Shown: piece by piece, positions 1 to 64,000 of the stretch | Layout of the letters: each line of letters opens with the position of its first letter | Numbering within the stretch: the stretch's first letter is position 1 | Source of the DNA: Daphnia carinata | Lineage: Eukaryota | Length of the DNA stretch: 64,000 nucleotides | Direction of reading: 5' to 3' | Assembly (NCBI RefSeq): GCF_022539665.2 | Contig: NC_081333.1 | Coordinates: forward strand, 1 to 64,000 | Made by a program: the position numbers and the translations under genes | The notes under the pieces: generated by a model | What the model was told of the DNA's origin: nothing | The model's input: only the letters and a program-made list of their open reading frames with translations | Databases searched by the model: none

Positions 1-2
1 AC

Positions 3-2459
3 GAAAAATGTCTAACACACCATGGAGTAAACAAGCAAATGACATTAGAAGAATGCGACAAAGAGTGGCCGCAATGTCAAGAAGAACTAAGAAAACTAAT
101 TAACAGCAACGATCCATTAGTACAATCACAAACAATGGTAGCCAACTGTAGCAAAGCAACAGAACGAGGACAAGCTTTCGAATATACATCTGATTTCACC
201 ATCAGACCGTTCAACACAAACACCTGTATCAAAGCCAATACGACAATGCTAGTACTTCAAGAGTGCGCTAGCACCAGCTCAATCTGGGGCACATTTGAGC
301 ACACAGGACAGCTCATGGCAACAGATAGAACTGGGCTACATTCACCCTCATCAGACAGGAAGTGTCTCACACAGAGAGTAGGACGGGTGACCCTGGGGCA
401 TTGTCACAGCTCCAGCCAAAAACAGCACTTTAACTTTGAATATCGCAACCCACACCAAATACGGACTCTCTCAGCGGCAGCCATCATAGCACTGCACACT
501 AAACAGCCATTGGACGGGAAAACACTCCCAACCATACCACCACTAATGAAAAGAGAGGATAACAACCAATCAGAGAACAGCAAAACTTTGGCCACACCCC
601 CTGCCACGCCCACAACAGAAAAACACACAACAACGACAAGCGTTACAACGACTACAAAGCCCACAATAAAAACCACACTGGGAACAACAGCAAAAACAAC
701 AGTAAAAAGCACTACGACAATTAAACCAGTTACAAGCACAGCAGCTAGCAAACCCACCACAACACAGAAAGTGACAACTAAACCCAGTATGACATCAACG
801 TCAACAAAACCCACCACAACTACAAAACCAATAATCACATCGACAAGCACTAAACCCACCACTACTACTAGACCTACGGCAACTGCTAAGATAACTTCAA
901 CTTCAACAACCACTACAACTACAAAACTTACGACAACAACAACAATGGCCACTACAACAAGTTCCACAACAACAGAGAAAACAACAACGCCTACTACGAC
1001 GAGTTCCACAACAACAGCGACAACAACGACGCACCAGCCAAGCTCAATAACGCCGAGCACAAAAACAGTAATCGAAAGTTCGACTACCCAACAATCATCA
1101 ACACATACTGCCGGAGTAACCCCTTTAGCACTAACGGGAACAACGTCTACAACAGAAGGAACTCAAATTCAGGCCATCGAAGAAAGCAGTATTCGAAACT
1201 TGCCGTTAGCTGATTCTTTGATAATTTCAATGGATCAAAAAGCTGAAGATACATCAAACAATGAAAATTTAGAAGCCGATTTACCCAAAAACATTGAAGA
1301 ATTCAACGACAAAATTAAATACGAAATAAGTAAAATGCACGACCAATATAAGATAAGCATCGAAACTGAACACGAAAACAAGTTGGCAAAAGAAATTCGG
1401 GACGTTTATTGTCAACTATCAGCAATCAAAAGAACACAAGCAGTTATATTAGCCCAAACCAACGGAATTTTAGCAGCAGCAGCAGTAGGTTTACCAATCT
1501 GCACAAGACTACAAGGCTTCGGTCAAGCAATGACACTTCAACAATGCGAGGCAAAAAGAATTTTTATATCAGCAAACGAAACCAAATGTGGATTTCAGCC
1601 GTTTTTTACTTACGAAGGAAAAAACTGTACGATTGGAACAGATGGATGGTCAATTCATCCATATTCTGATTGTTTCTGGAAAACACCTTTGGTAAATTTA
1701 AATGGAAATCCACACACATGGGAACACAATTCTACGACAGGAGATTGGATACGCCAGACACCTAGCATTCACATGCCTAATTTAGACCTCATTTCAGAAT
1801 TTGAAGAACTCCATCTTAACGATTTCGACTTCGCGCTGAAAAGCCATCCAGCACACGAGACGATGGAAATGGAACAATTAAATATTCTAAATGACCTAGT
1901 TGGCAGAATGCAAGAAGGCAACTCCAATTCTGTTGGAGACATTGTAATGTCAGAACAACAAGATAATCAAATAGGAAACATGTTCTCATGGTTCGACAAA
2001 CTAAAAATAATTGGTCTATCAGCGATAGGATTTGTACTATTCCTCGTATGTTTACGAATCTTCATTATTTGCAACCCCATCTCGAAGATAAAAGAACATA
2101 TCCGCAGAAAACGGAACTTTACAACCAGATACGATGATGGCGTAGAGGAAGAACACGAACTCGCATCAATGATACCGGCACGAGAAACAAATTACCATTC
2201 GGAAATAGCAATCGAACAACCGTTCCTAAGAACAACCGCCCCTGCACAACTAACAACAGAAAGACAAGGTCAAATGCGCCCTCCCCGACCAAGTGCACCA
2301 AATTCATTAATTTACCCCTCTATCGAAACAACTGACACAATCACACGATGTACAGGAAAACACACCATGTGCACTTACGTCGTCGGATATGGCATGGTTT
2401 GGGAAGACCTATGCCGTTGCATGTCCGAAACAGACAATAGTAATTCAGCCAGAAAGTAA
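3..2459 (+). CDS. env: Envelope-like type I membrane glycoprotein, 5'-truncated by the window: ricin B-type lectin repeats, Thr-rich mucin region, class III (gB-like) fusion-protein core, TM helix, cytoplasmic tail
   Basis: Frame is open from nt 3 (EKCLTHHGVNKQMTLEEC). Ricin-like motifs KCLT...LxxC...QxF. Thr-rich region ~590-1160. HDQYKISIETEHENKLAKEIRDVYC...NGILAAAAVG...GQAMTLQQC resembles the gB central helix/domain III. TM LKIIGLSAIGFVLFLVCLRIFII at ~2000-2070. Confidence 0.75.
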   Translation, partial: EKCLTHHGVNKQMTLEECDKEWPQCQEELRKLINSNDPLVQSQTMVANCSKATERGQAFEYTSDFTIRPFNTNTCIKANTTMLVLQECASTSSIWGTFEHTGQLMATDRTGLHSPSSDRKCLTQRVGRVTLGHCHSSSQKQHFNFEYRNPHQIRTLSAAAIIALHTKQPLDGKTLPTIPPLMKREDNNQSENSKTLATPPATPTTEKHTTTTSVTTTTKPTIKTTLGTTAKTTVKSTTTIKPVTSTAASKPTTTQKVTTKPSMTSTSTKPTTTTKPIITSTSTKPTTTTRPTATAKITSTSTTTTTTKLTTTTTMATTTSSTTTEKTTTPTTTSSTTTATTTTHQPSSITPSTKTVIESSTTQQSSTHTAGVTPLALTGTTSTTEGTQIQAIEESSIRNLPLADSLIISMDQKAEDTSNNENLEADLPKNIEEFNDKIKYEISKMHDQYKISIETEHENKLAKEIRDVYCQLSAIKRTQAVILAQTNGILAAAAVGLPICTRLQGFGQAMTLQQCEAKRIFISANETKCGFQPFFTYEGKNCTIGTDGWSIHPYSDCFWKTPLVNLNGNPHTWEHNSTTGDWIRQTPSIHMPNLDLISEFEELHLNDFDFALKSHPAHETMEMEQLNILNDLVGRMQEGNSNSVGDIVMSEQQDNQIGNMFSWFDKLKIIGLSAIGFVLFLVCLRIFIICNPISKIKEHIRRKRNFTTRYDDGVEEEHELASMIPARETNYHSEIAIEQPFLRTTAPAQLTTERQGQMRPPRPSAPNSLIYPSIETTDTITRCTGKHTMCTYVVGYGMVWEDLCRCMSETDNSNSARK

Positions 2460-2782
2460 AAGTCCCAAGGTCATTGAAATTAAAAGTAGCCACTAAACAT
2501 AACCCCTGACAAATTTAATTAATTACAAAATAAATTAGCTCCCAGAAAATAACACACTTATCAGCATTTTTTTTTTTTTTCGACCACTTAGGTGATTTTT
2601 AAAATATATCCCATACTCGTAACTTTATAGTAAAACAAAAGGTAGAGACAAAACCCGAATAACAATTTTGTATTCCAAACTAACATGAAATAAAAAATTC
2701 AAAATAGAAAACCTTTGGGATTGACAAAACAAAAATTACAAACCCAAATAACATTTTTTTTTTTTCCCTCGACTAAAACAAA

Positions 2783-2820
<38 letters not shown>

Positions 2821-3182
2821 ATAACAAAATCACCGGAGAAAAAGCAGTGTAGTGTAACAAAGAACGACAGAAACTAACGCACGAAGAAAAAGAGACGCAA
2901 GAACCCCTATAAGAAAAGACAATGACTTAAAAAGGAAAATAGAAAGTTCAAAATGTAACGGTATATTCATCAATTCGCCCCACGGCGAAATAGAAGACGG
3001 AACACATTAAAATAGAAGAAACTACCTGTTTTGAAATTAAGAAGAGGGGAACAAGAATTTATGAAAAACTCTGCAAAAGAAGACTTTTCAAAAAACTAAC
3101 CTCTTCCCAGTGTTTCAACGACATAATTCAGACAAAGTTCTACAAAGAAAAGTGTCATCACAAGTCAACCTTTACCCTAAAA

Positions 3183-4424
3183 ATGGAAAACAACAACATC
3201 ACTCAGGATAACGCAATGGACGTAACCATCATCCCACAAGAAGAAAAAGAATACGAATTAATATACATTAGTGATACTGAAAGTGAGAATAGCCAGCAGG
3301 AGTACAAAGAAAAGGAAAGTGCTAAAAATGCAGATGTGAACAAGCAGATAGTGAAAAATGTAGAATGGGACGGAATCAAAACCGAGAAAAACGATTTTTC
3401 CGAACTAGAGAGAAAAAGGAAAGACATCAGTGAATCAAGTGACGACGACACCGAGGAGGTAAATGCCTATAGTGAAATGGAACCCGATCTGGATAGTACC
3501 TACAGTACTGAATTTATATTGGAAAATAACAGTGACAACGGTTTCCAATATGACCCACCCCACGGTACCGAATTGGAAAATGTTAGTGACACCGACCTCC
3601 AATGCGAACCGCCCAAAAAACGGAGCAGACCGAATAACCAACAAAGGGAAACAGAAACATGCAAGAACTGTCGGATGAAGACAATAGCACCCCTTTCAAC
3701 AGAACAAGCAGAGAAGATTCAACTGCACCGACAGGCTACTATTGACTTGGAAGACGGAAAACTTTGTCTATCAATGATGGAAGCTACACTACCAACTATA
3801 AGAAGATGCATCCAAAAAAGATTAGAATCGCTAGGATGTTGGCCACGACAAAAAATGGCCATATTCCTTAATAAAAGATACGAGGAAGGACGTACCCTGC
3901 TCCACACCAGTATACAAAAAGTAAGGTACGACATAACTGATGCTCTACTTGCCTATGGGGCAAACCCCGAGATAATGTATCGAGGCAGCACAATTGGACA
4001 CATGGCAGCGGAAAATAACGACTTATTCCTGGTAAGGATACTAAAACACCACAACTGCGAGTTCACAAATCGCAATAAAGACGGAGAAACCCCGCTAATG
4101 ACAGCAATATCACACGAACATGAGGAATGCGCACGCCTAATTTCGACACCAACAAACATCAAAATAGCAACCAGCAAGGGCAGAACCATCTTGCATTACC
4201 TCGCCAGATATGGACTCGAAGACTTGGCTACACAAATCTGTACAAAAAGAATAATTGACGTCAACCAGCAAGACGAAACGGGCACAACTGCCTTACACGA
4301 AGCAGTGAAATATAAACGACTGGACATGATCGAATTACTGCTTCTACATGGAGCAGATAAAAAGATAAAAGACAACCGTGGACATACGGCTGTAGCAAAT
4401 AATAACAGCACAAACATACAATAA
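3183..4424 (+). CDS. Ankyrin-repeat protein (~5 repeats) with acidic N-terminus and basic NLS-like motif, inside the retroelement
   Basis: Intronless 413-aa ORF with motifs GRTLLH, GSTIGH, GETPLM, GRTILH and GTTALHEAV...LLLLHGAD; PPKKRSR motif. The frame stays open upstream to 2994 without an ATG. Confidence 0.85.
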   Translation: MENNNITQDNAMDVTIIPQEEKEYELIYISDTESENSQQEYKEKESAKNADVNKQIVKNVEWDGIKTEKNDFSELERKRKDISESSDDDTEEVNAYSEMEPDLDSTYSTEFILENNSDNGFQYDPPHGTELENVSDTDLQCEPPKKRSRPNNQQRETETCKNCRMKTIAPLSTEQAEKIQLHRQATIDLEDGKLCLSMMEATLPTIRRCIQKRLESLGCWPRQKMAIFLNKRYEEGRTLLHTSIQKVRYDITDALLAYGANPEIMYRGSTIGHMAAENNDLFLVRILKHHNCEFTNRNKDGETPLMTAISHEHEECARLISTPTNIKIATSKGRTILHYLARYGLEDLATQICTKRIIDVNQQDETGTTALHEAVKYKRLDMIELLLLHGADKKIKDNRGHTAVANNNSTNIQ

Positions 4425-4485
4425 TCAAGACAAAGGTGGAACGAGTTATTCAACCATAGTCATCATTAGTATTCATAGAAGCAGC

Positions 4486-4837
4486 TGTAGTTGGTGACGG
4501 AAAAAGAAGAAGGAGAACAATTTCTGCTAAAAATTCAGGTGAAGGAACAAGTTTTTTATATTATCCGTAAAACAATAGTCGGTGATGGAAACACACACAT
4601 TGGAGGACCAATTCTTCTCATCGAAGAGGGGAAAGAATGTAACGAGCCCACAGGCTATCCGAAGACGGCCACACCCTCAACATCCCTCAAGCGTTTCACA
4701 AGTGAAAGTGAACGTGTCCCCTCCCATTTTACCTTCATTTTGTATGTGTGTTAGTAGTATAAATACTGCATTTTTGTAACATGTAATTCGGACTTGTACG
4801 ACAATCCACTGCAATACACAAGGTTTGAAACTTTACA
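4486..4837 (+). repeat. Putative 3' LTR (352 bp)
   Basis: Starts TGTAG after purine-rich ATAGAAGCAGC and ends TTTACA; TATAAATA near 4758; satellite resumes at once with CACGTATATTTG. The partner LTR is not in the window. Confidence 0.7.
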
Positions 4838-7800
4838 CACGTATATTTGATGCTGTTTGAATGTAGATCATGAAACTGCTTCTATAACACTATATTCACA
4901 TTGAATACACGTATATTTGATACTGTTTGAATTTAGATCATGAAACTGATTCTATAACACTATATTCACATTGAATACACGTATATTTGATGCTGTTTGA
5001 ATGTAGATATTGAAACTCACTGTACCACACTATATTCACATTGAATACACGTATATTTGATACTGTTTGAATGTAGATCATGAAACTGATTCTATAACAC
5101 TATAATCACATTGAATACACGTATATTTGATGCTGTTTGAATGCAGATATTGAAACTGATTCTATAACACTATATTCACATTGAATAAACGTATATTTGA
5201 TGCTGTTTGAATGTAGATCATGAAACTGAATCTATAACACTATATTCACATTGAATACACGTATATTTGATACTGTTTGAATTTAGATCATGAAACTGAT
5301 TCTATAACACTATATTCACATTGAATACACGTATATTTGATGCTGTTTGAATGTAGATATTGAAACTCACTGTATCACACTATATTCACATTGAATACAC
5401 TTATATTTGATGCTGTTTGAATGTATATATTGAAACTCACTGTATCACACTATATTCACATTGAATACACGTATATTTGATGCTGTTTGAATGTAAATAT
5501 TGAAACTCACTGTATCACACTATATTCACATTGAATACACGTATATTTGATGCTGTTTGAATGTAGATATTGAAACTCACTGTATCACACTATATTCACA
5601 TTGAATACACGTATATTTGATGCTGTTTGAATGTAGATATTGAAACTCACTGTATCACACTATATTCACATTGAATACACGTATATTTGATACTGTTTGA
5701 ATTTAGATCATGAAACTGATTCTATAACACTATATTCACATTGAATACACGTATATTTGATGCTGTTTGAATGTAGATATTGAAACTCACTGTATCACAC
5801 TATATTCACATTGAATACACGTATATTTGATGCTGCTTGAATGTAGATATTGAAACTCACTGTATCACACTATATTCACATTGAATACACGTATATTTGA
5901 TGCTGTTTGAATGTAGATATTGAAACTGATTCTATAACACTATATTCACATTGAATACACGTATATTTGATGCTGTTTGAATGTAGATATTTAAACTCAC
6001 TGTATGACACTATATTCACATTGAATACACGTATATTTGATGCTGTTTGAATGTAGATATTGACACTCACTGTATCACACTATATTCACATTGAATACAC
6101 GTATATTTGATGCTGTTTGAATGTAGATCATGAAACTGATTCTATAACACTATATTCACATTGAATACACGTATATTTGATGCTGTTTGAATGTAGATAT
6201 TGAAACTCACTGTATCACACTATATTCACATTGAATACACGTATATTTGATGCTGTTTGAATGTAGATATTGAAACTCACTGTATCACACTATATTCACA
6301 TTGAATACACGTATATTTGATGCTGTTTGAATGTAGATATGAAACTCATTCTATAACACTATATTCACAATGAATGCACGTATATTTGATGCTGTTTGAA
6401 TGTAGATCATGAAACTGATTCTATAACACTATATTCACATTGAATACACGTATATTTGATGCTGTTTGAATGTAGATATTGAAACTCACTGTATCACACT
6501 ATATTCACATTGAATACACGTATATTTGATGCTGTTTGAATGTATATATTGAAACTCACTGTATCACACTATATTCACATTGAATACACGTATATTTGAT
6601 GCTGTTTGAATGTAGATATTGAAACTCACTGTATCACACTATATTCACATTGAATACACGTATATTTGATGCTGTTTGAATGTAGATATTGAAACTCACT
6701 GTATCACACTATATTCACATTGAATACACGTATATTTGATGCTGTTTGAATGTAGATATTGAAACTCACTGTATCACACTATATTCACATTGAATACACG
6801 TATATTTGATGCTGTTTGAATGTAGATCATGAAACTGATTCTATAACACTATATTCACATTGAATACACGTATATTTGATGCTGTTTGAATGTAGATATT
6901 GAAACTCACTGTATCACACTATATTCACATTGAATACACGTATATTTGATGCTGTTTGAATGTAGATATTGAAACTCACTGTATCACACTATATTCACAT
7001 TGAATACACGTATATTTGATGCTGTTTGAATGTAGATATTGAAACTGATTCTATAACACTATATTCACATTGAATACACGTATATTTGATGCTGTTTGAA
7101 TGTAGATATTGAAACTCACTGTATGACACTATATTCACATTGAATACACGTATATTTGATGCTGTTTGAATGTAGATATTGACACTCACTGTATCACACT
7201 ATATTCACATTGAATACACGTATATTTGATGCTGTTTGAATGTAGATATTGAAACTCACTGTATCACACTATATTCACATTGAATACACGTATATTTGAT
7301 GCTGTTTGAATGTATATATTGAAACTCACTGTATCACACTATATTCACATTGAATACACGTATATTTGATGCTGTTTGAATGTAGATATTGAAACTCACT
7401 GTATCACACTATATTCACATTGAATACACGTATATTTGATGCTGTTTGAATGTAGATATTGAAACTCACTGTATCACACTATATTCACATTGAATACACG
7501 TATATTTGATGCTGTTTGAATGTAGATATTGAAACTCACTGTATCACACTATATTCACATTGAATACACGTATATTTGATGCTGTTTGAATGTAGATATT
7601 GAAACTGATTCTATAACACTATATTCACATTGAATACACGTATATTTGTGCTGTTTGAATGTAGATATTGAAACTGATTCTATAACACTATATTCACATT
7701 GAATACACGTATATTTGATGCTGTTTGAATGTAGATATTGAAACTGATTCTATAACACTATATTCACATTGAATACACGTATATTTGATGCTGTTTGAAT

Positions 7801-10800
7801 GTAGATATTGAAACTCACTGTATCACACTATATTCACATTGAATACACGTATATTTGATGCTGTTTGAATGTATATATTGAAACTCACTGTATCACACTA
7901 TATTCACATTGAATACACGTATATTTGATGCTGTTTGAATGTAGATATTGAAACTCACTGTATCAACACTATATTCACATTGAATACACGTATATTTGAT
8001 GCTGTTTGAATGTAGATATTGAAACTGATTCTATAACACTATATTCACATTGAATACACGTATATTTGATGCTGTTTGAATGTAGATATTGAAACTCACT
8101 GTATCACACTATATTCACATTGAATACACGTATATTTGATGCTGTTTGAATGTAGATATTGAAACTCACTGTATCACACTATATTCACATTGAATACACG
8201 TATATTTGATGCTGTTTGAATGTAGATATTGAAACTGATTCTATAACACTATATTCACATTGAATACACGTATATTTGATGCTGTTTGAATGTAGATATT
8301 GAAACTGATTCTATAACACTATATTCACATTGAATACACGTATATTTGATGCTGTTTGAATGTAGATATTGAAACTGATTCTATAACACTATATTCACAT
8401 TGAATACACGTATATTTGATGCTGTTTGAATGTAGATATTGAAACTCACTGTATCACACTATATTCACATTGAATACACGTATATTTGATGCTGTTTGAA
8501 TGTAGATATTGAAACTGATTCTATAACACTATATTCACATTGAATACACGTATATTTGATGCTGTTTGAATGTAGATATTGAAACTCACTGTATCACACT
8601 ATATTCACATTGAATACACGTATATTTGATGCTGTTTGAATGTAGATATTGAAACTGATTCTATAACACTATATTCACATTGAATACACGTATATTTGAT
8701 GCTGTTTGAATGTAGATATTGAAACTCACTGTATCACACTATATTCACATTGAATACACGTATATTTGATGCTGTTTGAATGTAGATATTGAAACTGATT
8801 CTATAACACTATATTCACATTGAATACACGTATATTTGATGCTGTTTGAATGTAGATATTGAAACTGATTCTATAACACTATATTCACATTGAATACACG
8901 TATATTTGATGCTGTTTGAATGTAGATATTGAAACTGATTCTATAACACTATATTCACATTGAATACACGTATATTTGATGCTGTTTGAATGTAGATATT
9001 GAAACTGATTCTATAACACTATATTCACATTGAATACACGTATATTTGATGCTGTTTGAATGTAGATATTGAAACTCACTGTATCACACTATATACACAT
9101 AGAAACAACGTATCTTTGATACAGTAAGAGTGAACATAATGAAACTGATTCTATAACAGTATATTCACATTGAATACACGTATATTTGATGCTGTTTGAA
9201 TGTAGATATTGAAACTGATTCTATAACACTATATTCACATTGAATACACGTATATTTGATGCTGTTTGAATGTAGATATTGAAACTCACTGTATCACACT
9301 ATATTCACATTGAATACACGTATATTTGATGCTGTTTGAATGTAGATATTGAAACTCACTGTATCACACTATATTCACATTGAATACACGTATATTTGAT
9401 GCTGTTTGAATGTAGATATTGAAACTCACTGTATCACACTATATTCACATTGAATACACGTATATTTGATGCTGTTTGAATGTAGATATTGAAACTCACT
9501 GTATCACACTATATTCACATTGAATACACGTATATTTGATGCTGTTTGAATGTAGATATTGAAACTCACTGTATCACACTATATTCACATTGAATACACG
9601 TATATTTGATGCTGTTTGAATGTAGATATTGAAACTGATTCTATAACACTATATTCACATTGAATACACGTATATTTGATGCTGTTTGAATGTAGATATT
9701 GAAACTCACTGTATCACACACTATATTCACATTGAATACACGTATATTTGATGCTGTTTGAATGTAGATATTGAAACTCACTGTATCACACTATATTCAC
9801 ATTGAATACACGTATATTTGATGCTGTTTGAATGTAGATATTGACACTCACTGTATCACACTATATTCACATTGAATACACGTATATTTGATGCTGTTTG
9901 AATGTAGATATTGAAACTCACTGTATCACACTATATTCACATTGAATACACGTATATTTGATGCTGTTTGAATGTAGATATTGAAACTCACTGTATCACA
10001 CTATATTCACATTGAATACACGTATATTTGATGCTGTTTGAATGTAGATATTGACACTCACTGTATCACACTATATTCACATTGAATACACGTATATTTG
10101 ATGCTGTTTGAATGTAGATATTGAAACTCATTCTATCACACTATATTCACATTGAATACACGTATATTTGATGCTGTTTGAATGTAGATATTGAAACTCA
10201 CTGTATCACACTATATTCACATTGAATACACGTATATTTGATGCTGTTTGAATGTAGATATGAAACTGATTCTATAACACTATATTCACATTGAATACAC
10301 GTATATTTGATGCTGTTTGAATGTAGATATTGAAACTCACTGTATCACACTATATTCACATTGAATACACGTATATTTGATGCTGTTTGAATGTAGATAT
10401 TGAAACTCACTGTATCACACTATATTCACATTGAATACACGTATATTTGATGCTGTTTGAATGTAGATATTGAAACTCACTGTATCACACTATATTCACA
10501 TTGAATACACGTATATTTGATGCTGTTTGAATGTAGATATGAAACTGATTCTATAACACTATATTCACATTGAATACACGTATATTTGATGCTGTTTGAA
10601 TGTAGATATTGAAACTGATTCTATAACACTATATTCACATTGAATACACGTATATTTGATGCTGTTTGAATGTAGATATTGAAACTCACTGTATCACACT
10701 ATATTAACATTGAATACACGTATATTTGATGCTGTTTAAATGTAGATAATGAAACTGATTCTATAACAGTATATTCACATTGAATACACGTATATTTGAT

Positions 10801-10902
10801 GCTGTTTGAATGTAGATCATGAAACTGATTCTATAACACTATATTCACATTGAATACACGTATATTTGATGCTGTTTGAATGTAGATATTGAAACTCACT
10901 GT
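4838..10902. repeat. 70-bp satellite array, left block (~87 monomers)
   Basis: Tandem GTATATTTGATGCTGTTTGAATGTAGATATTGAAACTCACTGTATCACACTATATTCACATTGAATACAC, with a variant carrying ...TCATGAAACTGATTCTATAAC... Confidence 0.98.
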
Positions 10903-11249
10903 TGTTAAGAATATCAGCCACGTCACAACGCATCGCCCACCAGATGGCACTGAATGCAATAGAGAAGCTGCCGTTCTCTACACAGCCTTCATGGATGCTG
11001 TTAAACACCTCCCCTGTCTACTTAATCATCGTCTGCTGCGCCGTCATCACGCTCTGTCTGACGGCTGCCCCTTTATCTCTCAAGTGATTTATTTCTCTAG
11101 AACTAACGCTGAGTTCACTTTCTCAATACTCACATGGTAAATATCATCATATTGTATGTACATTGATGCAGATATGAGATTGTTAGATATTTCATGTACC
11201 TGTGCAAAGAATACAGAAGCCTCGCTCTCATATCCTTGTGTATCTAACA
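10903..11249 (+). repeat. Copia 5' LTR (347 bp)
   Basis: TGTTAAGAAT...ATCTAACA; matches 15806-16158 apart from a 6-bp indel (AATACT). Confidence 0.97.
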
Positions 11250-11263
11250 GGTTATGGGCCCAG
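11250..11263 (+). promoter_or_regulatory. Primer-binding site GGTTATGGGCCCAG (Drosophila copia-type, complementary to the internal half of tRNA-iMet)
   Basis: Lies immediately after the 5' LTR; sequence matches the known half-tRNAiMet PBS of copia. Confidence 0.9.
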
Positions 11264-11287
11264 TACCTTCAACCAGTTATACTCAAG

Positions 11288-14200
11288 ATGAATTCTATGC
11301 GAGATGTCAACCATATTGCCAAATTTAATGGGCAAAATTTCCCACTATGGAAACTTGGGCTCTGGATCCTACTCCAACAACACGAGCTGGTCAAAGTTGT
11401 AACTGGAGAGGAAACCGTCCCTGTTGAGGTACATTGTAACACAATTACACATTCCAACAGATGATCTTATTGTTTCCAATCGATTTGTAGACAACATCAG
11501 ATGGAACTGTTACTAATGCTGCTGCTATATCAGAATGGCATACCAAAGATACACTTGCCCGTGGATATCTAATATCCACTATTGAGAGCCAACAACAGAG
11601 ATCTCTGATCAATTGTAACACAGCCAACGAGATGTGGGTTCGTCTATCGGCTCAATACCTCAGGAATGCTGTCGAGAATCGTTACGTCCTACAAGCAAGA
11701 TTTTTCGAATACCGCTACAACCCCGACCATGATATTATGGCACACATCACAGAAATAGAAACAATGGCCACTCAACTCACAGACATCGGAGCAGAAATCG
11801 ATAGTATTTCTATTATAACCAAAATAATCTGTACGTTGCCACCCAGCTATCGGAGTTTCATTACGGCTTGGGACAGCGTCCCATTTACAGATAGAACAAT
11901 GGCCTTACTTACATCTCGGCTACTAAAAGAGGAAGAAATGGCCAAACGATGGAGCACCGGTCGTCCGGACGCCCAAGATGCTGCTTTCTTCGCACATCAC
12001 TTCCCATCTCACTCACAAGTTCCCAACTCCTCATATGTAACACGTGATCGTGAACGTGGAAGGCGTGGCAGTTCGGGCAACCGTTCTCATAGCAGACAAC
12101 AACTTTACAGATTCTGCACTTATCGTCGCTGCAACATCGCTGGACACACACTTGAAATTTGTCGAAAAAGAATCAGAGACGAACGAGAAGCATTAAGAAA
12201 CAAGAATAACTTCACTGCTACCCCTGCCGTTACAAACCAAGAAGAAGGAATAGTAAAGCACCACGAACAGCATCTCGAAGATGAGGCGTATCTATCTTCT
12301 TCATGTTTCACTGAACGAAGTGTTAAAGATTGGTTTGCAGATTCAGGATGCACACAGCATATGACCGACCAACGCTCCCTTTTCTGCAATTTCACTCCAA
12401 TCTTATCCGACACGTGGACTGTTAATGGAATTGGCTCTTCCCGTCTGCTTGTACGGGGATATGGAAATATTGAATTCATCGTAACGACTGGTGACACACA
12501 ACGAGTAATCAACATTGCCAAAGTCCTCTATGTACCACGTCTAGGTACCAATCTCATTTCTATTGCTGCAGTTACCGACGTAGGTCTGTCGGTCCACTTT
12601 GTTGAAACCAAAGTAACTTTTGAGAAAAATTTAGCCATCATCATGATGATAGGCGAACGAATCGGGAAGAGCCTCTATCATCTCTCAATAGTTCCAAAGC
12701 TATCAGATAATCAGCCCCTGAAGGAGTCAGCCTGTTTAGCAACTCCGTCACCAAACTCGATCACCATATGGCATCAAAGGCTGGCGCACGTAAGCTACAA
12801 AACTATTTTTAATATGGCAACAAAACAACTGGTCGACGGTCTTCATCTACCGAAAAACACCACCCCTCCAACTCAACCGTGCATAGGATGCATTTCTGGT
12901 AAAATGCAGCGTTCACCATTCCCAGTTGGACGGAGCAGAGCAAATGAAGTTGGACAACTGGTCCATTCCGATGTATGTGGCCCCATGCACATATCCACAC
13001 CGGGAGGGGCAAAGTTTTTTGTGCTGTTCACCGATGACTTCAGCGGGTGGCGAGCCGTTTACTTCCTAAAACAAAAGTCCGAGGTAGCCGAATCTTTCAA
13101 AAGCTTTGTGAGCGTTCTTCGTAGTGAAACAGGACGCCTCGTACACACACTGAGAGTGGATAACGGTGGCGAATTCATGAGTCATTCATTCAAAACCTGG
13201 CTATCAGACAAAGCCATCAGGATGGAATCCTCAGCACCCTATTCACCGGAGCAAAATGGAGTCTCGGAAAGAGCTAACCGCACGATCATGGAAGGTGGGC
13301 GCTCTCTAATTCACGCCAAACATCTACCATTGGAACTGTGGGGAGAAGCCATTGCCTGTACTGTATATGTTCTTAATCGTGTCAGCAATAGTACGTCTTC
13401 AACAACACCTTACCAAGCTTGGCATGGGGAAAAACCTAACATCTCTCATCTACGTATCTTTGGATCGCTTGCCTTTATTCACATTCCAAAAGTAGAAAGA
13501 CGCAAATTAGAATCCAAAAGCTTCCAGTGCTTCTTCGTTGGATACTCACTCACCCAAAAGGCATATCGATTTTGGGATCCAGTCGGTAGAAAAATTAAAA
13601 TAAGTCGGGACGTCATCTTTGATGAAAACTCTAACACTTTATCTCGTTTTTCTCCTCAAATAGAAACTAACAATTTCGATGAGCTTTTTTCAAGACCGGT
13701 CAACCTTACAACACCAGCCCAAGAGAAAATCAACCCTGTCATCATGATACCCCAGGTTTTAGAAGAAACCAAGAACGAAACAGAATCATCATCTATTACC
13801 CCGGAACTCTCAGGCAGTCCAGCAGCTAATCTACAGCACACCTCACACCAAGTGGAAGCCGAGTCCGACCCTTCTTCATCAAGCATAGAGACAATACTTA
13901 CCGAAACCAACACCCACAATGATGTACCCTCATCTATACGCTGCTCCCCATACCCTTTACGAGTGCGTGAGCCAAAACGCCAATGGAAATCTCTGCAGTC
14001 AACTGTCACTCAACGCACAGAAATTTACGAGCCAACTACCTATTCTGATGCGATGGAATGTGATGATGCACTTCAGTGGAAAGTGGCTATCCAAGATGAG
14101 TATGATTCGCTGATACGCAACGGGACATGGTATCTCTCTCCACTCCCACAGAATCGAAAAGCCATAAAATCACGCTGGGTGTTTAAAGTGAAACCGGGCA

Positions 14201-15582
14201 CCGTAGACTCCCCTCCACGTTACAAAGCAAGATTAGTTGCCAAGGGGTTCTCACAACGACCCGGGATCGACTTTGAAGAAACATTCTCGCCAGTTGTAAA
14301 ACATGATACACTTCGAATAATTTTATCTCTTGTCGCCAGTCTTGATTTAGATATGTCGCAGCTTGATGTCAAGACGGCGTTTCTATATGGGGAACTGGAC
14401 GAAGAAATTTATCTTCAACAACCCGAAGGATATATTTCCCCCGGTCAGGAAAACTATGTTTGTCGGCTACAGAAATGCCTGTACGGTCTTAAACAGGCCT
14501 CAAGAATATGGAATCGTCACTTTGATAGATTTTTGAAGAAATTTGGCTTACAATCTAGTAACGCAGACCCATGCCTTTACTCTCGCCGCAACAACAATGA
14601 AATCCTCTTTGTTGTCATCTGGGTTGACGATGGTCTTGTCATCAGCAACAATCGAAATCTGGTAACTGAAATAATTGATTACCTAAGCAAGATTTTTGAA
14701 ATGCGGTGCACTCCCGCTAACTACTTTGTCGGTATGTCCATCAATCGAAGCCGAAAAGACAAAACCTTATTCATTTCACAACCAGATTACATTAAAAAAA
14801 TCCTTAATCGTTTCCACATGACAGACTGCCATCCTAAAAATATTCCAGCACAACCCGGATACCACCTGACTCAAAATGTTGGAGAGGAGTTTCTAAGCAA
14901 CGTGCCATACAGGGAAGCGGTCGGGAGTCTAATTTACCTGGCGATAGTATCTCGCCCAGACATCTCATTTGCTGTTGGCCAAGTGGCACAATTTTCAGAA
15001 AACCCACAACAACATCACTGGGCAGCAGTTCGGAGAATATTTGCATATCTCAAAGGTACACAGGAACATGGAATTCGCTTCGGCCCGACAAACGACCGCT
15101 TAATTGGATACACTGATTCGGATTTCGCTGGGGATACGGCAAGCCGAAGATCAACCACGGCATTTATTTTTCTTCTTAACGGCGGACCAGTAGCATGGAC
15201 TAGCCGTCGCCAATCTTGCGTTGCATTGTCCTCCACGGAATCTGAATTTGTAGCTGCCTGTGAGGCCACGAAGGAAGCAGTCTGGCTCAAACGCCTGATG
15301 GAAGACATATCACCTGGATGGATTGAAACTATCCCCTTAATGTGTGACAATCAGTCAGCCATCCAACTCATCAAAAATCCGGTTTTCCACCAAAGGACCA
15401 AACACATTGATGTAAAATATTACTTCATTCGCGATCGACAAGAAACCGGCGACATTAACATCTCGTATATATCCACAAACGATCAGCTTGCGGATCCCTT
15501 GACTAAGAATCTACCTAATCCCCGTTTTTCGGCACTACGGGAATTAATGGGAATTGTACCTGTCCCACCAAAACTAAACTAA
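11288..15582 (+). CDS. Copia Gag-Pol polyprotein; exon 1 11288-11428, intron 11429-11490, exon 2 11491-15582
   Basis: Exon 1 MNSMRDVNHIAKFNGQNFPLWK... is a typical copia Gag N-terminus and joins in phase 0 to TTSDG...EMW. Motifs: protease WFADSGCTQHM, WHQRLAH, integrase VHSDVCGP/DNGGEF/QNGVSER, RT WVDDGL, RNase H YTDSDFAG. Confidence 0.92.
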
Positions 15583-15796
15583 TTTCTTTTTTATTATTTT
15601 AGATGGTGGTAGAATCCATATAACAGAAGTACAACTATATATGCTATCACCATCACTGAAGCAGTATCAATTCAATTCAAAGAATCAAGAAGAAGATCTA
15701 CTCACCTCACTATTATTTGCATTATTTCTTTCTTCTCTGTTGTCTTTTTCAACTTTGAGTTTGTGTTCTTGTGTTCTCTTCCATTCTTACATGTCT

Positions 15797-15805
15797 GAGA
15801 GGGAG
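15797..15805 (+). promoter_or_regulatory. Polypurine tract GAGAGGGAG
   Basis: Directly precedes the TG of the 3' LTR. Confidence 0.9.
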
Positions 15806-16158
15806 TGTTAAGAATATCAGCCACGTCACAACGCATCGCCCACCAGATGGCACTGAATGCAATAGAGAAGCTGCCGTTCTCTACACAGCCTTCATGGATG
15901 CTGTTAAACACCTCCCCTGTCTACTTAATCATCGTCTGCTGCGCCGTCATCACGCTCTGTCTGACGGCTGCCCCTTTATCTCTCAAGTGATTTATTTCTC
16001 TAGAACTAACGCTGAGTTCACTTTCTCAATACTCACATGGTAAATATCAAATACTTCATATTGTATGTACATTGATGCAGATATGAGATTGTTAGATATT
16101 TCATGTACCTGTGCAAAGAATACAGAAGCCTCGCTCTCATATCCTTGTGTATCTAACA
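15806..16158 (+). repeat. Copia 3' LTR (353 bp)
   Basis: Direct repeat of 10903-11249, followed by the ACTGT TSD. Confidence 0.97.
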
Positions 16159-19100
16159 ACTGTATCACACTATATTCACATTGAATACACGTATATTTGA
16201 TGCTGTTTGAATGTAGATATTAAAACTCACTGTATCACACTATATTCACATTGAATACACGTATATTTGATGCTGTTTGAATGTAGATATTGAAAATCAC
16301 TGTATCACACTATATTCACATTGAATACACGTATATTTGATTCTGTTTGAATGTAGATATTGAAACTCACTGTATCACACTATATTCACATTGAATACAC
16401 GTATATTTGATGCTGTTTGAATGTAGATAATGAAACTGATTCTATAACACTATATTCTCATTGAATACACGTATATTTGATGCTGTTTGAATGTAGATCA
16501 TAAACTGATTCTATAACACTATATTCACATTGAATACACGTATATTTGATGCTGTTTGAATGTAGATCATGAAACTGATTCTATAACACTATATTCACAT
16601 TAAATACACGTATATTTGATGCTGTTTGAATGTAGATATTGAAACTCACTGTATCACACTATATTCACATTGAATACACGTATATTTGATGCTGTTTGAA
16701 TGTAGATATTGAAACTCACTGTATCACACTATATTCACATTGAATACACGTATATTTGATGCTGTTTGAATGTAGATCATGAAACTGATTCTATAACACT
16801 ATATTCACATTAAATACACGTATATTTGATAATGTTTGAATGTAGATATTGAAACTCACTGTATCACACTATATTCACATTGAATACACGTATATTTGAT
16901 GCTGTTTGAATGTAGATATTGAAACTCACTGTATCACACTATATTCACATTGAATACACGTATATTTGATGCTGTTTGAATGTAGATATTGAAACTCACT
17001 GTATCACACTATATTCACTTTGAATACACGTATATTTGATGCTGTTTGAATGTAGATCATGAAATTGATTCTATAACACTATATTCACATTGAATACACG
17101 TATATTTGATGCTGTTTGAATGTAGATCATGAAACTGATTCTATATCACTATATTCACATTGAATACACGTATATTTGATGCTGTTTGAATGTAGATATT
17201 GAAACTCACTGTATCACACTATATTCACATTGAATACACGTATATTTGATGCTGTTTGAATGTAGATAATGAAACTGCTTCTATAACACTATATTCACAT
17301 TGAATACACGTATATTTGATGCTGTTTGAATATAGATCATGAAACTGATTCTATAACACTATATTCACATTGAATACACGTATATTTGATGCTGTTTGAA
17401 TGTAGATCATGAAACTGATTCTATAACACTATATTCACATTGAATACACGTATATTTGATGCTGTTTGAATGTAGATATTGAAACTGATTCTATAACACT
17501 ATATTCACATTGAATACACGTATATTTGATGCTGTTTGAATGTAGATATTGAAACTGATTCTATAACACTATATTCACATTGAATACACGTATATTTGAT
17601 GCTGTTTGAATGTAGATATTGAAACTCACTGTATCACACTATATTCACATTGAATACACGTATATTTGATGCTGTTTGAATGTAGATCATGAAACTGATT
17701 CTATAACACTATATTCACATTGAATACACGTATATTTGATGCTGTTTGAATGTAGATATTGAAACTCACTGTATCACACTATATTCACATTGAATACACG
17801 TATATTTGATGCTGTTTGAATGTAGATATTGAAACTCATTGTATCACACTATATTCACATTGAATACACGTATATTTGATGCTGTTTGAATGTAGATATT
17901 GAAACTGATTGTATCACACTATATTCACATTGAATACACGTATATTTGATGCTGTTTGAATGTAGATATGAAACTGATTCTATAACACTATATTCACATT
18001 GAATACACGTATATTTGATGCTGTTTGAATGTAGATATTGAAACTCATTGTATCACACTATATTCACATTGAATACACGTATATTTGATGCTGTTTGAAT
18101 GTAGATATTGAAACTGATTGTATCACACTATATTCACATTGAATACACGTATATTTGATGCTGTTTGAATGTAGATATTGACTACACTATATTCACTTGA
18201 ATACACGTATATTTGATGCTGTTTGAATGTAGATATTGAAACTGATTCTATAACACTATATTCACATTGAATACACGTATATTTGATGCTGTTTGAATGT
18301 AGATATTGAAACTGATTCTATAACACTATATTCACATTGAATACACGTATATTTGATGCTGTTTGAATGTAGATATTGAAACTGATTCTATAACACTATA
18401 TTCACATTGAATACACGTATATTTGATGCTGTTTGAATGTAGATATTGAAACTGATTCTATAACACTATATTCACATTGAATACACGTATATTTGATGCT
18501 GTTTGAATGTAGATATTGAAACTGATTCTATAACACTATATTCACATTGAATACACGTATATTTGATGCTGTTTGAATGTAGATCATGAAACTGATTCTA
18601 TAACACTATATTCACATTGAATACACGTATATTTGATGCTGTTTGAATGTAGATATTGAAACTGATTGTATAACACTATATTCACATTGAATACACGTAT
18701 ATTTGATGCTGTTTGAATGTAGATATTGAAACTGATTCTATAACACTATATTCACATTGAATACACGTATATTTGATGCTGTTTGAATGTAGATATTGAA
18801 ACTGATTCTATAACACTATATTCACATTGAATACACGTATATTTGATGCTGTTTGAATGTAGATATTGAAACTGATTCTATAACACTATATTCACATTGA
18901 ATACACGTATATTTGATGCTGTTTGAATGTAGATATTGAAACTGATTCTATAACACTATATTCACATTGAATACACGTATATTTGATGCTGTTTGAATGT
19001 AGATATTGAAACTGATTCTATAACACTATATTCACATTGAATACACGTATATTTGATGCTGTTTGAATGTAGATATTGAAACTGATTCTATAACACTATA

Positions 19101-22100
19101 TTCACATTGAATACACGTATATTTGATGCTGTTTGAATGTAGATATTGAAACTGATTCTATATCACACTATATTCACATTGATACACGTATATTTGATGC
19201 TGTTTGAATGTAGATATGAAACTGATTCTATAACACTATATTCACATTGAATACACGTATATTTGATGCTGTTTGAATGTAGATATGAAACTGATTCTAT
19301 AACACTATATTCACATTGAATACACGTATATTTGATGCTGTTTGAATGTAGATATTGAAACTGATTCTATAACACTATATTCACATTGAATACACGTATA
19401 TTTGATGCTGTTTGAATGTAGATATGAAACTGATTCTATAACACTATATTCACATTGAATACACGTATATTTGATGCTGTTTGAATGTAGATATTGAAAC
19501 TGATTCTATAACACTATATTCACATTGAATACACGTATATTTGATGCTGTTTGAATGTAGATATTGAAACTGATTCTATCACACTATATTCACATTGAAT
19601 ACACGTATATTTGATGCTGTTTGAATGTAGATATTGAAACTGATTCTATAACACTATATTCACATTGAATACACGTATTTGATGCTGTTTGAATGTAGAT
19701 ATTGAAACTGATTCTATAACACTATATTCACATTGAATACACGTATATTTGATGCTGTTTGAATGTAGATATGAAACTGATTCTATAACACTATATTCAC
19801 ATTGAATACACGTATATTTGATGCTGTTTGAATGTAGATATGAAACTGATTCTATAACACTATATTCACATTGAATACACGTATATTTGATGCTGTTTGA
19901 ATGTAGATCATGAAACTGATTCTATAACACTATATTCACATTGAATACACGTATATTTGATGCTGTTTGAATGTAGATATTGAAACTGATTCTATAACAC
20001 TATATTCACATTGAATACACGTATATTTGATGCTGTTTGAATGTAGATATGAAACTGATTCTATAACACTATATTCACATTGAATACACGTATATTTGAT
20101 GCTGTTTGAATGTAGATATGAAACTGATTCTATAACACTATATTCACATTGAATACACGTATATTTGATGCTGTTTTGTAGATATTGAAACTGATTCTAT
20201 AACACTATATTCACATTGAATACACGTATATTTGATGCTGTTTGAATGTAGATATGAAACTGATTCTATAACACTATATTCACATTGAATACACGTATAT
20301 TTGATGCTGTTTGAATGTAGATATGAAACTGATTCTATAACACTATATTCACATTGAATACACGTATATTTGATGCTGTTTGAATGTAGATATGAAACTG
20401 ATTCTATAACACTATATTCACATTGAATACACGTATATTTGATGCTGTTTGAATGTAGATATGAAACTGATTCTATAACACTATATTCACATTGAATACA
20501 CGTATATTTGATGCTGTTTGAATGTAGATATGGTAACTTATTGTATCACACTATATTCACAATGAATACACGTATATTTGATGCTGTTTGAATGTAGATC
20601 ATGAAACTGATTCTATAACACTATATTCACATTGAATACACGTATATTTGATGCTGTTTGAATGTAGTTGAATGTAGATATGAAACTGATTCTATAACAC
20701 TATATTCACATTGAATACACGTATATTTGATGCTGTTTGAATGTAGATATGAAACTGATTCTATAACACTATATTCACATTGAATACACGTATATTTGAT
20801 GCTGTTTGAATGTAGATATGAAACTGATTCTATAACACTATATTCACATTGAATACACGTATATTTGATGCTGTTTGAATGTAGATCATGAAACTGATTC
20901 TATAACACTATATTCACATTGAATACACGTATATTTGATGCTGTTTGAATGTAGATATGAAACTGATTCTATAACACTATATTCACATTGAATACACGTA
21001 TATTTGATGCTGTTTGAATGTAGATCATGAAACTGATTCTATAACACTATATTCACATTGAATACACGTATATTTGATGCTGTTTGAATGTAGATATGAA
21101 ACTGATTCTATAACACTATATTCACATTGAATACACGTATATTTGATGCTGTTTGAATGTAGATATGAAACTCATGAAACTGATTCTATAACACTATATT
21201 CACATTGAATACACGTATATTTGATGCTGTTTGAATGTAGATATGGAAACTTATTCTATCACACTATATTCACATTGAATACACGTATATTTGATGCTGT
21301 TTGAATGTAGATCATGAAACTGATTCTATAACACTATATTCACATTGAATACACGTATATTTGATGCTGTTTGAATGTAGATATGAAACTGATTCTATAA
21401 CACTATATTCACATTGAATACACGTATATTTGATGCTGTTTGAATGTAGATATGGTAACTTATTGTATCACACTATATTCACAATGAATACACGTATATT
21501 TGATGCTGTTTGAATGTAGATCATGAAACTGATTCTATAACACTATATTCACATTGAATACACGTATATTTGATGCTGTTTGAATGTAGATATGAAACTG
21601 ATTCTATAACACTATATTCACATTGAATACACGTATATTTGATGCTGTTTGAATGTAGATATGAAACTGATTCTATAACACTATATTCACATTGATTACA
21701 CGTATATTTGATGCTGTTTGAATGTAGATCATGAAACTGATTCTATAACACTATATTCACATTGAATACACGTATATTTGATGCTGTTTGAATGTAGATA
21801 TGAAACTGATTCTATAACACTATATTCACATTGAATACACGTATATTTGATGCTGTTTGAATGTAGATCATTGAAACTGATTCTATAACACTATATTCAC
21901 ATTGAATACACGTATATTTGATGCTGTTTGAATGTAGATATGAAACTTATTGTATAACACTATATTCACATTGAATACACGTATATTTGATGCTGTTTGA
22001 ATGTAGATCATGAAACTGATTCTATAACACTATATTCACATTGAATACACGTATATTTGATGCTGTTTGAATTACACGTATATTTGATGCTGTTTGAATG

Positions 22101-25100
22101 TAGATATGAAACTGATTCTATAACACTATATTCACATTGAATACACGTATATTTGATGCTGTTTGAATGTAGATCATGAAACTGATTCTATAACACTATA
22201 TTCACATTGAATACACGTATATTTGATGCTGTTTGAATGTAGATCATGAAACTGATTCTATAACACTATATTCACATTGAATACACGTATATTTGATGCT
22301 GTTTCAATGTAGATATGGTAAATTATTGTATCACACTATATTCACAATGAATACACGTATATTTGACGCTGTTTGAATGTATTTGATGCTGTTTGAATGT
22401 AGATATGAAACTGATTCTATAACACTATATTCACATTGAATACACGTATATTTGATGCTGTTTGAATGTAGATATGAAACTGATTCTATAACACTATATT
22501 CACATTGAATACACGTATATTTGATGCTGTTTGAATGTAGATATGAAACTGATTCTATAACACTATATTCACATTGAATACACGTATATTTGATGCTGTT
22601 TGAATGTAGATCATGAAACTGATTCTATAACACTATATTCACATTGAATACACGTATATTTGATGCTGTTTGAATGTAGATATGAAACTGATTCTATAAC
22701 ACTATATTCACATTGAATACACGTATATTTGATGCTGTTTGAATGTAGATATGAAACTGATTCTATAACACTATATTCACATTGAATACACGTATATTTG
22801 ATGCTGTTTGAATGTAGATATGAAACTGATTCTATAACACTATATTCACATTGAATACACGTATATTTGATGCTGTTTGAATGTAGATATGAAACTGATT
22901 CTATAACACTATATTCACATTGAATACACGTATATTTGATGCTGTTTGAATGTAGATATGAAACTGATTCTATAACACTATATTCACATTGAATACACGT
23001 ATATTTGATGCTGTTTGAATGTAGATATTGAAACTGATTCTATAACACTATATTCACATTGAATACACGTATATTTGATGCTGTTTGAATGTAGATATGA
23101 AACTGATTCTATAACACTATATTCACATTGAATACACGTATATTTGATGCTGTTTGAATGTAGATCATGAAACTGATTCTATAACACTATATTCACATTG
23201 AATACACGTATATTTGATGCTGTTTGAATGTAGATATGAAACTGATTCTATAACACTATATTCACATTGAATACACGTATATTTGATGCTGTTTGAATGT
23301 AGATATGAAACTGATTCTATAACACTATATTCACATTGAATACACGTATATTTGATGCTGTTTGAATGTAGATATGAAACTGATTCTATAACACTATATT
23401 CACATTGAATACACGTATATTTGATGCTGTTTGAATGTAGATATTGAAACTGATTCTATAACACTATATTCACATTGAATACACGTATATTTGATGCTGT
23501 TTGAATGTAGATCATGAAACTGATTCTATAACACTATATTCACATTGAATACACGTATATTTGATGCTGTTTGAATGTAGATATGAAACTGATTCTATAA
23601 CACTATATTCACATTGAATACACGTATATTTGATGCTGTTTGAATGTAGATATGAAACTGATTCTATAACACTATATTCACATTGAATACACGTATATTT
23701 GATGCTGTTTGAATGTAGATATGAAACTGATTCTATAACACTATATTCACATTGAATACACGTATATTTGATGCTGTTTGAATGTAGATATGAAACTGAT
23801 TCTATAACACTATATTCACATTGAATACACGTATATTTGATGTTTGAATGTACACTATATTCACATTGAATACACGTATATTTGATGCTGTTTGAATGTA
23901 GATCATGAAACTGATTCTATATCACTATATTCACATTGAATACACGTATATTTGATGCTGTTTGAATGTAGATCATGAAACTGATTCTATAACACTATAT
24001 TCACATTGAATACACGTATATTTGATGCTGTTTGAATGTAGATATGAAACTGATTCTATAACACTATATTCACATTGAATACACGTATATTTGATGCTGT
24101 TTGAATGTAGATATTGAAACTGATTGTATCAACACTATATTCACATTGAATACACGTATATTTGATGCTGTTTGAATGTAGATATGAAACTGATTCTATA
24201 ACACTATATTCACATTGAATACACGTATATTTGATGCTGTTTGAATGTAGATATTGAAACTGATTGTATCACACTATATTCACAATGAATCCACGTATAT
24301 TTGATGCTGTTTGAATGTAGATCATGAAACTGATTCTATAACACTATATTCACATTGAATACACGTATATTTGATGCTTACACGTATATTTGATGCTGTT
24401 TGAATGTAGATCATGAAACTGATTCTATAACACTATATTCACATTGAATACACGTATATTTGATGCTGTTTGAATGTAGATATTGAAACTTATTGTATTA
24501 CACTATATTCACAATGAATACACGTATATTTGATGCTGTTTGAATGTAGATATTGAAACTGATTCTATAACACTATATTCACATTGAATACACGTATATT
24601 TGATGCTGTTTGAATGTAGATATGAAACTGATTCTATCACACTATATTCACATTGAATACACGTATATTTGATGCTGTTTGAATGTAGATATTGAAACTT
24701 ATTGTATCACACTATATTCACAATGAATACACTTATATTTGATGTTGTTTGAATGTAGATCATGAAACTGATTCTATAACACTATATTCACATTGAATAC
24801 ACGTATATTTGATGCTGTTTGAATGTAGATATTGAAACTGATTCTATAACACTATATTCACATTGAATACACGTATATTTGATGCTGTTTGAATGTAGAT
24901 CATGAAACTGATTCTATAACACTATATTCACATTGAATACACGTATATTTGATGCTGTTTGAATGTAGATATTGAAACTGATTCTATAACACTATATTCA
25001 CATTGAATACACGTATATTTGATGCTGTTTGAATGTAGATCATGAAACTGATTCTATAACACTATATTCACATTGAATACACGTATATTTGATGCTGTTT

Positions 25101-26870
25101 GAATGTAGATATTGAAACTGATTATAACACTATATTCACATTGAATACACGATATTTGATGCTGTTTGAATGTAGATATTGAAACTGATTCTATAACACT
25201 ATATTCACATTGAATACCGTATATTTGATGCTGTTTGAATGTAGATCATGAAACTGATTCTATAACACTATATTCACATTGAATACACGTATATTTTATG
25301 CTGTTTGAATGTAGATATTGAAACTTATTCCATATCACTATATTCACATTGAATACACGTATATTTGATGCTGTTTGAATGTAGATATTGAAACTGATTC
25401 TATAACACTATATTCACATTGAATACACGTATATTTGATGCTGTTTGAATGTAGATATTGAAACTGATTCTATAACACTATATTCACATTGAATACACGT
25501 ATATTTGATGCTGTTTGAATGTAGATCATGAAACTGATTCTATAACACTATATTCACATTGAATACACGTATATTTGATGCTGTTTGAATGTAGATCATG
25601 AAACTGATTCTATAACACTATATTCACATTGAATACACGTATATTTGATGCTGTTTGAATGTAGATATTGAAACTCATTCTATCACACTATATTCACATT
25701 GAATACACGTATATTTGATGCTGTTGAATGTAGATATTGAAACTGATTCTATAACACTATATTCACATTGAATACACGTATATTTGATGCTGTTTGAATG
25801 TAGATATGAAACTCATTGTATCATACACTATATTCACATTGAATACACGTATATTTGATGCTGTTTGAATGTAGATATGTGAAACACATTCTATAACACT
25901 ATATTCACATTGAATACACGTATATTTGATGCTGTTTGAATGTAGATATTGAAACTCATTCTATCACACTATATTCACATTGAATACACGTATATTTGAT
26001 GCTGTTTGAATGTAGATCATGAAACTGATTCTATAACACTATATTCACATTGAATACACGTATATTTGATGCTGTTTGAATGTAGATATGAAACTGATTC
26101 TATAACACTATATTCACATTGAATACACGTATATTTGATGCTGTTTGAATGTAGATATTGAAACTGATTCTATCACACTATATTCACATTGAATACACGT
26201 ATATTTGATGCTGTTTGAATGTAGATCATGAAACTGATTCTATTACACTATATTCACATTGAATACACGTATATTTGATGCTGTTTGAATGTAGATATTG
26301 AAACTGATTCTATAACACTATATTCACATTGAATACACGTATATTTGATGCTGTTTGAATGTAGATCATGAAACTGATTCTATAACACTATATTCACATT
26401 GAATACACGTATATTTGATGCTGTTTGAATGTAGATATGAAACTGATTGTATCACACTATATTCACAATGAATACACGTATATTTGATGCTGTTTGAATG
26501 TAGATCATGAAACTGATTATATAACACTATATTCACATTGAATACACGTATATTTGATGCTGTTTGAATGTAGATATGAAACTGATTCTATAACACTATA
26601 TTCACATTGAATACACGTATATTTGATGCTGTTTGAATGTAGATATTGAAACTCATTCTATAACACTATATTCACATTGAATACACGTATATTTGATGCT
26701 GTTTGAATGTAGATATTGAAACTGATTCTATCACACTATATTCACATTGAATACACGTATATTTGATACTGTTGGAATGTAGATCATTAAACTGATTCTA
26801 TAACACTATATTCACATTGAATACATGTATATTTGATACTGTTTGAATGTAGATCATGAAATTGATTCTA
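16159..26870. repeat. 70-bp satellite array, right block (~154 monomers, ends at the gap)
   Basis: Same monomer as 4838-10902; the register continues across the copia insertion. Confidence 0.98.
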
Positions 26871-26970
26871 NNNNNNNNNNNNNNNNNNNNNNNNNNNNNN
26901 NNNNNNNNNNNNNNNNNNNNNNNNNNNNNNNNNNNNNNNNNNNNNNNNNNNNNNNNNNNNNNNNNNNNNN
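26871..26970. other. Assembly gap (100 N)
   Basis: Run of 100 N. Confidence 1.
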
Positions 26971-29313
26971 TCCCACCGTTCTATCTCTAACCGTTCAAAA
27001 GTTAGCATTTTAAAATTTTTCAAAGCCATCTAGCGGTCGCATTTCAAGTTATAATTAAATCAAACACATCTCAATCGACGTAACTTTTCATTCTGCGTCG
27101 AATGGATTCATTCCCACCGGTCTATCTCTAACCGTTCAAAAGTTAGTATTTTTAAATTTTTCAAAGCCATCTAGCGGTCGCATTTCAAGTTATAATTAAA
27201 TCAAACACATCTCAATCGGCGTAACTTTTCATTTTGCGTCGAATGGATTCATTCCCAGCGTTCTAGCACACACGGTTCAAAAGTTAGCATTTTAAAATTT
27301 TTCAAAGCCATCTAGCGGTCGCATTTCAAGTTATAATTAAATCAAACACATCTCAATCGACGTAACTTTTCATTTTGCGTCGAATGGATTCATTCCCAGC
27401 GTTCTATCTCTACCGTTCAAAAGTTAGCATTTTAAAATTTTTCAAAGCCATCTAGCGGTCGCATTTCAAGTTATAATTAAATCAAACACATCTCAATCGA
27501 CGTAACTTTTCATTCTGCGTCGAATGGATTCATTTTCATCGTTCTATCTCTAACCGTTCAAAAGTTAGCATTTTTAAAATTTTCAAAGCCATCTAGCGGT
27601 CGCATTTCAAGTTATAATTAAATCAAACACATCTCAATCGACGTAACTTTTCATTCTGCGTCGAATGGATTCATTTTCATCGTTCTATCTCTAACCGTTC
27701 AAAAGTTAGCATTTTTAAATTTTTCAAAGCCATCTAGCGGTCGCATTTCAAGTTATAATTAAATCAAACACATCTCAATCGACGTAACTTTTCATTCTGC
27801 GTCGAATGGATTCATTTTCACCGTTCTATCTCTAATCGTTCAAAAGTTAGCATTTTTAAATTTTTCAAAGCCATCTAGCGGTCGCATTTCAAGTTATAAT
27901 TAAATCAAACACATCTCAATCAACGTAACTTTTCATTCTGCGTCGAATGGATTCCTTTTCACCGTTCTATCTCTAACCGTTCAAAAAATAGCATTTTTAA
28001 ATTTTTCAAAGCCATCTAGCGGTCGCATTTCAAGTTATAATTAAATCAAACAAATCTCAATCGACGTAACTTTTCATTCTGCGTCGAATGGATTCATTTT
28101 CACCGTTCTATCTCTAACCGTTCAAAAGTTAGCATTTTAAAAATTTTAAAAGCCATCTAGCGGTCGCATTTCAAGTTATAATTAAATCAAACACATCTCA
28201 ATCGACGTAACTTTTCATTCTGCGTCGAATGGATTCATTTTCACCGTTCTATCTCTAACCGTTCAAAAGTTAGCATTTTTAAATTTTTCAAAGCCATCTA
28301 GCGGTCGCATTTCAAGTTATAATTAAATCAAAAACATCTCAATCGACGTAACTTTTCATTCTGCGTCGAATGGATTCATTTTCACCGTTCTATCTCTGAC
28401 CGTTCAAAAGTTAGCATTTTAAAATTTTTCAAAGCCATCTAGCGGTCGCATTTCAAGTTATAATTAAATCAAACACATCTCAATCGACGTAACTTTTCAT
28501 TCTGCGTCGAATGGATTCATTTTCACCGTTCTATCTCTAACCGTTCAAAAGTTAGCATTTTTAAATTTTTCAAAGCCATCTAGCGGTCGCATTTCAAGTT
28601 ATAATTAAATCAAACACATCTCAATCGACGTAACTTTTCATTTTGCGTCGAATGGATTCATTCCCAGCGTTCTATCTCTAACCGTTCAAAAGTTAGCATT
28701 TTTAAATTTTTCAAAGCCATCTAGCGGTCGCATTTCAAGTTATAATTAAATCAAACACATCTCAATCGACGTAACTTTTCATTCTGCGTCGAATGGATTC
28801 ATTCCCAGCGTTCTATCTCTAACTGTTCAAAAGTTAGCATTTTTAAATTTTTCAAAGCCATCTAGCGGTCGCATTTCAAGTTATAATTAAATCAAACACA
28901 TCTCAATCGACGAACTTTTCATTCTGCGTCGAATGGATTCATTTTCACCGTTCTATCTCTAACCGTTCAAAAGTTAGCATTTTTAAATTTTTCAAAGCCA
29001 TCTAGCGGTCGCATTTCAAGTTATAATTAAATCAAACACATCTCAATCGACGTATCTTTTCATTCTGCGTCGAATGGATTCATTCCCAGCGTTCTAGCAT
29101 ATAACCGTTCAAAAGTTAGCATTTTTAAATTTTTCAAAGCCATCTAGCGGTCGCATTTAAAGTTATAATTAAATCAAACACATCTCAATCGACGTAACTT
29201 TTCATTCTGCGTCGAATGGATTCATTTTCACCGTTCTATCTCTAACCGTTAAAAAGTTAGCATTTTTAAATTTTTCAAACCCATCTAGCAGTCGCATTTC
29301 AAGTTATAATTAA
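26971..29313. repeat. 141-bp satellite (~16.5 monomers)
   Basis: TCCCACC recurs at 26971 and 27112. Monomer contains CTATCTCTAACCGTTCAAAAGTTAGC, GCCATCTAGCGG and the hairpin TCGACG...CGTCGA. Confidence 0.97.
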
Positions 29314-31670
29314 AAAATTATATCAATAAAACTAGATAACTGTATACGATTTAGATGCTAAATTTAACAAGAATCACGAATACGAAATTACTTTTTATGT
29401 TGACTTCATGGTTTTTGAGTTATTTTAAATATAAAAGTAAGTACGATAGAAATTTAAGGCCCGACAAAACAATAAACCCGATTTTTAACTAAAAAATTAT
29501 TATCAATAAAACTAGATAACTACATATGATTTACATGCTAAATTTAACAACAATCAACAACAATCACGAAAATGAAAATTATTTTTGCAATGGTACCAAT
29601 CCATAAATGAAAACCTTGCAATTTATGATTGACATAGTTTCTATGTAGACTTTATGGTTTTTGAGTTATTTTAAATATAAAAGTAGGTATGATAGAAATT
29701 TAAGGCCCGATTCCCGACGCTGTGATGTTCGTTTTCTGTGTTGTCAGAATAAGTTTTCCTATGTTAAGCATCCGTATTTTTAAAGAAAGTGATGATGGTC
29801 CGAATCGCAGAGGAATCGTTTAATTTTCGTTTTTCTTCGTATTTCCCGAAAGAAACTAACAAATCCAATGAGAAACGAACAGCACACAGGGTGTTGTCGA
29901 AGAGGAACACGTAGTCAAGATTCTGAGAAAAAATTTGAAATTCTAGACAATGCTCTGCAGCAATGTGTTTGTTGTAAGATTTATTTTCTATATTGGCATA
30001 ATAGAATAATTAGAAAATCATGATTTTTTTTTCTTCCTTTTAGGTTTTTGACTTCGTTTAATGTTGTGGCTGAATGGACAATGAGAGATTGAATCAACAA
30101 CATAACAAGCGGGCAGCTCATGGTCATGGTCAAACTCATTAAGGCATAAAGGTATCATTTAATTGGGAAATATTTGTTCACGTCAATACAAGTATTTGTA
30201 TAGGTTTTCTTCATAGGGGCTTTAGCCACCAAACATTTTTTCTTCTTTATGGTTTGTTAGATAAGGGTGGAGGCGGCTTTAACAATTTAGATCTAGCAGC
30301 TATTAGACTGGTGGTGTTGGCCCAGTGAATCTTATTGTCTTCAAGCTGGGTGAAAAAACAATGAGTATTTAGTTATCAAAATTACCTGAGGCATGTGCAA
30401 ATATTCAAATAATTCTTTGTTGAAGTTCAGTTAGTTTCGTGCAACATCCTCACAAAAATGCAACAAGACTTAACAAATAGAGCATATAGACGCAGTGTCG
30501 AACTGTACCAGTGAGTACCAGAGTAATGTGACAAACATTCATGATGGTGATTAATCTTCACACAGCTAACATTTAGTTGGTACTATTATGTGTTTTATAA
30601 ATTTAGTTATAATTTTATTCAGCTTGTTATTTAGTGGAATATAATTTATTTCAGTTTTTCTGATGCAGTTTGGAAGCCACTTGGAGTAAGCCTTTCGTCA
30701 GTTACTCACAAAAAAAGATTGGCAAATCTAGTCCTGGAGATCACTTTTTTTGTCAAGGAAATACTGGAAATTGGTATTGAAAAGGTCATTAACAGACAAT
30801 TTTTGTATTTTATCAGTTTATTCCTATATTTAACATGGTTGTTTAGAAATGCTATTGGAGTCTAAAAGCACTTGACAAAAAACCTTTTGATTGTTCTCGT
30901 ATTAGATGGAAATTACTTGTGCAATGGTACCAATCCATAAATGAAAACAATCTATTAGACAAAAATTTATGATTGACTGATCATAATCTGTGTAAATTTA
31001 TATATAATTCTAGGTATTCAACCATGGAATGACCAGCTCTCTGCAGAGTGAAAATCTACTTGACAGCGTTAAACCTGTTAAGTACCTTTTACAAAAAATT
31101 CTGAGAATTGCAAAAGTTATGTGAACAAATTTTGTATTGGAGAAATTCTAGGTAAAATGAAAGCCATTTCACAATACAGCTGAATAGCTATGAAACACAA
31201 CCAATCCAGGAACTGAGTGTGTTGAACAACCAAACTTATCTTGGAGAGCTGCAGAAAGAGAATGGAACATTACCCTGCCAAACACCTGCTTCCAAATGGT
31301 AGTTTTAATTATTTGTTTTTACAAGATATATTCAGTCAATTCTTCGAAAACTGTTCTTTTTCGCAGGTCAATGGCAGGGGTCTTATTCACTGTCTGATGA
31401 ATTTAAGTTTAAACAAGATATTGCTTTTGATTACTTCTGCTGGTAACTTTTATATTCCTAGTTAGGATATGGCTTTCCTCAAAAAGGGTTTAAACTAACA
31501 TCTAACTTTTTTTTCTTCTTCTCAAAAGAGCTGCTGAGGAAGTTAGCTAGAGTGACGTAGATGTGTCATCACAGCAGAATAACTGTAAAAAGCAAGTTCT
31601 TCAGCAAAATGAGTGCCTTGCAGTATTTACCACTATTGAACTTTGAGCTGATGATACCTGGTAAACCTGC

Positions 31671-32827
31671 AATTTGTTTTTATGTAGACTTCATGGTTTT
31701 TGAATTATTTCAAAAATAAAAGTAGGTACGATAGAAATTTAAGGCCCGAAAAAACAATAAGCCCGACTTTTAACTAAAAAATTATTATCAATAAAAATAG
31801 ATAACTATATATGATTTAGATGCTAAATTGAACAACAATCCCGAATATGAAATTAGTTTTTATGTAGATTTTATGGTTTTTGAGTTATTTTAAATATAAA
31901 AGTAGGTACGATAGAAATTCAAGGCCCGACAAAACATTAAACCCGACTTTTAACTAAAAAATTAATATCAATAAAACTGGATAACTATAAATGATTTAGA
32001 TGCTAAATTTAACAAGAATCACGAATATGAAATTAGTTTTTATGTAGGCCTAATGGTTTGTGAGTTATTTTAAATTTAAAAGTAGGTACGATAGAAATTT
32101 AAGGCCCGAAAAACAATAAGCCCAACTTCTAACTAAAAAATTATTATCAATAAAACTAGATAACTATGTACGATTTAGATGCTAAATTTAACAAGAATCA
32201 CGAATATCAAATTAGTTTTTATGTAGACTTCATGGTTTTTGAGTTATTTTAAATATAAAAATAAGTACGATAGAAATTTAAGGCCCGACAAAACAATAAA
32301 CCTGATTTTTAACTAAAAAATTAATATCAATAAAACTAGATAACTATAAATGATTTAGATGCTAAATTTAACAAGAATCACGAATATGAAATTACTATTT
32401 ATGTAGGCCTAATGGTTTGTGAGTTATTTTAAATTTAAAAGTAGGTACGATAGAAATTTAAGGCCCGAAAAACAATAAGCCCAACTTTTAACTAAAAAAT
32501 TATTATCAATAAAACTAGATAACTATATACGATTTAGATGCTAAATTTAACAAGAATCACGAATATCAAATTAGTTTTTATGTAGACTTCATGGTTTTTG
32601 AGTTATTTTAAATATAAAAGTAAGTACGATAGAAATTTAAGGCCCGACAAAACAATAAACCCGATTTTTAACTAAAAAATTATTATCAATAAAACTAGAT
32701 AACTACATATGATTTACATGCTAAATTTAACAACAATCACGAAAATGAAATTAGTTTCTATGTAGACTTTATGGTTTTTGAGTTATTTTAAATATAAAAG
32801 TAGGTATGATAGAAATTTAAGGCCCGA
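31671..32827. repeat. 180-bp tandem repeat block (~6.4 copies)
   Basis: AAGGCCCGA...TAACTAAAAAATT at 31741, 31921 and 32101; ~2 more copies at 29314-29710. Confidence 0.95.
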
Positions 32828-34782
32828 TTCCCGACGCTGTGATGTTCGTTTTCTGTGTTGTCAGAATAAGTTTTCCTATGTTAAGCATCCGTATTTTTAA
32901 AGAAAGTGATGATGGTCCGAATCGCAGAGGAATCGTTTAATTTTCGTTTTTCTTCGTATTTCCCGAAAGAAACTAACAAATCCAATGAGAAACGAACAGC
33001 ACACAGGGTGTTGTCGAAGAGGAACACGTAGTCAAGATTCTGAGAAAAAATTTGAAATTCTAGACAATGCTCTGCAGCAATGTGTTTGTTGTAAGATTTA
33101 TTTTCTATATTGGCATAATAGAATAATTAGAAAATCATGATTTTTTTTCTTCCTTTTAGGTTTTTGACTTCGTTTAATGTTGTGGCTGAATGGACAATGA
33201 GAGATTGAATCAACAACATAACAAGCGGGCAGCTCATGGTCAAACTCATTTGGCATAAAGGTATCATTTAATTGGGAAATATTTGTTCACGTCAATACAA
33301 GTATTTGTATAGGTTTTCTTCATAGGGGCTTTAGCCACCAAACATTTTTTCTTCTTTATGGTTTGTTAGATAAGGGTGGAGGCGGCTTTAACAATTTAGA
33401 TCTAGCAGCTATTAGACTGGTGGTGTTGGCCCAGTGAATCTTATTGTCTTCAAGCTGGGTGAAAAAACAATGAGTATTTAGTTATCAAAATTACCTGAGG
33501 CATGTGCAAATATTCAAATAATTCTTTGTTGAAGTTCAGTTAGTTTCGTGCAACATCCTCACAAAAATGCAACAAGACTTAACAAATAGAGCATATAGAC
33601 GCAGTGTCGAACTGTACCAGTGAGTACCAGAGTAATGTGACAAACATTCATGATGGTGATTAATCTTCACACAGCTAACATTTAGTTGGTACTATTATGT
33701 GTTTTATAAATTTAGTTATAATTTTATTCAGCTTGTTATTTAGTGGAATATAATTTATTTCAGTTTTTCTGATGCAGTTTGGAAGCCACTTGGAGTAAGC
33801 CTTTCGTCAGTTACTCACAAAAAAAGATTGGCAAATCTAGTCCTGGAGATCACTTTTTTTGTCAAGGAAATACTGGAAATTGGTATTGAAAAGGTCATTA
33901 ACAGACAATTTTTGTATTTTATCAGTTTATTCCTATATTTAACATGGTTGTTTAGAAATGCTATTGGAGTCTAAAAGCACTTGACAAAAAACCTTTTGAT
34001 TGTTCTCGTATTAGATGGAAATTACTTGTGCAATGGTACCAATCCATAAATGAAAACAATCTATTAGACAAAAATTTATGATTGACTGATCATAATCTGT
34101 GTAAATTTATATATAATTCTAGGTATTCAACCATGGAATGACCAGCTCTCTGCAGAGTGAAAATCTACTTGACAGCGTTAAACCTGTTAAGTACCTTTTA
34201 CAAAAAATTCTGAGAATTGCAAAAGTTATGTGAACAAATTTTGTATTGGAGAAATTCTAGGTAAAATGAAAGCCATTTCACAATACAGCTGAATAGCTAT
34301 GAAACACAACCAATCCAGGAACTGAGTGTGTTGAACAACCAAACTTATCTTGGAGAGCTGCAGAAAGAGAATGGAACATTACCCTGCCAAACACCTGCTT
34401 CCAAATGGTAGTTTTAATTATTTGTTTTTACAAGGTATATTCAGTCAATTCTTCGAAAACTGTTCTTTTTCGCAGGTCAATGGCAGGGGTCTTATTCACT
34501 GTCTGATGAATTTAAGTTTAAACAAGATATTGCTTTTGATTACTTCTGCTGGTAACTTTTATATTCCTAGTTAGGATATGGCTTTCCTCAAAAAGGGTTT
34601 AAACTAACATCTAACTTTTTTTTCTTCTTCTCAAAAGAGCTGCTGAGGAAGTTAGCTAGAGTGACGTAGATGTGTCATCACAGCAGAATAACTGTAAAAA
34701 GCAAGTTCTTCAGCAAAATGAGTGCCTTGCAGTATTTACCACTATTGAACGATTTTGAGCTGATGATACCTGGTAAACCTGC

Positions 34783-35936
34783 AATTTGTTTTTATGTAGA
34801 CTTCATGGTTTTTGAATTATTTCAAAAATAAAAGTAGGTACGATAGAAATTTAAGGCCCGAAAAAACAATAAGCCCGACTTTTAACTAAAAAATTATTAT
34901 CAATAAAAATAGATAACTATATATGATTTAGATGCTAAATTGAACAACAATCCCGAATATGAAATTAGTTTTTATGTAGATTTTATGGTTTTTGAGTTAT
35001 TTTAAATATAAAAGTAGGTACGATAGAAATTCAAGGCCCGACAAAACATTAAACCCGACTTTTAACTAAAAAATTAATATCAATAAAACTGGATAACTAT
35101 AAATGATTTAGATGCTAAATTTAACAAGAATCACGAATAAATTAGTTTTTATGTAGGCCTAATGGTTTGTGAGTTATTTTAAATTTAAAAGTAGGTACGA
35201 TAGAAATTTAAGGCCCGAAAAACAATAAGCCCAACTTCTAACTAAAAAATTATTATCAATAAAACTAGATAACTATGTACGATTTAGATGCTAAATTTAA
35301 CAAGAATCACGAATATCAAATTAGTTTTTATGTAGACTTCATGGTTTTTGAGTTATTTTAAATATAAAAATAAGTACGATAGAAATTTAAGGCCCGACAA
35401 AACAATAAACCTGATTTTTAACTAAAAAATTAATATCAATAAAACTAGATAACTATAAATGATTTAGATGCTAAATTTAACAAGAATCACGAATATGAAA
35501 TTACTATTTATGTAGGCCTAATGGTTTGTGAGTTATTTTAAATTTAAAAGTAGGTACGATAGAAATTTAAGGCCCGAAAAACAATAAGCCCAACTTTTAA
35601 CTAAAAAATTATTATCAATAAAACTAGATAACTATATACGATTTAGATGCTAAATTTAACAAGAATCACGAATATCAAATTAGTTTTTATGTAGACTTCA
35701 TGGTTTTTGAGTTATTTTAAATATAAAAGTAAGTACGATAGAAATTTAAGGCCCGACAAAACAATAAACCCGATTTTTAACTAAAAAATTATTATCAATA
35801 AAACTAGATAACTACATATGATTTACATGCTAAATTTAACAACAATCACGAAAATGAAATTAGTTTCTATGTAGACTTTATGGTTTTTGAGTTATTTTAA
35901 ATATAAAAGTAGGTATGATAGAAATTTAAGGCCCGA
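34783..35936. repeat. 180-bp tandem repeat block (~6.4 copies), duplicate of 31671-32827
   Basis: Same monomers in the same variant order. Confidence 0.95.
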
Positions 35937-37482
35937 TTCCCGACGCTGTGATGTTCGTTTTCTGTGTTGTCAGAATAAGTTTTCCTATGTTAAGCATCCG
36001 TATTTTTAAAGAAAGTGATGATGGTCCGAATCGCAGAGGAATCGTTTAATTTTCGTTTTTCTTCGTATTTCCCGAAAGAAACTAACAAATCCAATGAGAA
36101 ACGAACAGCACACAGGGTGTTGTCGAAGAGGAACACGTAGTCAAGATTCTGAGAAAAAATTTGAAATTCTAGACAATGCTCTGCAGCAATGTGTTTGTTG
36201 TAAGATTTATTTTCTATATTGGCATAATAGAATAATTAGAAAATCATGATTTTTTTTTCTTCCTTTTAGGTTTTTGACTTCGTTTAATGTTGTGGCTGAA
36301 TGGACAATGAGAGATTGAATCAACAACATAACAAGCGGGCAGCTCATGGTCAAACTCATTTGGCATAAAGGTATCATTTAATTGGGAAATATTTGTTCAC
36401 GTCAATACAAGTATTTGTATAGGTTTTCTTCATAGGGGCTTTAGCCACCAAACATTTTTTCTTCTTTATGGTTTGTTAGATAAGGGTGGAGGCGGCTTTA
36501 ACAATTTAGATCTAGCAGCTATTAGACTGGTGGTGTTGGCCCAGTGAATCTTATTGTCTTCAAGCTGGGTGAAAAAACAATGAGTATTTAGTTATCAAAA
36601 TTACCTGAGGCATGTGCAAATATTCAAATAATTCTTTGTTGAAGTTCAGTTAGTTTCGTGCAACATCCTCACAAAAATGCAACAAGACTTAACAAATAGA
36701 GCATATAGACACAGTGTCGAACTGTACCAGTGAGTACCAGAGTAATGTGACAAACATTCATGATGGTGATTAATCTTCACACAGCTAACATTTAGTTGGT
36801 ACTATTATGTGTTTTATAAATTTAGTTATAATTTTATTCAGCTTGTTATTTAGTGGAATATAATTTATTTCAGTTTTTCTGATGCAGTTTGGAAGCCACT
36901 TGGAGGAAACCTTTCATCAGTTACCAATAAAAATAGATTGGCAAATCTAACAAATGGTATGCAATCGGTAACAGTTTTATTACAGTTAGAATTACTTTTT
37001 CCTAACATACATTTCAAACTCATTTTTAACACAGTTAACATATATAGTCGCATCACATGAGGGTGGGTGAGGTTTTGTTGCCCATTGCTGAAGTTGTGGG
37101 CAGTTCTTGGTCCATGTCGTAAAGGTATGTGCAGCTAGCAATCGCCCAGTATCTTCCTTTCCCATTTTCCTTTTTGGTCTTACAGTTTGACACTTTCGGC
37201 GTACATACCCCGAGGGAAAAGTGTCTTGTATTAAGTTGAGTTTAAAGCGTGGATGAAGGACCGATTTTTGTAGCGTCATCCAAAGCTATTAGCAATATGC
37301 TGTTGGGTGTCAGAATCATTTACATTATTGCCCAAACTTTGATTGTCTTCCAAAATCGTCTGCTCGATGATACTTTATTCGTGAAAATGCTTAAGCATCT
37401 TTCAGTGTTTCTCCTGTTGAAGCCGAGGCGAATAGCTGAATCACACCTATCATTTCATATTTTTTATGCCTTATCATTGTAT

Positions 37483-40400
37483 AGAAACTATGTCGGTAAC
37501 CCTTTGTTCTGTGTTCTTGTGTTTTGTTGAAACTTTCCTATGTCATTTTCAAGTGAGATTTTTATTTGTTTTTAGGTAGCTGTACTGATGTGTAAAGAAT
37601 GGTGGTTGCAGGTCATCAGAGCCATTCTTTTATACAATACTGTTCCTTTTTTATTGCTTTAATTTTTTCATTTTAGCCACTGAATGTAGCTGGAACAGAA
37701 CATGTTGGAATTTTAGCATCAGGACATCTGGCTGGTTGGACAATTAAACATCCCTCTGTGTGGACATAAACGTGTCAAGTTTTTATCTGTAGATTATTTC
37801 TGGGATAATAACTTTGTCACCAACACCGTGACTTTGAAAACTAGCAGTTGAACAGTCTTTCAATTCGAAACAAAAAGGAGTCATGGTAATTTTATGTTTT
37901 GTATACATTTCTGTATAAACTATCATTTATCTAGATTACTCAAGTGGCATGACACTATATGGCTGGTATTGGAATAGATACTGTTGGTTGTATGCAGAAT
38001 ATCTTACTGAGAAGGGGATCTACTATTGAAGGAGTATCGTGTTTTACTACAGGCTGACCAGAAGCACAAACACATTGATTGAAAATTATTATCAATTTTA
38101 AGAATTGGTAAGTGAAATAATAGTAATTATACGAAGTTGTAATAATATTCTAATGATAAGCAATTACTATGGAATTATTGTTGGGAAAAGGTGACAAAAA
38201 ATAATAATTTATGTTATAAAAATTAACAGGGTAAAAACCATTTTCTATGGTATTTGTGGTAAAGTATATTATGTATTGCTATGAATACTTGTTATCCGAA
38301 CAAATTGAAAATAATTGTACAAATTTTTATCCACCTATGTTGAAGCTTTGTTAGCTATAGGTCCCTATATCGTATCTATATATGGTCCCTATAGCTTACC
38401 AAATTGAAAATAATTGTCCTACTGTTTATCTAACTTTGTCGAAGCTTTGTAATCCATAGGTCTCTTACTTTGCTTATCTTCCAGTGATCAGGACAATGTG
38501 GGTTAGTATAACATTAAACAATTTAAAATTTATTCAAAGTCAGAACAGTTGAAATTTCAAGTAGATTGACATGTGCAGGGAATACTTGTTAATGTTTTGC
38601 AGGTACAAGAATTACACATACATATTACAACTGTATTGATAAGATTTTCGATGCTTAATAATTTCTATTTACATTCAGAAGTAACAGGTTATTAATATGA
38701 CTTAATGTACATGACTACATGATGAATACCAGCAGTGATGAAACCTAAGAGTCGCAACGAACATATAGTATGGTACTATAAATGTTTTAAATAATTAGTG
38801 ATACTTAACTGTCAATATCTCATTTGATGCAGTTTGAAAGACGGTCCGAGTAAACACTACAGCATCTACTCACACAAGGACTGCAAAATCGTCGTAAATT
38901 CAACTTAGCTGACAGGCGAATCGATCGACGACGGTGTTATAGTTGAGGTACAGTTGTGGAGGTAAGACTATGTACGAAAGTGAATATTTTGCGTCTTCTA
39001 CCGCCTTAAATACTCGATGACACGTGTCACATTATTGCTTTCCCGGAAGTAGAGTGTAGGGTAGAGAGCCCTAATTCTGAAGGTCGATAGGTTGAAGGGC
39101 AAATCTTTATTTCCAGGTGAGCCCGAGGTTATAGCCATTCCCCATCGATTGACCCTAGGTTACTTTTACTTTTTTTTTTGTTTCCAAGTGCGTAAAACAG
39201 ATGAAGAACCTCGGGCATTCACTAAAAGGAGGGGGCGAGAAAAAAAGAATCTAGAAGCTCAGTAGCTCGTTCACCTGCACGCGATGCACTAGTGTAGATT
39301 TGTTGCTGGCACTCCTCGTCTAGTGATACTTAGAACTTTCGCACGTGTACCCAGTTTTCGCAATTTGTAGATTCATCAATTACGCACGGCATCAGCACCT
39401 GGTTTTGTTTAGTTGGGTAGTACAATAAGTCTAGATGAAATAGATCATCATAGATTAAGTTAAGGATAAGTAGGTCTAAACTGAAGTTAACAGTAAGGGT
39501 ACTTAAGCGTATAACTTAAGTAAGGCGTAAGCGTAGTCCACCTCAGTTCGTTACCTTTGCACAACACTATCTTAGCCATTTTCTTTCACTGTTCTATGCA
39601 ATTGTGTACCGTAGTCGTCGTTCGTAAACCATTTTTCCACGAACATCGTACATGTCGACTTTTTCACACAATTTTCACATGAACCGCCAATCCAAACAAC
39701 CTCCTGATCATTAACTAACGATTAATAATCGATTTCTTTTTCCAGGAAATTTTTATCAAATGTAACTGTAATTTGTGTATCTGATCCTGTTAGAATTAAG
39801 ATAACACTGATTGTTGATCAAATATTCAAAAATTTTGTTTGTTTTTCTTTTTCTTTTGTACAATCAGGAGGGTAATCTTTCGGGGCTGAAGAGGACACTG
39901 GACAATGAGGATCGCCGCCGCAGCCACTCTAATATAGCCCAGGATCCTGAGGTGTTTAGTTAAAAATTCAGTATGTAACCATTTATTTTATTTTTTTTAT
40001 AAATAGATCTGGAAGGCCACATCTCCACCGAAGAGAACCGTTGGACAACGAGGGTTATCGGCAGTATCTTCTCCCAAAATTCCAATTCCAAGGTATTTAA
40101 AATATTTAAGTGCCTTACCATGTTCTATGTATTAATCTGTGTATAGGAGGGCTGGCAACACTACCGAGAAGGATTACTCGACGTCGGGGATCGCCGCCGA
40201 AGTCGCCAAGGATTGACAGGTATTACTTAAATAATTGTGATAAGTGTTTAATCGTGTTTTTTTTGTATTTAGGATGGTCTACATCACTAACGAGGTGGGC
40301 CACTAGACAACGAGGTTCGGTGTCGGAACCACCATGAATCGTCGCCCAAAATTGTGAAGTATTTAATCGAAAGCCTTAGGTTGAGAACTATGATTTTATT

Positions 40401-42001
40401 TTGTTTTTATGTATTTAGGAACGCTTCACCGCCATCGAAGAGGATGCTGGACATCGAGGATCGCCCCTAGAGTAAGAAGGTCGTCGCAATGGATGTTTCA
40501 GGTATGTTTTACACGTTGAAGTGTCTAACCATGTTTTATTTTATGTATTTAGGATGGTCCACATCTCCACCGAAGACGGTCGGCGAGGTTCGCCGACGGA
40601 GCCACCAGGATGGAGGCCCAAAATTGTCAAGTATATTGTTTAAAATTTTACCATTTTTTCACCATTAATTGATTGTTTTTTATGTGTATAGGAGGGCGTC
40701 ATCATCGCCGAAGAGGACCACTGGACAACGCGGTTCGCCGTCGGATTTACCAGGATCATCGCCCTAAATTTTCAAGTATTTAATTTAAAGTTTTAAGTTT
40801 TGCACTACTATTTTATTTAGTTTTTATGTATTTAGGAGGGCTTCACCACCATCGAAGAAGACCGTTTGGACTATGACGGTCACTGCCAAGATCTTAACTC
40901 AATATTGCAAGGTATTTGAAATTTTTAAGTGGCTTATCATGTTCTATGTATTTATCTGTGCCTAGGAGGGTTGGCAATACCACTGAGGAAGATTAGTGGA
41001 CATCGGGGATCGCCGCCGAAGTCGCCAAGGATTACCAGGTATTGCTTAATTAATTTAAAGGGTTTAATCGTGTTTTTTCTAATGTATTTAGAATGGTCCA
41101 CATCACCACTGAAGAGGGCCATTGGACAAAGAGGTATGCCATCGGAGCCACCAGAATTGTGGAGTATTCTATTGAACGTTTTAATTTCACGCTATGATTT
41201 TATTCTGTTTTTATGTACTTAGAAGGCCCCACCACCATCGAAGAGGATGCGGAAGGAACGAAGATCACCACTGGAGCAGCGAGATCGTCGCCATGGATGT
41301 TTCAGGTATTTGTTTTTCATGTGTAAATGTCTAACCATATTTTTTTAATGTATTTAGAAGGGTTCCGTCATCGCCGAAGAGGACCATTGGACGTCGTAGA
41401 TCGTCGTTGGAACAACTGGAATCGCTGCCTATCCTTGAGATTCACGCCCATTAGGTCGACGGAAAAACGATGGTACGGTTGAGTATTGCCTAATTGGCAT
41501 TCGCCTACTTTATACCGTATTATTATTTGTGTATTTTCTAATGTGTTCCCCTTATCCTTTATTCCTTACCGTTAATTTCCCTTAAGCATTACGGCTTATT
41601 CTTTTAATTTTCATTGATCACGCAATTCACTACACCTGTACCCTACGGTTCATTCACGGTTTGTTTGCTTTTTTGCACCGGGTTGGGATTAGTGTATTAG
41701 GTGATGTAGTCCAGCTTACATTGGTTTCGTGCTTCAAGTATTTAGTTGGTGCAGGTTTACTAACACTAACTGCTTCTAAAACAAATAGAACAAAATTATA
41801 AATTTATTTTATCTCTGCATACTACTTTTGAGTTGTCTAGTGGTTTGAATGATACATGAATACAAAAATAATTAATCGCGTGCAATCGGGTTGCTAACCC
41901 TGATTTGATAACCTGATAAAAACGTGATGGGGCAGTAACCCTTCTAACCTGTCCCACAGACGAGAATGAACAACCCGATAAACAAGAAACCGGTTCAAGC
42001 G
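37483..42001 (+). repeat. Left outer arm of a diverged inverted duplication (partner ~49080-53427)
   Basis: Reverse-complement matches: 37480-37700 vs 53230-53430; 38550-38880 vs 52360-52690; 38895-39870 vs 50990-52055; 41900-42001 vs 49080-49190. Confidence 0.9.
39869..41455 (+). other. Repetitive multi-exon gene or pseudogene: ~12 units of GC-rich exon plus T-rich intron (~135-bp period), Arg/Ser/Pro/Gly-rich product
   Basis: Recurrent TATTTAG|GA acceptors (40273, 40419, 40553, 40692, 40835, 40966, 41091, 41223, 41357) and GTATT donors. Exons share CCATCGAAGAGG..CTGGACAACGAGG.TCGCCG. Confidence 0.65.
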
Positions 42002-42654
42002 ATTAAACGGAAATTATGTCATTGTCTATATTTAATAATCATCTCTTTAGCACTAGTAGGTAAGGAAAATTTAATTTGCATTTTGTAATTTTTTTGCTAG
42101 TGTTTGACTGAGTGAACTTGCAGTTGTATAAAGTTATTCAAGATAACTGAAATGGTAGCCCATAAATCAGAAGAATTTTATCTGACATCTTTCTTGCGTG
42201 AACCTGTTAAGAAAAAAACCTTGTTATATCAAAGGGCACCCAATGAAGAAATTGGCTTCATTAATGAATCAAATAGTTAACATTTGCCATTTGTATGTTA
42301 GTGTTAAAATTTGACTGCATTTTCTTTTCTTCAGACTCATTGATTCTAACAAACAGCCTGGTTGCAAACTTTTACCCATTTTGTTGCCATGAATGTATCT
42401 CTGATCCAGTCTTCAACACCCACAAATGCCAAGGTACACAGATATTTCTAAGCTGAGACTGTTAATCTGAAAAAAACAACTTGCAAACCAGCTTGTTCCC
42501 TTTATAAAAAACTTGCTTTAGTCAGGTAAACTTATTTGGATTGCAAGCAATTCAAGTAAATCATTAATTATCTTTAGATTCAAGTGTTATATTGCCTTCT
42601 ATTGGTTCCCTTTGTGGGAAACATGTGTTGTGTGTGAGTAAATGCAACCCTAAC

Positions 42655-43225
42655 AGTCTTGGAGATCACTTTTTTTTGTCAAGGAAATACAGGAAATTGG
42701 TATTGAAAAGGTCATTAACAGAAAGTTTTTGTATTTTAGCAGTTTATTCCTACATTTAACATCGTTGTTTAGAAATGCCATGGAATCAAAAAGCACTTGG
42801 CAAACAACAGTTTGATTGTTCTCGTACCTGTATTAGATGGAAATTACTTGTGCAATGGTACCAACCCATTCATGAAAACAATGTATTAGACAAAAATTTA
42901 TGATTGACTGGTCATAATCTGTGTAAATTTAATATATAATTCTTACAATTCAAGGTATTCAACCATGGAATGTTGACCTCTTTTCATTGAGCTTATCTTG
43001 GAGAGCTGCAGAAAAAGAATGGAACATTACCCTGCCAAACACCTGCTTCCTAATGGTAGTTTTAATTATTTGTTGTCACAAGATATATTCAGTCAATTCT
43101 TCGTAAACTGTTCTTTCTCACAGGTCAATGGCAGGGGGGGTCTTATTCACTGTCTGAAGAATTTAAGTTTAAACAAGATATTGCTTTTGATTACTTCTGC
43201 TGGTAACTTTTATATTGCTAGTTAA
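42655..43225 (+). repeat. Diverged copy of part of the 3.1-kb unit
   Basis: Matches ~30730-31465 with an internal deletion; ORF 42998-43225 is near-identical to 31241-31465. Confidence 0.9.
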
Positions 43226-44554
43226 GATGTGGCTTATATTATGAAATTTTTCAATTGTATTGATAAGATTTTTTATGCTTAATAATTTCTATTTACATTC
43301 AGAGTAGCAGGTCAGTAATGTGCATTAACATACATGATTTCAGGATGAATACCAGCAATAATGAAACCTAGCAGACACAGTGAACGTACAGCATGGTACT
43401 GTAAATTTTTAAAATAATAAGTGGTACTTAACAATTTTCAATTCCTCATTTGATGCAGTTTGAAAGGCAGCCAGAGTAAACACTTCAGCACCTACTCACA
43501 CATGGACTGGTAAATAATTGTTCCTTAAAGTAATGGAATACTATTGGTAACAGTTTGATTTAATTAAGAATTAGTTTGCTAACATAGCTTTAGAACTAAT
43601 TAAATCGAAGTTGAGATATCCTCTTATTTTCTACAATTAAAGAAGATAATGAAGCTAGTTAGCATAAATTCATCTTACCTGATAGGCGAATCGATCGACG
43701 ATGGTGTTATAGTTGTGGTATATCTGTAGAGTTAAGACGTAAGAATTAAGAGTTAAGAATATTATTACCATAAATTCATTCACCATTAATTATTTTGTTT
43801 TTCATTTGTTTAGGAGGGCGCCATCATCGCCAAAGAGGGGCTACTGGACAACGTGGTTCACCGTCGGATCCACCAGGATTATCACCCAAAATTGTTAAGT
43901 ATTTAATCGAAAGTTGTAAGTTTTACTCTTGGCTTTTGAATTATGATTGTATTTGTTTTTATGTATTTAGGAGGGCCTTACCACTATCGAAGAGGGTGCT
44001 GGGTATCGATGATCGTCGTTGGAAAAACAAGATCGTCGGTATGGATGTTTCAGGTGATAAATCTGGTGATGGTTCAGACCTTTTAGTTGTGAATAGTAAA
44101 ATGTATAAGTTGACATTTAGATAGGAGTCTGTTACTATACATGGGTTTACATTAATCATAAAATGCGTTATAAATTTTTTTATATCAAGTAAAGAAACAT
44201 AGTAATTAACTGAAATGTAATGTGGGTTTTTTATTACAAAGGATGTGATAAATTTATTATTATTAAATAAATTATTATAAATTGAATAACGATCGTTCCA
44301 AATTCTTACTACACAAGAAAATAACATTGCACTTAAAAATATTAAAATTAACGAGTGCTATTTCGTTATTCATATTTGCATCATTGTACACATGATGTGA
44401 TTTCTTTATTTTGGGAGTCGATCCTGCGGCCTTTAGCGTTCCATCCCGATACTCTACACATGAGTCATCTTCGACATCTAAAATTTTGACGTATCTATAA
44501 GCGTACACCGTTATCCTAAGTTAAATACGAGCACAGAAAGAGCTGCTATTTTAT

Positions 44555-44625
44555 CCATCAATGGCTCAGTGGTAGAGTACTGACTTCGTATGTCAAAGGT
44601 CCTTGGTTCGACTCCGAGGATAAGC
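44555..44625 (+). pseudogene. tRNA-like module (Thr-like CGT anticodon position), acceptor stem unpaired
   Basis: A box TGGCTCAGTGG, D arm, CTGAC-TTCGTAT-GTCAA, and T arm CTTGG-TTCGACT-CCGAG. Confidence 0.75.
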
Positions 44626-44699
44626 GTGGTGTAAATTAATGTGCAGAAAAGTCTTATATTATTTGAAATACAATATTCATATAACTATCATTACAATCT

Positions 44700-44770
44700 C
44701 CACCAACTTGGAGTTGAACGCTCATCGCTTCAGTTGCAACACTGCTCCTCTACCACTGAGCTACCATTGA
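44700..44770 (-). pseudogene. tRNA-like module
   Basis: Minus strand reads TAGCTCAGTGGTAGAG...GTTCAACTCC (A and B boxes at tRNA spacing). Confidence 0.65.
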
Positions 44771-45259
44771 CACATTACATCTCAATGACTATTCCAAGCC
44801 ACTAAATTAACTACCTCCAAACTAGCATACGTAAAATGGCCCTAAAAATCGAAATGATGTTAAAATGTAAAGTACTTGCGTCTGAATTCTTAGAGCTGTG
44901 GTTCAAATCCTAGACAAACCAAAAAGAATAATGCAATTCGGAATCAATGGTTCGATTCAATGGTAGCAGTTGCCCTTACTCTAGTGTGAGATATGTGATT
45001 CAACTCCCACAGCAACAACCTGAACGGTAAATGAACTTTAGAGGAAGATCAAGGTGGAACATAACTGAAAGGTACGGTAACCTTGATGGTAAATGACCTT
45101 CGAGATCTAAAAAAGTTTAATGGTAAAGTAAGTAACCTTCAGAGGAAAAGTAAAGGACGAACGTAGACGCTGAAGGTTAGGTGTTTGCCCTTGAAAGTTT
45201 TGAAGGTCGAATATTTGACCTTGAAAATTTTGAAGGTCGAATATTCGACCTTGAGATAT

Positions 45260-45547
45260 GGGATCCGGGATCCGGGATGTGGGATATGGGATCCGGGATA
45301 TGGGATATGGGATATGGGATATGGGATATGGGATATGGGATATGGGATATGGGATATGGGATATGGGATATGGGATATGGGATATGGGATATGGGATATG
45401 GGATATGGGATATGGGATATGGGATATGGGATATGGGATATGGGATATGGGATATGGGATATGGGATATGGGATATGGGATATGGGATATGGGATATGGG
45501 ATATGGGATATGGGATATAGGATATGGAATTCGGGATTTAGGATCCC
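45260..45547 (+). repeat. (GGGATAT)n heptamer tract: 32 perfect units at 45295-45518 with degenerate edges
   Basis: Direct reading of the sequence. Confidence 0.99.
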
Positions 45548-45816
45548 ACATCTCAAAAAAATTTAAGTTAAACTCTCACGTTGGAGGTCATCTGTTAGGG
45601 TTATAATTTTGTTGATAGACATTTGGACTTGACCTTCGTCATGGTTACATTACCTTTGGCTTAATCTTGGCTTTTACCTTCGCCGAAGGTTATTTGCCGG
45701 TACGATACGGTCATTTACTGTGGGACTTGAACCACATACGTCGTGTAACTCACTTTGAGTAGGGCAGCAGCTGCCATTGAATGGTATTATTTAATTCGGT
45801 TTTCAATTAGTTACAT

Positions 45817-45886
45817 TGGTTGGTCTGGGATTTGAACCACAGTACAATGTATTCAAACGCAAGCACTTTACCGTTGTGCCATGACT
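45817..45886 (-). pseudogene. tRNA-like module (mirror of ~44850-44920)
   Basis: Minus strand reads TGGCACAACGGTAAAGTGC...GGTTCAAATCCC. Confidence 0.55.
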
Positions 45887-45978
45887 TGCTTGTAATCAAC
45901 ATTTCGATTTTTAGTGCCATTTTACATATGCTACCTTGGCGATAGTTAATTTAGTGTATTGGAGGAGTAATAATAATG

Positions 45979-46050
45979 TCAACGGTAGCTCAATGGTAGA
46001 GGAGCAGCATTGTAACTGAAAGGTTGAGAGTTCAACTCCCAGTAGGTTAG
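45979..46050 (+). pseudogene. tRNA-like module (mirror of 44700-44770)
   Basis: TAGCTCAATGGTAGAG...GAGTTCAACTCCC. Confidence 0.65.
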
Positions 46051-46153
46051 GTTTTACACTGAAGTACGTAAACTTGAAAATGATTTTTTATAATTTTCTA
46101 TCCAGGGGAATTCAACAGTTTCACATGGTACAAATTACGAATTATTAACATCA

Positions 46154-46224
46154 TACCTACCTCGGACTCGAACCAAGGACCTTTGAAATACCAAGTCAGT
46201 ACTCTACCACTGAGCCATTGATGG
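46154..46224 (-). pseudogene. tRNA-like module (mirror of 44555-44625)
   Basis: Minus strand reads TGGCTCAGTGGTAGAGTACTGACTTGGTATTTCAAAGGTCCTTGGTTCGAGTCCGAG. Confidence 0.75.
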
Positions 46225-46899
46225 TTATTCATCATAAAAAAACATTCGTGCAGCTCCATTTGTGTGCTCGTATTTCACTTAGGTTAACACTGTATGCTAA
46301 TCAATACGTCAAATTTGTAAATGTCGATGGTGGCACATATGTAGAGTATCGGCATGGGAAGCTATAGGCCGTAGGATCGAGTCCGAAAACCAAAAATTTG
46401 ACGCCATGTATGACATGATGTAAATGTAAATAACGTAATAGCATTGTAAATGGTTTTGTAAATATTGATACGTGCAGTAATATTTTTTGACATAATGCAG
46501 CAATTAGTTATTTATTTGCAGTTTCCAGATAAATTTATCACAACCATTGTTATAATAACCACGTTACATTATTTCAATTAAATATTATGTATAAATTACT
46601 GAACTTCTTACAGTATATTTTTATGACGAATTTTATGGTTAAAATAAACCCATCTATCTCCACTTTCTGAATAGCGGCTTATTAGGAAAAGCTTATTATT
46701 GCTTTGTTTTTTTACGTATTATTTTTATTCCGCGGGGTATCATATATTTTCCGTGGGCTGGTGTATTAAGTAAACCCAATCGGAAAGGAATATTAAAGGA
46801 ATATGAATACAACCTATCACGTAAATCAAAATAAGAAAACTAAACCAGTATACTTTTCCCCAGACTTACAACACTATAATCCCTTATTGAATTATCAAT

Positions 46900-49020
46900 C
46901 CGCATTTTTTGAAACATACTTCATTGCCTAGCCTTTAACTACGCACTTGTAATGTTTTCCCAACGCTCTATCTTATAGGCTATTGGTGTTAGATCATCTC
47001 TCCTTCACTTACCATTTCTTCAAATTCATGGCAATATATCTCATTCTCCCACATTCCAATGCCCAGTTCATTCAATGACTGTTATTCTGGTCTATCTGTA
47101 AAAAAGCATTAATCACATCAATACATAACATTTCCAACAATATTTGGGCAATAAATGTACGTCTGCTGATATGTTGAACCTATTACACGAAGCTAAATTC
47201 CAGATGTGCTGCAATCTAATTTGTATAGTTAAGCCAGGTTTACCAAGTGTTAATCCGCCTCATTCGTGTTATCGAATACCATCGCGATTCTTTAACTACA
47301 TTCAGAATAGCAACATAGTACCATGAATAAAACCTATTTTTAAAAAAAAAGGTTTAAAAAATCGTGTCCGTAATTTTTGTTTTTTACTGAGAGGTTGAGG
47401 TTGAGTAGGTCAGTCCTTCTGCACATTAAATTGGATTGAAATTCTTCTGATTCCTCGACAAAATAGTCAAGGTGGCCGGCCATCCATTGATCGTCACAAG
47501 GCTGTAGTGTTTGGCCACGATGCGGACATTATATACAACAAGACGTATTCGGTAACATTCCACTTTTTCTCGCCATCCTCATTAACTTATGTAAAAAGAA
47601 CTTACTTGTACATTTTTCTCTATTATAGATGTGATTTACTGCACTGACCTATGTTAATGATATCAGTTGCCGGGATGGGGGTCTCTCCCTTCGCCATACT
47701 AGTTGGTACTATTGACAGCGTGTCAGCGAAACATCACTTCGACAACAACCAACAATTGCAGAAACTCTTTCTCCTGGATCACTGTTGTGTTGTACATGGC
47801 TTGATTATGTTAACAAATGTAGAGATATAATACCTGTTCTTGTCAACATCTATCAGGAATCTACACAACGATGAATAATTCACCAACATTTCCTCTCCAC
47901 CTTCCCACGCTTAATAAGACGGATGGAACAATGTTAAAGTATTCCTACATGAAAATATTCAATTTAAGACTGAGCACATCTTTCTCTAAAAACAAATCTG
48001 ACACTTATCTTTTTCAAACTGATCTGAGTGCAGATGCAGAAGAAACAATCTCATTCGTTTCAAGATAAGCTCCACCTGTTCACTGGTATTAGAACATAAG
48101 AATTGCATGACAGAATTATTTGGCATTAAAACCAAAATTAATAAGTCTTACATTTTCTAGCTTTTCCATAGAATCAATGGTCTTGAACAGAAGTTCATGG
48201 AGAATGTCTGCAGCTTCAGCAACTTTACCCTATTTCTCTTGTATTATGACAACAAAATATGTATCAGCCTCGATCCACTCCAACATAATGCGAAAATAAA
48301 ATATTTTATGTAAAAAAGAATAACAAAAACAAAGACCAAATTCATGTGCACCTTTCTATCAGGAACAGTTCTGAGTGTCAAATCCAGTAATCACAGATTA
48401 GTACATTCGTATCCACAACTCATGACAGGGTGGAGGTCTCTCCCATTCGCCATACTAGTTGGTACTATTAGACCCGAAGCTTTTAGCTTGCTCCATCATT
48501 AGTTCTACCTTAGGGTATTTTCTTGATAAGGTGCCACTTCTTAATTCCGAAACTGATCTGCACAATCGGTTCCAAGATGCACCTTGCTGAAATGGTATCT
48601 ACCTGTAAGCAAAGCATAGGATCAAGTAAGATACAAAAAGATACAGAAATTCAACTCACAGGTCTTGTATGTTTTTCAAAATCAAGGAGAATTTCTATGA
48701 CTTCGTTTAAATTCTCTTCTGTGGTCAAGGCTTTACAGGTTGGTGTCCTGTCGTCGCCATGTTTAACTATAATCCCCTTTAATTTTAACGATGCGACGCT
48801 CGTGAGTGGTCTTTGAAGCTGTCATATCTTTGCGTTCGCTACACGTCTTCAAGATTCTGAAGTTACCAAAGCTAGATTAAATGCCAAATAAAACTTCGCC
48901 AAAATGAAATTATCAAATATATATACCGGTATTTCTGGTTTGCTTACAAACTTTCTGCGCATACAACACTGAGCTTCATGTGCACTTGTGCAGACATGTA
49001 AGACAGCGTTGCAAAGCATC
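46900..49020 (-). pseudogene. Degenerate multi-exon gene of unknown family
   Basis: Exon-like blocks bounded by minus-strand splice signals, with in-frame stops; an internal duplicate (AATAGTACCAACTAGTATGGCGAA on minus) at ~47690-47713 and ~48446-48469. Confidence 0.35.
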
Positions 49021-49599
49021 GAATTGGTAAAAGGAAACGGGAAGGTTAAGGAAGAAAGACTAGGGTCAGATTCACAGCCCCGCTTCGATCGGGTCGGGTT
49101 TTGTTAAGCGGGTTGTTCATTTCCGATTATGGGGCAGGTTAAACGGGTTATTACCCCATCATGTTTTTACCGGGTTGTCAATCATCGTACGCTAACCGAT
49201 CACAAGCAATTGTTTTAGTATTCCTATTTTTCAAGTCAACATTCAATATTCAAAATACAACAGTAAGTTATTTTGTTTTACTTTTCTTTTAAAAGCAGTT
49301 AGTGTTTTGCAAACCTGCAGCAAACAAATACTTGACTTGTAACCTATGTAAGTAGGGGCTACATTACCTAAACCACTAATCCCAACCCGGTGCATTAAGT
49401 CGAATACAAGCCGTGAACGATCCGTGCAGTGCAGGTGTAGTGAAATTGTGTGCTCAGTGAAAGATAAAATCATAAGCAATAATGCTGTGAGGGAAAATAA
49501 TGGGAGGGAAAAAGGAACGAAGCATCTATCAATCAAACAAATCACAATACGAAATAAAGTAAGTGAAAGCCAATTTGGCAATACTCAACCGTACCATCT

Positions 49600-50998
49600 T
49601 CATTTCCATCGTCCTAATGGGCGTGAATCTCGGGGCTGGGCGACGACCCTCATTCCTCGAACGACGATCCACGGCGTCTAGTGGTCCTCTTCGGTGGTGG
49701 CGAGGCCCTCCTATATACATAAAAATAAACTATGGTTAAACACTAAATAAAAAAAAATATATACCTGAATATCCGTGGCGACGATCTCAGTCCTCTTCGG
49801 CCTCCAGCGTCCTCTTCGATGGTGGTAGGGCCCTCCTAAATACATAAAAACAAAGTAAGATCATAGTGTAACACTTAAAATTTACAAATAAATACTTGAC
49901 AATTTTGGGCGACGATCATGGTGACTCCGAAGGCGTCCTACATCCTTTTCAATGGTGGCGAAGCCCTTCTAAAAACATAAAAACAAAATAAAATCATAGT
50001 CATACGTAAAACTTAGAACTTTCAATTAAATACTTTATAATTTTGGGCGAAAATTATGATGCCTCCGACGACGAACCTCGTTGTCCAGTGGTCCTCCTTA
50101 GCGATGATGGAACCCTCTTAGATACAAAAAAAAAACATGGTTAGACAATTAAACGTGTAAAACATATACCTGAAACATCTATGACGACGATGTTGGTGCT
50201 CCAGCATCCTCTTCGGCGTCCAGCATCCTTTTCGGCGTCCAGCATCCTTTTCGGCGTCCAGCATACTCTTCGGCGTCCAGCATACTCTTCGGCGTCCAGC
50301 ATACTCTTCGGCAGTGGTGAGGCCCTCTTAAATAAAAAAAAAAATGATTAAGCACTTAAACGTTTTTTAAAAAATACCTCAATACCCGAGCCGACACTCT
50401 CGTTCCTCCAGCGGCGATCCTCGATGTCACGCATCCTCTTCGATGGTGATGTAGCCCTCCTAAATTCATAAAAACAAAATAAAACCATAGTTCAAAACTT
50501 AAAACTTTTAATGAAATACTTGACAATATTGGGTGACGATCAAGGTGGCTCCGACGGCGAACCTCGTTGTCCGTTGGTTTTCTTCGATGATGTGGACCAC
50601 CCTAAAAACATAGAGAAAAACGATTAGACATTTAAAATTGTTAAAGCAATATCTGGTGACCCTTGGCGACTTCGGCGGCGATTCCCGACGTCCAGTAATC
50701 CCTCCTCGGTAGTGTTGCAAGACCTCCTAGGCACAGATAAATACATAGAACATGGTAAAACACTTAAAATTGTTGAATACCTTGCGATATTGGGCTAGGA
50801 TTCTGGCGGTGACCTTCGTTGCCCAGCGGTCCCCCTTCGGTGGTGATGTGGCCCTCCTAGATATATAAGATTTAAAACAAATACATAGTTAGATACTAAA
50901 TTTTGTATTATATACCTCGGAATCCTGGGCGATATTCCAGCGGCTGCGGGGCTATCCTCGTTGCCCAGTGTCCTCTTCGGCCCCAGAGATTGCACTCC
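49600..50998 (-). other. Second copy of the exon/intron-repeat gene
   Basis: Repeated CCTCCTAAATAC/ATACC(T) splice signals on the minus strand; the first exon (..KRTLGNEDSP) is homologous to the exon at 39869. Confidence 0.65.
50201..50312. repeat. 19-bp minisatellite, ~6 copies
   Basis: CCAGCATCCTCTTCGGCGT in tandem, with minor variants. Confidence 0.95.
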
Positions 50999-53900
50999 TG
51001 TATGTAAGGAAGGGACAAAAAATAAAAAAAAATAAAATTTTTTTTTTTAATATTTGAACAGCACCATGTTTCATCTTAATTCTAACAGGCATCAAGTACA
51101 CAAATTACAATTACATTGGATAACAAGTTCCTGAAAAAAGAAATTGTTTATTAATAGATAAAGGGTCAGGAGGTTGTTTGGATTGGGTATTGCTTGTTCA
51201 TGTGTAAACTGTGTGAATTCGAAACATACAAATGTTCGTACAAAAATGATTAGCAAACGACTACGGTAAATAGTTACATAAAACAGTGGAAGAAAATGGC
51301 TGAGATAGTGTTGTGCATAAATAACGAAGTGAGGTGGACTACGCTTTACGCCTTACTTAAAGTAGCCTTAATTTTAACTTCAGATTTACTTATCCTTAAA
51401 CTTAACTTTAGATTTACCTATCCTTAACTTAATTGTAGATTTACTTATCCTAAACTTAATCTACGTTTATCTATTTCATCTAGACTTATCGTACTCCCCA
51501 TCTAAAACAAAACCAGTGCAGAGGCTAAACCAGGTGCTGATGCAGTGCGTTATTAGTGCGTAATCGATGAATCTAAAATTTGCGAGAGCTGAGAACACTT
51601 GCTAAAGTTCTAAGAATAATTAGACGTGGATTGTAAGCAACAAATCTACACTAGTGCACCGCGTGCAGGTGAAAGAGCTACTGAGCTGCTGGATTCTTTT
51701 TTTCTTCCTCTCCCCCCTCTTTTTTTGTGAATGCCCGAGGTTCTTCATCTGTTTTAGGCACTTGGAAACAAACAAAAAATCAAAGGAACGTAGGGTCTAT
51801 TGATGAGGAATGGCTATAATCTTGGGCTCACCTGGAAACAAAAATTTGCCCTTCAACCTGTCGACCTTCAGAATTAGGTCCCTCTACCCTACACTCTACT
51901 TCCGGGAAAGCAATAATGTGGCACGTGTCTGCGAGTATTTAAGGCGTCGTCTAGACGCTAGACAATCACAGTCGTCCAAAGTCTTGCCTCTACAGATGTA
52001 CCACAACTATAACACCGTCGTCGATCGATTCGCCTGTCAGGTAAGTTGAATTTATGTTAATTGTCTTCACGTTTTCTTTAATTGTAGAAAGTATGAGAGT
52101 AACAATTACGAATAAATTAGTTCTAAATCTATGTTAGCCACCTATGGTATACAAATGTACCACAACTATAATACCATCGTCGATCGTTTCGCTTGTCAGG
52201 GAAGTTGAATTTATGTTAACATGCTTTGTTGTCTTCTTTAATTGTAGAAAGAAAGAAAATATCAACTTCCATTAAGTTAGCTCTAAATCTATGTTAGCAA
52301 ACTAATTTTGCATGAATTCAAACTGTTACCAATAGTACTCTGTTTCTTTAGGAAATAACGATTGTTCAGTCCTTTTGCGGGTAGGTGCTAAAGTGTTTAC
52401 TCTGGCTCCCTTTCAAACTGCATAAAATGAGGAATTGAAAATGTATCACTAATTATTAAAAAATTTATAGCATCATACTGTATTCATTATATCTGCTAGG
52501 GTTCATCATTACTGTTATTCATCCCGAAATCATGTACGTTAGTACACACTACTGACCTGCTACTCCTGAATGTAAATAGAAGTTATTATTAAGCATTGAC
52601 AATCTTGCCAATCTTTTCTTATTTTAATCACTTGCAAAACACTATTAAAAAATATCCTCTGCACATGTGAATATACTTGATAATTTGAATGCCAAAAAGC
52701 CAAAACCAGTAACCACTGAGCATTCAAATGTGTTAGTACATCTGATCAGTAACAACACGATCAGAAGGCCTAGAAACATAAAATATAACACAATATAGAA
52801 AATAAAACATTACCCAGAAAACTAAACAATCTGTGTTAACAAACACTAACATTGCAATAATTCATATTAAATATTTATTAAGTGTCAAATTCATAATTTA
52901 TTTAATGTAATTTAAAAGTACAAAAATGGGAAAATTTTCACCTACATTTTGATTAATTCTTGTTAGAAGTCTGGGCAGCTATAATGCCATGTAGAATACA
53001 ATCATTCAATGTTCATTGTTGCTAGTTAAAAATATTATACTCAGCCGAATTATTCTGAGCATTGTTATCGCTGAAAAACTGCTGCAAAAATGTGTTTGTA
53101 ATTCTGGTCAGCCTGTAATAAAACATAACAATATACTTAAAATATAACAATTAAATATAGTAATGAATATATAAAAAATAAAACTAGATATAGCAAGCCA
53201 AATTTCTTATAATTACCATTCCAATATTTCATATTCCAGCTACATTCAGCAGCTAAAAAGACAATTTATAATAAAAATGGAACAGGACTGTATAATAGAA
53301 TAACTCTCCTGCCCTGTAACCACCATTCTTTACACATCACTACAACTATCTAAAAGCAAAAAAAAATCTCACTTGAAAATGACATGGAGAAGTTTTAACA
53401 AAACAATAGGGTTACCTATATAGTTTCGTCACCGTCATCGCTCGCTCCTAAAATTGTCTTCGCCTCTACATTTCGATCAAATCCTGTTGGAAGACTGGGC
53501 ATCCATAATAACATGGAGAAAACTATAGATTTACTGACCACATCTTGATGTTCATTGCTTCTAGTTAAGAATTTGAAACAAACCTGGGCTTAAGTTCCTT
53601 TTTTCTCCACTTTTCTTCTCTTGGCTTAGCTTGTTTTCAGGATTCTCATTCAACGGTAGACGTTTGCTTTTGAATGCTGCAATCAAATTATTACAATAAA
53701 GATTTTCTTGGGCTACCATTGTTTGAAACACCAATCCCTTTCAGCAAATACCCAGCTTCACCATCCTTCTCCTAATATGACATTTCAGATTCAGTTATAA
53801 TCACAAGACAGTCAATTTATATTAACATATTAAATTTAGATAAATTTCCAAACTAACCTCAGGCCGAGAATTTTCCCAACAATGTATTGTTCATAGTCCA

Positions 53901-55725
53901 CGTCACTGAGCGGAAATGAAGCCTGATTTGACACTTTTTTCCTTCATTATTTCAGGCATGACAAAAATCACTTGGATTAGGAAGGCTACGGCGGACGGAT
54001 CCACATTTTAAAGCTCACCTTGCTTATACTGGATGTTTATTCAGAGAAGAAAACTGCCCTTTTGAATGCCCTGCTTCATTTTTGTCTGACAAGAGATGGA
54101 AATAAACAGCATTTCTCAGACAGGCCAATAAACGGAAATTCCTTGTAGGAATCTACGAATTAAGTTATACGTTAACCCTAACCTATGTTAAGTTACCGGA
54201 TATTTTTTTTTTCTTACCTCTTGACTAAAAATTTTGCGCCCGAATGAAGAAAGACCTTTTCTTTCTTGTCAGTTAAGCGCCAGAAAATTCCTTATGCCTT
54301 GTTGTCATACTTTTCCAAATAAGCCGTAATGCGACATGAAAGCAGTAGTCGGCCCTAAACACCTGACTGGCTGTGATTCGGGGCTCACCACCCTCCCCCA
54401 TGCCTGGAATGGGCCAATCACGGGATGACAGGGAGACATTTTCTACAACGGGGCGGTGGCGGGGCTCAGTTCCTGGGTCACACCGATAACCCTGTCGTCA
54501 TTTTAGAAGATGGCGGATTCAATGAAAGTGACAATTGTTGAGTGAGAATTTACAATTTGACTAAAATTACTAATTCTTAAGACTTCACTTAGGTTGATGC
54601 CTCAGTAATTAACTAAATTCCTGAATTTGGATGTATATATTGCCAATGATATAATCTGCATTCTTGAAAATATTTGCCAACACAGTTTTCTGCTGTCTAG
54701 TAAATGTTAATGAAAACTTAAATGTTTGAATCTCCTGGGTGACAACCATACTCAACTTATTCATGTGCCAAGTAAAAATTACCTTTTCTGCTTTTGAATA
54801 ATCTAACTTCTACAAAGAAAGGATTGATGTTAATTAAGATTTTACTAGGAGATGCATGGTGTCAATGCTTGGAAGTAACTCACCCTAAATTGATCGTAGC
54901 CTACAGACTAAGAATGGTTGACACTTCCCGAAATGCAAATCAAGACAGCAGGAAATAGGGTTTCACATGAAAATGACTCAAAATAATGGTAGCTGGTAGT
55001 TTTAGGCAAGAGCAAAATTCGTATTTGCAGCAAATGGTAAGCAATTGTCTTGTATCCAATGATACAACACTTTTATTAAGATTTTTGTGTGCAACGTTAA
55101 ACATAGTTCTTTTATTTTACTTACCAACACTTTCAATGCTGTTGGATTGCAGTTTGTCTTTGTAACTTTTGTTACTGTTCATTGAATTGAGGCTGGTAAA
55201 ATCATGTGTCAGGAATACATAAGAAATAAAAATGCTTAACATCGAACGTTTGCCAAGTTAATGATTTAATTCTACCTATTCTTCCATTCCGCTTATTCAC
55301 TATCTACAATGCTGCAGGATCTCTCTACTTCTGGATACATAGCAAACTGATAAATTTTGACGTTGTAAACGACAGAATTCCTCACCAGAGGGATTAGGTA
55401 GCAACCCTCACCAGAGGGATTAGTTGGCAACCCTCAAGGACCTTGTGCTGTGCTATTGTGGTTTAACGTGCCACATACTTTAGTGCTGGTAGATGAAGTT
55501 CTGCATGACATAATGGAACGCTTCCGTGCTACGAGGGAAAATGAGTTTCGGAATACATCCTTGTTTATAAAGAAAACCTCTAGTCAAACTAAACAGCAAC
55601 AAAGGGTTGTTAATAATTAATAACGAATTACTTGACGAAAAAAAACCATAAAGAAAAAAACGAATCATCACTGAATACAAGTGAGAACATTAGAAATTGA
55701 AGAGTAACGGGAAAAGAATTGAATA

Positions 55726-58700
55726 TTAATTACTTTCAGCTTGAGTGCAAATCCTTTTATGTTTGGTCCAATTCTTTCTCTGGCAGACAGCATCACAATA
55801 GTGAACGGCTTTACAACGACCACATCTTTTCGCTTTCTTCGTTGATTGATGGCAACTGGCACAAATGTATTGATGCTCGGTAATATCTTCGAGTTGTTTG
55901 TGTTTTTCGCCACGTTTTCCTTCATTCTTAAGTAACAGTTGGCTCCAAATGTCTGAAACAGGACGAGGTTGGTCCGCATAGCAAGGAGATAGAAACGTGG
56001 CCAGCCAAGGACTGTTTTCTCCAAAAGGCCAAAATGGGATGGCCTCATATTCTTGAATATCTTTGCCAATTTTTGTCGAATTGAGTCGCAAAATATAGCG
56101 AAGCAGTCGACTTTCTTCTCTTGTAGAAGTTACGAAACAAGGAATAGACCTCGTCTCCTTATTGGCATCATCCGTATAAATTCGCTGGAAATCCGCATTT
56201 ATGTCGTGAATCGACATCTTCCCCCTGTGAACTAGTTTCGGGGCTAAGCTGCTGTCGAAAGCTGATAGCATCAACATGGGGCTGCCAGTTTTATTGGACA
56301 CGATTGGCAAATGAATTCGGAGGTACCAATCCGGTTCACTCGAATCGTCGTCACTAGATGGCGCATTTAGTTCTGCGATCATAAAGAAAGTGTGATTGTC
56401 CTTTACAACAAGACGAAACAAGCAAGATATCATCAATCGAATTTGATGCAGAGCATTCGAAGATGATGTTGGAATGTTGTCAAATTGTTGCTCAAGATGA
56501 ATATCCAAATCTCTAAGCAAAAAATCCCCAATAACTCTGTCCGCTCGACTGATGAATTGAGCAGGCCATGGCTCATAGACAGCCTTTTCGAAAAACAGCC
56601 GAATCTCACCGGGTTTGTAAGGCATAGCCACTACTGTCTCGGCAATGAAAGGAAATGGCACTGCGAACGTCAACGTTTGCGAATCAAACGGTTGGTCCAT
56701 TATCAGGGTGATGTGGTGAACAGACTCACAAGGCGGTTGATGGTCCATAATCCAAGAGAGACCCGGAACAAATTGCAATGGCCCTAATAAACATTGGCAT
56801 CGTTACGCTGATACTTAAAAAAAAATCACTAGTTCATCATTTAAAACTCACCTTCGCCTTCTCGTTCATCTTTATAGCAACAATAGATAGTGACGATGTA
56901 CTGCGATTCCGTCTCAAGGCAGTCAACTATTGACATGGAAGGAATAGAGTCCAAGGGTGTTGGGTCAGCGAGTTCATCCGGCAAAGTGTGCCCAGGATCA
57001 GCAAAGGGATATGACTGAGTGAACGGTTCCGTTTGAAGTGAACGCACAGGACCAAGGGGGATGAGTGGCAGTCCCGTTTGAATATCGACGATGACTCCAC
57101 TATGAGTTTCACTTAATCCATGGTCGGCTATGAGGGGAAATGACACTGTAACCCAGCCAGAAGTATAATTTTTGTTGAAATGCAGAAGGATATTGTCAAT
57201 GCAATGAGCCACTGAGGCATATTGGGAAATGTCCAGTGGCTTGTCCATGGGCAAATCTCCATAAACGACGTGAGGTAACAAAATCAGACGGAGTTTCGGT
57301 TGTCCCATCGATTTGGTTTTGGCTTCATAGAATGCTTTCATCTCTATACTGCATTCAGAAAAGGTTAAAACATAATAAAATTTTTGAAAAAATGTAACGA
57401 TTTGGCGCAGAAAATTACCGATCGAAAGACACCCTGGCTGAAAACAGCAAAACAGCCGCCATTTGAGCAAGATGTTGGCGGATACGATCGGCTGCTTCTG
57501 GGTCTAGATGAGCATCTGCAATGCGAGGGAACATGGAAAGCCACACCCATTGGGAAAACGTTCGCCAGGTCAATAGGCTGCACGGGTCCAATTCTGTGGA
57601 GAGTTCTTGAACTTGCCTGAAGCCATCAAATCCCCTATTCATCCGCTGGGCCGCTGATCCAGCTATGTAAAAGAAAGTCATTGGAGTGTAGCATTCCGTT
57701 CCACATATATCATCCAGTGTTTGTTGCTGTTGATTGGGTGAGAAACAGCGATAAGCCAAACGTTTTAACCATGGGTTTAAGGATGCCAAGTAATTCGGTC
57801 GCACGTTCTCGTATGATTGAGTCCTTTTCCAGATAAGGCAGACAGTTGTGTTGGTTGAACTTTCGGGTCGAACTGAAGAGCCAATAGGGAGTGGATCAGC
57901 TAATCTCAGGCCGTAGACAGTCGGCAGCATGGCGAGGGGTGCGCAAAGAGCTTCTTCAACGTAACAGACGACAGTTGGGGCAAACTTCGACCATGAACTG
58001 GTTTCCACAAATATGACAGATTCAGCTTCTTCACTAAGTCTTTTCCCGGCAGCGCTGAGCATGTTAGCTAGTCCAACTTCATCCGACAATCCAGAACAGT
58101 CAATAACGTCAAATATTTCCGTCAATGTGAAGCAGAGTTCAATAGGATCTCCCATGTGTAGAACCCACTTGATCTTTTCCATTTTCTGTCGATACAGAAT
58201 CAGCTGGTTCAGCAACACATTTTGGCAGTAGTGTGTTACCGCACAGCCCTCAGCGGCCTTATGCGGATCTAATGCATTATTAAGAGGCAATGGAAGATAG
58301 CTGTTGAAAGGAGAAACGGTATGATGCACAATCCAGCGCTTGCTTTTCGTCTCTAATAGTGTCGGGTTAATGAATTTCCCTTTACATCCACCCGGGATGC
58401 CGTTGTCCAGTTCGAAAAAAAAATTATGGGCTTCGAAAATTACGGCAGTTTTTATAGGCTCCGGAAAGTGCTCTACCCCCATATGAACAGCTATACGACG
58501 AACTAGCTCAAAATCTTGTTCCTCTTCTGTCATGTCTTTAGACAGACCTGCACACCAACCAGCCCTATTTGCAGCTGACCTAGGCCAAATGATAATACAG
58601 CTAGTTGGAAGAATCTTATGAAATCAACATAAAGGACTTTTACCTGGCATGAAGTATAGCTTCAATATTGTCAGATTTCTTGGAATCGACCAACAACAAC

Positions 58701-59257
58701 CACTCTTTCCACACCCATTTGAGTGATTGGAGGCATTTACCAGGGTGGACCTCCATATTTGCAGGAAGATTGCCATTCAAGAGATCCTTAATATCAGTCT
58801 TGAATCTCAAACTCATCTCTGGGCTGCTCCAATACACACCATACCAGACTTCCCATATATATTCGAGATCTTCATTTTTCACAGGGTCGAACTCAGGCGA
58901 TGAAATTATTTTCACCATCAAAACATTTCTTGCAATGTTTGTTAAGCAAGTTCCAGTGATATGGTAATGCAGTGTTCTTGGATTCATAGACTGAGAAACA
59001 GTTGTCTCCAAAGCTTTTTGAAGATCCTCACACCCCAGAAACAAGGTCTACGTTGCAGAGGGTAAGAACAGAAATTAGTCTGGTAAATGACCTTGCATTC
59101 ACAGTAATTAGCAATATTTAAATAACACCTTAATGTTTGTCGCTGCTGGTCTAGCGTCGAACAATTGCAGAACATTACGTGATCCACTTCTTTCATAAGG
59201 GAAAAAAGTTGGGGATGCAATCTCTAAAATAATTCGACGAGCTGGAGAGATATGCAT
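55726..59257 (-). CDS. DUF4470-like / C-terminal MYND zinc-finger protein; exons 59257-59129, 59047-58644, 58579-57419, 57348-56852, 56783-55726
   Basis: Four GT-AG introns (81, 64, 70, 68 bp) join the ORFs in frame. N-terminal FFPY...LFLGCEDL motif, FDVIDCSGLSDEVG, and MYND CASC...CGRCKAVHYCDAVCQRKNWTKHKRIC. Confidence 0.88.
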
Positions 59258-60055
59258 GCTAACCCTTTACGTTCAGACAATTCAGTTTTATAGTTTAACT
59301 GAAATCAAGACAATGTAGGGACTGACTAGTTGGGTGCGAACAGATTAAACATCGTTTTTTCACTTTAACGCCGAGCAAAAAACGCGAGTCATTAGCGATG
59401 CTGTAACATGCCTGACTGTAAATGGCCACTTTTCAAAATGGCGACTAGGGTCAACGAAGTCAGATTCTTAATAATGGTAAGATCATATAAATTCAACCGA
59501 AAAATATCTCCAGAAAAAATATGTAAATAAAAATCTTTAATGAAATGCGTTTTTAAAATGGCTAAGCCTCACAGCATATTTTTCAACTGCGAAGAAAAAA
59601 AAAATGCATCAATCTTGCACTTTTTGGGCTGTACCCTAACTGTAAGACGTCACCTAAATCAACAATAAATTAAGCGTTACATGAACGCAATAGCAAAATG
59701 ACAGCTAAAATAACCATCAACTTCGAACGATACTGCATGATTCATTAAATATTCCCACTTTTTAATGGCAAAATACTACATTTTCGTTGCCTCAGCTGTG
59801 GTGTTTTCCAGAATGACGTTTTCTACTTTTTCTCTCAGCTTTTCTGCATAAGCAAACAAAACTGAAATAACCTATTCACACACTATGCTCTGCTTCTTCA
59901 ACAGTAATGAGATCGATTGGCAGATGACGAAATTCTGCCATGTTCTGATAATTTTATAAAGACACGGTTGAGAAGAAACAATTCACTTTATTTATTTCTC
60001 CTGTACGTCAGTGTTCCCGGGTGACAGTTGCTTATCTGTCGCTTAATCACGTCAA

Positions 60056-61710
60056 TCAGACCTTTTTGACAATTTGCACGACATCTTCGTCGTTGAGGAC
60101 GTGATCTTTTCCAACTCGTTGGGGTTGATGTTTCACAGAAGATCCCCAGACAAGAGCGCTGTAATTATAAGAAAGGAAAAAATTCACCATAAATAGCAAT
60201 GAACTTTGCTGCCCATTAAATGGCTGCACGATAACGGCATCACCGCCTACTATTTGAATTCCTTGATGATGGTCCGGTGAAGTTTGTTGCAGAAATCCTC
60301 CATGGTGCACCTGTCCGATTGCAAGACGACTGGCGAGTTGTAGTCGGGTAATTGTCCCTTGGGTTTCGTGTAACTGTGGAAGTAGATTTTTTTTTTTTTT
60401 TTAGAATGTAAATTTAAGCAACACGAACTAATAGCTCTAAAAATTAACGCACATTCGCATCAGTTTTAGGTATTGCCACATTTTCTCGAGCAGGTCGTCA
60501 AAGTTCCACTTGTGATGGGCAGAAATGGGCACACAGTGAGGAATCTTGTAAATCACATCCAATTCCTCAATGCTGATTTGGTCTGTTTAAGGAACACACA
60601 ATTCAAAATTTATAGATTTTTTTTGACAAATATAAAAAGGAAAAAAGGTACCAATTTTATTTAGTAGGTAGATGCAAGGGATGTAGGCTCGGTTTCCCTC
60701 GATAATATCAATCAAATCATCGGCCGTCGCATCATAGCGCAGAGTAACATCAGCATTATGAATTCGGTACTCAGACAAAATGGTTTTGACAATGTCCAGA
60801 TCGAGCTCGCTTTGAGGTACCTAATGTGACAAAAAAAAAAAACCAACAAAAGCAGATAAGAACAGAAACCTCCAACGAAATTTCAAGGATAGATTACAAG
60901 TGTTTGAAGGTTGACTCCGCCCTTTTCTTTACGACGGAAGCCGATATTGGGTGGCTGCTTGTTGAGGCGGATGCCAAAACCTTCCAATTCACGCTGAATA
61001 ATCTTCTTGTGCTGCAGAGGCTTCAGCACATCCAGCACGATAAAGATGAGGCTGCAAGTCCTGGCCACAGCAATGACTTGCCTACCACGACCTTTACCAT
61101 CCTTGGCGCCTTCAATAATGCCAGGCAAATCTAGTAGCTAAACATCCAATTCAAAAGGAAGATAGCAAGATATCAAAAGCATTATTTTTTTTTAAAAAGA
61201 AAACTATGCCAACGTTAAGTACCTGAATTTTTGCACCCTTGTAACGGATGCAACCAGGGACAGTCGTCAATGTGGTGAATTCATAGGCTGCAACCTCTGA
61301 ATAAACTCCTGCCAACGTGGTGAGCAACGTACTTTTGCCCACCGATGGGAAACCTGATTGCAAAACAAATGATTATGATCAGAAGATGCTTAATTTGTAT
61401 CAGCCTTAGTTTGCCACTTGTCTTAATGAAAATTTTTACCAACAAAACCAATTCGGGCATCTCCTGTTTTGGCAACGTCGAAACCCTCGCCAGGGCCACC
61501 GCCACCTGATTTTGGTGTGAGTACTTCTCTCCTGAGCTTAGCCAAACGAGCTTTCAGCAGCCCAAGATGTTGAGCAGTTGCTTTGTTTCGTTGCGTCCTG
61601 GCCATCTACAAACGAAAACCATAGAAGTCAAAGTGACATTTATTCCAGGTCAATAATTGAAATCATACCTCAGCCTCGATGGCCGCAATTCTTTCCAAAA
61701 CTCCACTCAT
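60056..61710 (-). CDS. DRG1: Developmentally regulated GTP-binding protein 1 (128up), multi-exon
   Basis: [24 protein letters not shown]..., [42 protein letters not shown], and TGS C-terminus [15 protein letters not shown]. Confidence 0.97.
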
Positions 61711-62982
61711 TTTTCAGTTGTTATCGGAGTTTTTAATTGAGACAACAAACAACAGAACGAAAATCCGAAATTCGGAGCAGAAATGCCTAGCACGGCGACA
61801 AATCCGTCGGAAAAGAAGAAAAGTGTGACACGTTCATGTCGTCTGCTACTCCTACCAGCATCGCCAGATCGGGATAATTGACAGATCTCAAAAATCGAAA
61901 TATTAAAATTCTAGAGAATACAAATCCCCCCCCCCCCCTTCACTGATTTACTGAATAAAACTAGTTTATTGTCAAGAGGCTTTTTTACCAAGTATTTTCT
62001 AGAAAGTGTTATAACGCATGAAAAACGTTCTTCGAAAATGCCTGTTTTAAATGACCATGTAAAGGGAAAGTGAGCAATGGAACAAATCGTATGAGGTGCG
62101 TTAATCAACGCTATATTTGCAAGGTTAAATATGCATATTTCCGTTTTATAAAGAAATAAATTTGAGTGGCTTATTCTGCGCTTGCGCCAGACGTGGCTTG
62201 TCTTCCGAAAATAGAAACGGGAAAAAAACAACACTTATTGTTGTGCCCTGCGGTTCCTTTCCTCCAACGGCTTCAGCCCGGTTCGTTGCTCAGTTCGCTT
62301 TTCTCCCGTCAGTCAGTTCAGCGCAGTCGTGACGATCATACGTGTTTCTCCTTACTTCCATTAATTCCTTCCTGTTATATTGCCAAACGAAACTCGAGTG
62401 ATTTTGTAATTCACATTAAAAGATATTGTTTCCATTTTTTTTTGCACAAAAGTTTTTTTTTCTTGAAAAATTGTAACGTCGAGGAATAGTTATTTCCAAA
62501 CTAGTTTCATCTTCCAAAGTTCCTCAGGTAATTGAACGTGATGTTAAATTGATGACTGTTACTGCGCCTGCGTTTTGTTGTGCATTATTGTTTGTGTGAC
62601 GCGCGATTGCAGTCACGTGTATATTATTTGGACACGGAAAACTTGTGTGTGTGTCATTTGAACATTCATTACTTGGAATTTGAAAATTCCTTGGTTTTTA
62701 CTTGGAAAGGGAGTCGTAATCGCCATCTTTATTTTGTGATGGCGATTATACCTCTGGTGGGAATGGATCTCCAAGGCTGACAGCATGGCGGACGCCTCTG
62801 GGGATGGTAAACTTCGATTAATAAATGCAAAGACTTGGCGATTGTGATTAAAATCGGATTTGGACGTTGGTTAACCAAACTCGTGTTGGCAGTCACGTAG
62901 TCTTCCAAATTTGGAGGACATTGAATTTAGTTTATTATTGTGTCAACTGGTTGATGTTTTGTGTTTATATTTATCTAGGTGA

Positions 62983-63990
62983 ATGATGCTTGATACCAAT
63001 AACGGACCCCGCCCTCTATTGAAGAAAACTCCTCAGGACTTGGGTATGTCTTTTCTCTGCTGATCCTATAAACGACGAGTTCATCGAACAGAGGTCTCTT
63101 CCCAGTCACTCCCGCACGATCAATATTATTCTACCCGTCCTCCACTGACGTCACTTAACCTTTCTCCCGCGGCCAAAATAGTCTACTACGACGCAGATAT
63201 CTTTTATTCTCCTAACACACATTTCTTTTCTTTTTTTCGCTTGTAAAATAATGATCAAGTAGACAGCCACGAGTTTGTTGGCCTCGAGGCTTTCCTTTTG
63301 CTTGTCTACATGTCGTAAAAGAGAGGCAGAACTAAGAAACATAGAAAAAAAAAATAGCCTCGTGATTCACGCACAGCGCATTCTCAACCGCCGCCAAACA
63401 GTCGCGCCAAGTCTCGTGCTGCCCCTCCCAAAAACAAACTGAACTGGAAGGGAATGTACATTCGGCGCCAAATGACAATAGGAGCAGCTGTTGTCACGGA
63501 AATGCCAGTTTTCCGTAAATTCCCACTCGCGCTTTTCACGGCGGTGCTTTTTTGGCCATTCTCTTTGCTGTCGGTTAGTTTTCCTAAAATTAACTTTGCC
63601 TTCGTTTTTAGAGAGTTTTTTTTGGGGGGAAAGAAAGAAAAGTTAGGCGACGCACAATGTACCCAAAGATAAACCCAACAAGGAATCAGACGTCGTCCGA
63701 TATTTGAGCAGGAGTTGTATTATTAAATCCTTGTTGTCAGAGTCCCTTATCTCATTATTGAAATACCTGCATTTTTGTTTTGTTTGTCATGTTGCAGCTC
63801 ATGTGGTGAAAGTAGGTGAGCTTCGCCCGGCGCCGCGACCATCGCCGCCACCTTTGACATCGGCCCGATCCCGTCGTCATGTGGCCGAATGCTGGCACGT
63901 CATCTTTGCTCCCGATGAAACACGTTTCGCTTGGCTTTGCGGAACCAGCCGAGTCCTCATCGTCCCGTGGAACCGATTCAAAAATTGCCT
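62983..63990 (+). CDS. WD repeat and SOCS box protein (WSB-like), first two coding exons 62983-63043 and 63798-63990; continues beyond the window
   Basis: VGELRP...ECWHVIFAPDETRFAWLCGTSRVLIVPW resembles the WSB1 N-terminus (IGELL...ENWTVAFAPDGSYFAWSQG...LVPW); the phase-1 GT-AG junction is compatible. Confidence 0.8.
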
Positions 63991-64000
63991 GTAAGGGACA

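What the first reader, a model, noticed from the sequence alone, without database searches (positions are those of the whole stretch)
11288..11632. Copia element whose Gag-Pol needs removal of a host-like 62-bp intron
Seen: Gag codons 1-47 end at GAG|GTACAT and the frame resumes after TTTGTAG|ACA (11490). The intron is 62 nt, so unspliced RNA terminates at 11464. The LTRs differ by only one indel, so this intron-containing form transposed recently. Known: copia and EVADE splicing makes Gag-only mRNA while unspliced RNA encodes Gag-Pol; here the logic is reversed. Inference: spliced RNA is the only message and unspliced RNA is the packaged genome, so splicing separates mRNA from genome, perhaps with a packaging signal in the intron.
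Basis: partly seen in the sequence, partly recalled or inferred. Interest (0 to 1): 0.8.

Follow-up and report, generated by a model that had tools for sequence, protein, structure and literature searches.

The report
Water-flea retrotransposons keep a capsid intron
A young, intact jumping gene of a water flea, and dozens of related families, carry a short intron-like stretch near the start of the capsid gene that ends translation unless it is removed, so the RNA that makes the proteins and the RNA that is copied into new insertions are likely two different molecules.

Summary
An intact Ty1/copia element (LTRs without substitutions, 5-bp target duplication) has a 62-nt GT..AG gap after gag codon 47; unspliced RNA stops at 11464. 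It is no private lesion. Six of six related loci have a GT..AG gap at the same codon (57-73 nt, all three length classes mod 3, all ending the unspliced frame). Of 132 exon-1-like proteins, 60 break off exactly there with the valine that a phase-0 GT predicts. Exon 1 is under purifying selection and aligns with the solved fly copia capsid across the junction. Named relatives are Daphnia. The introns share a motif complementary to U2 snRNA beside the branch site. One set of Logan contigs lacks the intron precisely, in a decayed copy. No RNA run could be listed, so splicing of this copy and the packaging rule are inferred. The logic is partly known (Ogre, BARE1 RNA pools, HIV-2 leader intron, Penelope-like elements). 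An intron inside the capsid N-terminus that leaves unspliced RNA without any Gag was not found in 10 paper searches or among this scan's earlier findings. Verdict: new variant of a known kind.

The parts
10898..10902 (+). 5-bp target-site duplication ACTGT, left copy, within a unit of the 70-bp satellite
10903..11249 (+). 5' LTR (TG...CA), 347 nt
11250..11263 (+). primer-binding site, identical in all 7 elements; its reading as the half-tRNA-iMet type is recalled, not tested
11288..11428 (+). gag exon 1, codons 1-47: N-terminal part of the capsid protein
11420..11426 (+). end of exon 1, complementary to the mid-intron motif (possible hairpin arm; weak support)
11429..11490 (+). 62-nt phase-0 GT-AG intron (predicted), in-frame stop at 11462-11464
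11454..11468 (+). conserved mid-intron motif (core AACAGAT at 11456-11462) just 5' of the likely branch region; complementary to U2 snRNA next to its branch-recognition sequence
11491..15582 (+). exon 2: rest of gag with zinc knuckle, protease, integrase, RT and RNase H; 1363 codons without stop
15796..15805 (+). polypurine tract
15806..16158 (+). 3' LTR, 353 nt (6-nt insertion relative to the 5' LTR)
16159..16163 (+). target-site duplication ACTGT, right copy

Best explanation
This intact Ty1/copia retrotransposon belongs to a large group, Daphnia wherever a relative is named, whose capsid gene is interrupted after codon 47 or 48 by a short GT-AG segment that is very likely a spliceosomal intron; spliced RNA is predicted to be the source of Gag and Gag-Pol, and unspliced RNA, which stops after about 55-80 codons, is likely the RNA that is packaged and reverse-transcribed. 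Shown: the gap, its conservation, the stop, purifying selection on exon 1, and a recent insertion that kept the gap. Inferred: splicing is deliberately incomplete, the proteins act in trans on unspliced RNA, and the intron persists because spliced RNA is disfavoured as genome or because intron-less copies do poorly. The conserved mid-intron motif most likely pairs with U2 snRNA. In several elements the end of exon 1 could pair with the same motif and so damp splicing (speculative).
For: Same phase-0 GT..AG gap in 7 of 7 elements at DNA level: 62, 69, 73, 63, 57, 64, 68 nt; the three 3n gaps carry in-frame stops; unspliced products 53-81 aa. Exon 1 pN 0.02-0.30 against pS 0.43-0.83 over 21 pairs. 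Pfam gag profile runs across the junction in a joined natural protein (28-204, profile 4-168) and the solved fly copia capsid aligns across it (8s41, E 6e-6). Of 88 proteins listed from 10 clusters, 43 cover the start of exon 2 and 42 of these lack exon 1. Exon-1 profile: 248 hits, best 150 examined; of 132 usable rows 88 do not continue into exon 2 and 60 of them start their tail with V (tail positions 2-4: 1, 9, 8), 46 of the 60 after E. Of 8 joined forms looked up, 6 are named proteins of Daphnia genome annotations; where a partner with the same exon 1 exists, they join at the point where it turns into V. Five Logan proteins on 13 contigs lack the intron precisely at the junction predicted for L003 and L004. 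Conserved intron 7-mer: 0 of 150 shuffles as good; 9-12 of 12 pairs with U2 in 7 of 7, bulged A in register in 4 of 7 (U2 letters). LTRs without substitution plus target duplication.
Against: No reads were laid, so splicing of this family is not observed. The joined Daphnia proteins are probably gene predictions, which use the same GT-AG logic. The intron-less Logan set shows that removal happens, but if it is genomic DNA it also shows that spliced RNA can be copied. Intron-less relatives exist: 44 of the 150 rows continue into exon 2, and 27 of them fall in a separate 42-row group (SH-aLRT 87, 47 columns, quick tree), so the intron is not needed by copia as such. The exon-intron hairpin fails the whole-context folding test (Fisher p 0.16; cognate pairs 770 of 5040). 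No packaging signal was identified. A long RNA with a stop at codon 59 would be a likely nonsense-mediated-decay target (established knowledge), which the model must get round. L003, the only other locus with two LTRs, has 9 substitutions and no target duplication, so only one young insertion was verified.
Confidence: 0.75

Rival explanations
1. The intron is real, but spliced and unspliced RNA are packaged alike. It survives because intron-less copies are poorly expressed, poorly exported or silenced, or because splicing is rare, not because it marks the genome RNA.
For: A precisely intron-less, decayed sequence exists in Logan contigs; the conserved intron motif reads as a splicing signal; no structure special to unspliced RNA passed the folding test.
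Against: An intron placed in yeast Ty was lost from new copies (PMC12786077, passage), yet here 42 of 43 junction-covering proteins lack exon 1 and about 60 clusters at 50% identity show the break.
Confidence: 0.3
2. Unspliced RNA is also a message: ribosomes skip or finish the short first frame and start at an in-frame AUG in exon 2, giving an N-terminally shortened Gag-Pol, so the two pools are not strictly separate.
For: An in-frame AUG lies at exon-2 codon 48 or 49 in 5 of 7 elements and earlier in 2.
Against: No conserved AUG near the acceptor; the product would lack about 94 residues of the capsid domain that align with the solved capsid; exon 1 is conserved as protein.
Confidence: 0.15
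3. The segment is a recoding site (frameshift, read-through or ribosomal hop), not an intron.
For: Copia-type elements use recoding signals (title of a reference seen; otherwise recalled).
Against: The gaps would need three different shifts and, in the 3n cases, read-through of one to three stops; GT and AG are invariant in 7 of 7; natural sequences lack exactly the GT..AG stretch.
Confidence: 0.02
4. A chance insertion or assembly error in one dead copy.
For: None.
Against: Same position in 6 of 6 independent loci with diverged gap sequences; intact 1363-codon frame; LTRs without substitution.
Confidence: 0.01

Closest known systems
[quoted passage not shown]
   Same: A retained intron breaks the polyprotein frame; it is spliced from only part of the transcripts so that the whole polyprotein can be made.
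   Different: In Ogre unspliced RNA still encodes Gag-protease. Here the intron lies after codon 47 of the capsid, so unspliced RNA encodes no usable Gag; copia, animal host, about 60 nt.
Drosophila copia, barley BARE1, Arabidopsis EVD (PMC5580714 and PMC3735527, passages)
   Same: Ty1/copia elements that use the host spliceosome; BARE also keeps separate RNA pools for translation and packaging.
   Different: Their unspliced RNA encodes Gag-Pol and splicing yields Gag only; BARE separates its pools by promoter and capping. Here splicing is predicted to be needed for any Gag.
HIV-2 5'-UTR intron (PMC3315320, passages)
   Same: A small intron removed from full-length RNA gives a better Gag message that is excluded from particles.
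   Different: The intron is in the leader, unspliced RNA still makes Gag, and the splice is reported as dispensable.
Penelope-like elements (PMC8557442, passages)
   Same: Retroelements that keep introns after retrotransposition.
   Different: Not LTR or capsid elements; the described intron is in the 5' UTR; the paper calls the significance of retention unknown.
CoDpu clade of Daphnia copia elements (PMC3587641, passages; PMC2996953, passages)
   Same: Probably the group these elements belong to (named relatives are D. pulex, D. magna, D. carinata, D. sinensis).
   Different: Neither paper's main text holds 'intron' or 'splic' (0 hits each); clade membership was not tested by a tree with reference elements.

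Membership tests
Ty1/copia LTR retrotransposon | Two TG...CA LTRs, short target duplication, PBS and PPT | tested here: met
Ty1/copia LTR retrotransposon | Order gag-protease-integrase-RT-RNase H, copia-type gag and RT, no env | tested here: met
   Pfam PF14223, PF22936, PF13976, PF00665, PF07727 in this order; RNase H judged from motifs only; no further long ORF before the PPT
U2-type spliceosomal intron | GT...AG ends, A+T-rich, size like host introns | tested here: met
   7 of 7 GT..YAG, 57-73 nt, A+T 0.62-0.76; host introns 64, 70, 68 nt, inferred
U2-type spliceosomal intron | Branch region able to pair with U2 at a fitting distance from the acceptor | tested here: met
   9-12 of 12 pairs; bulge position 16-27 nt from the acceptor; bulged base is A in 4 of 7. 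U2 letters from papers on yeast and on amphibian oocytes; Daphnia U2 not checked
U2-type spliceosomal intron | Removal restores a conserved protein; position conserved in relatives | tested here: met
U2-type spliceosomal intron | Excision seen in RNA | tested here: inconclusive
   Precise loss in five Logan proteins whose contigs may be RNA or DNA; no reads could be laid
copia/BARE1/EVD Gag-only splicing | Unspliced RNA encodes Gag-Pol; splicing at the end of gag or in protease gives Gag only | tested here: not met
   Unspliced frame ends after 53-81 codons; no conserved strong donor in the first 1260 nt of exon 2 and no conserved acceptor near the pol end in 5 loci each, crude scan
Ogre-type intron | Intron between gag-protease and RT in a Ty3/gypsy element | tested here: not met
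   Copia order; intron inside the capsid
Ogre-type intron | Partial splicing needed for the full polyprotein | not testable with these tools
   Predicted from the frame; the share of spliced RNA is unknown
CoDpu clade | Groups with D. pulex copia in an RT/RH tree | not tested
   Only the names of relatives were seen

The most novel reading that the evidence does not exclude
A whole radiation of Daphnia copia elements splits message from genome completely with one ancient intron in the capsid gene: only spliced RNA makes protein, only unspliced RNA is packaged, so every particle is filled in trans, and the ratio is set by a switch in which the end of exon 1 mimics U2 snRNA and competes for a conserved branch-side motif.
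Probability: 0.3. Interest if true: 0.87.

Novelty: new variant of a known kind. Interest (0 to 1): 0.72.

Why it matters
How a retroelement divides one transcript between translation and packaging is a standing question (stated as such in PMC3735527). Here the two fates would carry a 62-nt sequence tag, so they can be told apart by plain sequencing of polysomes, particles and cDNA. An intron kept through reverse transcription in dozens of diverged families, beside intron-less sister families in the same hosts, is also a natural experiment on why introns persist against RT-driven loss. In practice, ORF-based annotation of these elements cuts off the first 47 capsid residues or calls intact copies broken.

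Tried and rejected
No RNA holder was listed; this is no evidence either way, and no reads were laid. Viral contigs gave no relative (the three pattern hits showed no copia frame). Genome contigs gave none by protein and one unrelated copia by pattern (L010). A second protein search with the joined N-terminus found only two exon-2 forms among 25 candidates. Hairpin burying the donor: in the alignment consensus, covariation 21 of 500 shuffles, duplex test 144 of 5040, but not significant when folded in context and absent from the window's own best fold with longer flanks; kept only as speculation. 'Weak donor' idea: 6 of 7 donors lack G at +5, but so do 2 of 3 host introns, so it was dropped. 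The AG at the LTR/PBS border as an acceptor: the intron-less Logan proteins read through that border, so it is not used there. The AG 32 nt into the intron leads to a stop. A second intron making Gag-only RNA: none found by a crude scan. The Atlas only confirmed copia Gag. In one search the L006 donor was set one codon early; it was corrected.

Full report
Observation. The window holds a 5256-nt Ty1/copia element at 10903-16158, inserted in a 70-bp satellite array. Its LTRs differ by one 6-nt indel and no substitution; it has a 5-bp target duplication, a primer-binding site and a polypurine tract. From the ATG at 11288 the frame gives 47 codons, then GT at 11429, and stops at 11462-11464 after 58 residues. 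From 11491, behind TTTGTAG, a frame of 1363 codons carries gag, protease, integrase and RT with intact catalytic motifs.

Host. Named relatives are proteins of Daphnia magna, D. pulex, D. carinata and D. sinensis; the window's species was not determined. Three introns inferred from frame continuity in a MYND-finger gene of the window are 64, 70 and 68 nt, so 62 nt is host-like on this small sample.

The gap is conserved in DNA. One metagenome scan gave 87 pattern matches and 6 confirmed loci, 56-85% identical in gag. All 6 have exon 1, then a GT..YAG gap at the same codon boundary, then exon 2: 69, 73, 63, 57, 64 and 68 nt (for L004 a second in-frame AG at 63 nt is possible). With the window the lengths fall in all three classes modulo 3, the three 3n gaps hold in-frame stops, and the unspliced frame ends after 53-81 codons in 7 of 7. 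Gap sequences are 50-70% alike. This rules out a private frameshift and makes recoding very unlikely.

Exon 1 is capsid. Over 21 pairs it has pN 0.02-0.30 against pS 0.43-0.83, like exon 2. In natural joined proteins the Pfam copia gag profile crosses the junction, and the solved Drosophila copia capsid (8s41, 8vvw) aligns with residues 9-151, the junction falling in a short gapped stretch. An internal start would lose about 94 residues in 5 of 7 elements.

The gap is clade-wide. Ten clusters found with the exon-2 part of gag hold 189 members; 88 were listed, 43 cover the start of exon 2, and only one of them (P0029, not from a contig) carries exon 1. A profile of the seven exon-1 peptides found 248 representatives at 50% identity; the best 150 were examined. 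Of these, 96 end within 60 residues of the junction, 44 continue into exon 2, 4 have an insert before exon 2 and 6 are other. After dropping 18 rows with partial or weak matches, 60 of 88 non-continuing rows start their tail with valine, as a phase-0 GT demands, against 1, 9 and 8 at the next three positions and 9 of 44 continuing rows (Fisher p 3e-7); 46 of the 60 follow a glutamate. A few of the 60 look like exon 2 missed by the profile (P0170, P0138). Identical exon-1 peptides occur in both forms (P0237/P0238, P0169/P0162). Of 8 joined forms looked up, 6 are named proteins of Daphnia genome annotations, one is from Logan contigs and one from ENA contigs. A quick tree on only 47 columns clusters the label (28 changes against 43.6 shuffled, 0 of 500) and sets apart a 42-row group with 27 continuing rows, the ENA form among them, and one V row. 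The simplest reading is one old gain in a Daphnia radiation beside intron-less sister families; the tree is too weak to show a single origin.

Evidence of removal. Five Logan proteins on 13 contigs of 1.2-2.5 kb join exon 1 to exon 2 exactly where L003 and L004 predict. Logan calls appear blind to splicing, since another one reads an intron tail (P0035). This sequence is decayed: four of the five end early in gag and the fifth ends at the start of integrase. It is either spliced RNA of a broken copy or a DNA copy made from spliced RNA; both imply that the intron is spliced, and the second implies that exclusion of spliced RNA is leaky. No reads could be laid.

A conserved intron motif. The seven introns share a 7-mer better than 150 of 150 shuffles, and the window and L003 share a 14-nt word although their synonymous sites are largely diverged. 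The motif also shows through the translated tails of five more close clusters. Its core AACAGAT is complementary to U2 snRNA directly 3' of the branch-recognition sequence (U2 letters from PMC4712673 and PMC2064619): 9-12 of 12 pairs in all seven, with a bulged A in register in four, 16-27 nt from the acceptor. The three host introns lack it (p 0.56-0.93). The test was designed after seeing the motif, and the seven are kin. The end of exon 1 is complementary to the same motif in most elements: a 6-pair helix is the alignment consensus, L001 changes both sides at two pairs, with an amino-acid change, and L004 keeps a G-U (21 of 500; 144 of 5040). Folded in context the helix is not significant (Fisher p 0.16, 770 of 5040). 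I therefore read the motif as an extended branch-site signal, with competition by the exon end as an open possibility, and find no evidence of a packaging signal.

How it most likely works. A new insertion with matching LTRs and a target duplication kept the intron, so unspliced RNA was the template. That RNA cannot make Gag by its first frame, so the proteins most likely come from spliced RNA of the same or sister copies and act in trans. An intron placed in yeast Ty was lost from new copies (PMC12786077, passage), so long retention needs either discrimination against spliced RNA or low fitness of intron-less copies; my data cannot separate these (0.75 for the overall model, 0.3 for the no-discrimination variant, which overlaps it). 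How the Gag excess over Pol is made is open: no conserved second intron was found by a crude scan.

What is known. Ogre has an intron between gag-protease and RT that is spliced from part of the transcripts to allow the polyprotein, and Bianca copia elements have two ORFs about 172 bp apart (PMC6317226, passages). Fly copia, BARE1 and EVD splice to make Gag only, and BARE keeps separate pools (PMC5580714, PMC3735527, passages). HIV-2 has a leader intron whose spliced form is translated better and not packaged (PMC3315320, passages). Penelope-like elements retain introns (PMC8557442, passages). Three papers on Daphnia or crustacean LTR elements have no hit for 'intron' or 'splic' in the main text (PMC2996953, PMC3587641, PMC5381639), and a fourth has one in a reference title (PMC12241861). 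PMC2911113 (passages) had nothing to the point. Ten searches were run, seven of them on introns in LTR elements or on Daphnia elements; none showed an intron in the capsid N-terminus of a copia element. This scan's earlier findings hold no look-alike; one search listed five notes on other spliced or intron-like retroelement features in fungi.

Verdict. Interest 0.72.

Noticed in passing
window 11134-11143 and the LTRs of L002-L006, L010: A donor-like motif GGTAA(A/C/T)T lies 112-360 nt before the primer-binding site in 7 of 8 LTRs, also in the unrelated copia L010; 0 of 5000 shuffles reach 5 (motif picked after inspection). It may be a U1 site or the donor of a leader intron; the LTR indel of the window lies just behind it.
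   Followed up: partly
window 11215-11223 and L001-L006: Invariant AGAAGCCTC shortly before the LTR end in 7 of 7 elements; function unknown.
   Followed up: no
proteins P0106, P0246, P0252, P0254, P0256 (Logan): Precisely intron-less but decayed relative of L003 and L004 on 13 contigs; RNA or processed DNA copy not known.
   Followed up: partly
window 4837-26870: About 22-kb region of a 70-bp satellite, split by the element; further satellites of 141 bp (26974-29314) and 180/359 bp (31671-32827, 34783-35936).
   Followed up: no
window 37500-53400: Large diverged inverted duplication (arms 76-90% complementary), with two weak tRNA-like hits facing each other at 44562-44618 and 46161-46217 around a 7-bp tandem repeat.
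   Followed up: no
window 55726-59100 (-) and 2994-4424 (+): A MYND-finger gene with short introns, and an ankyrin-repeat ORF.
   Followed up: partly
L003 4361-9523 and 650-1873: Full-length relative with an intact 1354-codon exon 2, LTRs with 9 substitutions and no target duplication (possible assembly chimera); a DDE_Tnp_4 transposase ORF lies upstream.
   Followed up: partly
L010 (contig in a Burkholderiales MAG): A eukaryotic copia element of another lineage, with the same primer-binding site and a 674-codon open gag-like frame, sits in a bacterial genome bin: likely contamination.
   Followed up: partly

Follow-up and report, generated by a model that had tools for sequence, protein, structure and literature searches.

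The large diverged palindrome in the Daphnia window analysed here (the whole stretch of DNA, 64 kb long) is, with what we judge to be about an even chance, a tail-to-tail meeting of two separately diverged copies of a roughly 10-kb unit, likely from a family of non-autonomous, cargo-carrying DNA elements. This reading draws on the near-star divergence of the three main copies (L1, L2 and R), their uneven identity, the conservation of tRNA-like modules and a shared terminal 16-mer, together with the broken HP1-like and RPN5 remnants in one unit and the satellite- and transposon-rich setting. One of the two options offered by the sequence-only reading was an end-to-end junction of family members at a simple repeat. 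This option fits the finding of three main copies with much the same divergence, of a further fragment, and of a terminal zone and 16-mer common to L2 and R; a single-locus inverted duplication remains a close rival.

Two partial copies on the left, one fuller copy on the right

Self-alignment of the 64-kb window recovered the reverse-complement arm pairs where the sequence-only reading had placed them (Table 1), and the heptamer tract that it had named as the axis does separate the mirrored arms. Overall arm identity is 79-88%. The inner arms (44105 to about 45090 and 46682 to about 45640) are identical at 732 of 940 ungapped columns, with an alignment score of 769 versus -14 +/- 12 for 30 shuffles. 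Eight aligned blocks hold 738 substitutions versus 117 gap openings, and transitions make up 49% of the substitutions versus one third (P 1e-19). Because of this excess of substitutions and this share of transitions, the differences between the arms are evolutionary divergence and not read error, which agrees with the earlier statement that the palindrome is diverged and not an assembly fold-back.

Table 1. Positions of the features described in the text; coordinates are those of the window.
Feature	Position	Orientation	Remarks
Shorter pieces of the upstream block found in L0	30560-30728 and 33672-33836		
L0, fragment of the shared upstream block	36850..37036	+	fourth, more distant; 70-73% to L1, L2, R
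L1	37483..41999	+	partial copy; left end cut inside HP1-like gene
Most conserved block	38895..39450	+	488/554 aligned bases identical to R, 88%; non-coding
Micro-exon array	39868..41476	+	exon-like units of about 70-115 nt, G+C-rich; A+T-rich GT..AG spacers between
L2	42654..45266	+	second partial copy; two internal deletions
Five tRNA-like A/B-box modules, L2	44403-44476 (-), 44553-44624 (+), 44703-44772 (-), 44848-44921 (+), 44942-45018 (+)		
AAGGT/ACCTT motif cluster, L2	45020..45252	+	ends in palindromic 30-bp repeats
Terminal 16-mer, L2	45251..45266	+	TTGAGATATGGGATCC; in phase with tract
Heptamer tract	45253..45546	+	42 units, 33 exact GGGATAT; single orientation
Terminal 16-mer, R	45541..45556	-	15/16 identical to L2 16-mer
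Same five modules, R	46322-46395 (+), 46158-46226 (-), 45977-46047 (+), 45817-45890 (-), 45713-45795 (-)		mirrored
Broken RPN5/PSMD12 gene (26S proteasome lid subunit)	47380..48830	-	stops, frameshifts, intron-like gaps; R only
Outer arm of R	49083..53428	-	upstream block, conserved 5' block, micro-exon gene, 3' tail
Micro-exon array, counterpart in R	about 49595-51002	-	
Broken HP1-like gene, R	53190..53945	-	PDB matches of two consecutive ORFs
Arm pair	37520-37733 / 53405-53196	inverted	self-alignment
Arm pair	38635-38892 / 52612-52358	inverted	self-alignment
Arm pair	38895-40547 / 52054-50329	inverted	self-alignment
Arm pair	41151-41985 / 49908-49101	inverted	self-alignment
Inner arm pair	44137-44976 / 46657-45761	inverted	self-alignment

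The palindrome does not consist of two clean arms: its left side is made of two partial copies (L1 and L2) and its right side of one fuller copy (R). L1 carries the upstream block, the conserved 5' block and the micro-exon gene, without the RPN5 remnant and without the terminal zone. In L2 the terminal zone is complete, and the upstream block (43144-43744) and a pair of micro-exons (43779-44055) remain. Both of these latter segments match the left outer arm and also the right arm. Each side had been described as having a different intervening block; this holds for the right block, which is the broken RPN5 gene, but most of the left block is another copy of the outer arm, one that has suffered deletions. 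R contains the HP1-like and RPN5 genes, both broken, and an Arg/His-rich micro-exon gene; intron-like gaps separate the coding pieces. The upstream block of R is internally duplicated at 51991-52304. The right limit had been set at 53427; the right copy runs past this position into the broken HP1-like gene.

When the upstream blocks of L1, L2 and R are aligned three ways, they show 35, 29 and 28 private sites respectively, a near-star pattern. Pairwise identity in this block is 80-85% among L1, L2 and R, and 70-73% for L0. Identity along the arms is uneven (P about 1e-4), with 88% in the 5' block versus 79-80% in the micro-exons, the 3' tail and the inner arm. All copies found in the 64-kb window lie within about 25 kb, which counts against the element reading. 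The window also holds a separate local tandem duplication (3.1 kb at 97.8%). The cluster sits next to an assembly gap, in surroundings rich in satellites and transposons, and the host genes adjoining it are DUF4470/MYND and DRG. A neighbouring gene with 100% identity to a protein named as from D. carinata places the palindrome in Daphnia DNA.

Remnants of host genes within the unit

The RPN5 remnant matches the Pfam family PSMD12-CSN4_N with E 5e-4, below the curated cut-off, and RPN5 is the sole PDB match in two frames (E 0.003 and 0.17), the pieces being collinear. A by-eye reading of 46.8-48.8 kb as a Ulp1/C48 protease was rejected, since RPN5 is the sole PDB match and PSMD12-CSN4_N the sole Pfam match under E 0.01. 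The best PDB matches of the HP1-like ORFs are CBX5 (E 0.006) and HP1 (E 0.024); a Pfam search with this gene gave no match. Its last intron and exon recur in L1 at 37483-37735, and a probable further 5' exon would extend up to about 54500. Protein searches with the 59-aa HP1-like ORF and with one read-through frame of 46852-48639 returned no matches, and an Atlas search with one 50-aa ORF no usable match. One of the three minus-strand frames of 46680-47420 gave three matches that resemble summed matches to unrelated repeat proteins. Two other candidates were dropped: an HP1-like gene in the 29.7-30.7 kb unit is unsupported at both the DNA and the protein level, and a piggyBac remnant at 37040-37480, suggested by resemblance, had no Pfam match and just weak rubredoxin matches in PDB.

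The most conserved block probably represents the micro-exon gene's promoter and first exon. The array itself is a decayed Arg/His-rich repeat whose core reads like PLDNEVRRRSHQD. Thirteen micro-exon cores contain no stops in one frame, versus 4 and 6 in the other two; their pN/pS of 0.8 makes the support for coding weak.

A shared terminal zone beside the heptamer tract

The ends of L2 and R share one order of features: five tRNA-like A/B-box modules, an AAGGT/ACCTT cluster and a 16-mer ending in GGATCC. The window holds no modules beyond these ten. With module boundaries drawn by eye once the alignment had been seen, gaps take up 2 of 285 positions in the five modules versus 56 of 701 in the remaining inner arm (P 7e-7), and identity at aligned bases is 84% versus 76% (P 0.005), a substitution contrast that is not significant without module 2 (P 0.09). 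What is kept in the modules is the promoter-box sequence; the tRNA fold is mostly lost. T-stem pairing is complete (5/5) in module 2 only (2 of the 10 modules) and amounts to 1-3 of 5 in the other eight, and a T4 run lies within 40 nt downstream of one of the ten. Neither the full cloverleaf nor the T-run terminator of a functional tRNA gene cluster is present across the set.

ARAGORN calls one of the ten modules and Rfam two, without the acceptor stem; these two tRNA matches are the only Rfam matches in 36.5-64 kb at E up to 1. Single modules fold no better than shuffles (z -0.85 to 0.65). Leave-one-out profiles from four pairs recovered module 2 (E 4e-8 and 2e-7), module 3 (1e-5 and 0.013), module 4 (0.03 and 0.08) and module 1 (0.005 and 1.1), and did not recover module 5; recovery of this kind fits common descent and generic tRNA-box likeness alike.

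Windows of 200 bp with four or more AAGGT/ACCTT motifs occur in 44.9-45.8 kb only, the mean over the window being 0.27. On folding, the cluster gives a long hairpin in L2 (z -7.2) but not in R (z 0.7), which counts against the element reading. So does the 15/16 match of the terminal 16-mers, for which P is 0.12 given nothing more than 79% identity of the arms; the inverted match at the 16-mers reaches 28 nt at 79%. Near-palindromic GGGATCC/AGGATCC units lie at both ends of the tract, and exact heptamers outside it number three in the window, all isolated. The doubled heptamer, searched in three spellings, had no occurrence in the literature found.

Search for mobility genes, outer ends and relatives

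The statement that no transposase is recognisable stands for the translated pieces scanned, none of which gave a significant match: transposase, Rep, helicase, recombinase and RT families were all without one in sets of 84 and 12 pieces. Apart from the tract, ORFs in 36.9-55.7 kb reach at most 132 aa. A hAT-like match (E 0.1) lies outside the arms. Neither Rfam (36.5-64 kb) nor a hammerhead-core pattern (36.9-55.8 kb) found a hammerhead ribozyme. The 64-kb window showed no far end, no target duplication and, away from the junction, no further copy of the terminal 16-mer or its palindrome; the far end of R would lie somewhere in 54.5-55.7 kb.

An exact scan for the arm motifs gave no occurrence in viral contigs, metagenome contigs and prokaryote genomes, collections that need not include this animal. 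The heptamer-end pattern was found in 2 viral contigs, with 67 BLAST rows to the window, all in the tract except one of 42 nt (E 0.009). Literature searches listed no such Daphnia element. Six motifs had no match in 12 of 32 supplementary files other than the D. magna TE library of PMC8594854.

Candidate mechanism and rival explanations

If the unit is an element, it would have acquired fragments of host genes directly as DNA and been moved by an enzyme encoded elsewhere. The terminal motifs would have acted as cis signals, and the A/B boxes would have been sites on the DNA for TFIIIC, a Pol III factor, instead of serving as tRNA genes. L2 would be an internal-deletion derivative that retained the end. 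The two ends may have been joined in opposite orientation via the near-palindromic GGGATCC units of the tails, which can pair head-on with each other at 6 of 7 bases. A fuller version of the element reading, which we regard as rather doubtful, posits an undescribed Daphnia class of roughly 10-kb cargo elements whose end would comprise five tRNA-derived Pol III promoter boxes, a recombinase-type inverted AAGGT/ACCTT array and a heptamer tail, with a palindromic GGATCC core allowing one copy to integrate into the tail of another in either orientation, and with the TFIIIC boxes and captured HP1 aiding persistence at heterochromatin borders.

Inverted and tandem segmental duplications leave adjacent collinear copies and a fold-back geometry with microhomology at the spacer, followed by decay. 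A local event of this kind is nearly as likely as the element, though we place it somewhat short of an even chance: a host block made up of an HP1 paralogue, a repeat gene, an RPN5 paralogue and a tRNA-derived cluster would have been folded back by template switching between GGATCC units at the tract ends and also duplicated in tandem, staying partly functional for a time before decaying with deletions. All copies are adjacent and collinear in gene order, the three main ones are about equally old, as from one local burst, and a one-directional tract with GGATCC at both ends is the expected fold-back product, with the 28-nt inverted match spanning it; the missing mobility gene and far end and the other tandem duplication in the window point the same way. 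However, such an origin requires a host block whose end held a motif cluster and 290 bp of heptamers in addition to five tRNA-like boxes of alternating orientation, which we judge more typical of element ends, and it has to accommodate L0 as a fourth, older lineage and an L2 whose interior has been lost but whose terminal zone remains. Were the unit confined to this locus, it would be a well-preserved fold-back duplication at a quasi-palindromic microsatellite, of modest interest.

The other option of the sequence-only reading, one giant foldback transposon with the arms as long terminal inverted repeats and the tract as spacer, accounts for the overall mirror symmetry about the tract but is largely refuted, and we now hold it to be very improbable. 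Arms identical at insertion should diverge evenly, whereas identity runs unevenly from 79% to 88%; there are three lineages, two of them separately diverged copies on the left, content is unequal, RPN5 being confined to one side, the left arm is truncated within the HP1-like gene, and neither outer termini nor a target duplication was found. In fission yeast, inverted repeats and centromeric tRNA clusters serve as chromatin boundaries, and by analogy the mirrored TFIIIC-box clusters might form a host boundary where the satellite block ends. The presence in each arm of five modules, whose conservation is that of boxes and not of folded tRNAs, and the location at a satellite/host gene border would suit this role, to which we give very little credence: the arms were not kept identical, the genes beside them are dead, and a literature search for the analogy was without result. 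Equally slender is the chance that two telomere-like ends, belonging to a linear element or a chromosome with terminal repeat (ATATGGG)n, became fused end to end. The G-rich strand does run 5' to 3' away from L2, as telomere polarity demands, but a fusion should leave repeats in both orientations and one is seen, and the hammerhead and RT of telomere-attached retroelements were not found; the Daphnia telomere repeat is TTAGG. An assembly or long-read fold-back artefact could draw on the N gap and satellites nearby, but the counts of substitutions and gap openings, the share of transitions and kilobase differences in content make its probability negligible.

Comparison with known systems

The structure described here shares the adjacent collinear copies, fold-back geometry, spacer microhomology and later decay of a segmental duplication, and differs in its element-like terminal architecture and a fourth, older lineage. 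A tRNA-derived SINE has one tRNA-derived head, a short body and a simple-repeat tail; the tail does match, but here there are five heads in alternating orientation, with homology extending kilobases upstream.

Helitrons have ends of the form TC...CTRR. With one end per copy present, the hairpin is strong in L2 and lacking in R, and no CTRR follows the L2 hairpin. According to the available sections of PMC6431247, a terminator hairpin lies just before the Helitron 3' end and can be bypassed, and several host gene fragments can be captured, up to 39 kb in maize. The resemblance to our unit lies in its large size, several broken host gene pieces, a deletion derivative and a hairpin near one end in one copy. 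A RepHel gene was not found here (non-autonomous copies would lack it anyway), and the long heptamer tail with five tRNA-like boxes is a combination that those sections do not describe for Helitrons. In this one window, the broken HP1-like and RPN5 genes fit Helitron-style capture and plain duplication alike.

Helentrons, HINEs and DINE-1 carry 12-15-bp subterminal inverted repeats at both ends, a 3' stem-loop and a T-rich boundary, and the accessible part of PMC4067079 gives them non-coding ends with palindromes and a microsatellite, and a heterochromatic setting, as here. Our unit, with the far end of R not located, shows no 12-15-bp subterminal inverted repeat pair and no T-rich boundary; its microsatellite sits at the shared end of two opposed copies, and it measures about 10 kb with host genes. 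Terminons and endonuclease-deficient Penelope-like elements are similar in giant size, a simple-repeat end and the grouping of copies into arrays that include host genes, and have an RT gene and a 3' hammerhead ribozyme followed by reverse-complement telomeric repeats (available sections of PMC6431247). Here neither hammerhead nor RT was found, the cargo has intron-like gaps and the repeat is not the Daphnia telomere repeat.

Cryptons, in the portion of PMC3212892 at hand, encode a tyrosine recombinase, carry direct repeats of 4-6 bp at each terminus and can do without long terminal inverted repeats. The 6-bp word GGATCC of our unit could be a crossover core. No tyrosine recombinase appeared in the scanned pieces, and one end per copy is present here. 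Dada transposons, which occur in Daphnia pulex, encode a DDE transposase and split U6, U1 or tRNA genes with a 6-7-bp duplication (PMC3706591, in part), and are likewise DNA elements associated with small-RNA-gene sequence. The tRNA-like modules here are unsplit and inside the unit, and Rfam gave no U6 or U1 pieces in 36.5-64 kb.

If the unit is dispersed, its five-box terminal cluster would be well suited to asking whether TFIIIC sites serve mobile DNA as a chromatin barrier of its own. The unit would then offer a concrete route for the duplication of host genes such as HP1 and RPN5 in Daphnia, and would be a large gene-moving animal element whose end structure fits none of Helitron, Helentron, Terminon, Crypton or Dada as the available parts of these sources describe them.

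Genomic setting

The window is nuclear DNA of the animal, and the gene at 55.7-59.1 kb matches a protein whose source is named Daphnia carinata (100% identity, 98% query coverage). Satellites (70, 141 and 180 bp) make up its left 37 kb together with a copia element and an N gap, its right 8 kb carries host genes (DUF4470/MYND and a TGS-domain GTPase), and the palindrome lies at the border between the two. At the left edge, an open frame that has a ricin-type lectin domain and weakly matches baculovirus F precedes an ankyrin ORF; the pair resembles the terminal part of an envelope-bearing element truncated by the 70-bp satellite. The copia element, with an open gag-pol frame of 1363 aa, sits within that satellite.

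Features of the window and their coordinates
Feature	Position	Remarks
Lectin-domain frame	3-2459 (+)	818 aa
Ankyrin ORF	2994-4424 (+)	476 aa
70-bp satellite arrays	4837-10902 and 16163-26870	
Copia element	10902-16160	
Copia LTRs	10902-11250 and 15805-16159	
N gap	26871-26970	100 N
141-bp satellite	26974-29314	
3.1-kb unit	29300-36949	recent tandem duplication (97.8%); contains 180-bp repeats
L0, fourth fragment	36850-37036	shorter pieces inside the 3.1-kb tandem duplication
Cys-containing broken frame	37040-37480 (-)	adjoins cut end of L1
L1	37483-42000	starts inside HP1-like gene, stops just short of expected RPN5 start
AACCCG/CGGGTT-like motif cluster	41880-42000 and 49083-49200	exactly at limit of L1-R homology
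L2	about 42650-45266	upstream block and two micro-exons, then direct jump to terminal zone
42-bp stretch in RPN5 remnant	47673-47713 and 48428-48469	present twice (93%)
Expanded R micro-exon	50200-50312	19-bp unit, 5.9 copies

A cluster of diverged copies

Self-alignment of the window recovered the reverse-complement arms described in the sequence-only reading, with an inner-arm score of 769 against -14 ± 12 for shuffles. Eight aligned blocks differ by 738 substitutions (49% transitions) and 117 gap openings; the arms have therefore truly diverged and, as that reading held, are no fold-back artefact. The tract at the axis contains 42 heptamers in a single orientation, 33 of them exactly GGGATAT, and ends on both sides in GGGATCC or AGGATCC units. 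The structure is real and odd. The inverted homology stands; its anatomy departs from that of a simple nested palindrome, the left side being two partial copies, L1 and L2, of the unit of which the right side, R, is a fuller copy. The structure reads less as one palindrome than as several old copies, clustered together, of a single composite unit that carries genes and has a distinctive end.

Toward the tract, on the minus strand, R runs through a broken HP1-like gene, then a non-coding upstream block and a conserved 5' block; the micro-exon gene comes next, followed by a broken RPN5, a 0.7 kb stretch and the terminal zone. Within the shared block, pairwise identity among L1, L2 and R is 80-85%, and they have 35, 29 and 28 private sites, respectively; the more distant L0 is 70-73% identical to each. 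Because a portion of the 3.1-kb tandem unit is 88-94% identical to 42655-43235 of L2, that unit is a rearranged relative of the copy family. The AACCCG/CGGGTT-like cluster could represent a second element end lying internally. The broken frame beside L1 resembled a piggyBac transposase tail by eye, and neither Pfam nor PDB supported this.

Gene remnants

The HP1-like gene of R comprises two consecutive ORFs with best PDB matches to CBX5 (E 0.006) and HP1 (E 0.024); a Pfam search gave no support. In two frames RPN5 is the sole PDB match (E 0.003 and 0.17), and Pfam, too, matches nothing else below E 0.01; the RPN5 pieces are collinear along the DNA, and two other frames of the region have no RPN5 match. 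A duplicated stretch lies within this remnant.

In the micro-exon gene, G+C-rich units some 70-115 nt long alternate with A+T-rich GT..AG spacers. One frame of the thirteen aligned cores is free of stops, against 4 and 6 stops in the other two, but pN/pS is 0.8, so the gene is probably coding. Its predicted product would be an Arg/His-rich repeat, for which no relative was identified. One micro-exon of R is expanded. The exon-like stretches 46680-47380 and 54500-55700 of R yielded no protein family.

The terminal zone

The unit's unusual feature is its terminal zone. L2 and R each carry five tRNA-like modules (minus, plus, minus, plus, plus), absent from the rest of the window. Module 2 alone registers as tRNA in Rfam, lacking the acceptor stem, and ARAGORN predicts a single module; promoter-box letters are retained, full T-stem pairing is confined to module 2, a T-run follows one of the ten modules, and single modules fold no better than shuffles. 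With module boundaries set by eye, gaps between L2 and R affect 2/285 positions inside modules and 56/701 outside (P 7e-7), and identity is 84% versus 76% (P 0.005; 0.09 without module 2). We infer that the modules are putative Pol III promoter-type DNA sites, not tRNA genes. Inverted AAGGT/ACCTT motifs follow, at the highest density in the window, expanded into a hairpin in L2 and not in R. Both copies terminate in TTGAGATRTGGGATCC, a match weak by itself (P 0.12 at 79% background).

Origin of the cluster

All results on the palindrome and its copies refer to the 64-kb window alone. We give an even chance to the palindrome being the junction of two copies of a mobile unit. Such copies would have borne heptamer tails, two of which would have joined head-on via near-palindromic GGGATCC units; this joint would leave the 28-nt inverted match seen across the tract. 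Several lineages, a deletion derivative retaining the end and the element-like terminal architecture favour a mobile unit, and dead housekeeping-gene pieces and uneven conservation (88% vs 79-80%) also count for it, the latter being compatible with both origins, since paralogues can remain functional for some time. A somewhat less probable origin is a host block folded back through template switching between two GGATCC words: this gives the same junction geometry, the copies all neighbour one another and are about equally old, no mobility gene occurs in the scanned ORFs and translated pieces, and neither a far end nor a target duplication was found in the window.

The small remaining probability is shared by a giant single foldback element, a host boundary element (by analogy with the fission-yeast boundary), a telomere-like fusion (the Daphnia telomere repeat is TTAGG) and an artefact. 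A dispersed mobile family would be new; a local duplication would be ordinary. That Daphnia hosts an undescribed class of roughly 10-kb cargo-carrying elements ending in five tRNA-derived boxes and a heptamer tail is rather unlikely.

Comparison with known groups

The doubled heptamer, in three spellings, had no match in the literature searched. An A+T-rich contig of the viral collection, L002, has a short (ATATCCC)n tract at 1914-1939; its flanks do not match the palindrome arms except for one 42-nt row (E 0.009). Helitrons have TC and CTRR ends, and tRNA-SINEs have one tRNA-derived head, a short body and a simple-repeat tail. Membership tests place the unit neither among foldback transposons nor among tRNA-SINEs. 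Judged against the published descriptions, it either departs from, or is too incomplete to compare with, Crypton (PMC3212892; one end per copy only), Dada (PMC3706591), Helentron/HINE (PMC4067079; the far end of R was not found in the window), and Helitron and Terminon (PMC6431247). In its behaviour the unit comes closest to gene-capturing Helitrons (PMC6431247) and other pack-type DNA elements.

Follow-up and report, generated by a model that had tools for sequence, protein, structure and literature searches.

Anatomy of the locus

The window (the whole 64-kb stretch of DNA that was analysed) contains, from 37.5 to 53.4 kb, inverted blocks of 68-82% identity arranged around a G-rich tract, (GATATGG)x39, the sole such tract in the window (Table 1). 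The sequence is eukaryotic: most of 4.8-29.3 kb is taken up by satellites with 70-bp and 141-bp units, 29635-36949 holds repeats of a 3.1-kb unit at 99.4% identity, and host-like genes are present from 55.7 kb. The homolog cluster of a MYND gene, at 34% identity, includes a Daphnia pulicaria protein, which suggests a cladoceran-like host. Several smaller features accompany the satellites: an intronless ankyrin-repeat ORF of 476 aa (2994-4424) in an A-rich stretch adjoining them, a full-length copia element (10903-16158; open frame of 1363 aa at 11491-15582; LTRs 98.3% identical) inside the 70-bp satellite, and a 100-N scaffold gap (26871-26970) between the 70-bp and the 141-bp satellites. The 3.1-kb unit itself contains 180/359-bp subrepeats, together with segments that share homology with 42655-43235 in the left arm.

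Towards the axis, both arms present the same order of features: spliced but decayed genes, an AATAAA (at 44266 on the left and 46516 on the right), a battery of five tRNA-derived units, a cluster of AAGGT motifs and a 15-mer that opens the G-rich repeat. This anatomy fits the original prediction, in which the units were carried by an element around its end. The left battery-bearing copy (~42.6-45.25 kb) is without the gene found at 46.7-49.1 kb in the right arm; on the right side, family-like cover by contigs of run X1 extends to ~54.6 kb. The AAGGT motif is about 20-fold enriched near the end, with 14 occurrences in 416 bp versus 47 in 27,310 bp, and the left cluster ends in two tandem palindromic units of 30 nt (~45197-45254, fold z -9.4), which are absent on the right. 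The cluster would resemble half-sites of FTZ-F1/ERR-type nuclear receptors and, just as much, the subterminal repeats of transposons. The join is lopsided, with 39 heptamer units on the left and fewer than two on the right, and variant units occur at the left start of the tract and near its right junction. No copy of the 15-mer was found at the outer arm ends within the window. A single TTAGG, which is the telomere unit of Daphnia, sits inside a 5-bp inverted repeat (45533-45547) at the junction, although one unit may be due to chance.

Table 1. Features of the two arms and the axis (window coordinates).
Feature	Position	Strand	B box	Remarks
Left arm	37520-45254	+		mosaic of two partial repeat-family copies
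M0 left	44404-44474	-	44414-44424	tRNA-derived A/B-box unit
M1 left	44555-44625	+	44605-44615	best-kept; Rfam tRNA 36 bits, model positions 8-63 only
M2 left	44700-44770	-	44710-44720	relic acceptor stem (6/7 pairs, 4 G-U), arms decayed
M3 left	44850-44920	+	44900-44910	5' half of A box gone via 17-nt indel; B box intact
M4 left	44947-45017	+	44997-45007	most degenerate unit; A at position 53
Left AAGGT cluster	45020-45254			10 motifs, both orientations
Left 15-nt end motif	45252-45266	+		common to both arms
G-rich heptamer tract	45255-45527	+		(GATATGG)x39
Right 15-nt end motif	45541-45555	-		1 mismatch vs left; T7 run precedes on own strand
Right AAGGT cluster	45560-45710			4 motifs
M4 right	45713-45783	-	45723-45733
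M3 right	45818-45888	-	45828-45838	A box whole
M2 right	45979-46049	+	46029-46039
M1 right	46154-46224	-	46164-46174	ARAGORN tRNA-Thr(GGT); Rfam 31.5 bits, positions 8-63
M0 right	46324-46394	+	46374-46384
Right arm	45541-53405	-		fuller copy; decayed intron-bearing genes directed at battery; outer end not found

The mirrored layout is not supported as a designed feature. It is likely a by-product, following from two copies of a multicopy, intron-bearing segment joined end to end. A fold-back assembly artefact is rejected, since the arms share only 69-82% identity; a mis-join may have occurred through the simple repeat at the axis.

The multicopy nature of the segment is apparent in run X1, in which 536 contigs fall on the right arm (74, 91, 195 and 176 at 99% identity or more, 95-99%, 90-95% and under 90%, respectively) and 379 on the left arm (30, 47, 132 and 170 in the same classes). 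These counts come from one run of one study and may be inflated by alleles and errors; run X2, from the same study and the same sample, gave no contigs. Most of the X1 contigs are below 95% identity; hence, each arm has variants that resemble it more closely than the opposite arm does. The cover skips both batteries (bins 44384-45250 and 45530-46537), which carries no evidential weight. Joints in these contigs were compared with splice signals for 28 of the 30 listed, a further 184 being present: a strong GT-AG pair lies no more than 12 nt away in 15 of the 28, versus 33% of random joints, and two of the joints are exact. Among the joints of 57-79 nt, 10 out of 12 belong to the GT-AG-supported ones. 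X1, even if labelled 'DNA?', likely holds spliced RNA of family members. On the host side, a 4030-nt X1 contig without differences ends at the minus-strand splice donor 55124 (55124-55600), and a deep joint links 55407 to 53388 (55380-55436), so that exons on the host side seem to be spliced into repeat sequence.

No Pfam match above the cut-off was obtained for 224 of the 250 stop-free stretches of at least 36 aa (the 26 omitted overlap or adjoin the batteries), which is weak evidence, the genes being decayed and split by introns. Neither an RT, Rep/helicase, transposase nor recombinase domain was detected in these 224 stretches, and no transposon class was assigned, the classes compared being Penelope/Terminon, Helitron and cut-and-paste elements. 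No hammerhead ribozyme was found, and Rfam over 30000-64000 gives only two tRNA matches. A broken reading of 98 residues from the right-arm gene has no relative by word search and none in viral contigs; its three HMMER matches were rejected as repeat-summed artefacts. No relative was found for the ORF at 37246-37527 either, and the comparison of left and right arm peptides yielded no single conserved frame. A repeated-exon gene is recognizable at 39868-41305(+), 43814-44053(+) and 49765-50997(-), with exons of 70-86 nt, short introns and a common frame of SP-x-K/R repeats, decayed by stops in both arms. Upstream of it lies the best-kept non-coding block of the arms (39002-39300 and ~51620-51946, 177 nt at 90%), which is promoter-like.

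The tRNA-derived units

Five tRNA-derived A/B-box modules (M0-M4) were identified per arm, ten in total. The eight tRNA-like modules originally described are indeed present at the places and on the strands given, but the count of four per arm overlooked the M0 pair. All seven strict B boxes of the 64-kb window lie within 44414-46384; the arms hold three and four of them, compared to a shuffle mean of 0.015, and none of 2000 shuffles reaches these numbers. Such a clustering of B boxes above chance is a mark of TFIIIC barriers of the IR-L/IR-R type. A model built from the ten modules gives exactly ten matches at E values of 1.5e-9 or lower, which are the modules themselves by construction, and no other match below E = 1.6 in the window.

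When the ten modules are aligned, the columns without variation are those of A-box and B-box residues, while the units at different positions are only 33-66% alike. The A box is whole in seven of the ten modules, and A and B boxes stand at the spacing expected of a tRNA gene: 44 nt separate position 8 from position 53 in M0-M3 of both arms (8/10 modules), whereas M4 is without tRNA spacing. Rfam passes only the M1 pair (2/10 modules), over model positions 8-63, that is, with the acceptor excluded. ARAGORN with default settings calls a tRNA in the right M1; its low-threshold and mitochondrial scans returned noise only (153 calls at ps70). Viral contigs scanned for the exact patterns of M1 and M2, and metagenome contigs scanned for that of M1, gave no matches, and no second battery was found in the viral or metagenome contigs searched.

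Over the seven modules with a whole A box, only 17 of 49 acceptor positions pair, which is about chance and unlike a tRNA gene. The non-pairing acceptors of the original prediction are thereby largely upheld, the exception being M2, where a relic stem persists (6/7 pairs on the left, 4/7 on the right). This relic suggests that the units originated as complete tRNA genes, whose breakage preceded the split between the arms. In the same seven modules, pairing amounts to 23/28 in the D stem, which overlaps the A box, 16/35 in the anticodon stem and 21/35 in the T stem; in M1, the D and T stems are fully kept. Covariation over 21 cloverleaf pairs is absent across the ten modules (322 of 500 shuffles score as high), and neither the ten modules nor eight downstream stretches fold better than shuffles (z -1.14 to +1.19). 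TMER-like RNAs are tRNA-miRNA hybrids in which a stable hairpin follows a tRNA-like head; no such hairpin beats shuffles in any of the eight downstream stretches. The first T4 run follows the B box at a distance of 13-288 nt, or does not occur within ~390 nt. A terminator within 20 nt, as in a tRNA gene, is present in one module out of ten, the others having theirs at 60-288 nt or none.

One explanation for these units is that they are working type-2 Pol III promoters, either for short non-coding RNAs or because the act of transcription itself matters. Transcription from the inward M3 and M4 would then cross the AAGGT cluster and terminate where the element ends, at which point they share their first T4 run in each arm (45198 on the left, the T7 at 45555-45561 on the right). 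The T4 runs of M0, at +67 and +70, the A boxes with 44-nt spacing kept in 7/10 units and the fully kept D and T stems of M1 agree with this explanation. However, covariation, stable folds and downstream hairpins are all absent, the terminator distances differ between the arms for M1 (none vs. 84) and M2 (60 vs. 13), and the region that M4 would transcribe is only ~40-60% alike between them. Working promoters are, hence, unlikely in our view. Where the original prediction left TFIIIC sites and small-RNA promoters side by side, the loss of RNA structure favors TFIIIC sites over structured small RNAs.

SINE heads were also considered, as these typically keep their A and B boxes and lose the acceptor, like the units of the battery. 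In addition, M4 is followed by ~170-200 nt and a simple-repeat tract, as a SINE head would be by its body and tail. Nevertheless, a pile-up of tRNA-derived SINEs is very improbable. The battery would consist of five different heads, 33-66% alike between positions, whose order and strand are fixed in both arms; no common body or tail follows M0-M3, and no dispersed copies occur elsewhere in the window. The absence of SINE bodies and tails, already noted in the original prediction, is thus retained: no common body was found, and the ten-way alignment reveals no shared 3' sequence. The battery fails the tests for tRNA genes and for SINEs, and what has been kept appears, from the sequence, to be promoter DNA, not tRNA.

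Conservation of the boxes between the arms

A comparison of the left and right modules revealed an uneven distribution of changes. In the seven core positions of the B box, 1 of 35 is changed, compared to 4 of 20 in the four free positions and 133 of 558 in the spacers. The core thus differs from the spacers (Fisher p = 0.0016), as well as from five other arm blocks (604/3387, 17.8%; p = 0.014), in a test that rests on a single pair of copies and on modules recognised via their boxes, a bias towards finding boxes conserved. Four of the five changes inside the B box are at free positions. For whole B boxes, the count is 5/55 substitutions, for the A-box class 10/80 and for both together 15/135, where the deletion in M3 is counted as gap columns and not as substitutions, and the A-box class of M4 is set by offset only. 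All boxes together are barely distinct from the other arm blocks (p = 0.049), and no longer so when M1 is left out (p = 0.25); the module interior, with 28/154 changed, does not stand out (p = 0.16). Base composition does not explain the conservation of the boxes, since the GC-rich exons of the arms (69/318 changed) are no better kept than the introns (65/346).

The original prediction had emphasized the M1 pair, described as the outer one with 3 differences in 64 nt. Exactly three differences are present (44587, 44592 and 44612), but M1 is the second pair and not the outermost. Its similarity is matched elsewhere in the arms: three differences also occur in one other 64-column window (left 39035), and four in each of two more, so that M1 alone proves little. 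The predicted excess of conservation in boxes over flanks holds for the B-box core, which is below the spacers, but is not significant for whole boxes without M1 when these are compared with the other arm blocks. The mirror is imperfect too: the A box of the left M3 is halved, the left M4 has A53, and M4 departs from tRNA spacing. Taken as a whole, the modules and their enrichment stood up, while the module count, the clean mirror and the uniqueness of the 3/64 match did not.

These observations bear on the possibility of a dead tRNA cluster that was captured by the repeat and is in neutral decay, its boxes seeming kept through recognition bias and patchy gene conversion. The relic acceptor of M2, the damaged boxes of the left M3 and M4, the arm windows as similar as M1 and the whole-box signal that loses significance without M1 would all be expected under such decay. 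On the other hand, nine of the ten B cores are intact while the acceptors pair at chance, and the changes inside the B box fall at free positions; decay at the spacer rate from perfect ancestral boxes gives p = 0.005 for nine or more intact cores. The spacers, of 11-68 nt, are moreover too short for unseen dead units inside the battery. Purely neutral decay is, thus, rather unlikely. Purifying selection on the B-box core is supported by this one pair of copies, so that the selected array of the original prediction would stand for the core. At least the left copy is decaying, with half an A box in M3 and a core B-box residue lost in M4.

A post hoc observation concerns B-box position 59, where three of the five pairs (M0, M1 and M4) have C in the left arm and G in the right arm, the same change in each. 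This pattern could result from conversion among the units of one arm or from an arm-specific preference. An arm-specific preference would suit a protein encoded by the element itself: the B-box-like and AAGGT motifs would be sites for a transposase-like end-binding protein, the tRNA origin being incidental. The ~20-fold enrichment of AAGGT beside the end and the presence of the left battery on a deleted derivative that retained its end are compatible with such sites. The idea is nonetheless very improbable, as the 224 stop-free stretches of at least 36 aa contain no transposase or recombinase domain, the outer sides of the arms have no matching end motif within the window, and the conserved residues are those read by TFIIIC.

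A candidate TFIIIC barrier and the nature of the ends

The battery is tentatively predicted to be a TFIIIC landing pad with a barrier function, placed where a repeat of no assigned class ends, a reading to which we give somewhat less than an even chance. A and B boxes have an established role in recognition by TFIIIC, and the retention of B-box cores and spacing with loss of the fold indicates recognition of the DNA by this factor. The units would derive from whole tRNA genes whose acceptor stems were already broken when the two copies diverged; the boxes would then have been retained by purifying selection while the cloverleaf decayed, and the later end-to-end joining of two copies would have produced the mirror. 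TFIIIC bound to the cluster would maintain a boundary, with the repeat's Pol II genes on one side and the chromatin past the repeat's end on the other. The kept A boxes and spacing would be expected of genuine Pol III promoters no less than of bare TFIIIC sites.

The setting of the battery raises the question of a heterochromatin border, as far as sequence can tell. The G-rich tract lies beyond the end; satellite blocks, which end at ~36-37 kb, are 8-18 kb away on one side, and the host genes that begin at 55.7 kb are ~10 kb away on the other.

Extra-TFIIIC (ETC/COC) sites and tRNA-gene barriers are known cases of B boxes serving as chromatin elements apart from tRNA synthesis. These consist of intact tRNA genes or lone B boxes, whereas the battery is a fixed array of pseudogenes that lack the acceptor and are carried where a repeat ends. 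A closer likeness is found in IR-L and IR-R of S. pombe, 2.1-kb inverted repeats that flank a 20-kb silent domain and contain five TFIIIC-bound B boxes each, with binding shown (PMC7474672). The feature shared here is the arrangement of inverted repeats with five B boxes each, for which a barrier function is proposed. Unlike IR-L and IR-R, the battery has whole tRNA-derived A+B units in mixed orientation, and its arms are 69% alike, flank a tract of 273 bp and belong to a multicopy family; TFIIIC binding is predicted.

If the boxes are bound, the repeat would carry its own insulator made from dismantled tRNA genes, and its many diverged copies could reveal the promoter residues on which a barrier depends. 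The same copies could address the need for Pol III transcription, an open question for TFIIIC barriers in animals. If the boxes are unbound, the battery would be a decayed tRNA cluster in a segmental repeat, of little interest. The locus also points to a multicopy segment of no assigned class, capped by G-rich sequence, in a cladoceran-like genome. Neither a battery of this kind nor the heptamer as a telomere was found described in the accessible literature, which is no proof of novelty.

The ends themselves allow a different interpretation, with subtelomere-like arms, the heptamer as a telomere-like cap, the locus as a relic of an end-to-end fusion and the battery as a barrier to silencing that comes from the end. 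Each arm terminates in the same 15-mer, which opens the G-rich repeat, with the G-rich strand directed away from each arm, and the variant heptamer units cluster at the arm-proximal start. The inverted paralogous duplicons around the tract, the decayed spliced genes and the G-rich tandem repeat resemble fusion relics described for human subtelomeres, such as 2q13-q14 (PMC2323237). Unlike at 2q13-q14, the array is present on one arm only: the right arm brings fewer than two repeat units and no inverted array. The heptamer also differs from the telomere repeat of Daphnia, which is TTAGG (PMC4427308, PMC9498494). A fusion relic is, consequently, improbable. A broader variant is distinctly unlikely as well: the arms would represent termini of a linear or end-seeking element not described before, or else subtelomeres with a new GGGATAT telomere motif, in which five tRNA genes were domesticated as a TFIIIC barrier, followed by an array of end-binding motifs and a telomere-like G-rich cap, two such ends being fused here.

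The heptamer also exists as an ordinary microsatellite, which argues against a fusion relic. Scans identified 5 viral and 64 metagenome loci, 69 unrelated loci in all, none with a battery: a strict B box within 1.2 kb upstream of the heptamer was found in 0/69, and blastn gave no match to the window. The model built from the ten modules produced a single weak match among the heptamer loci.
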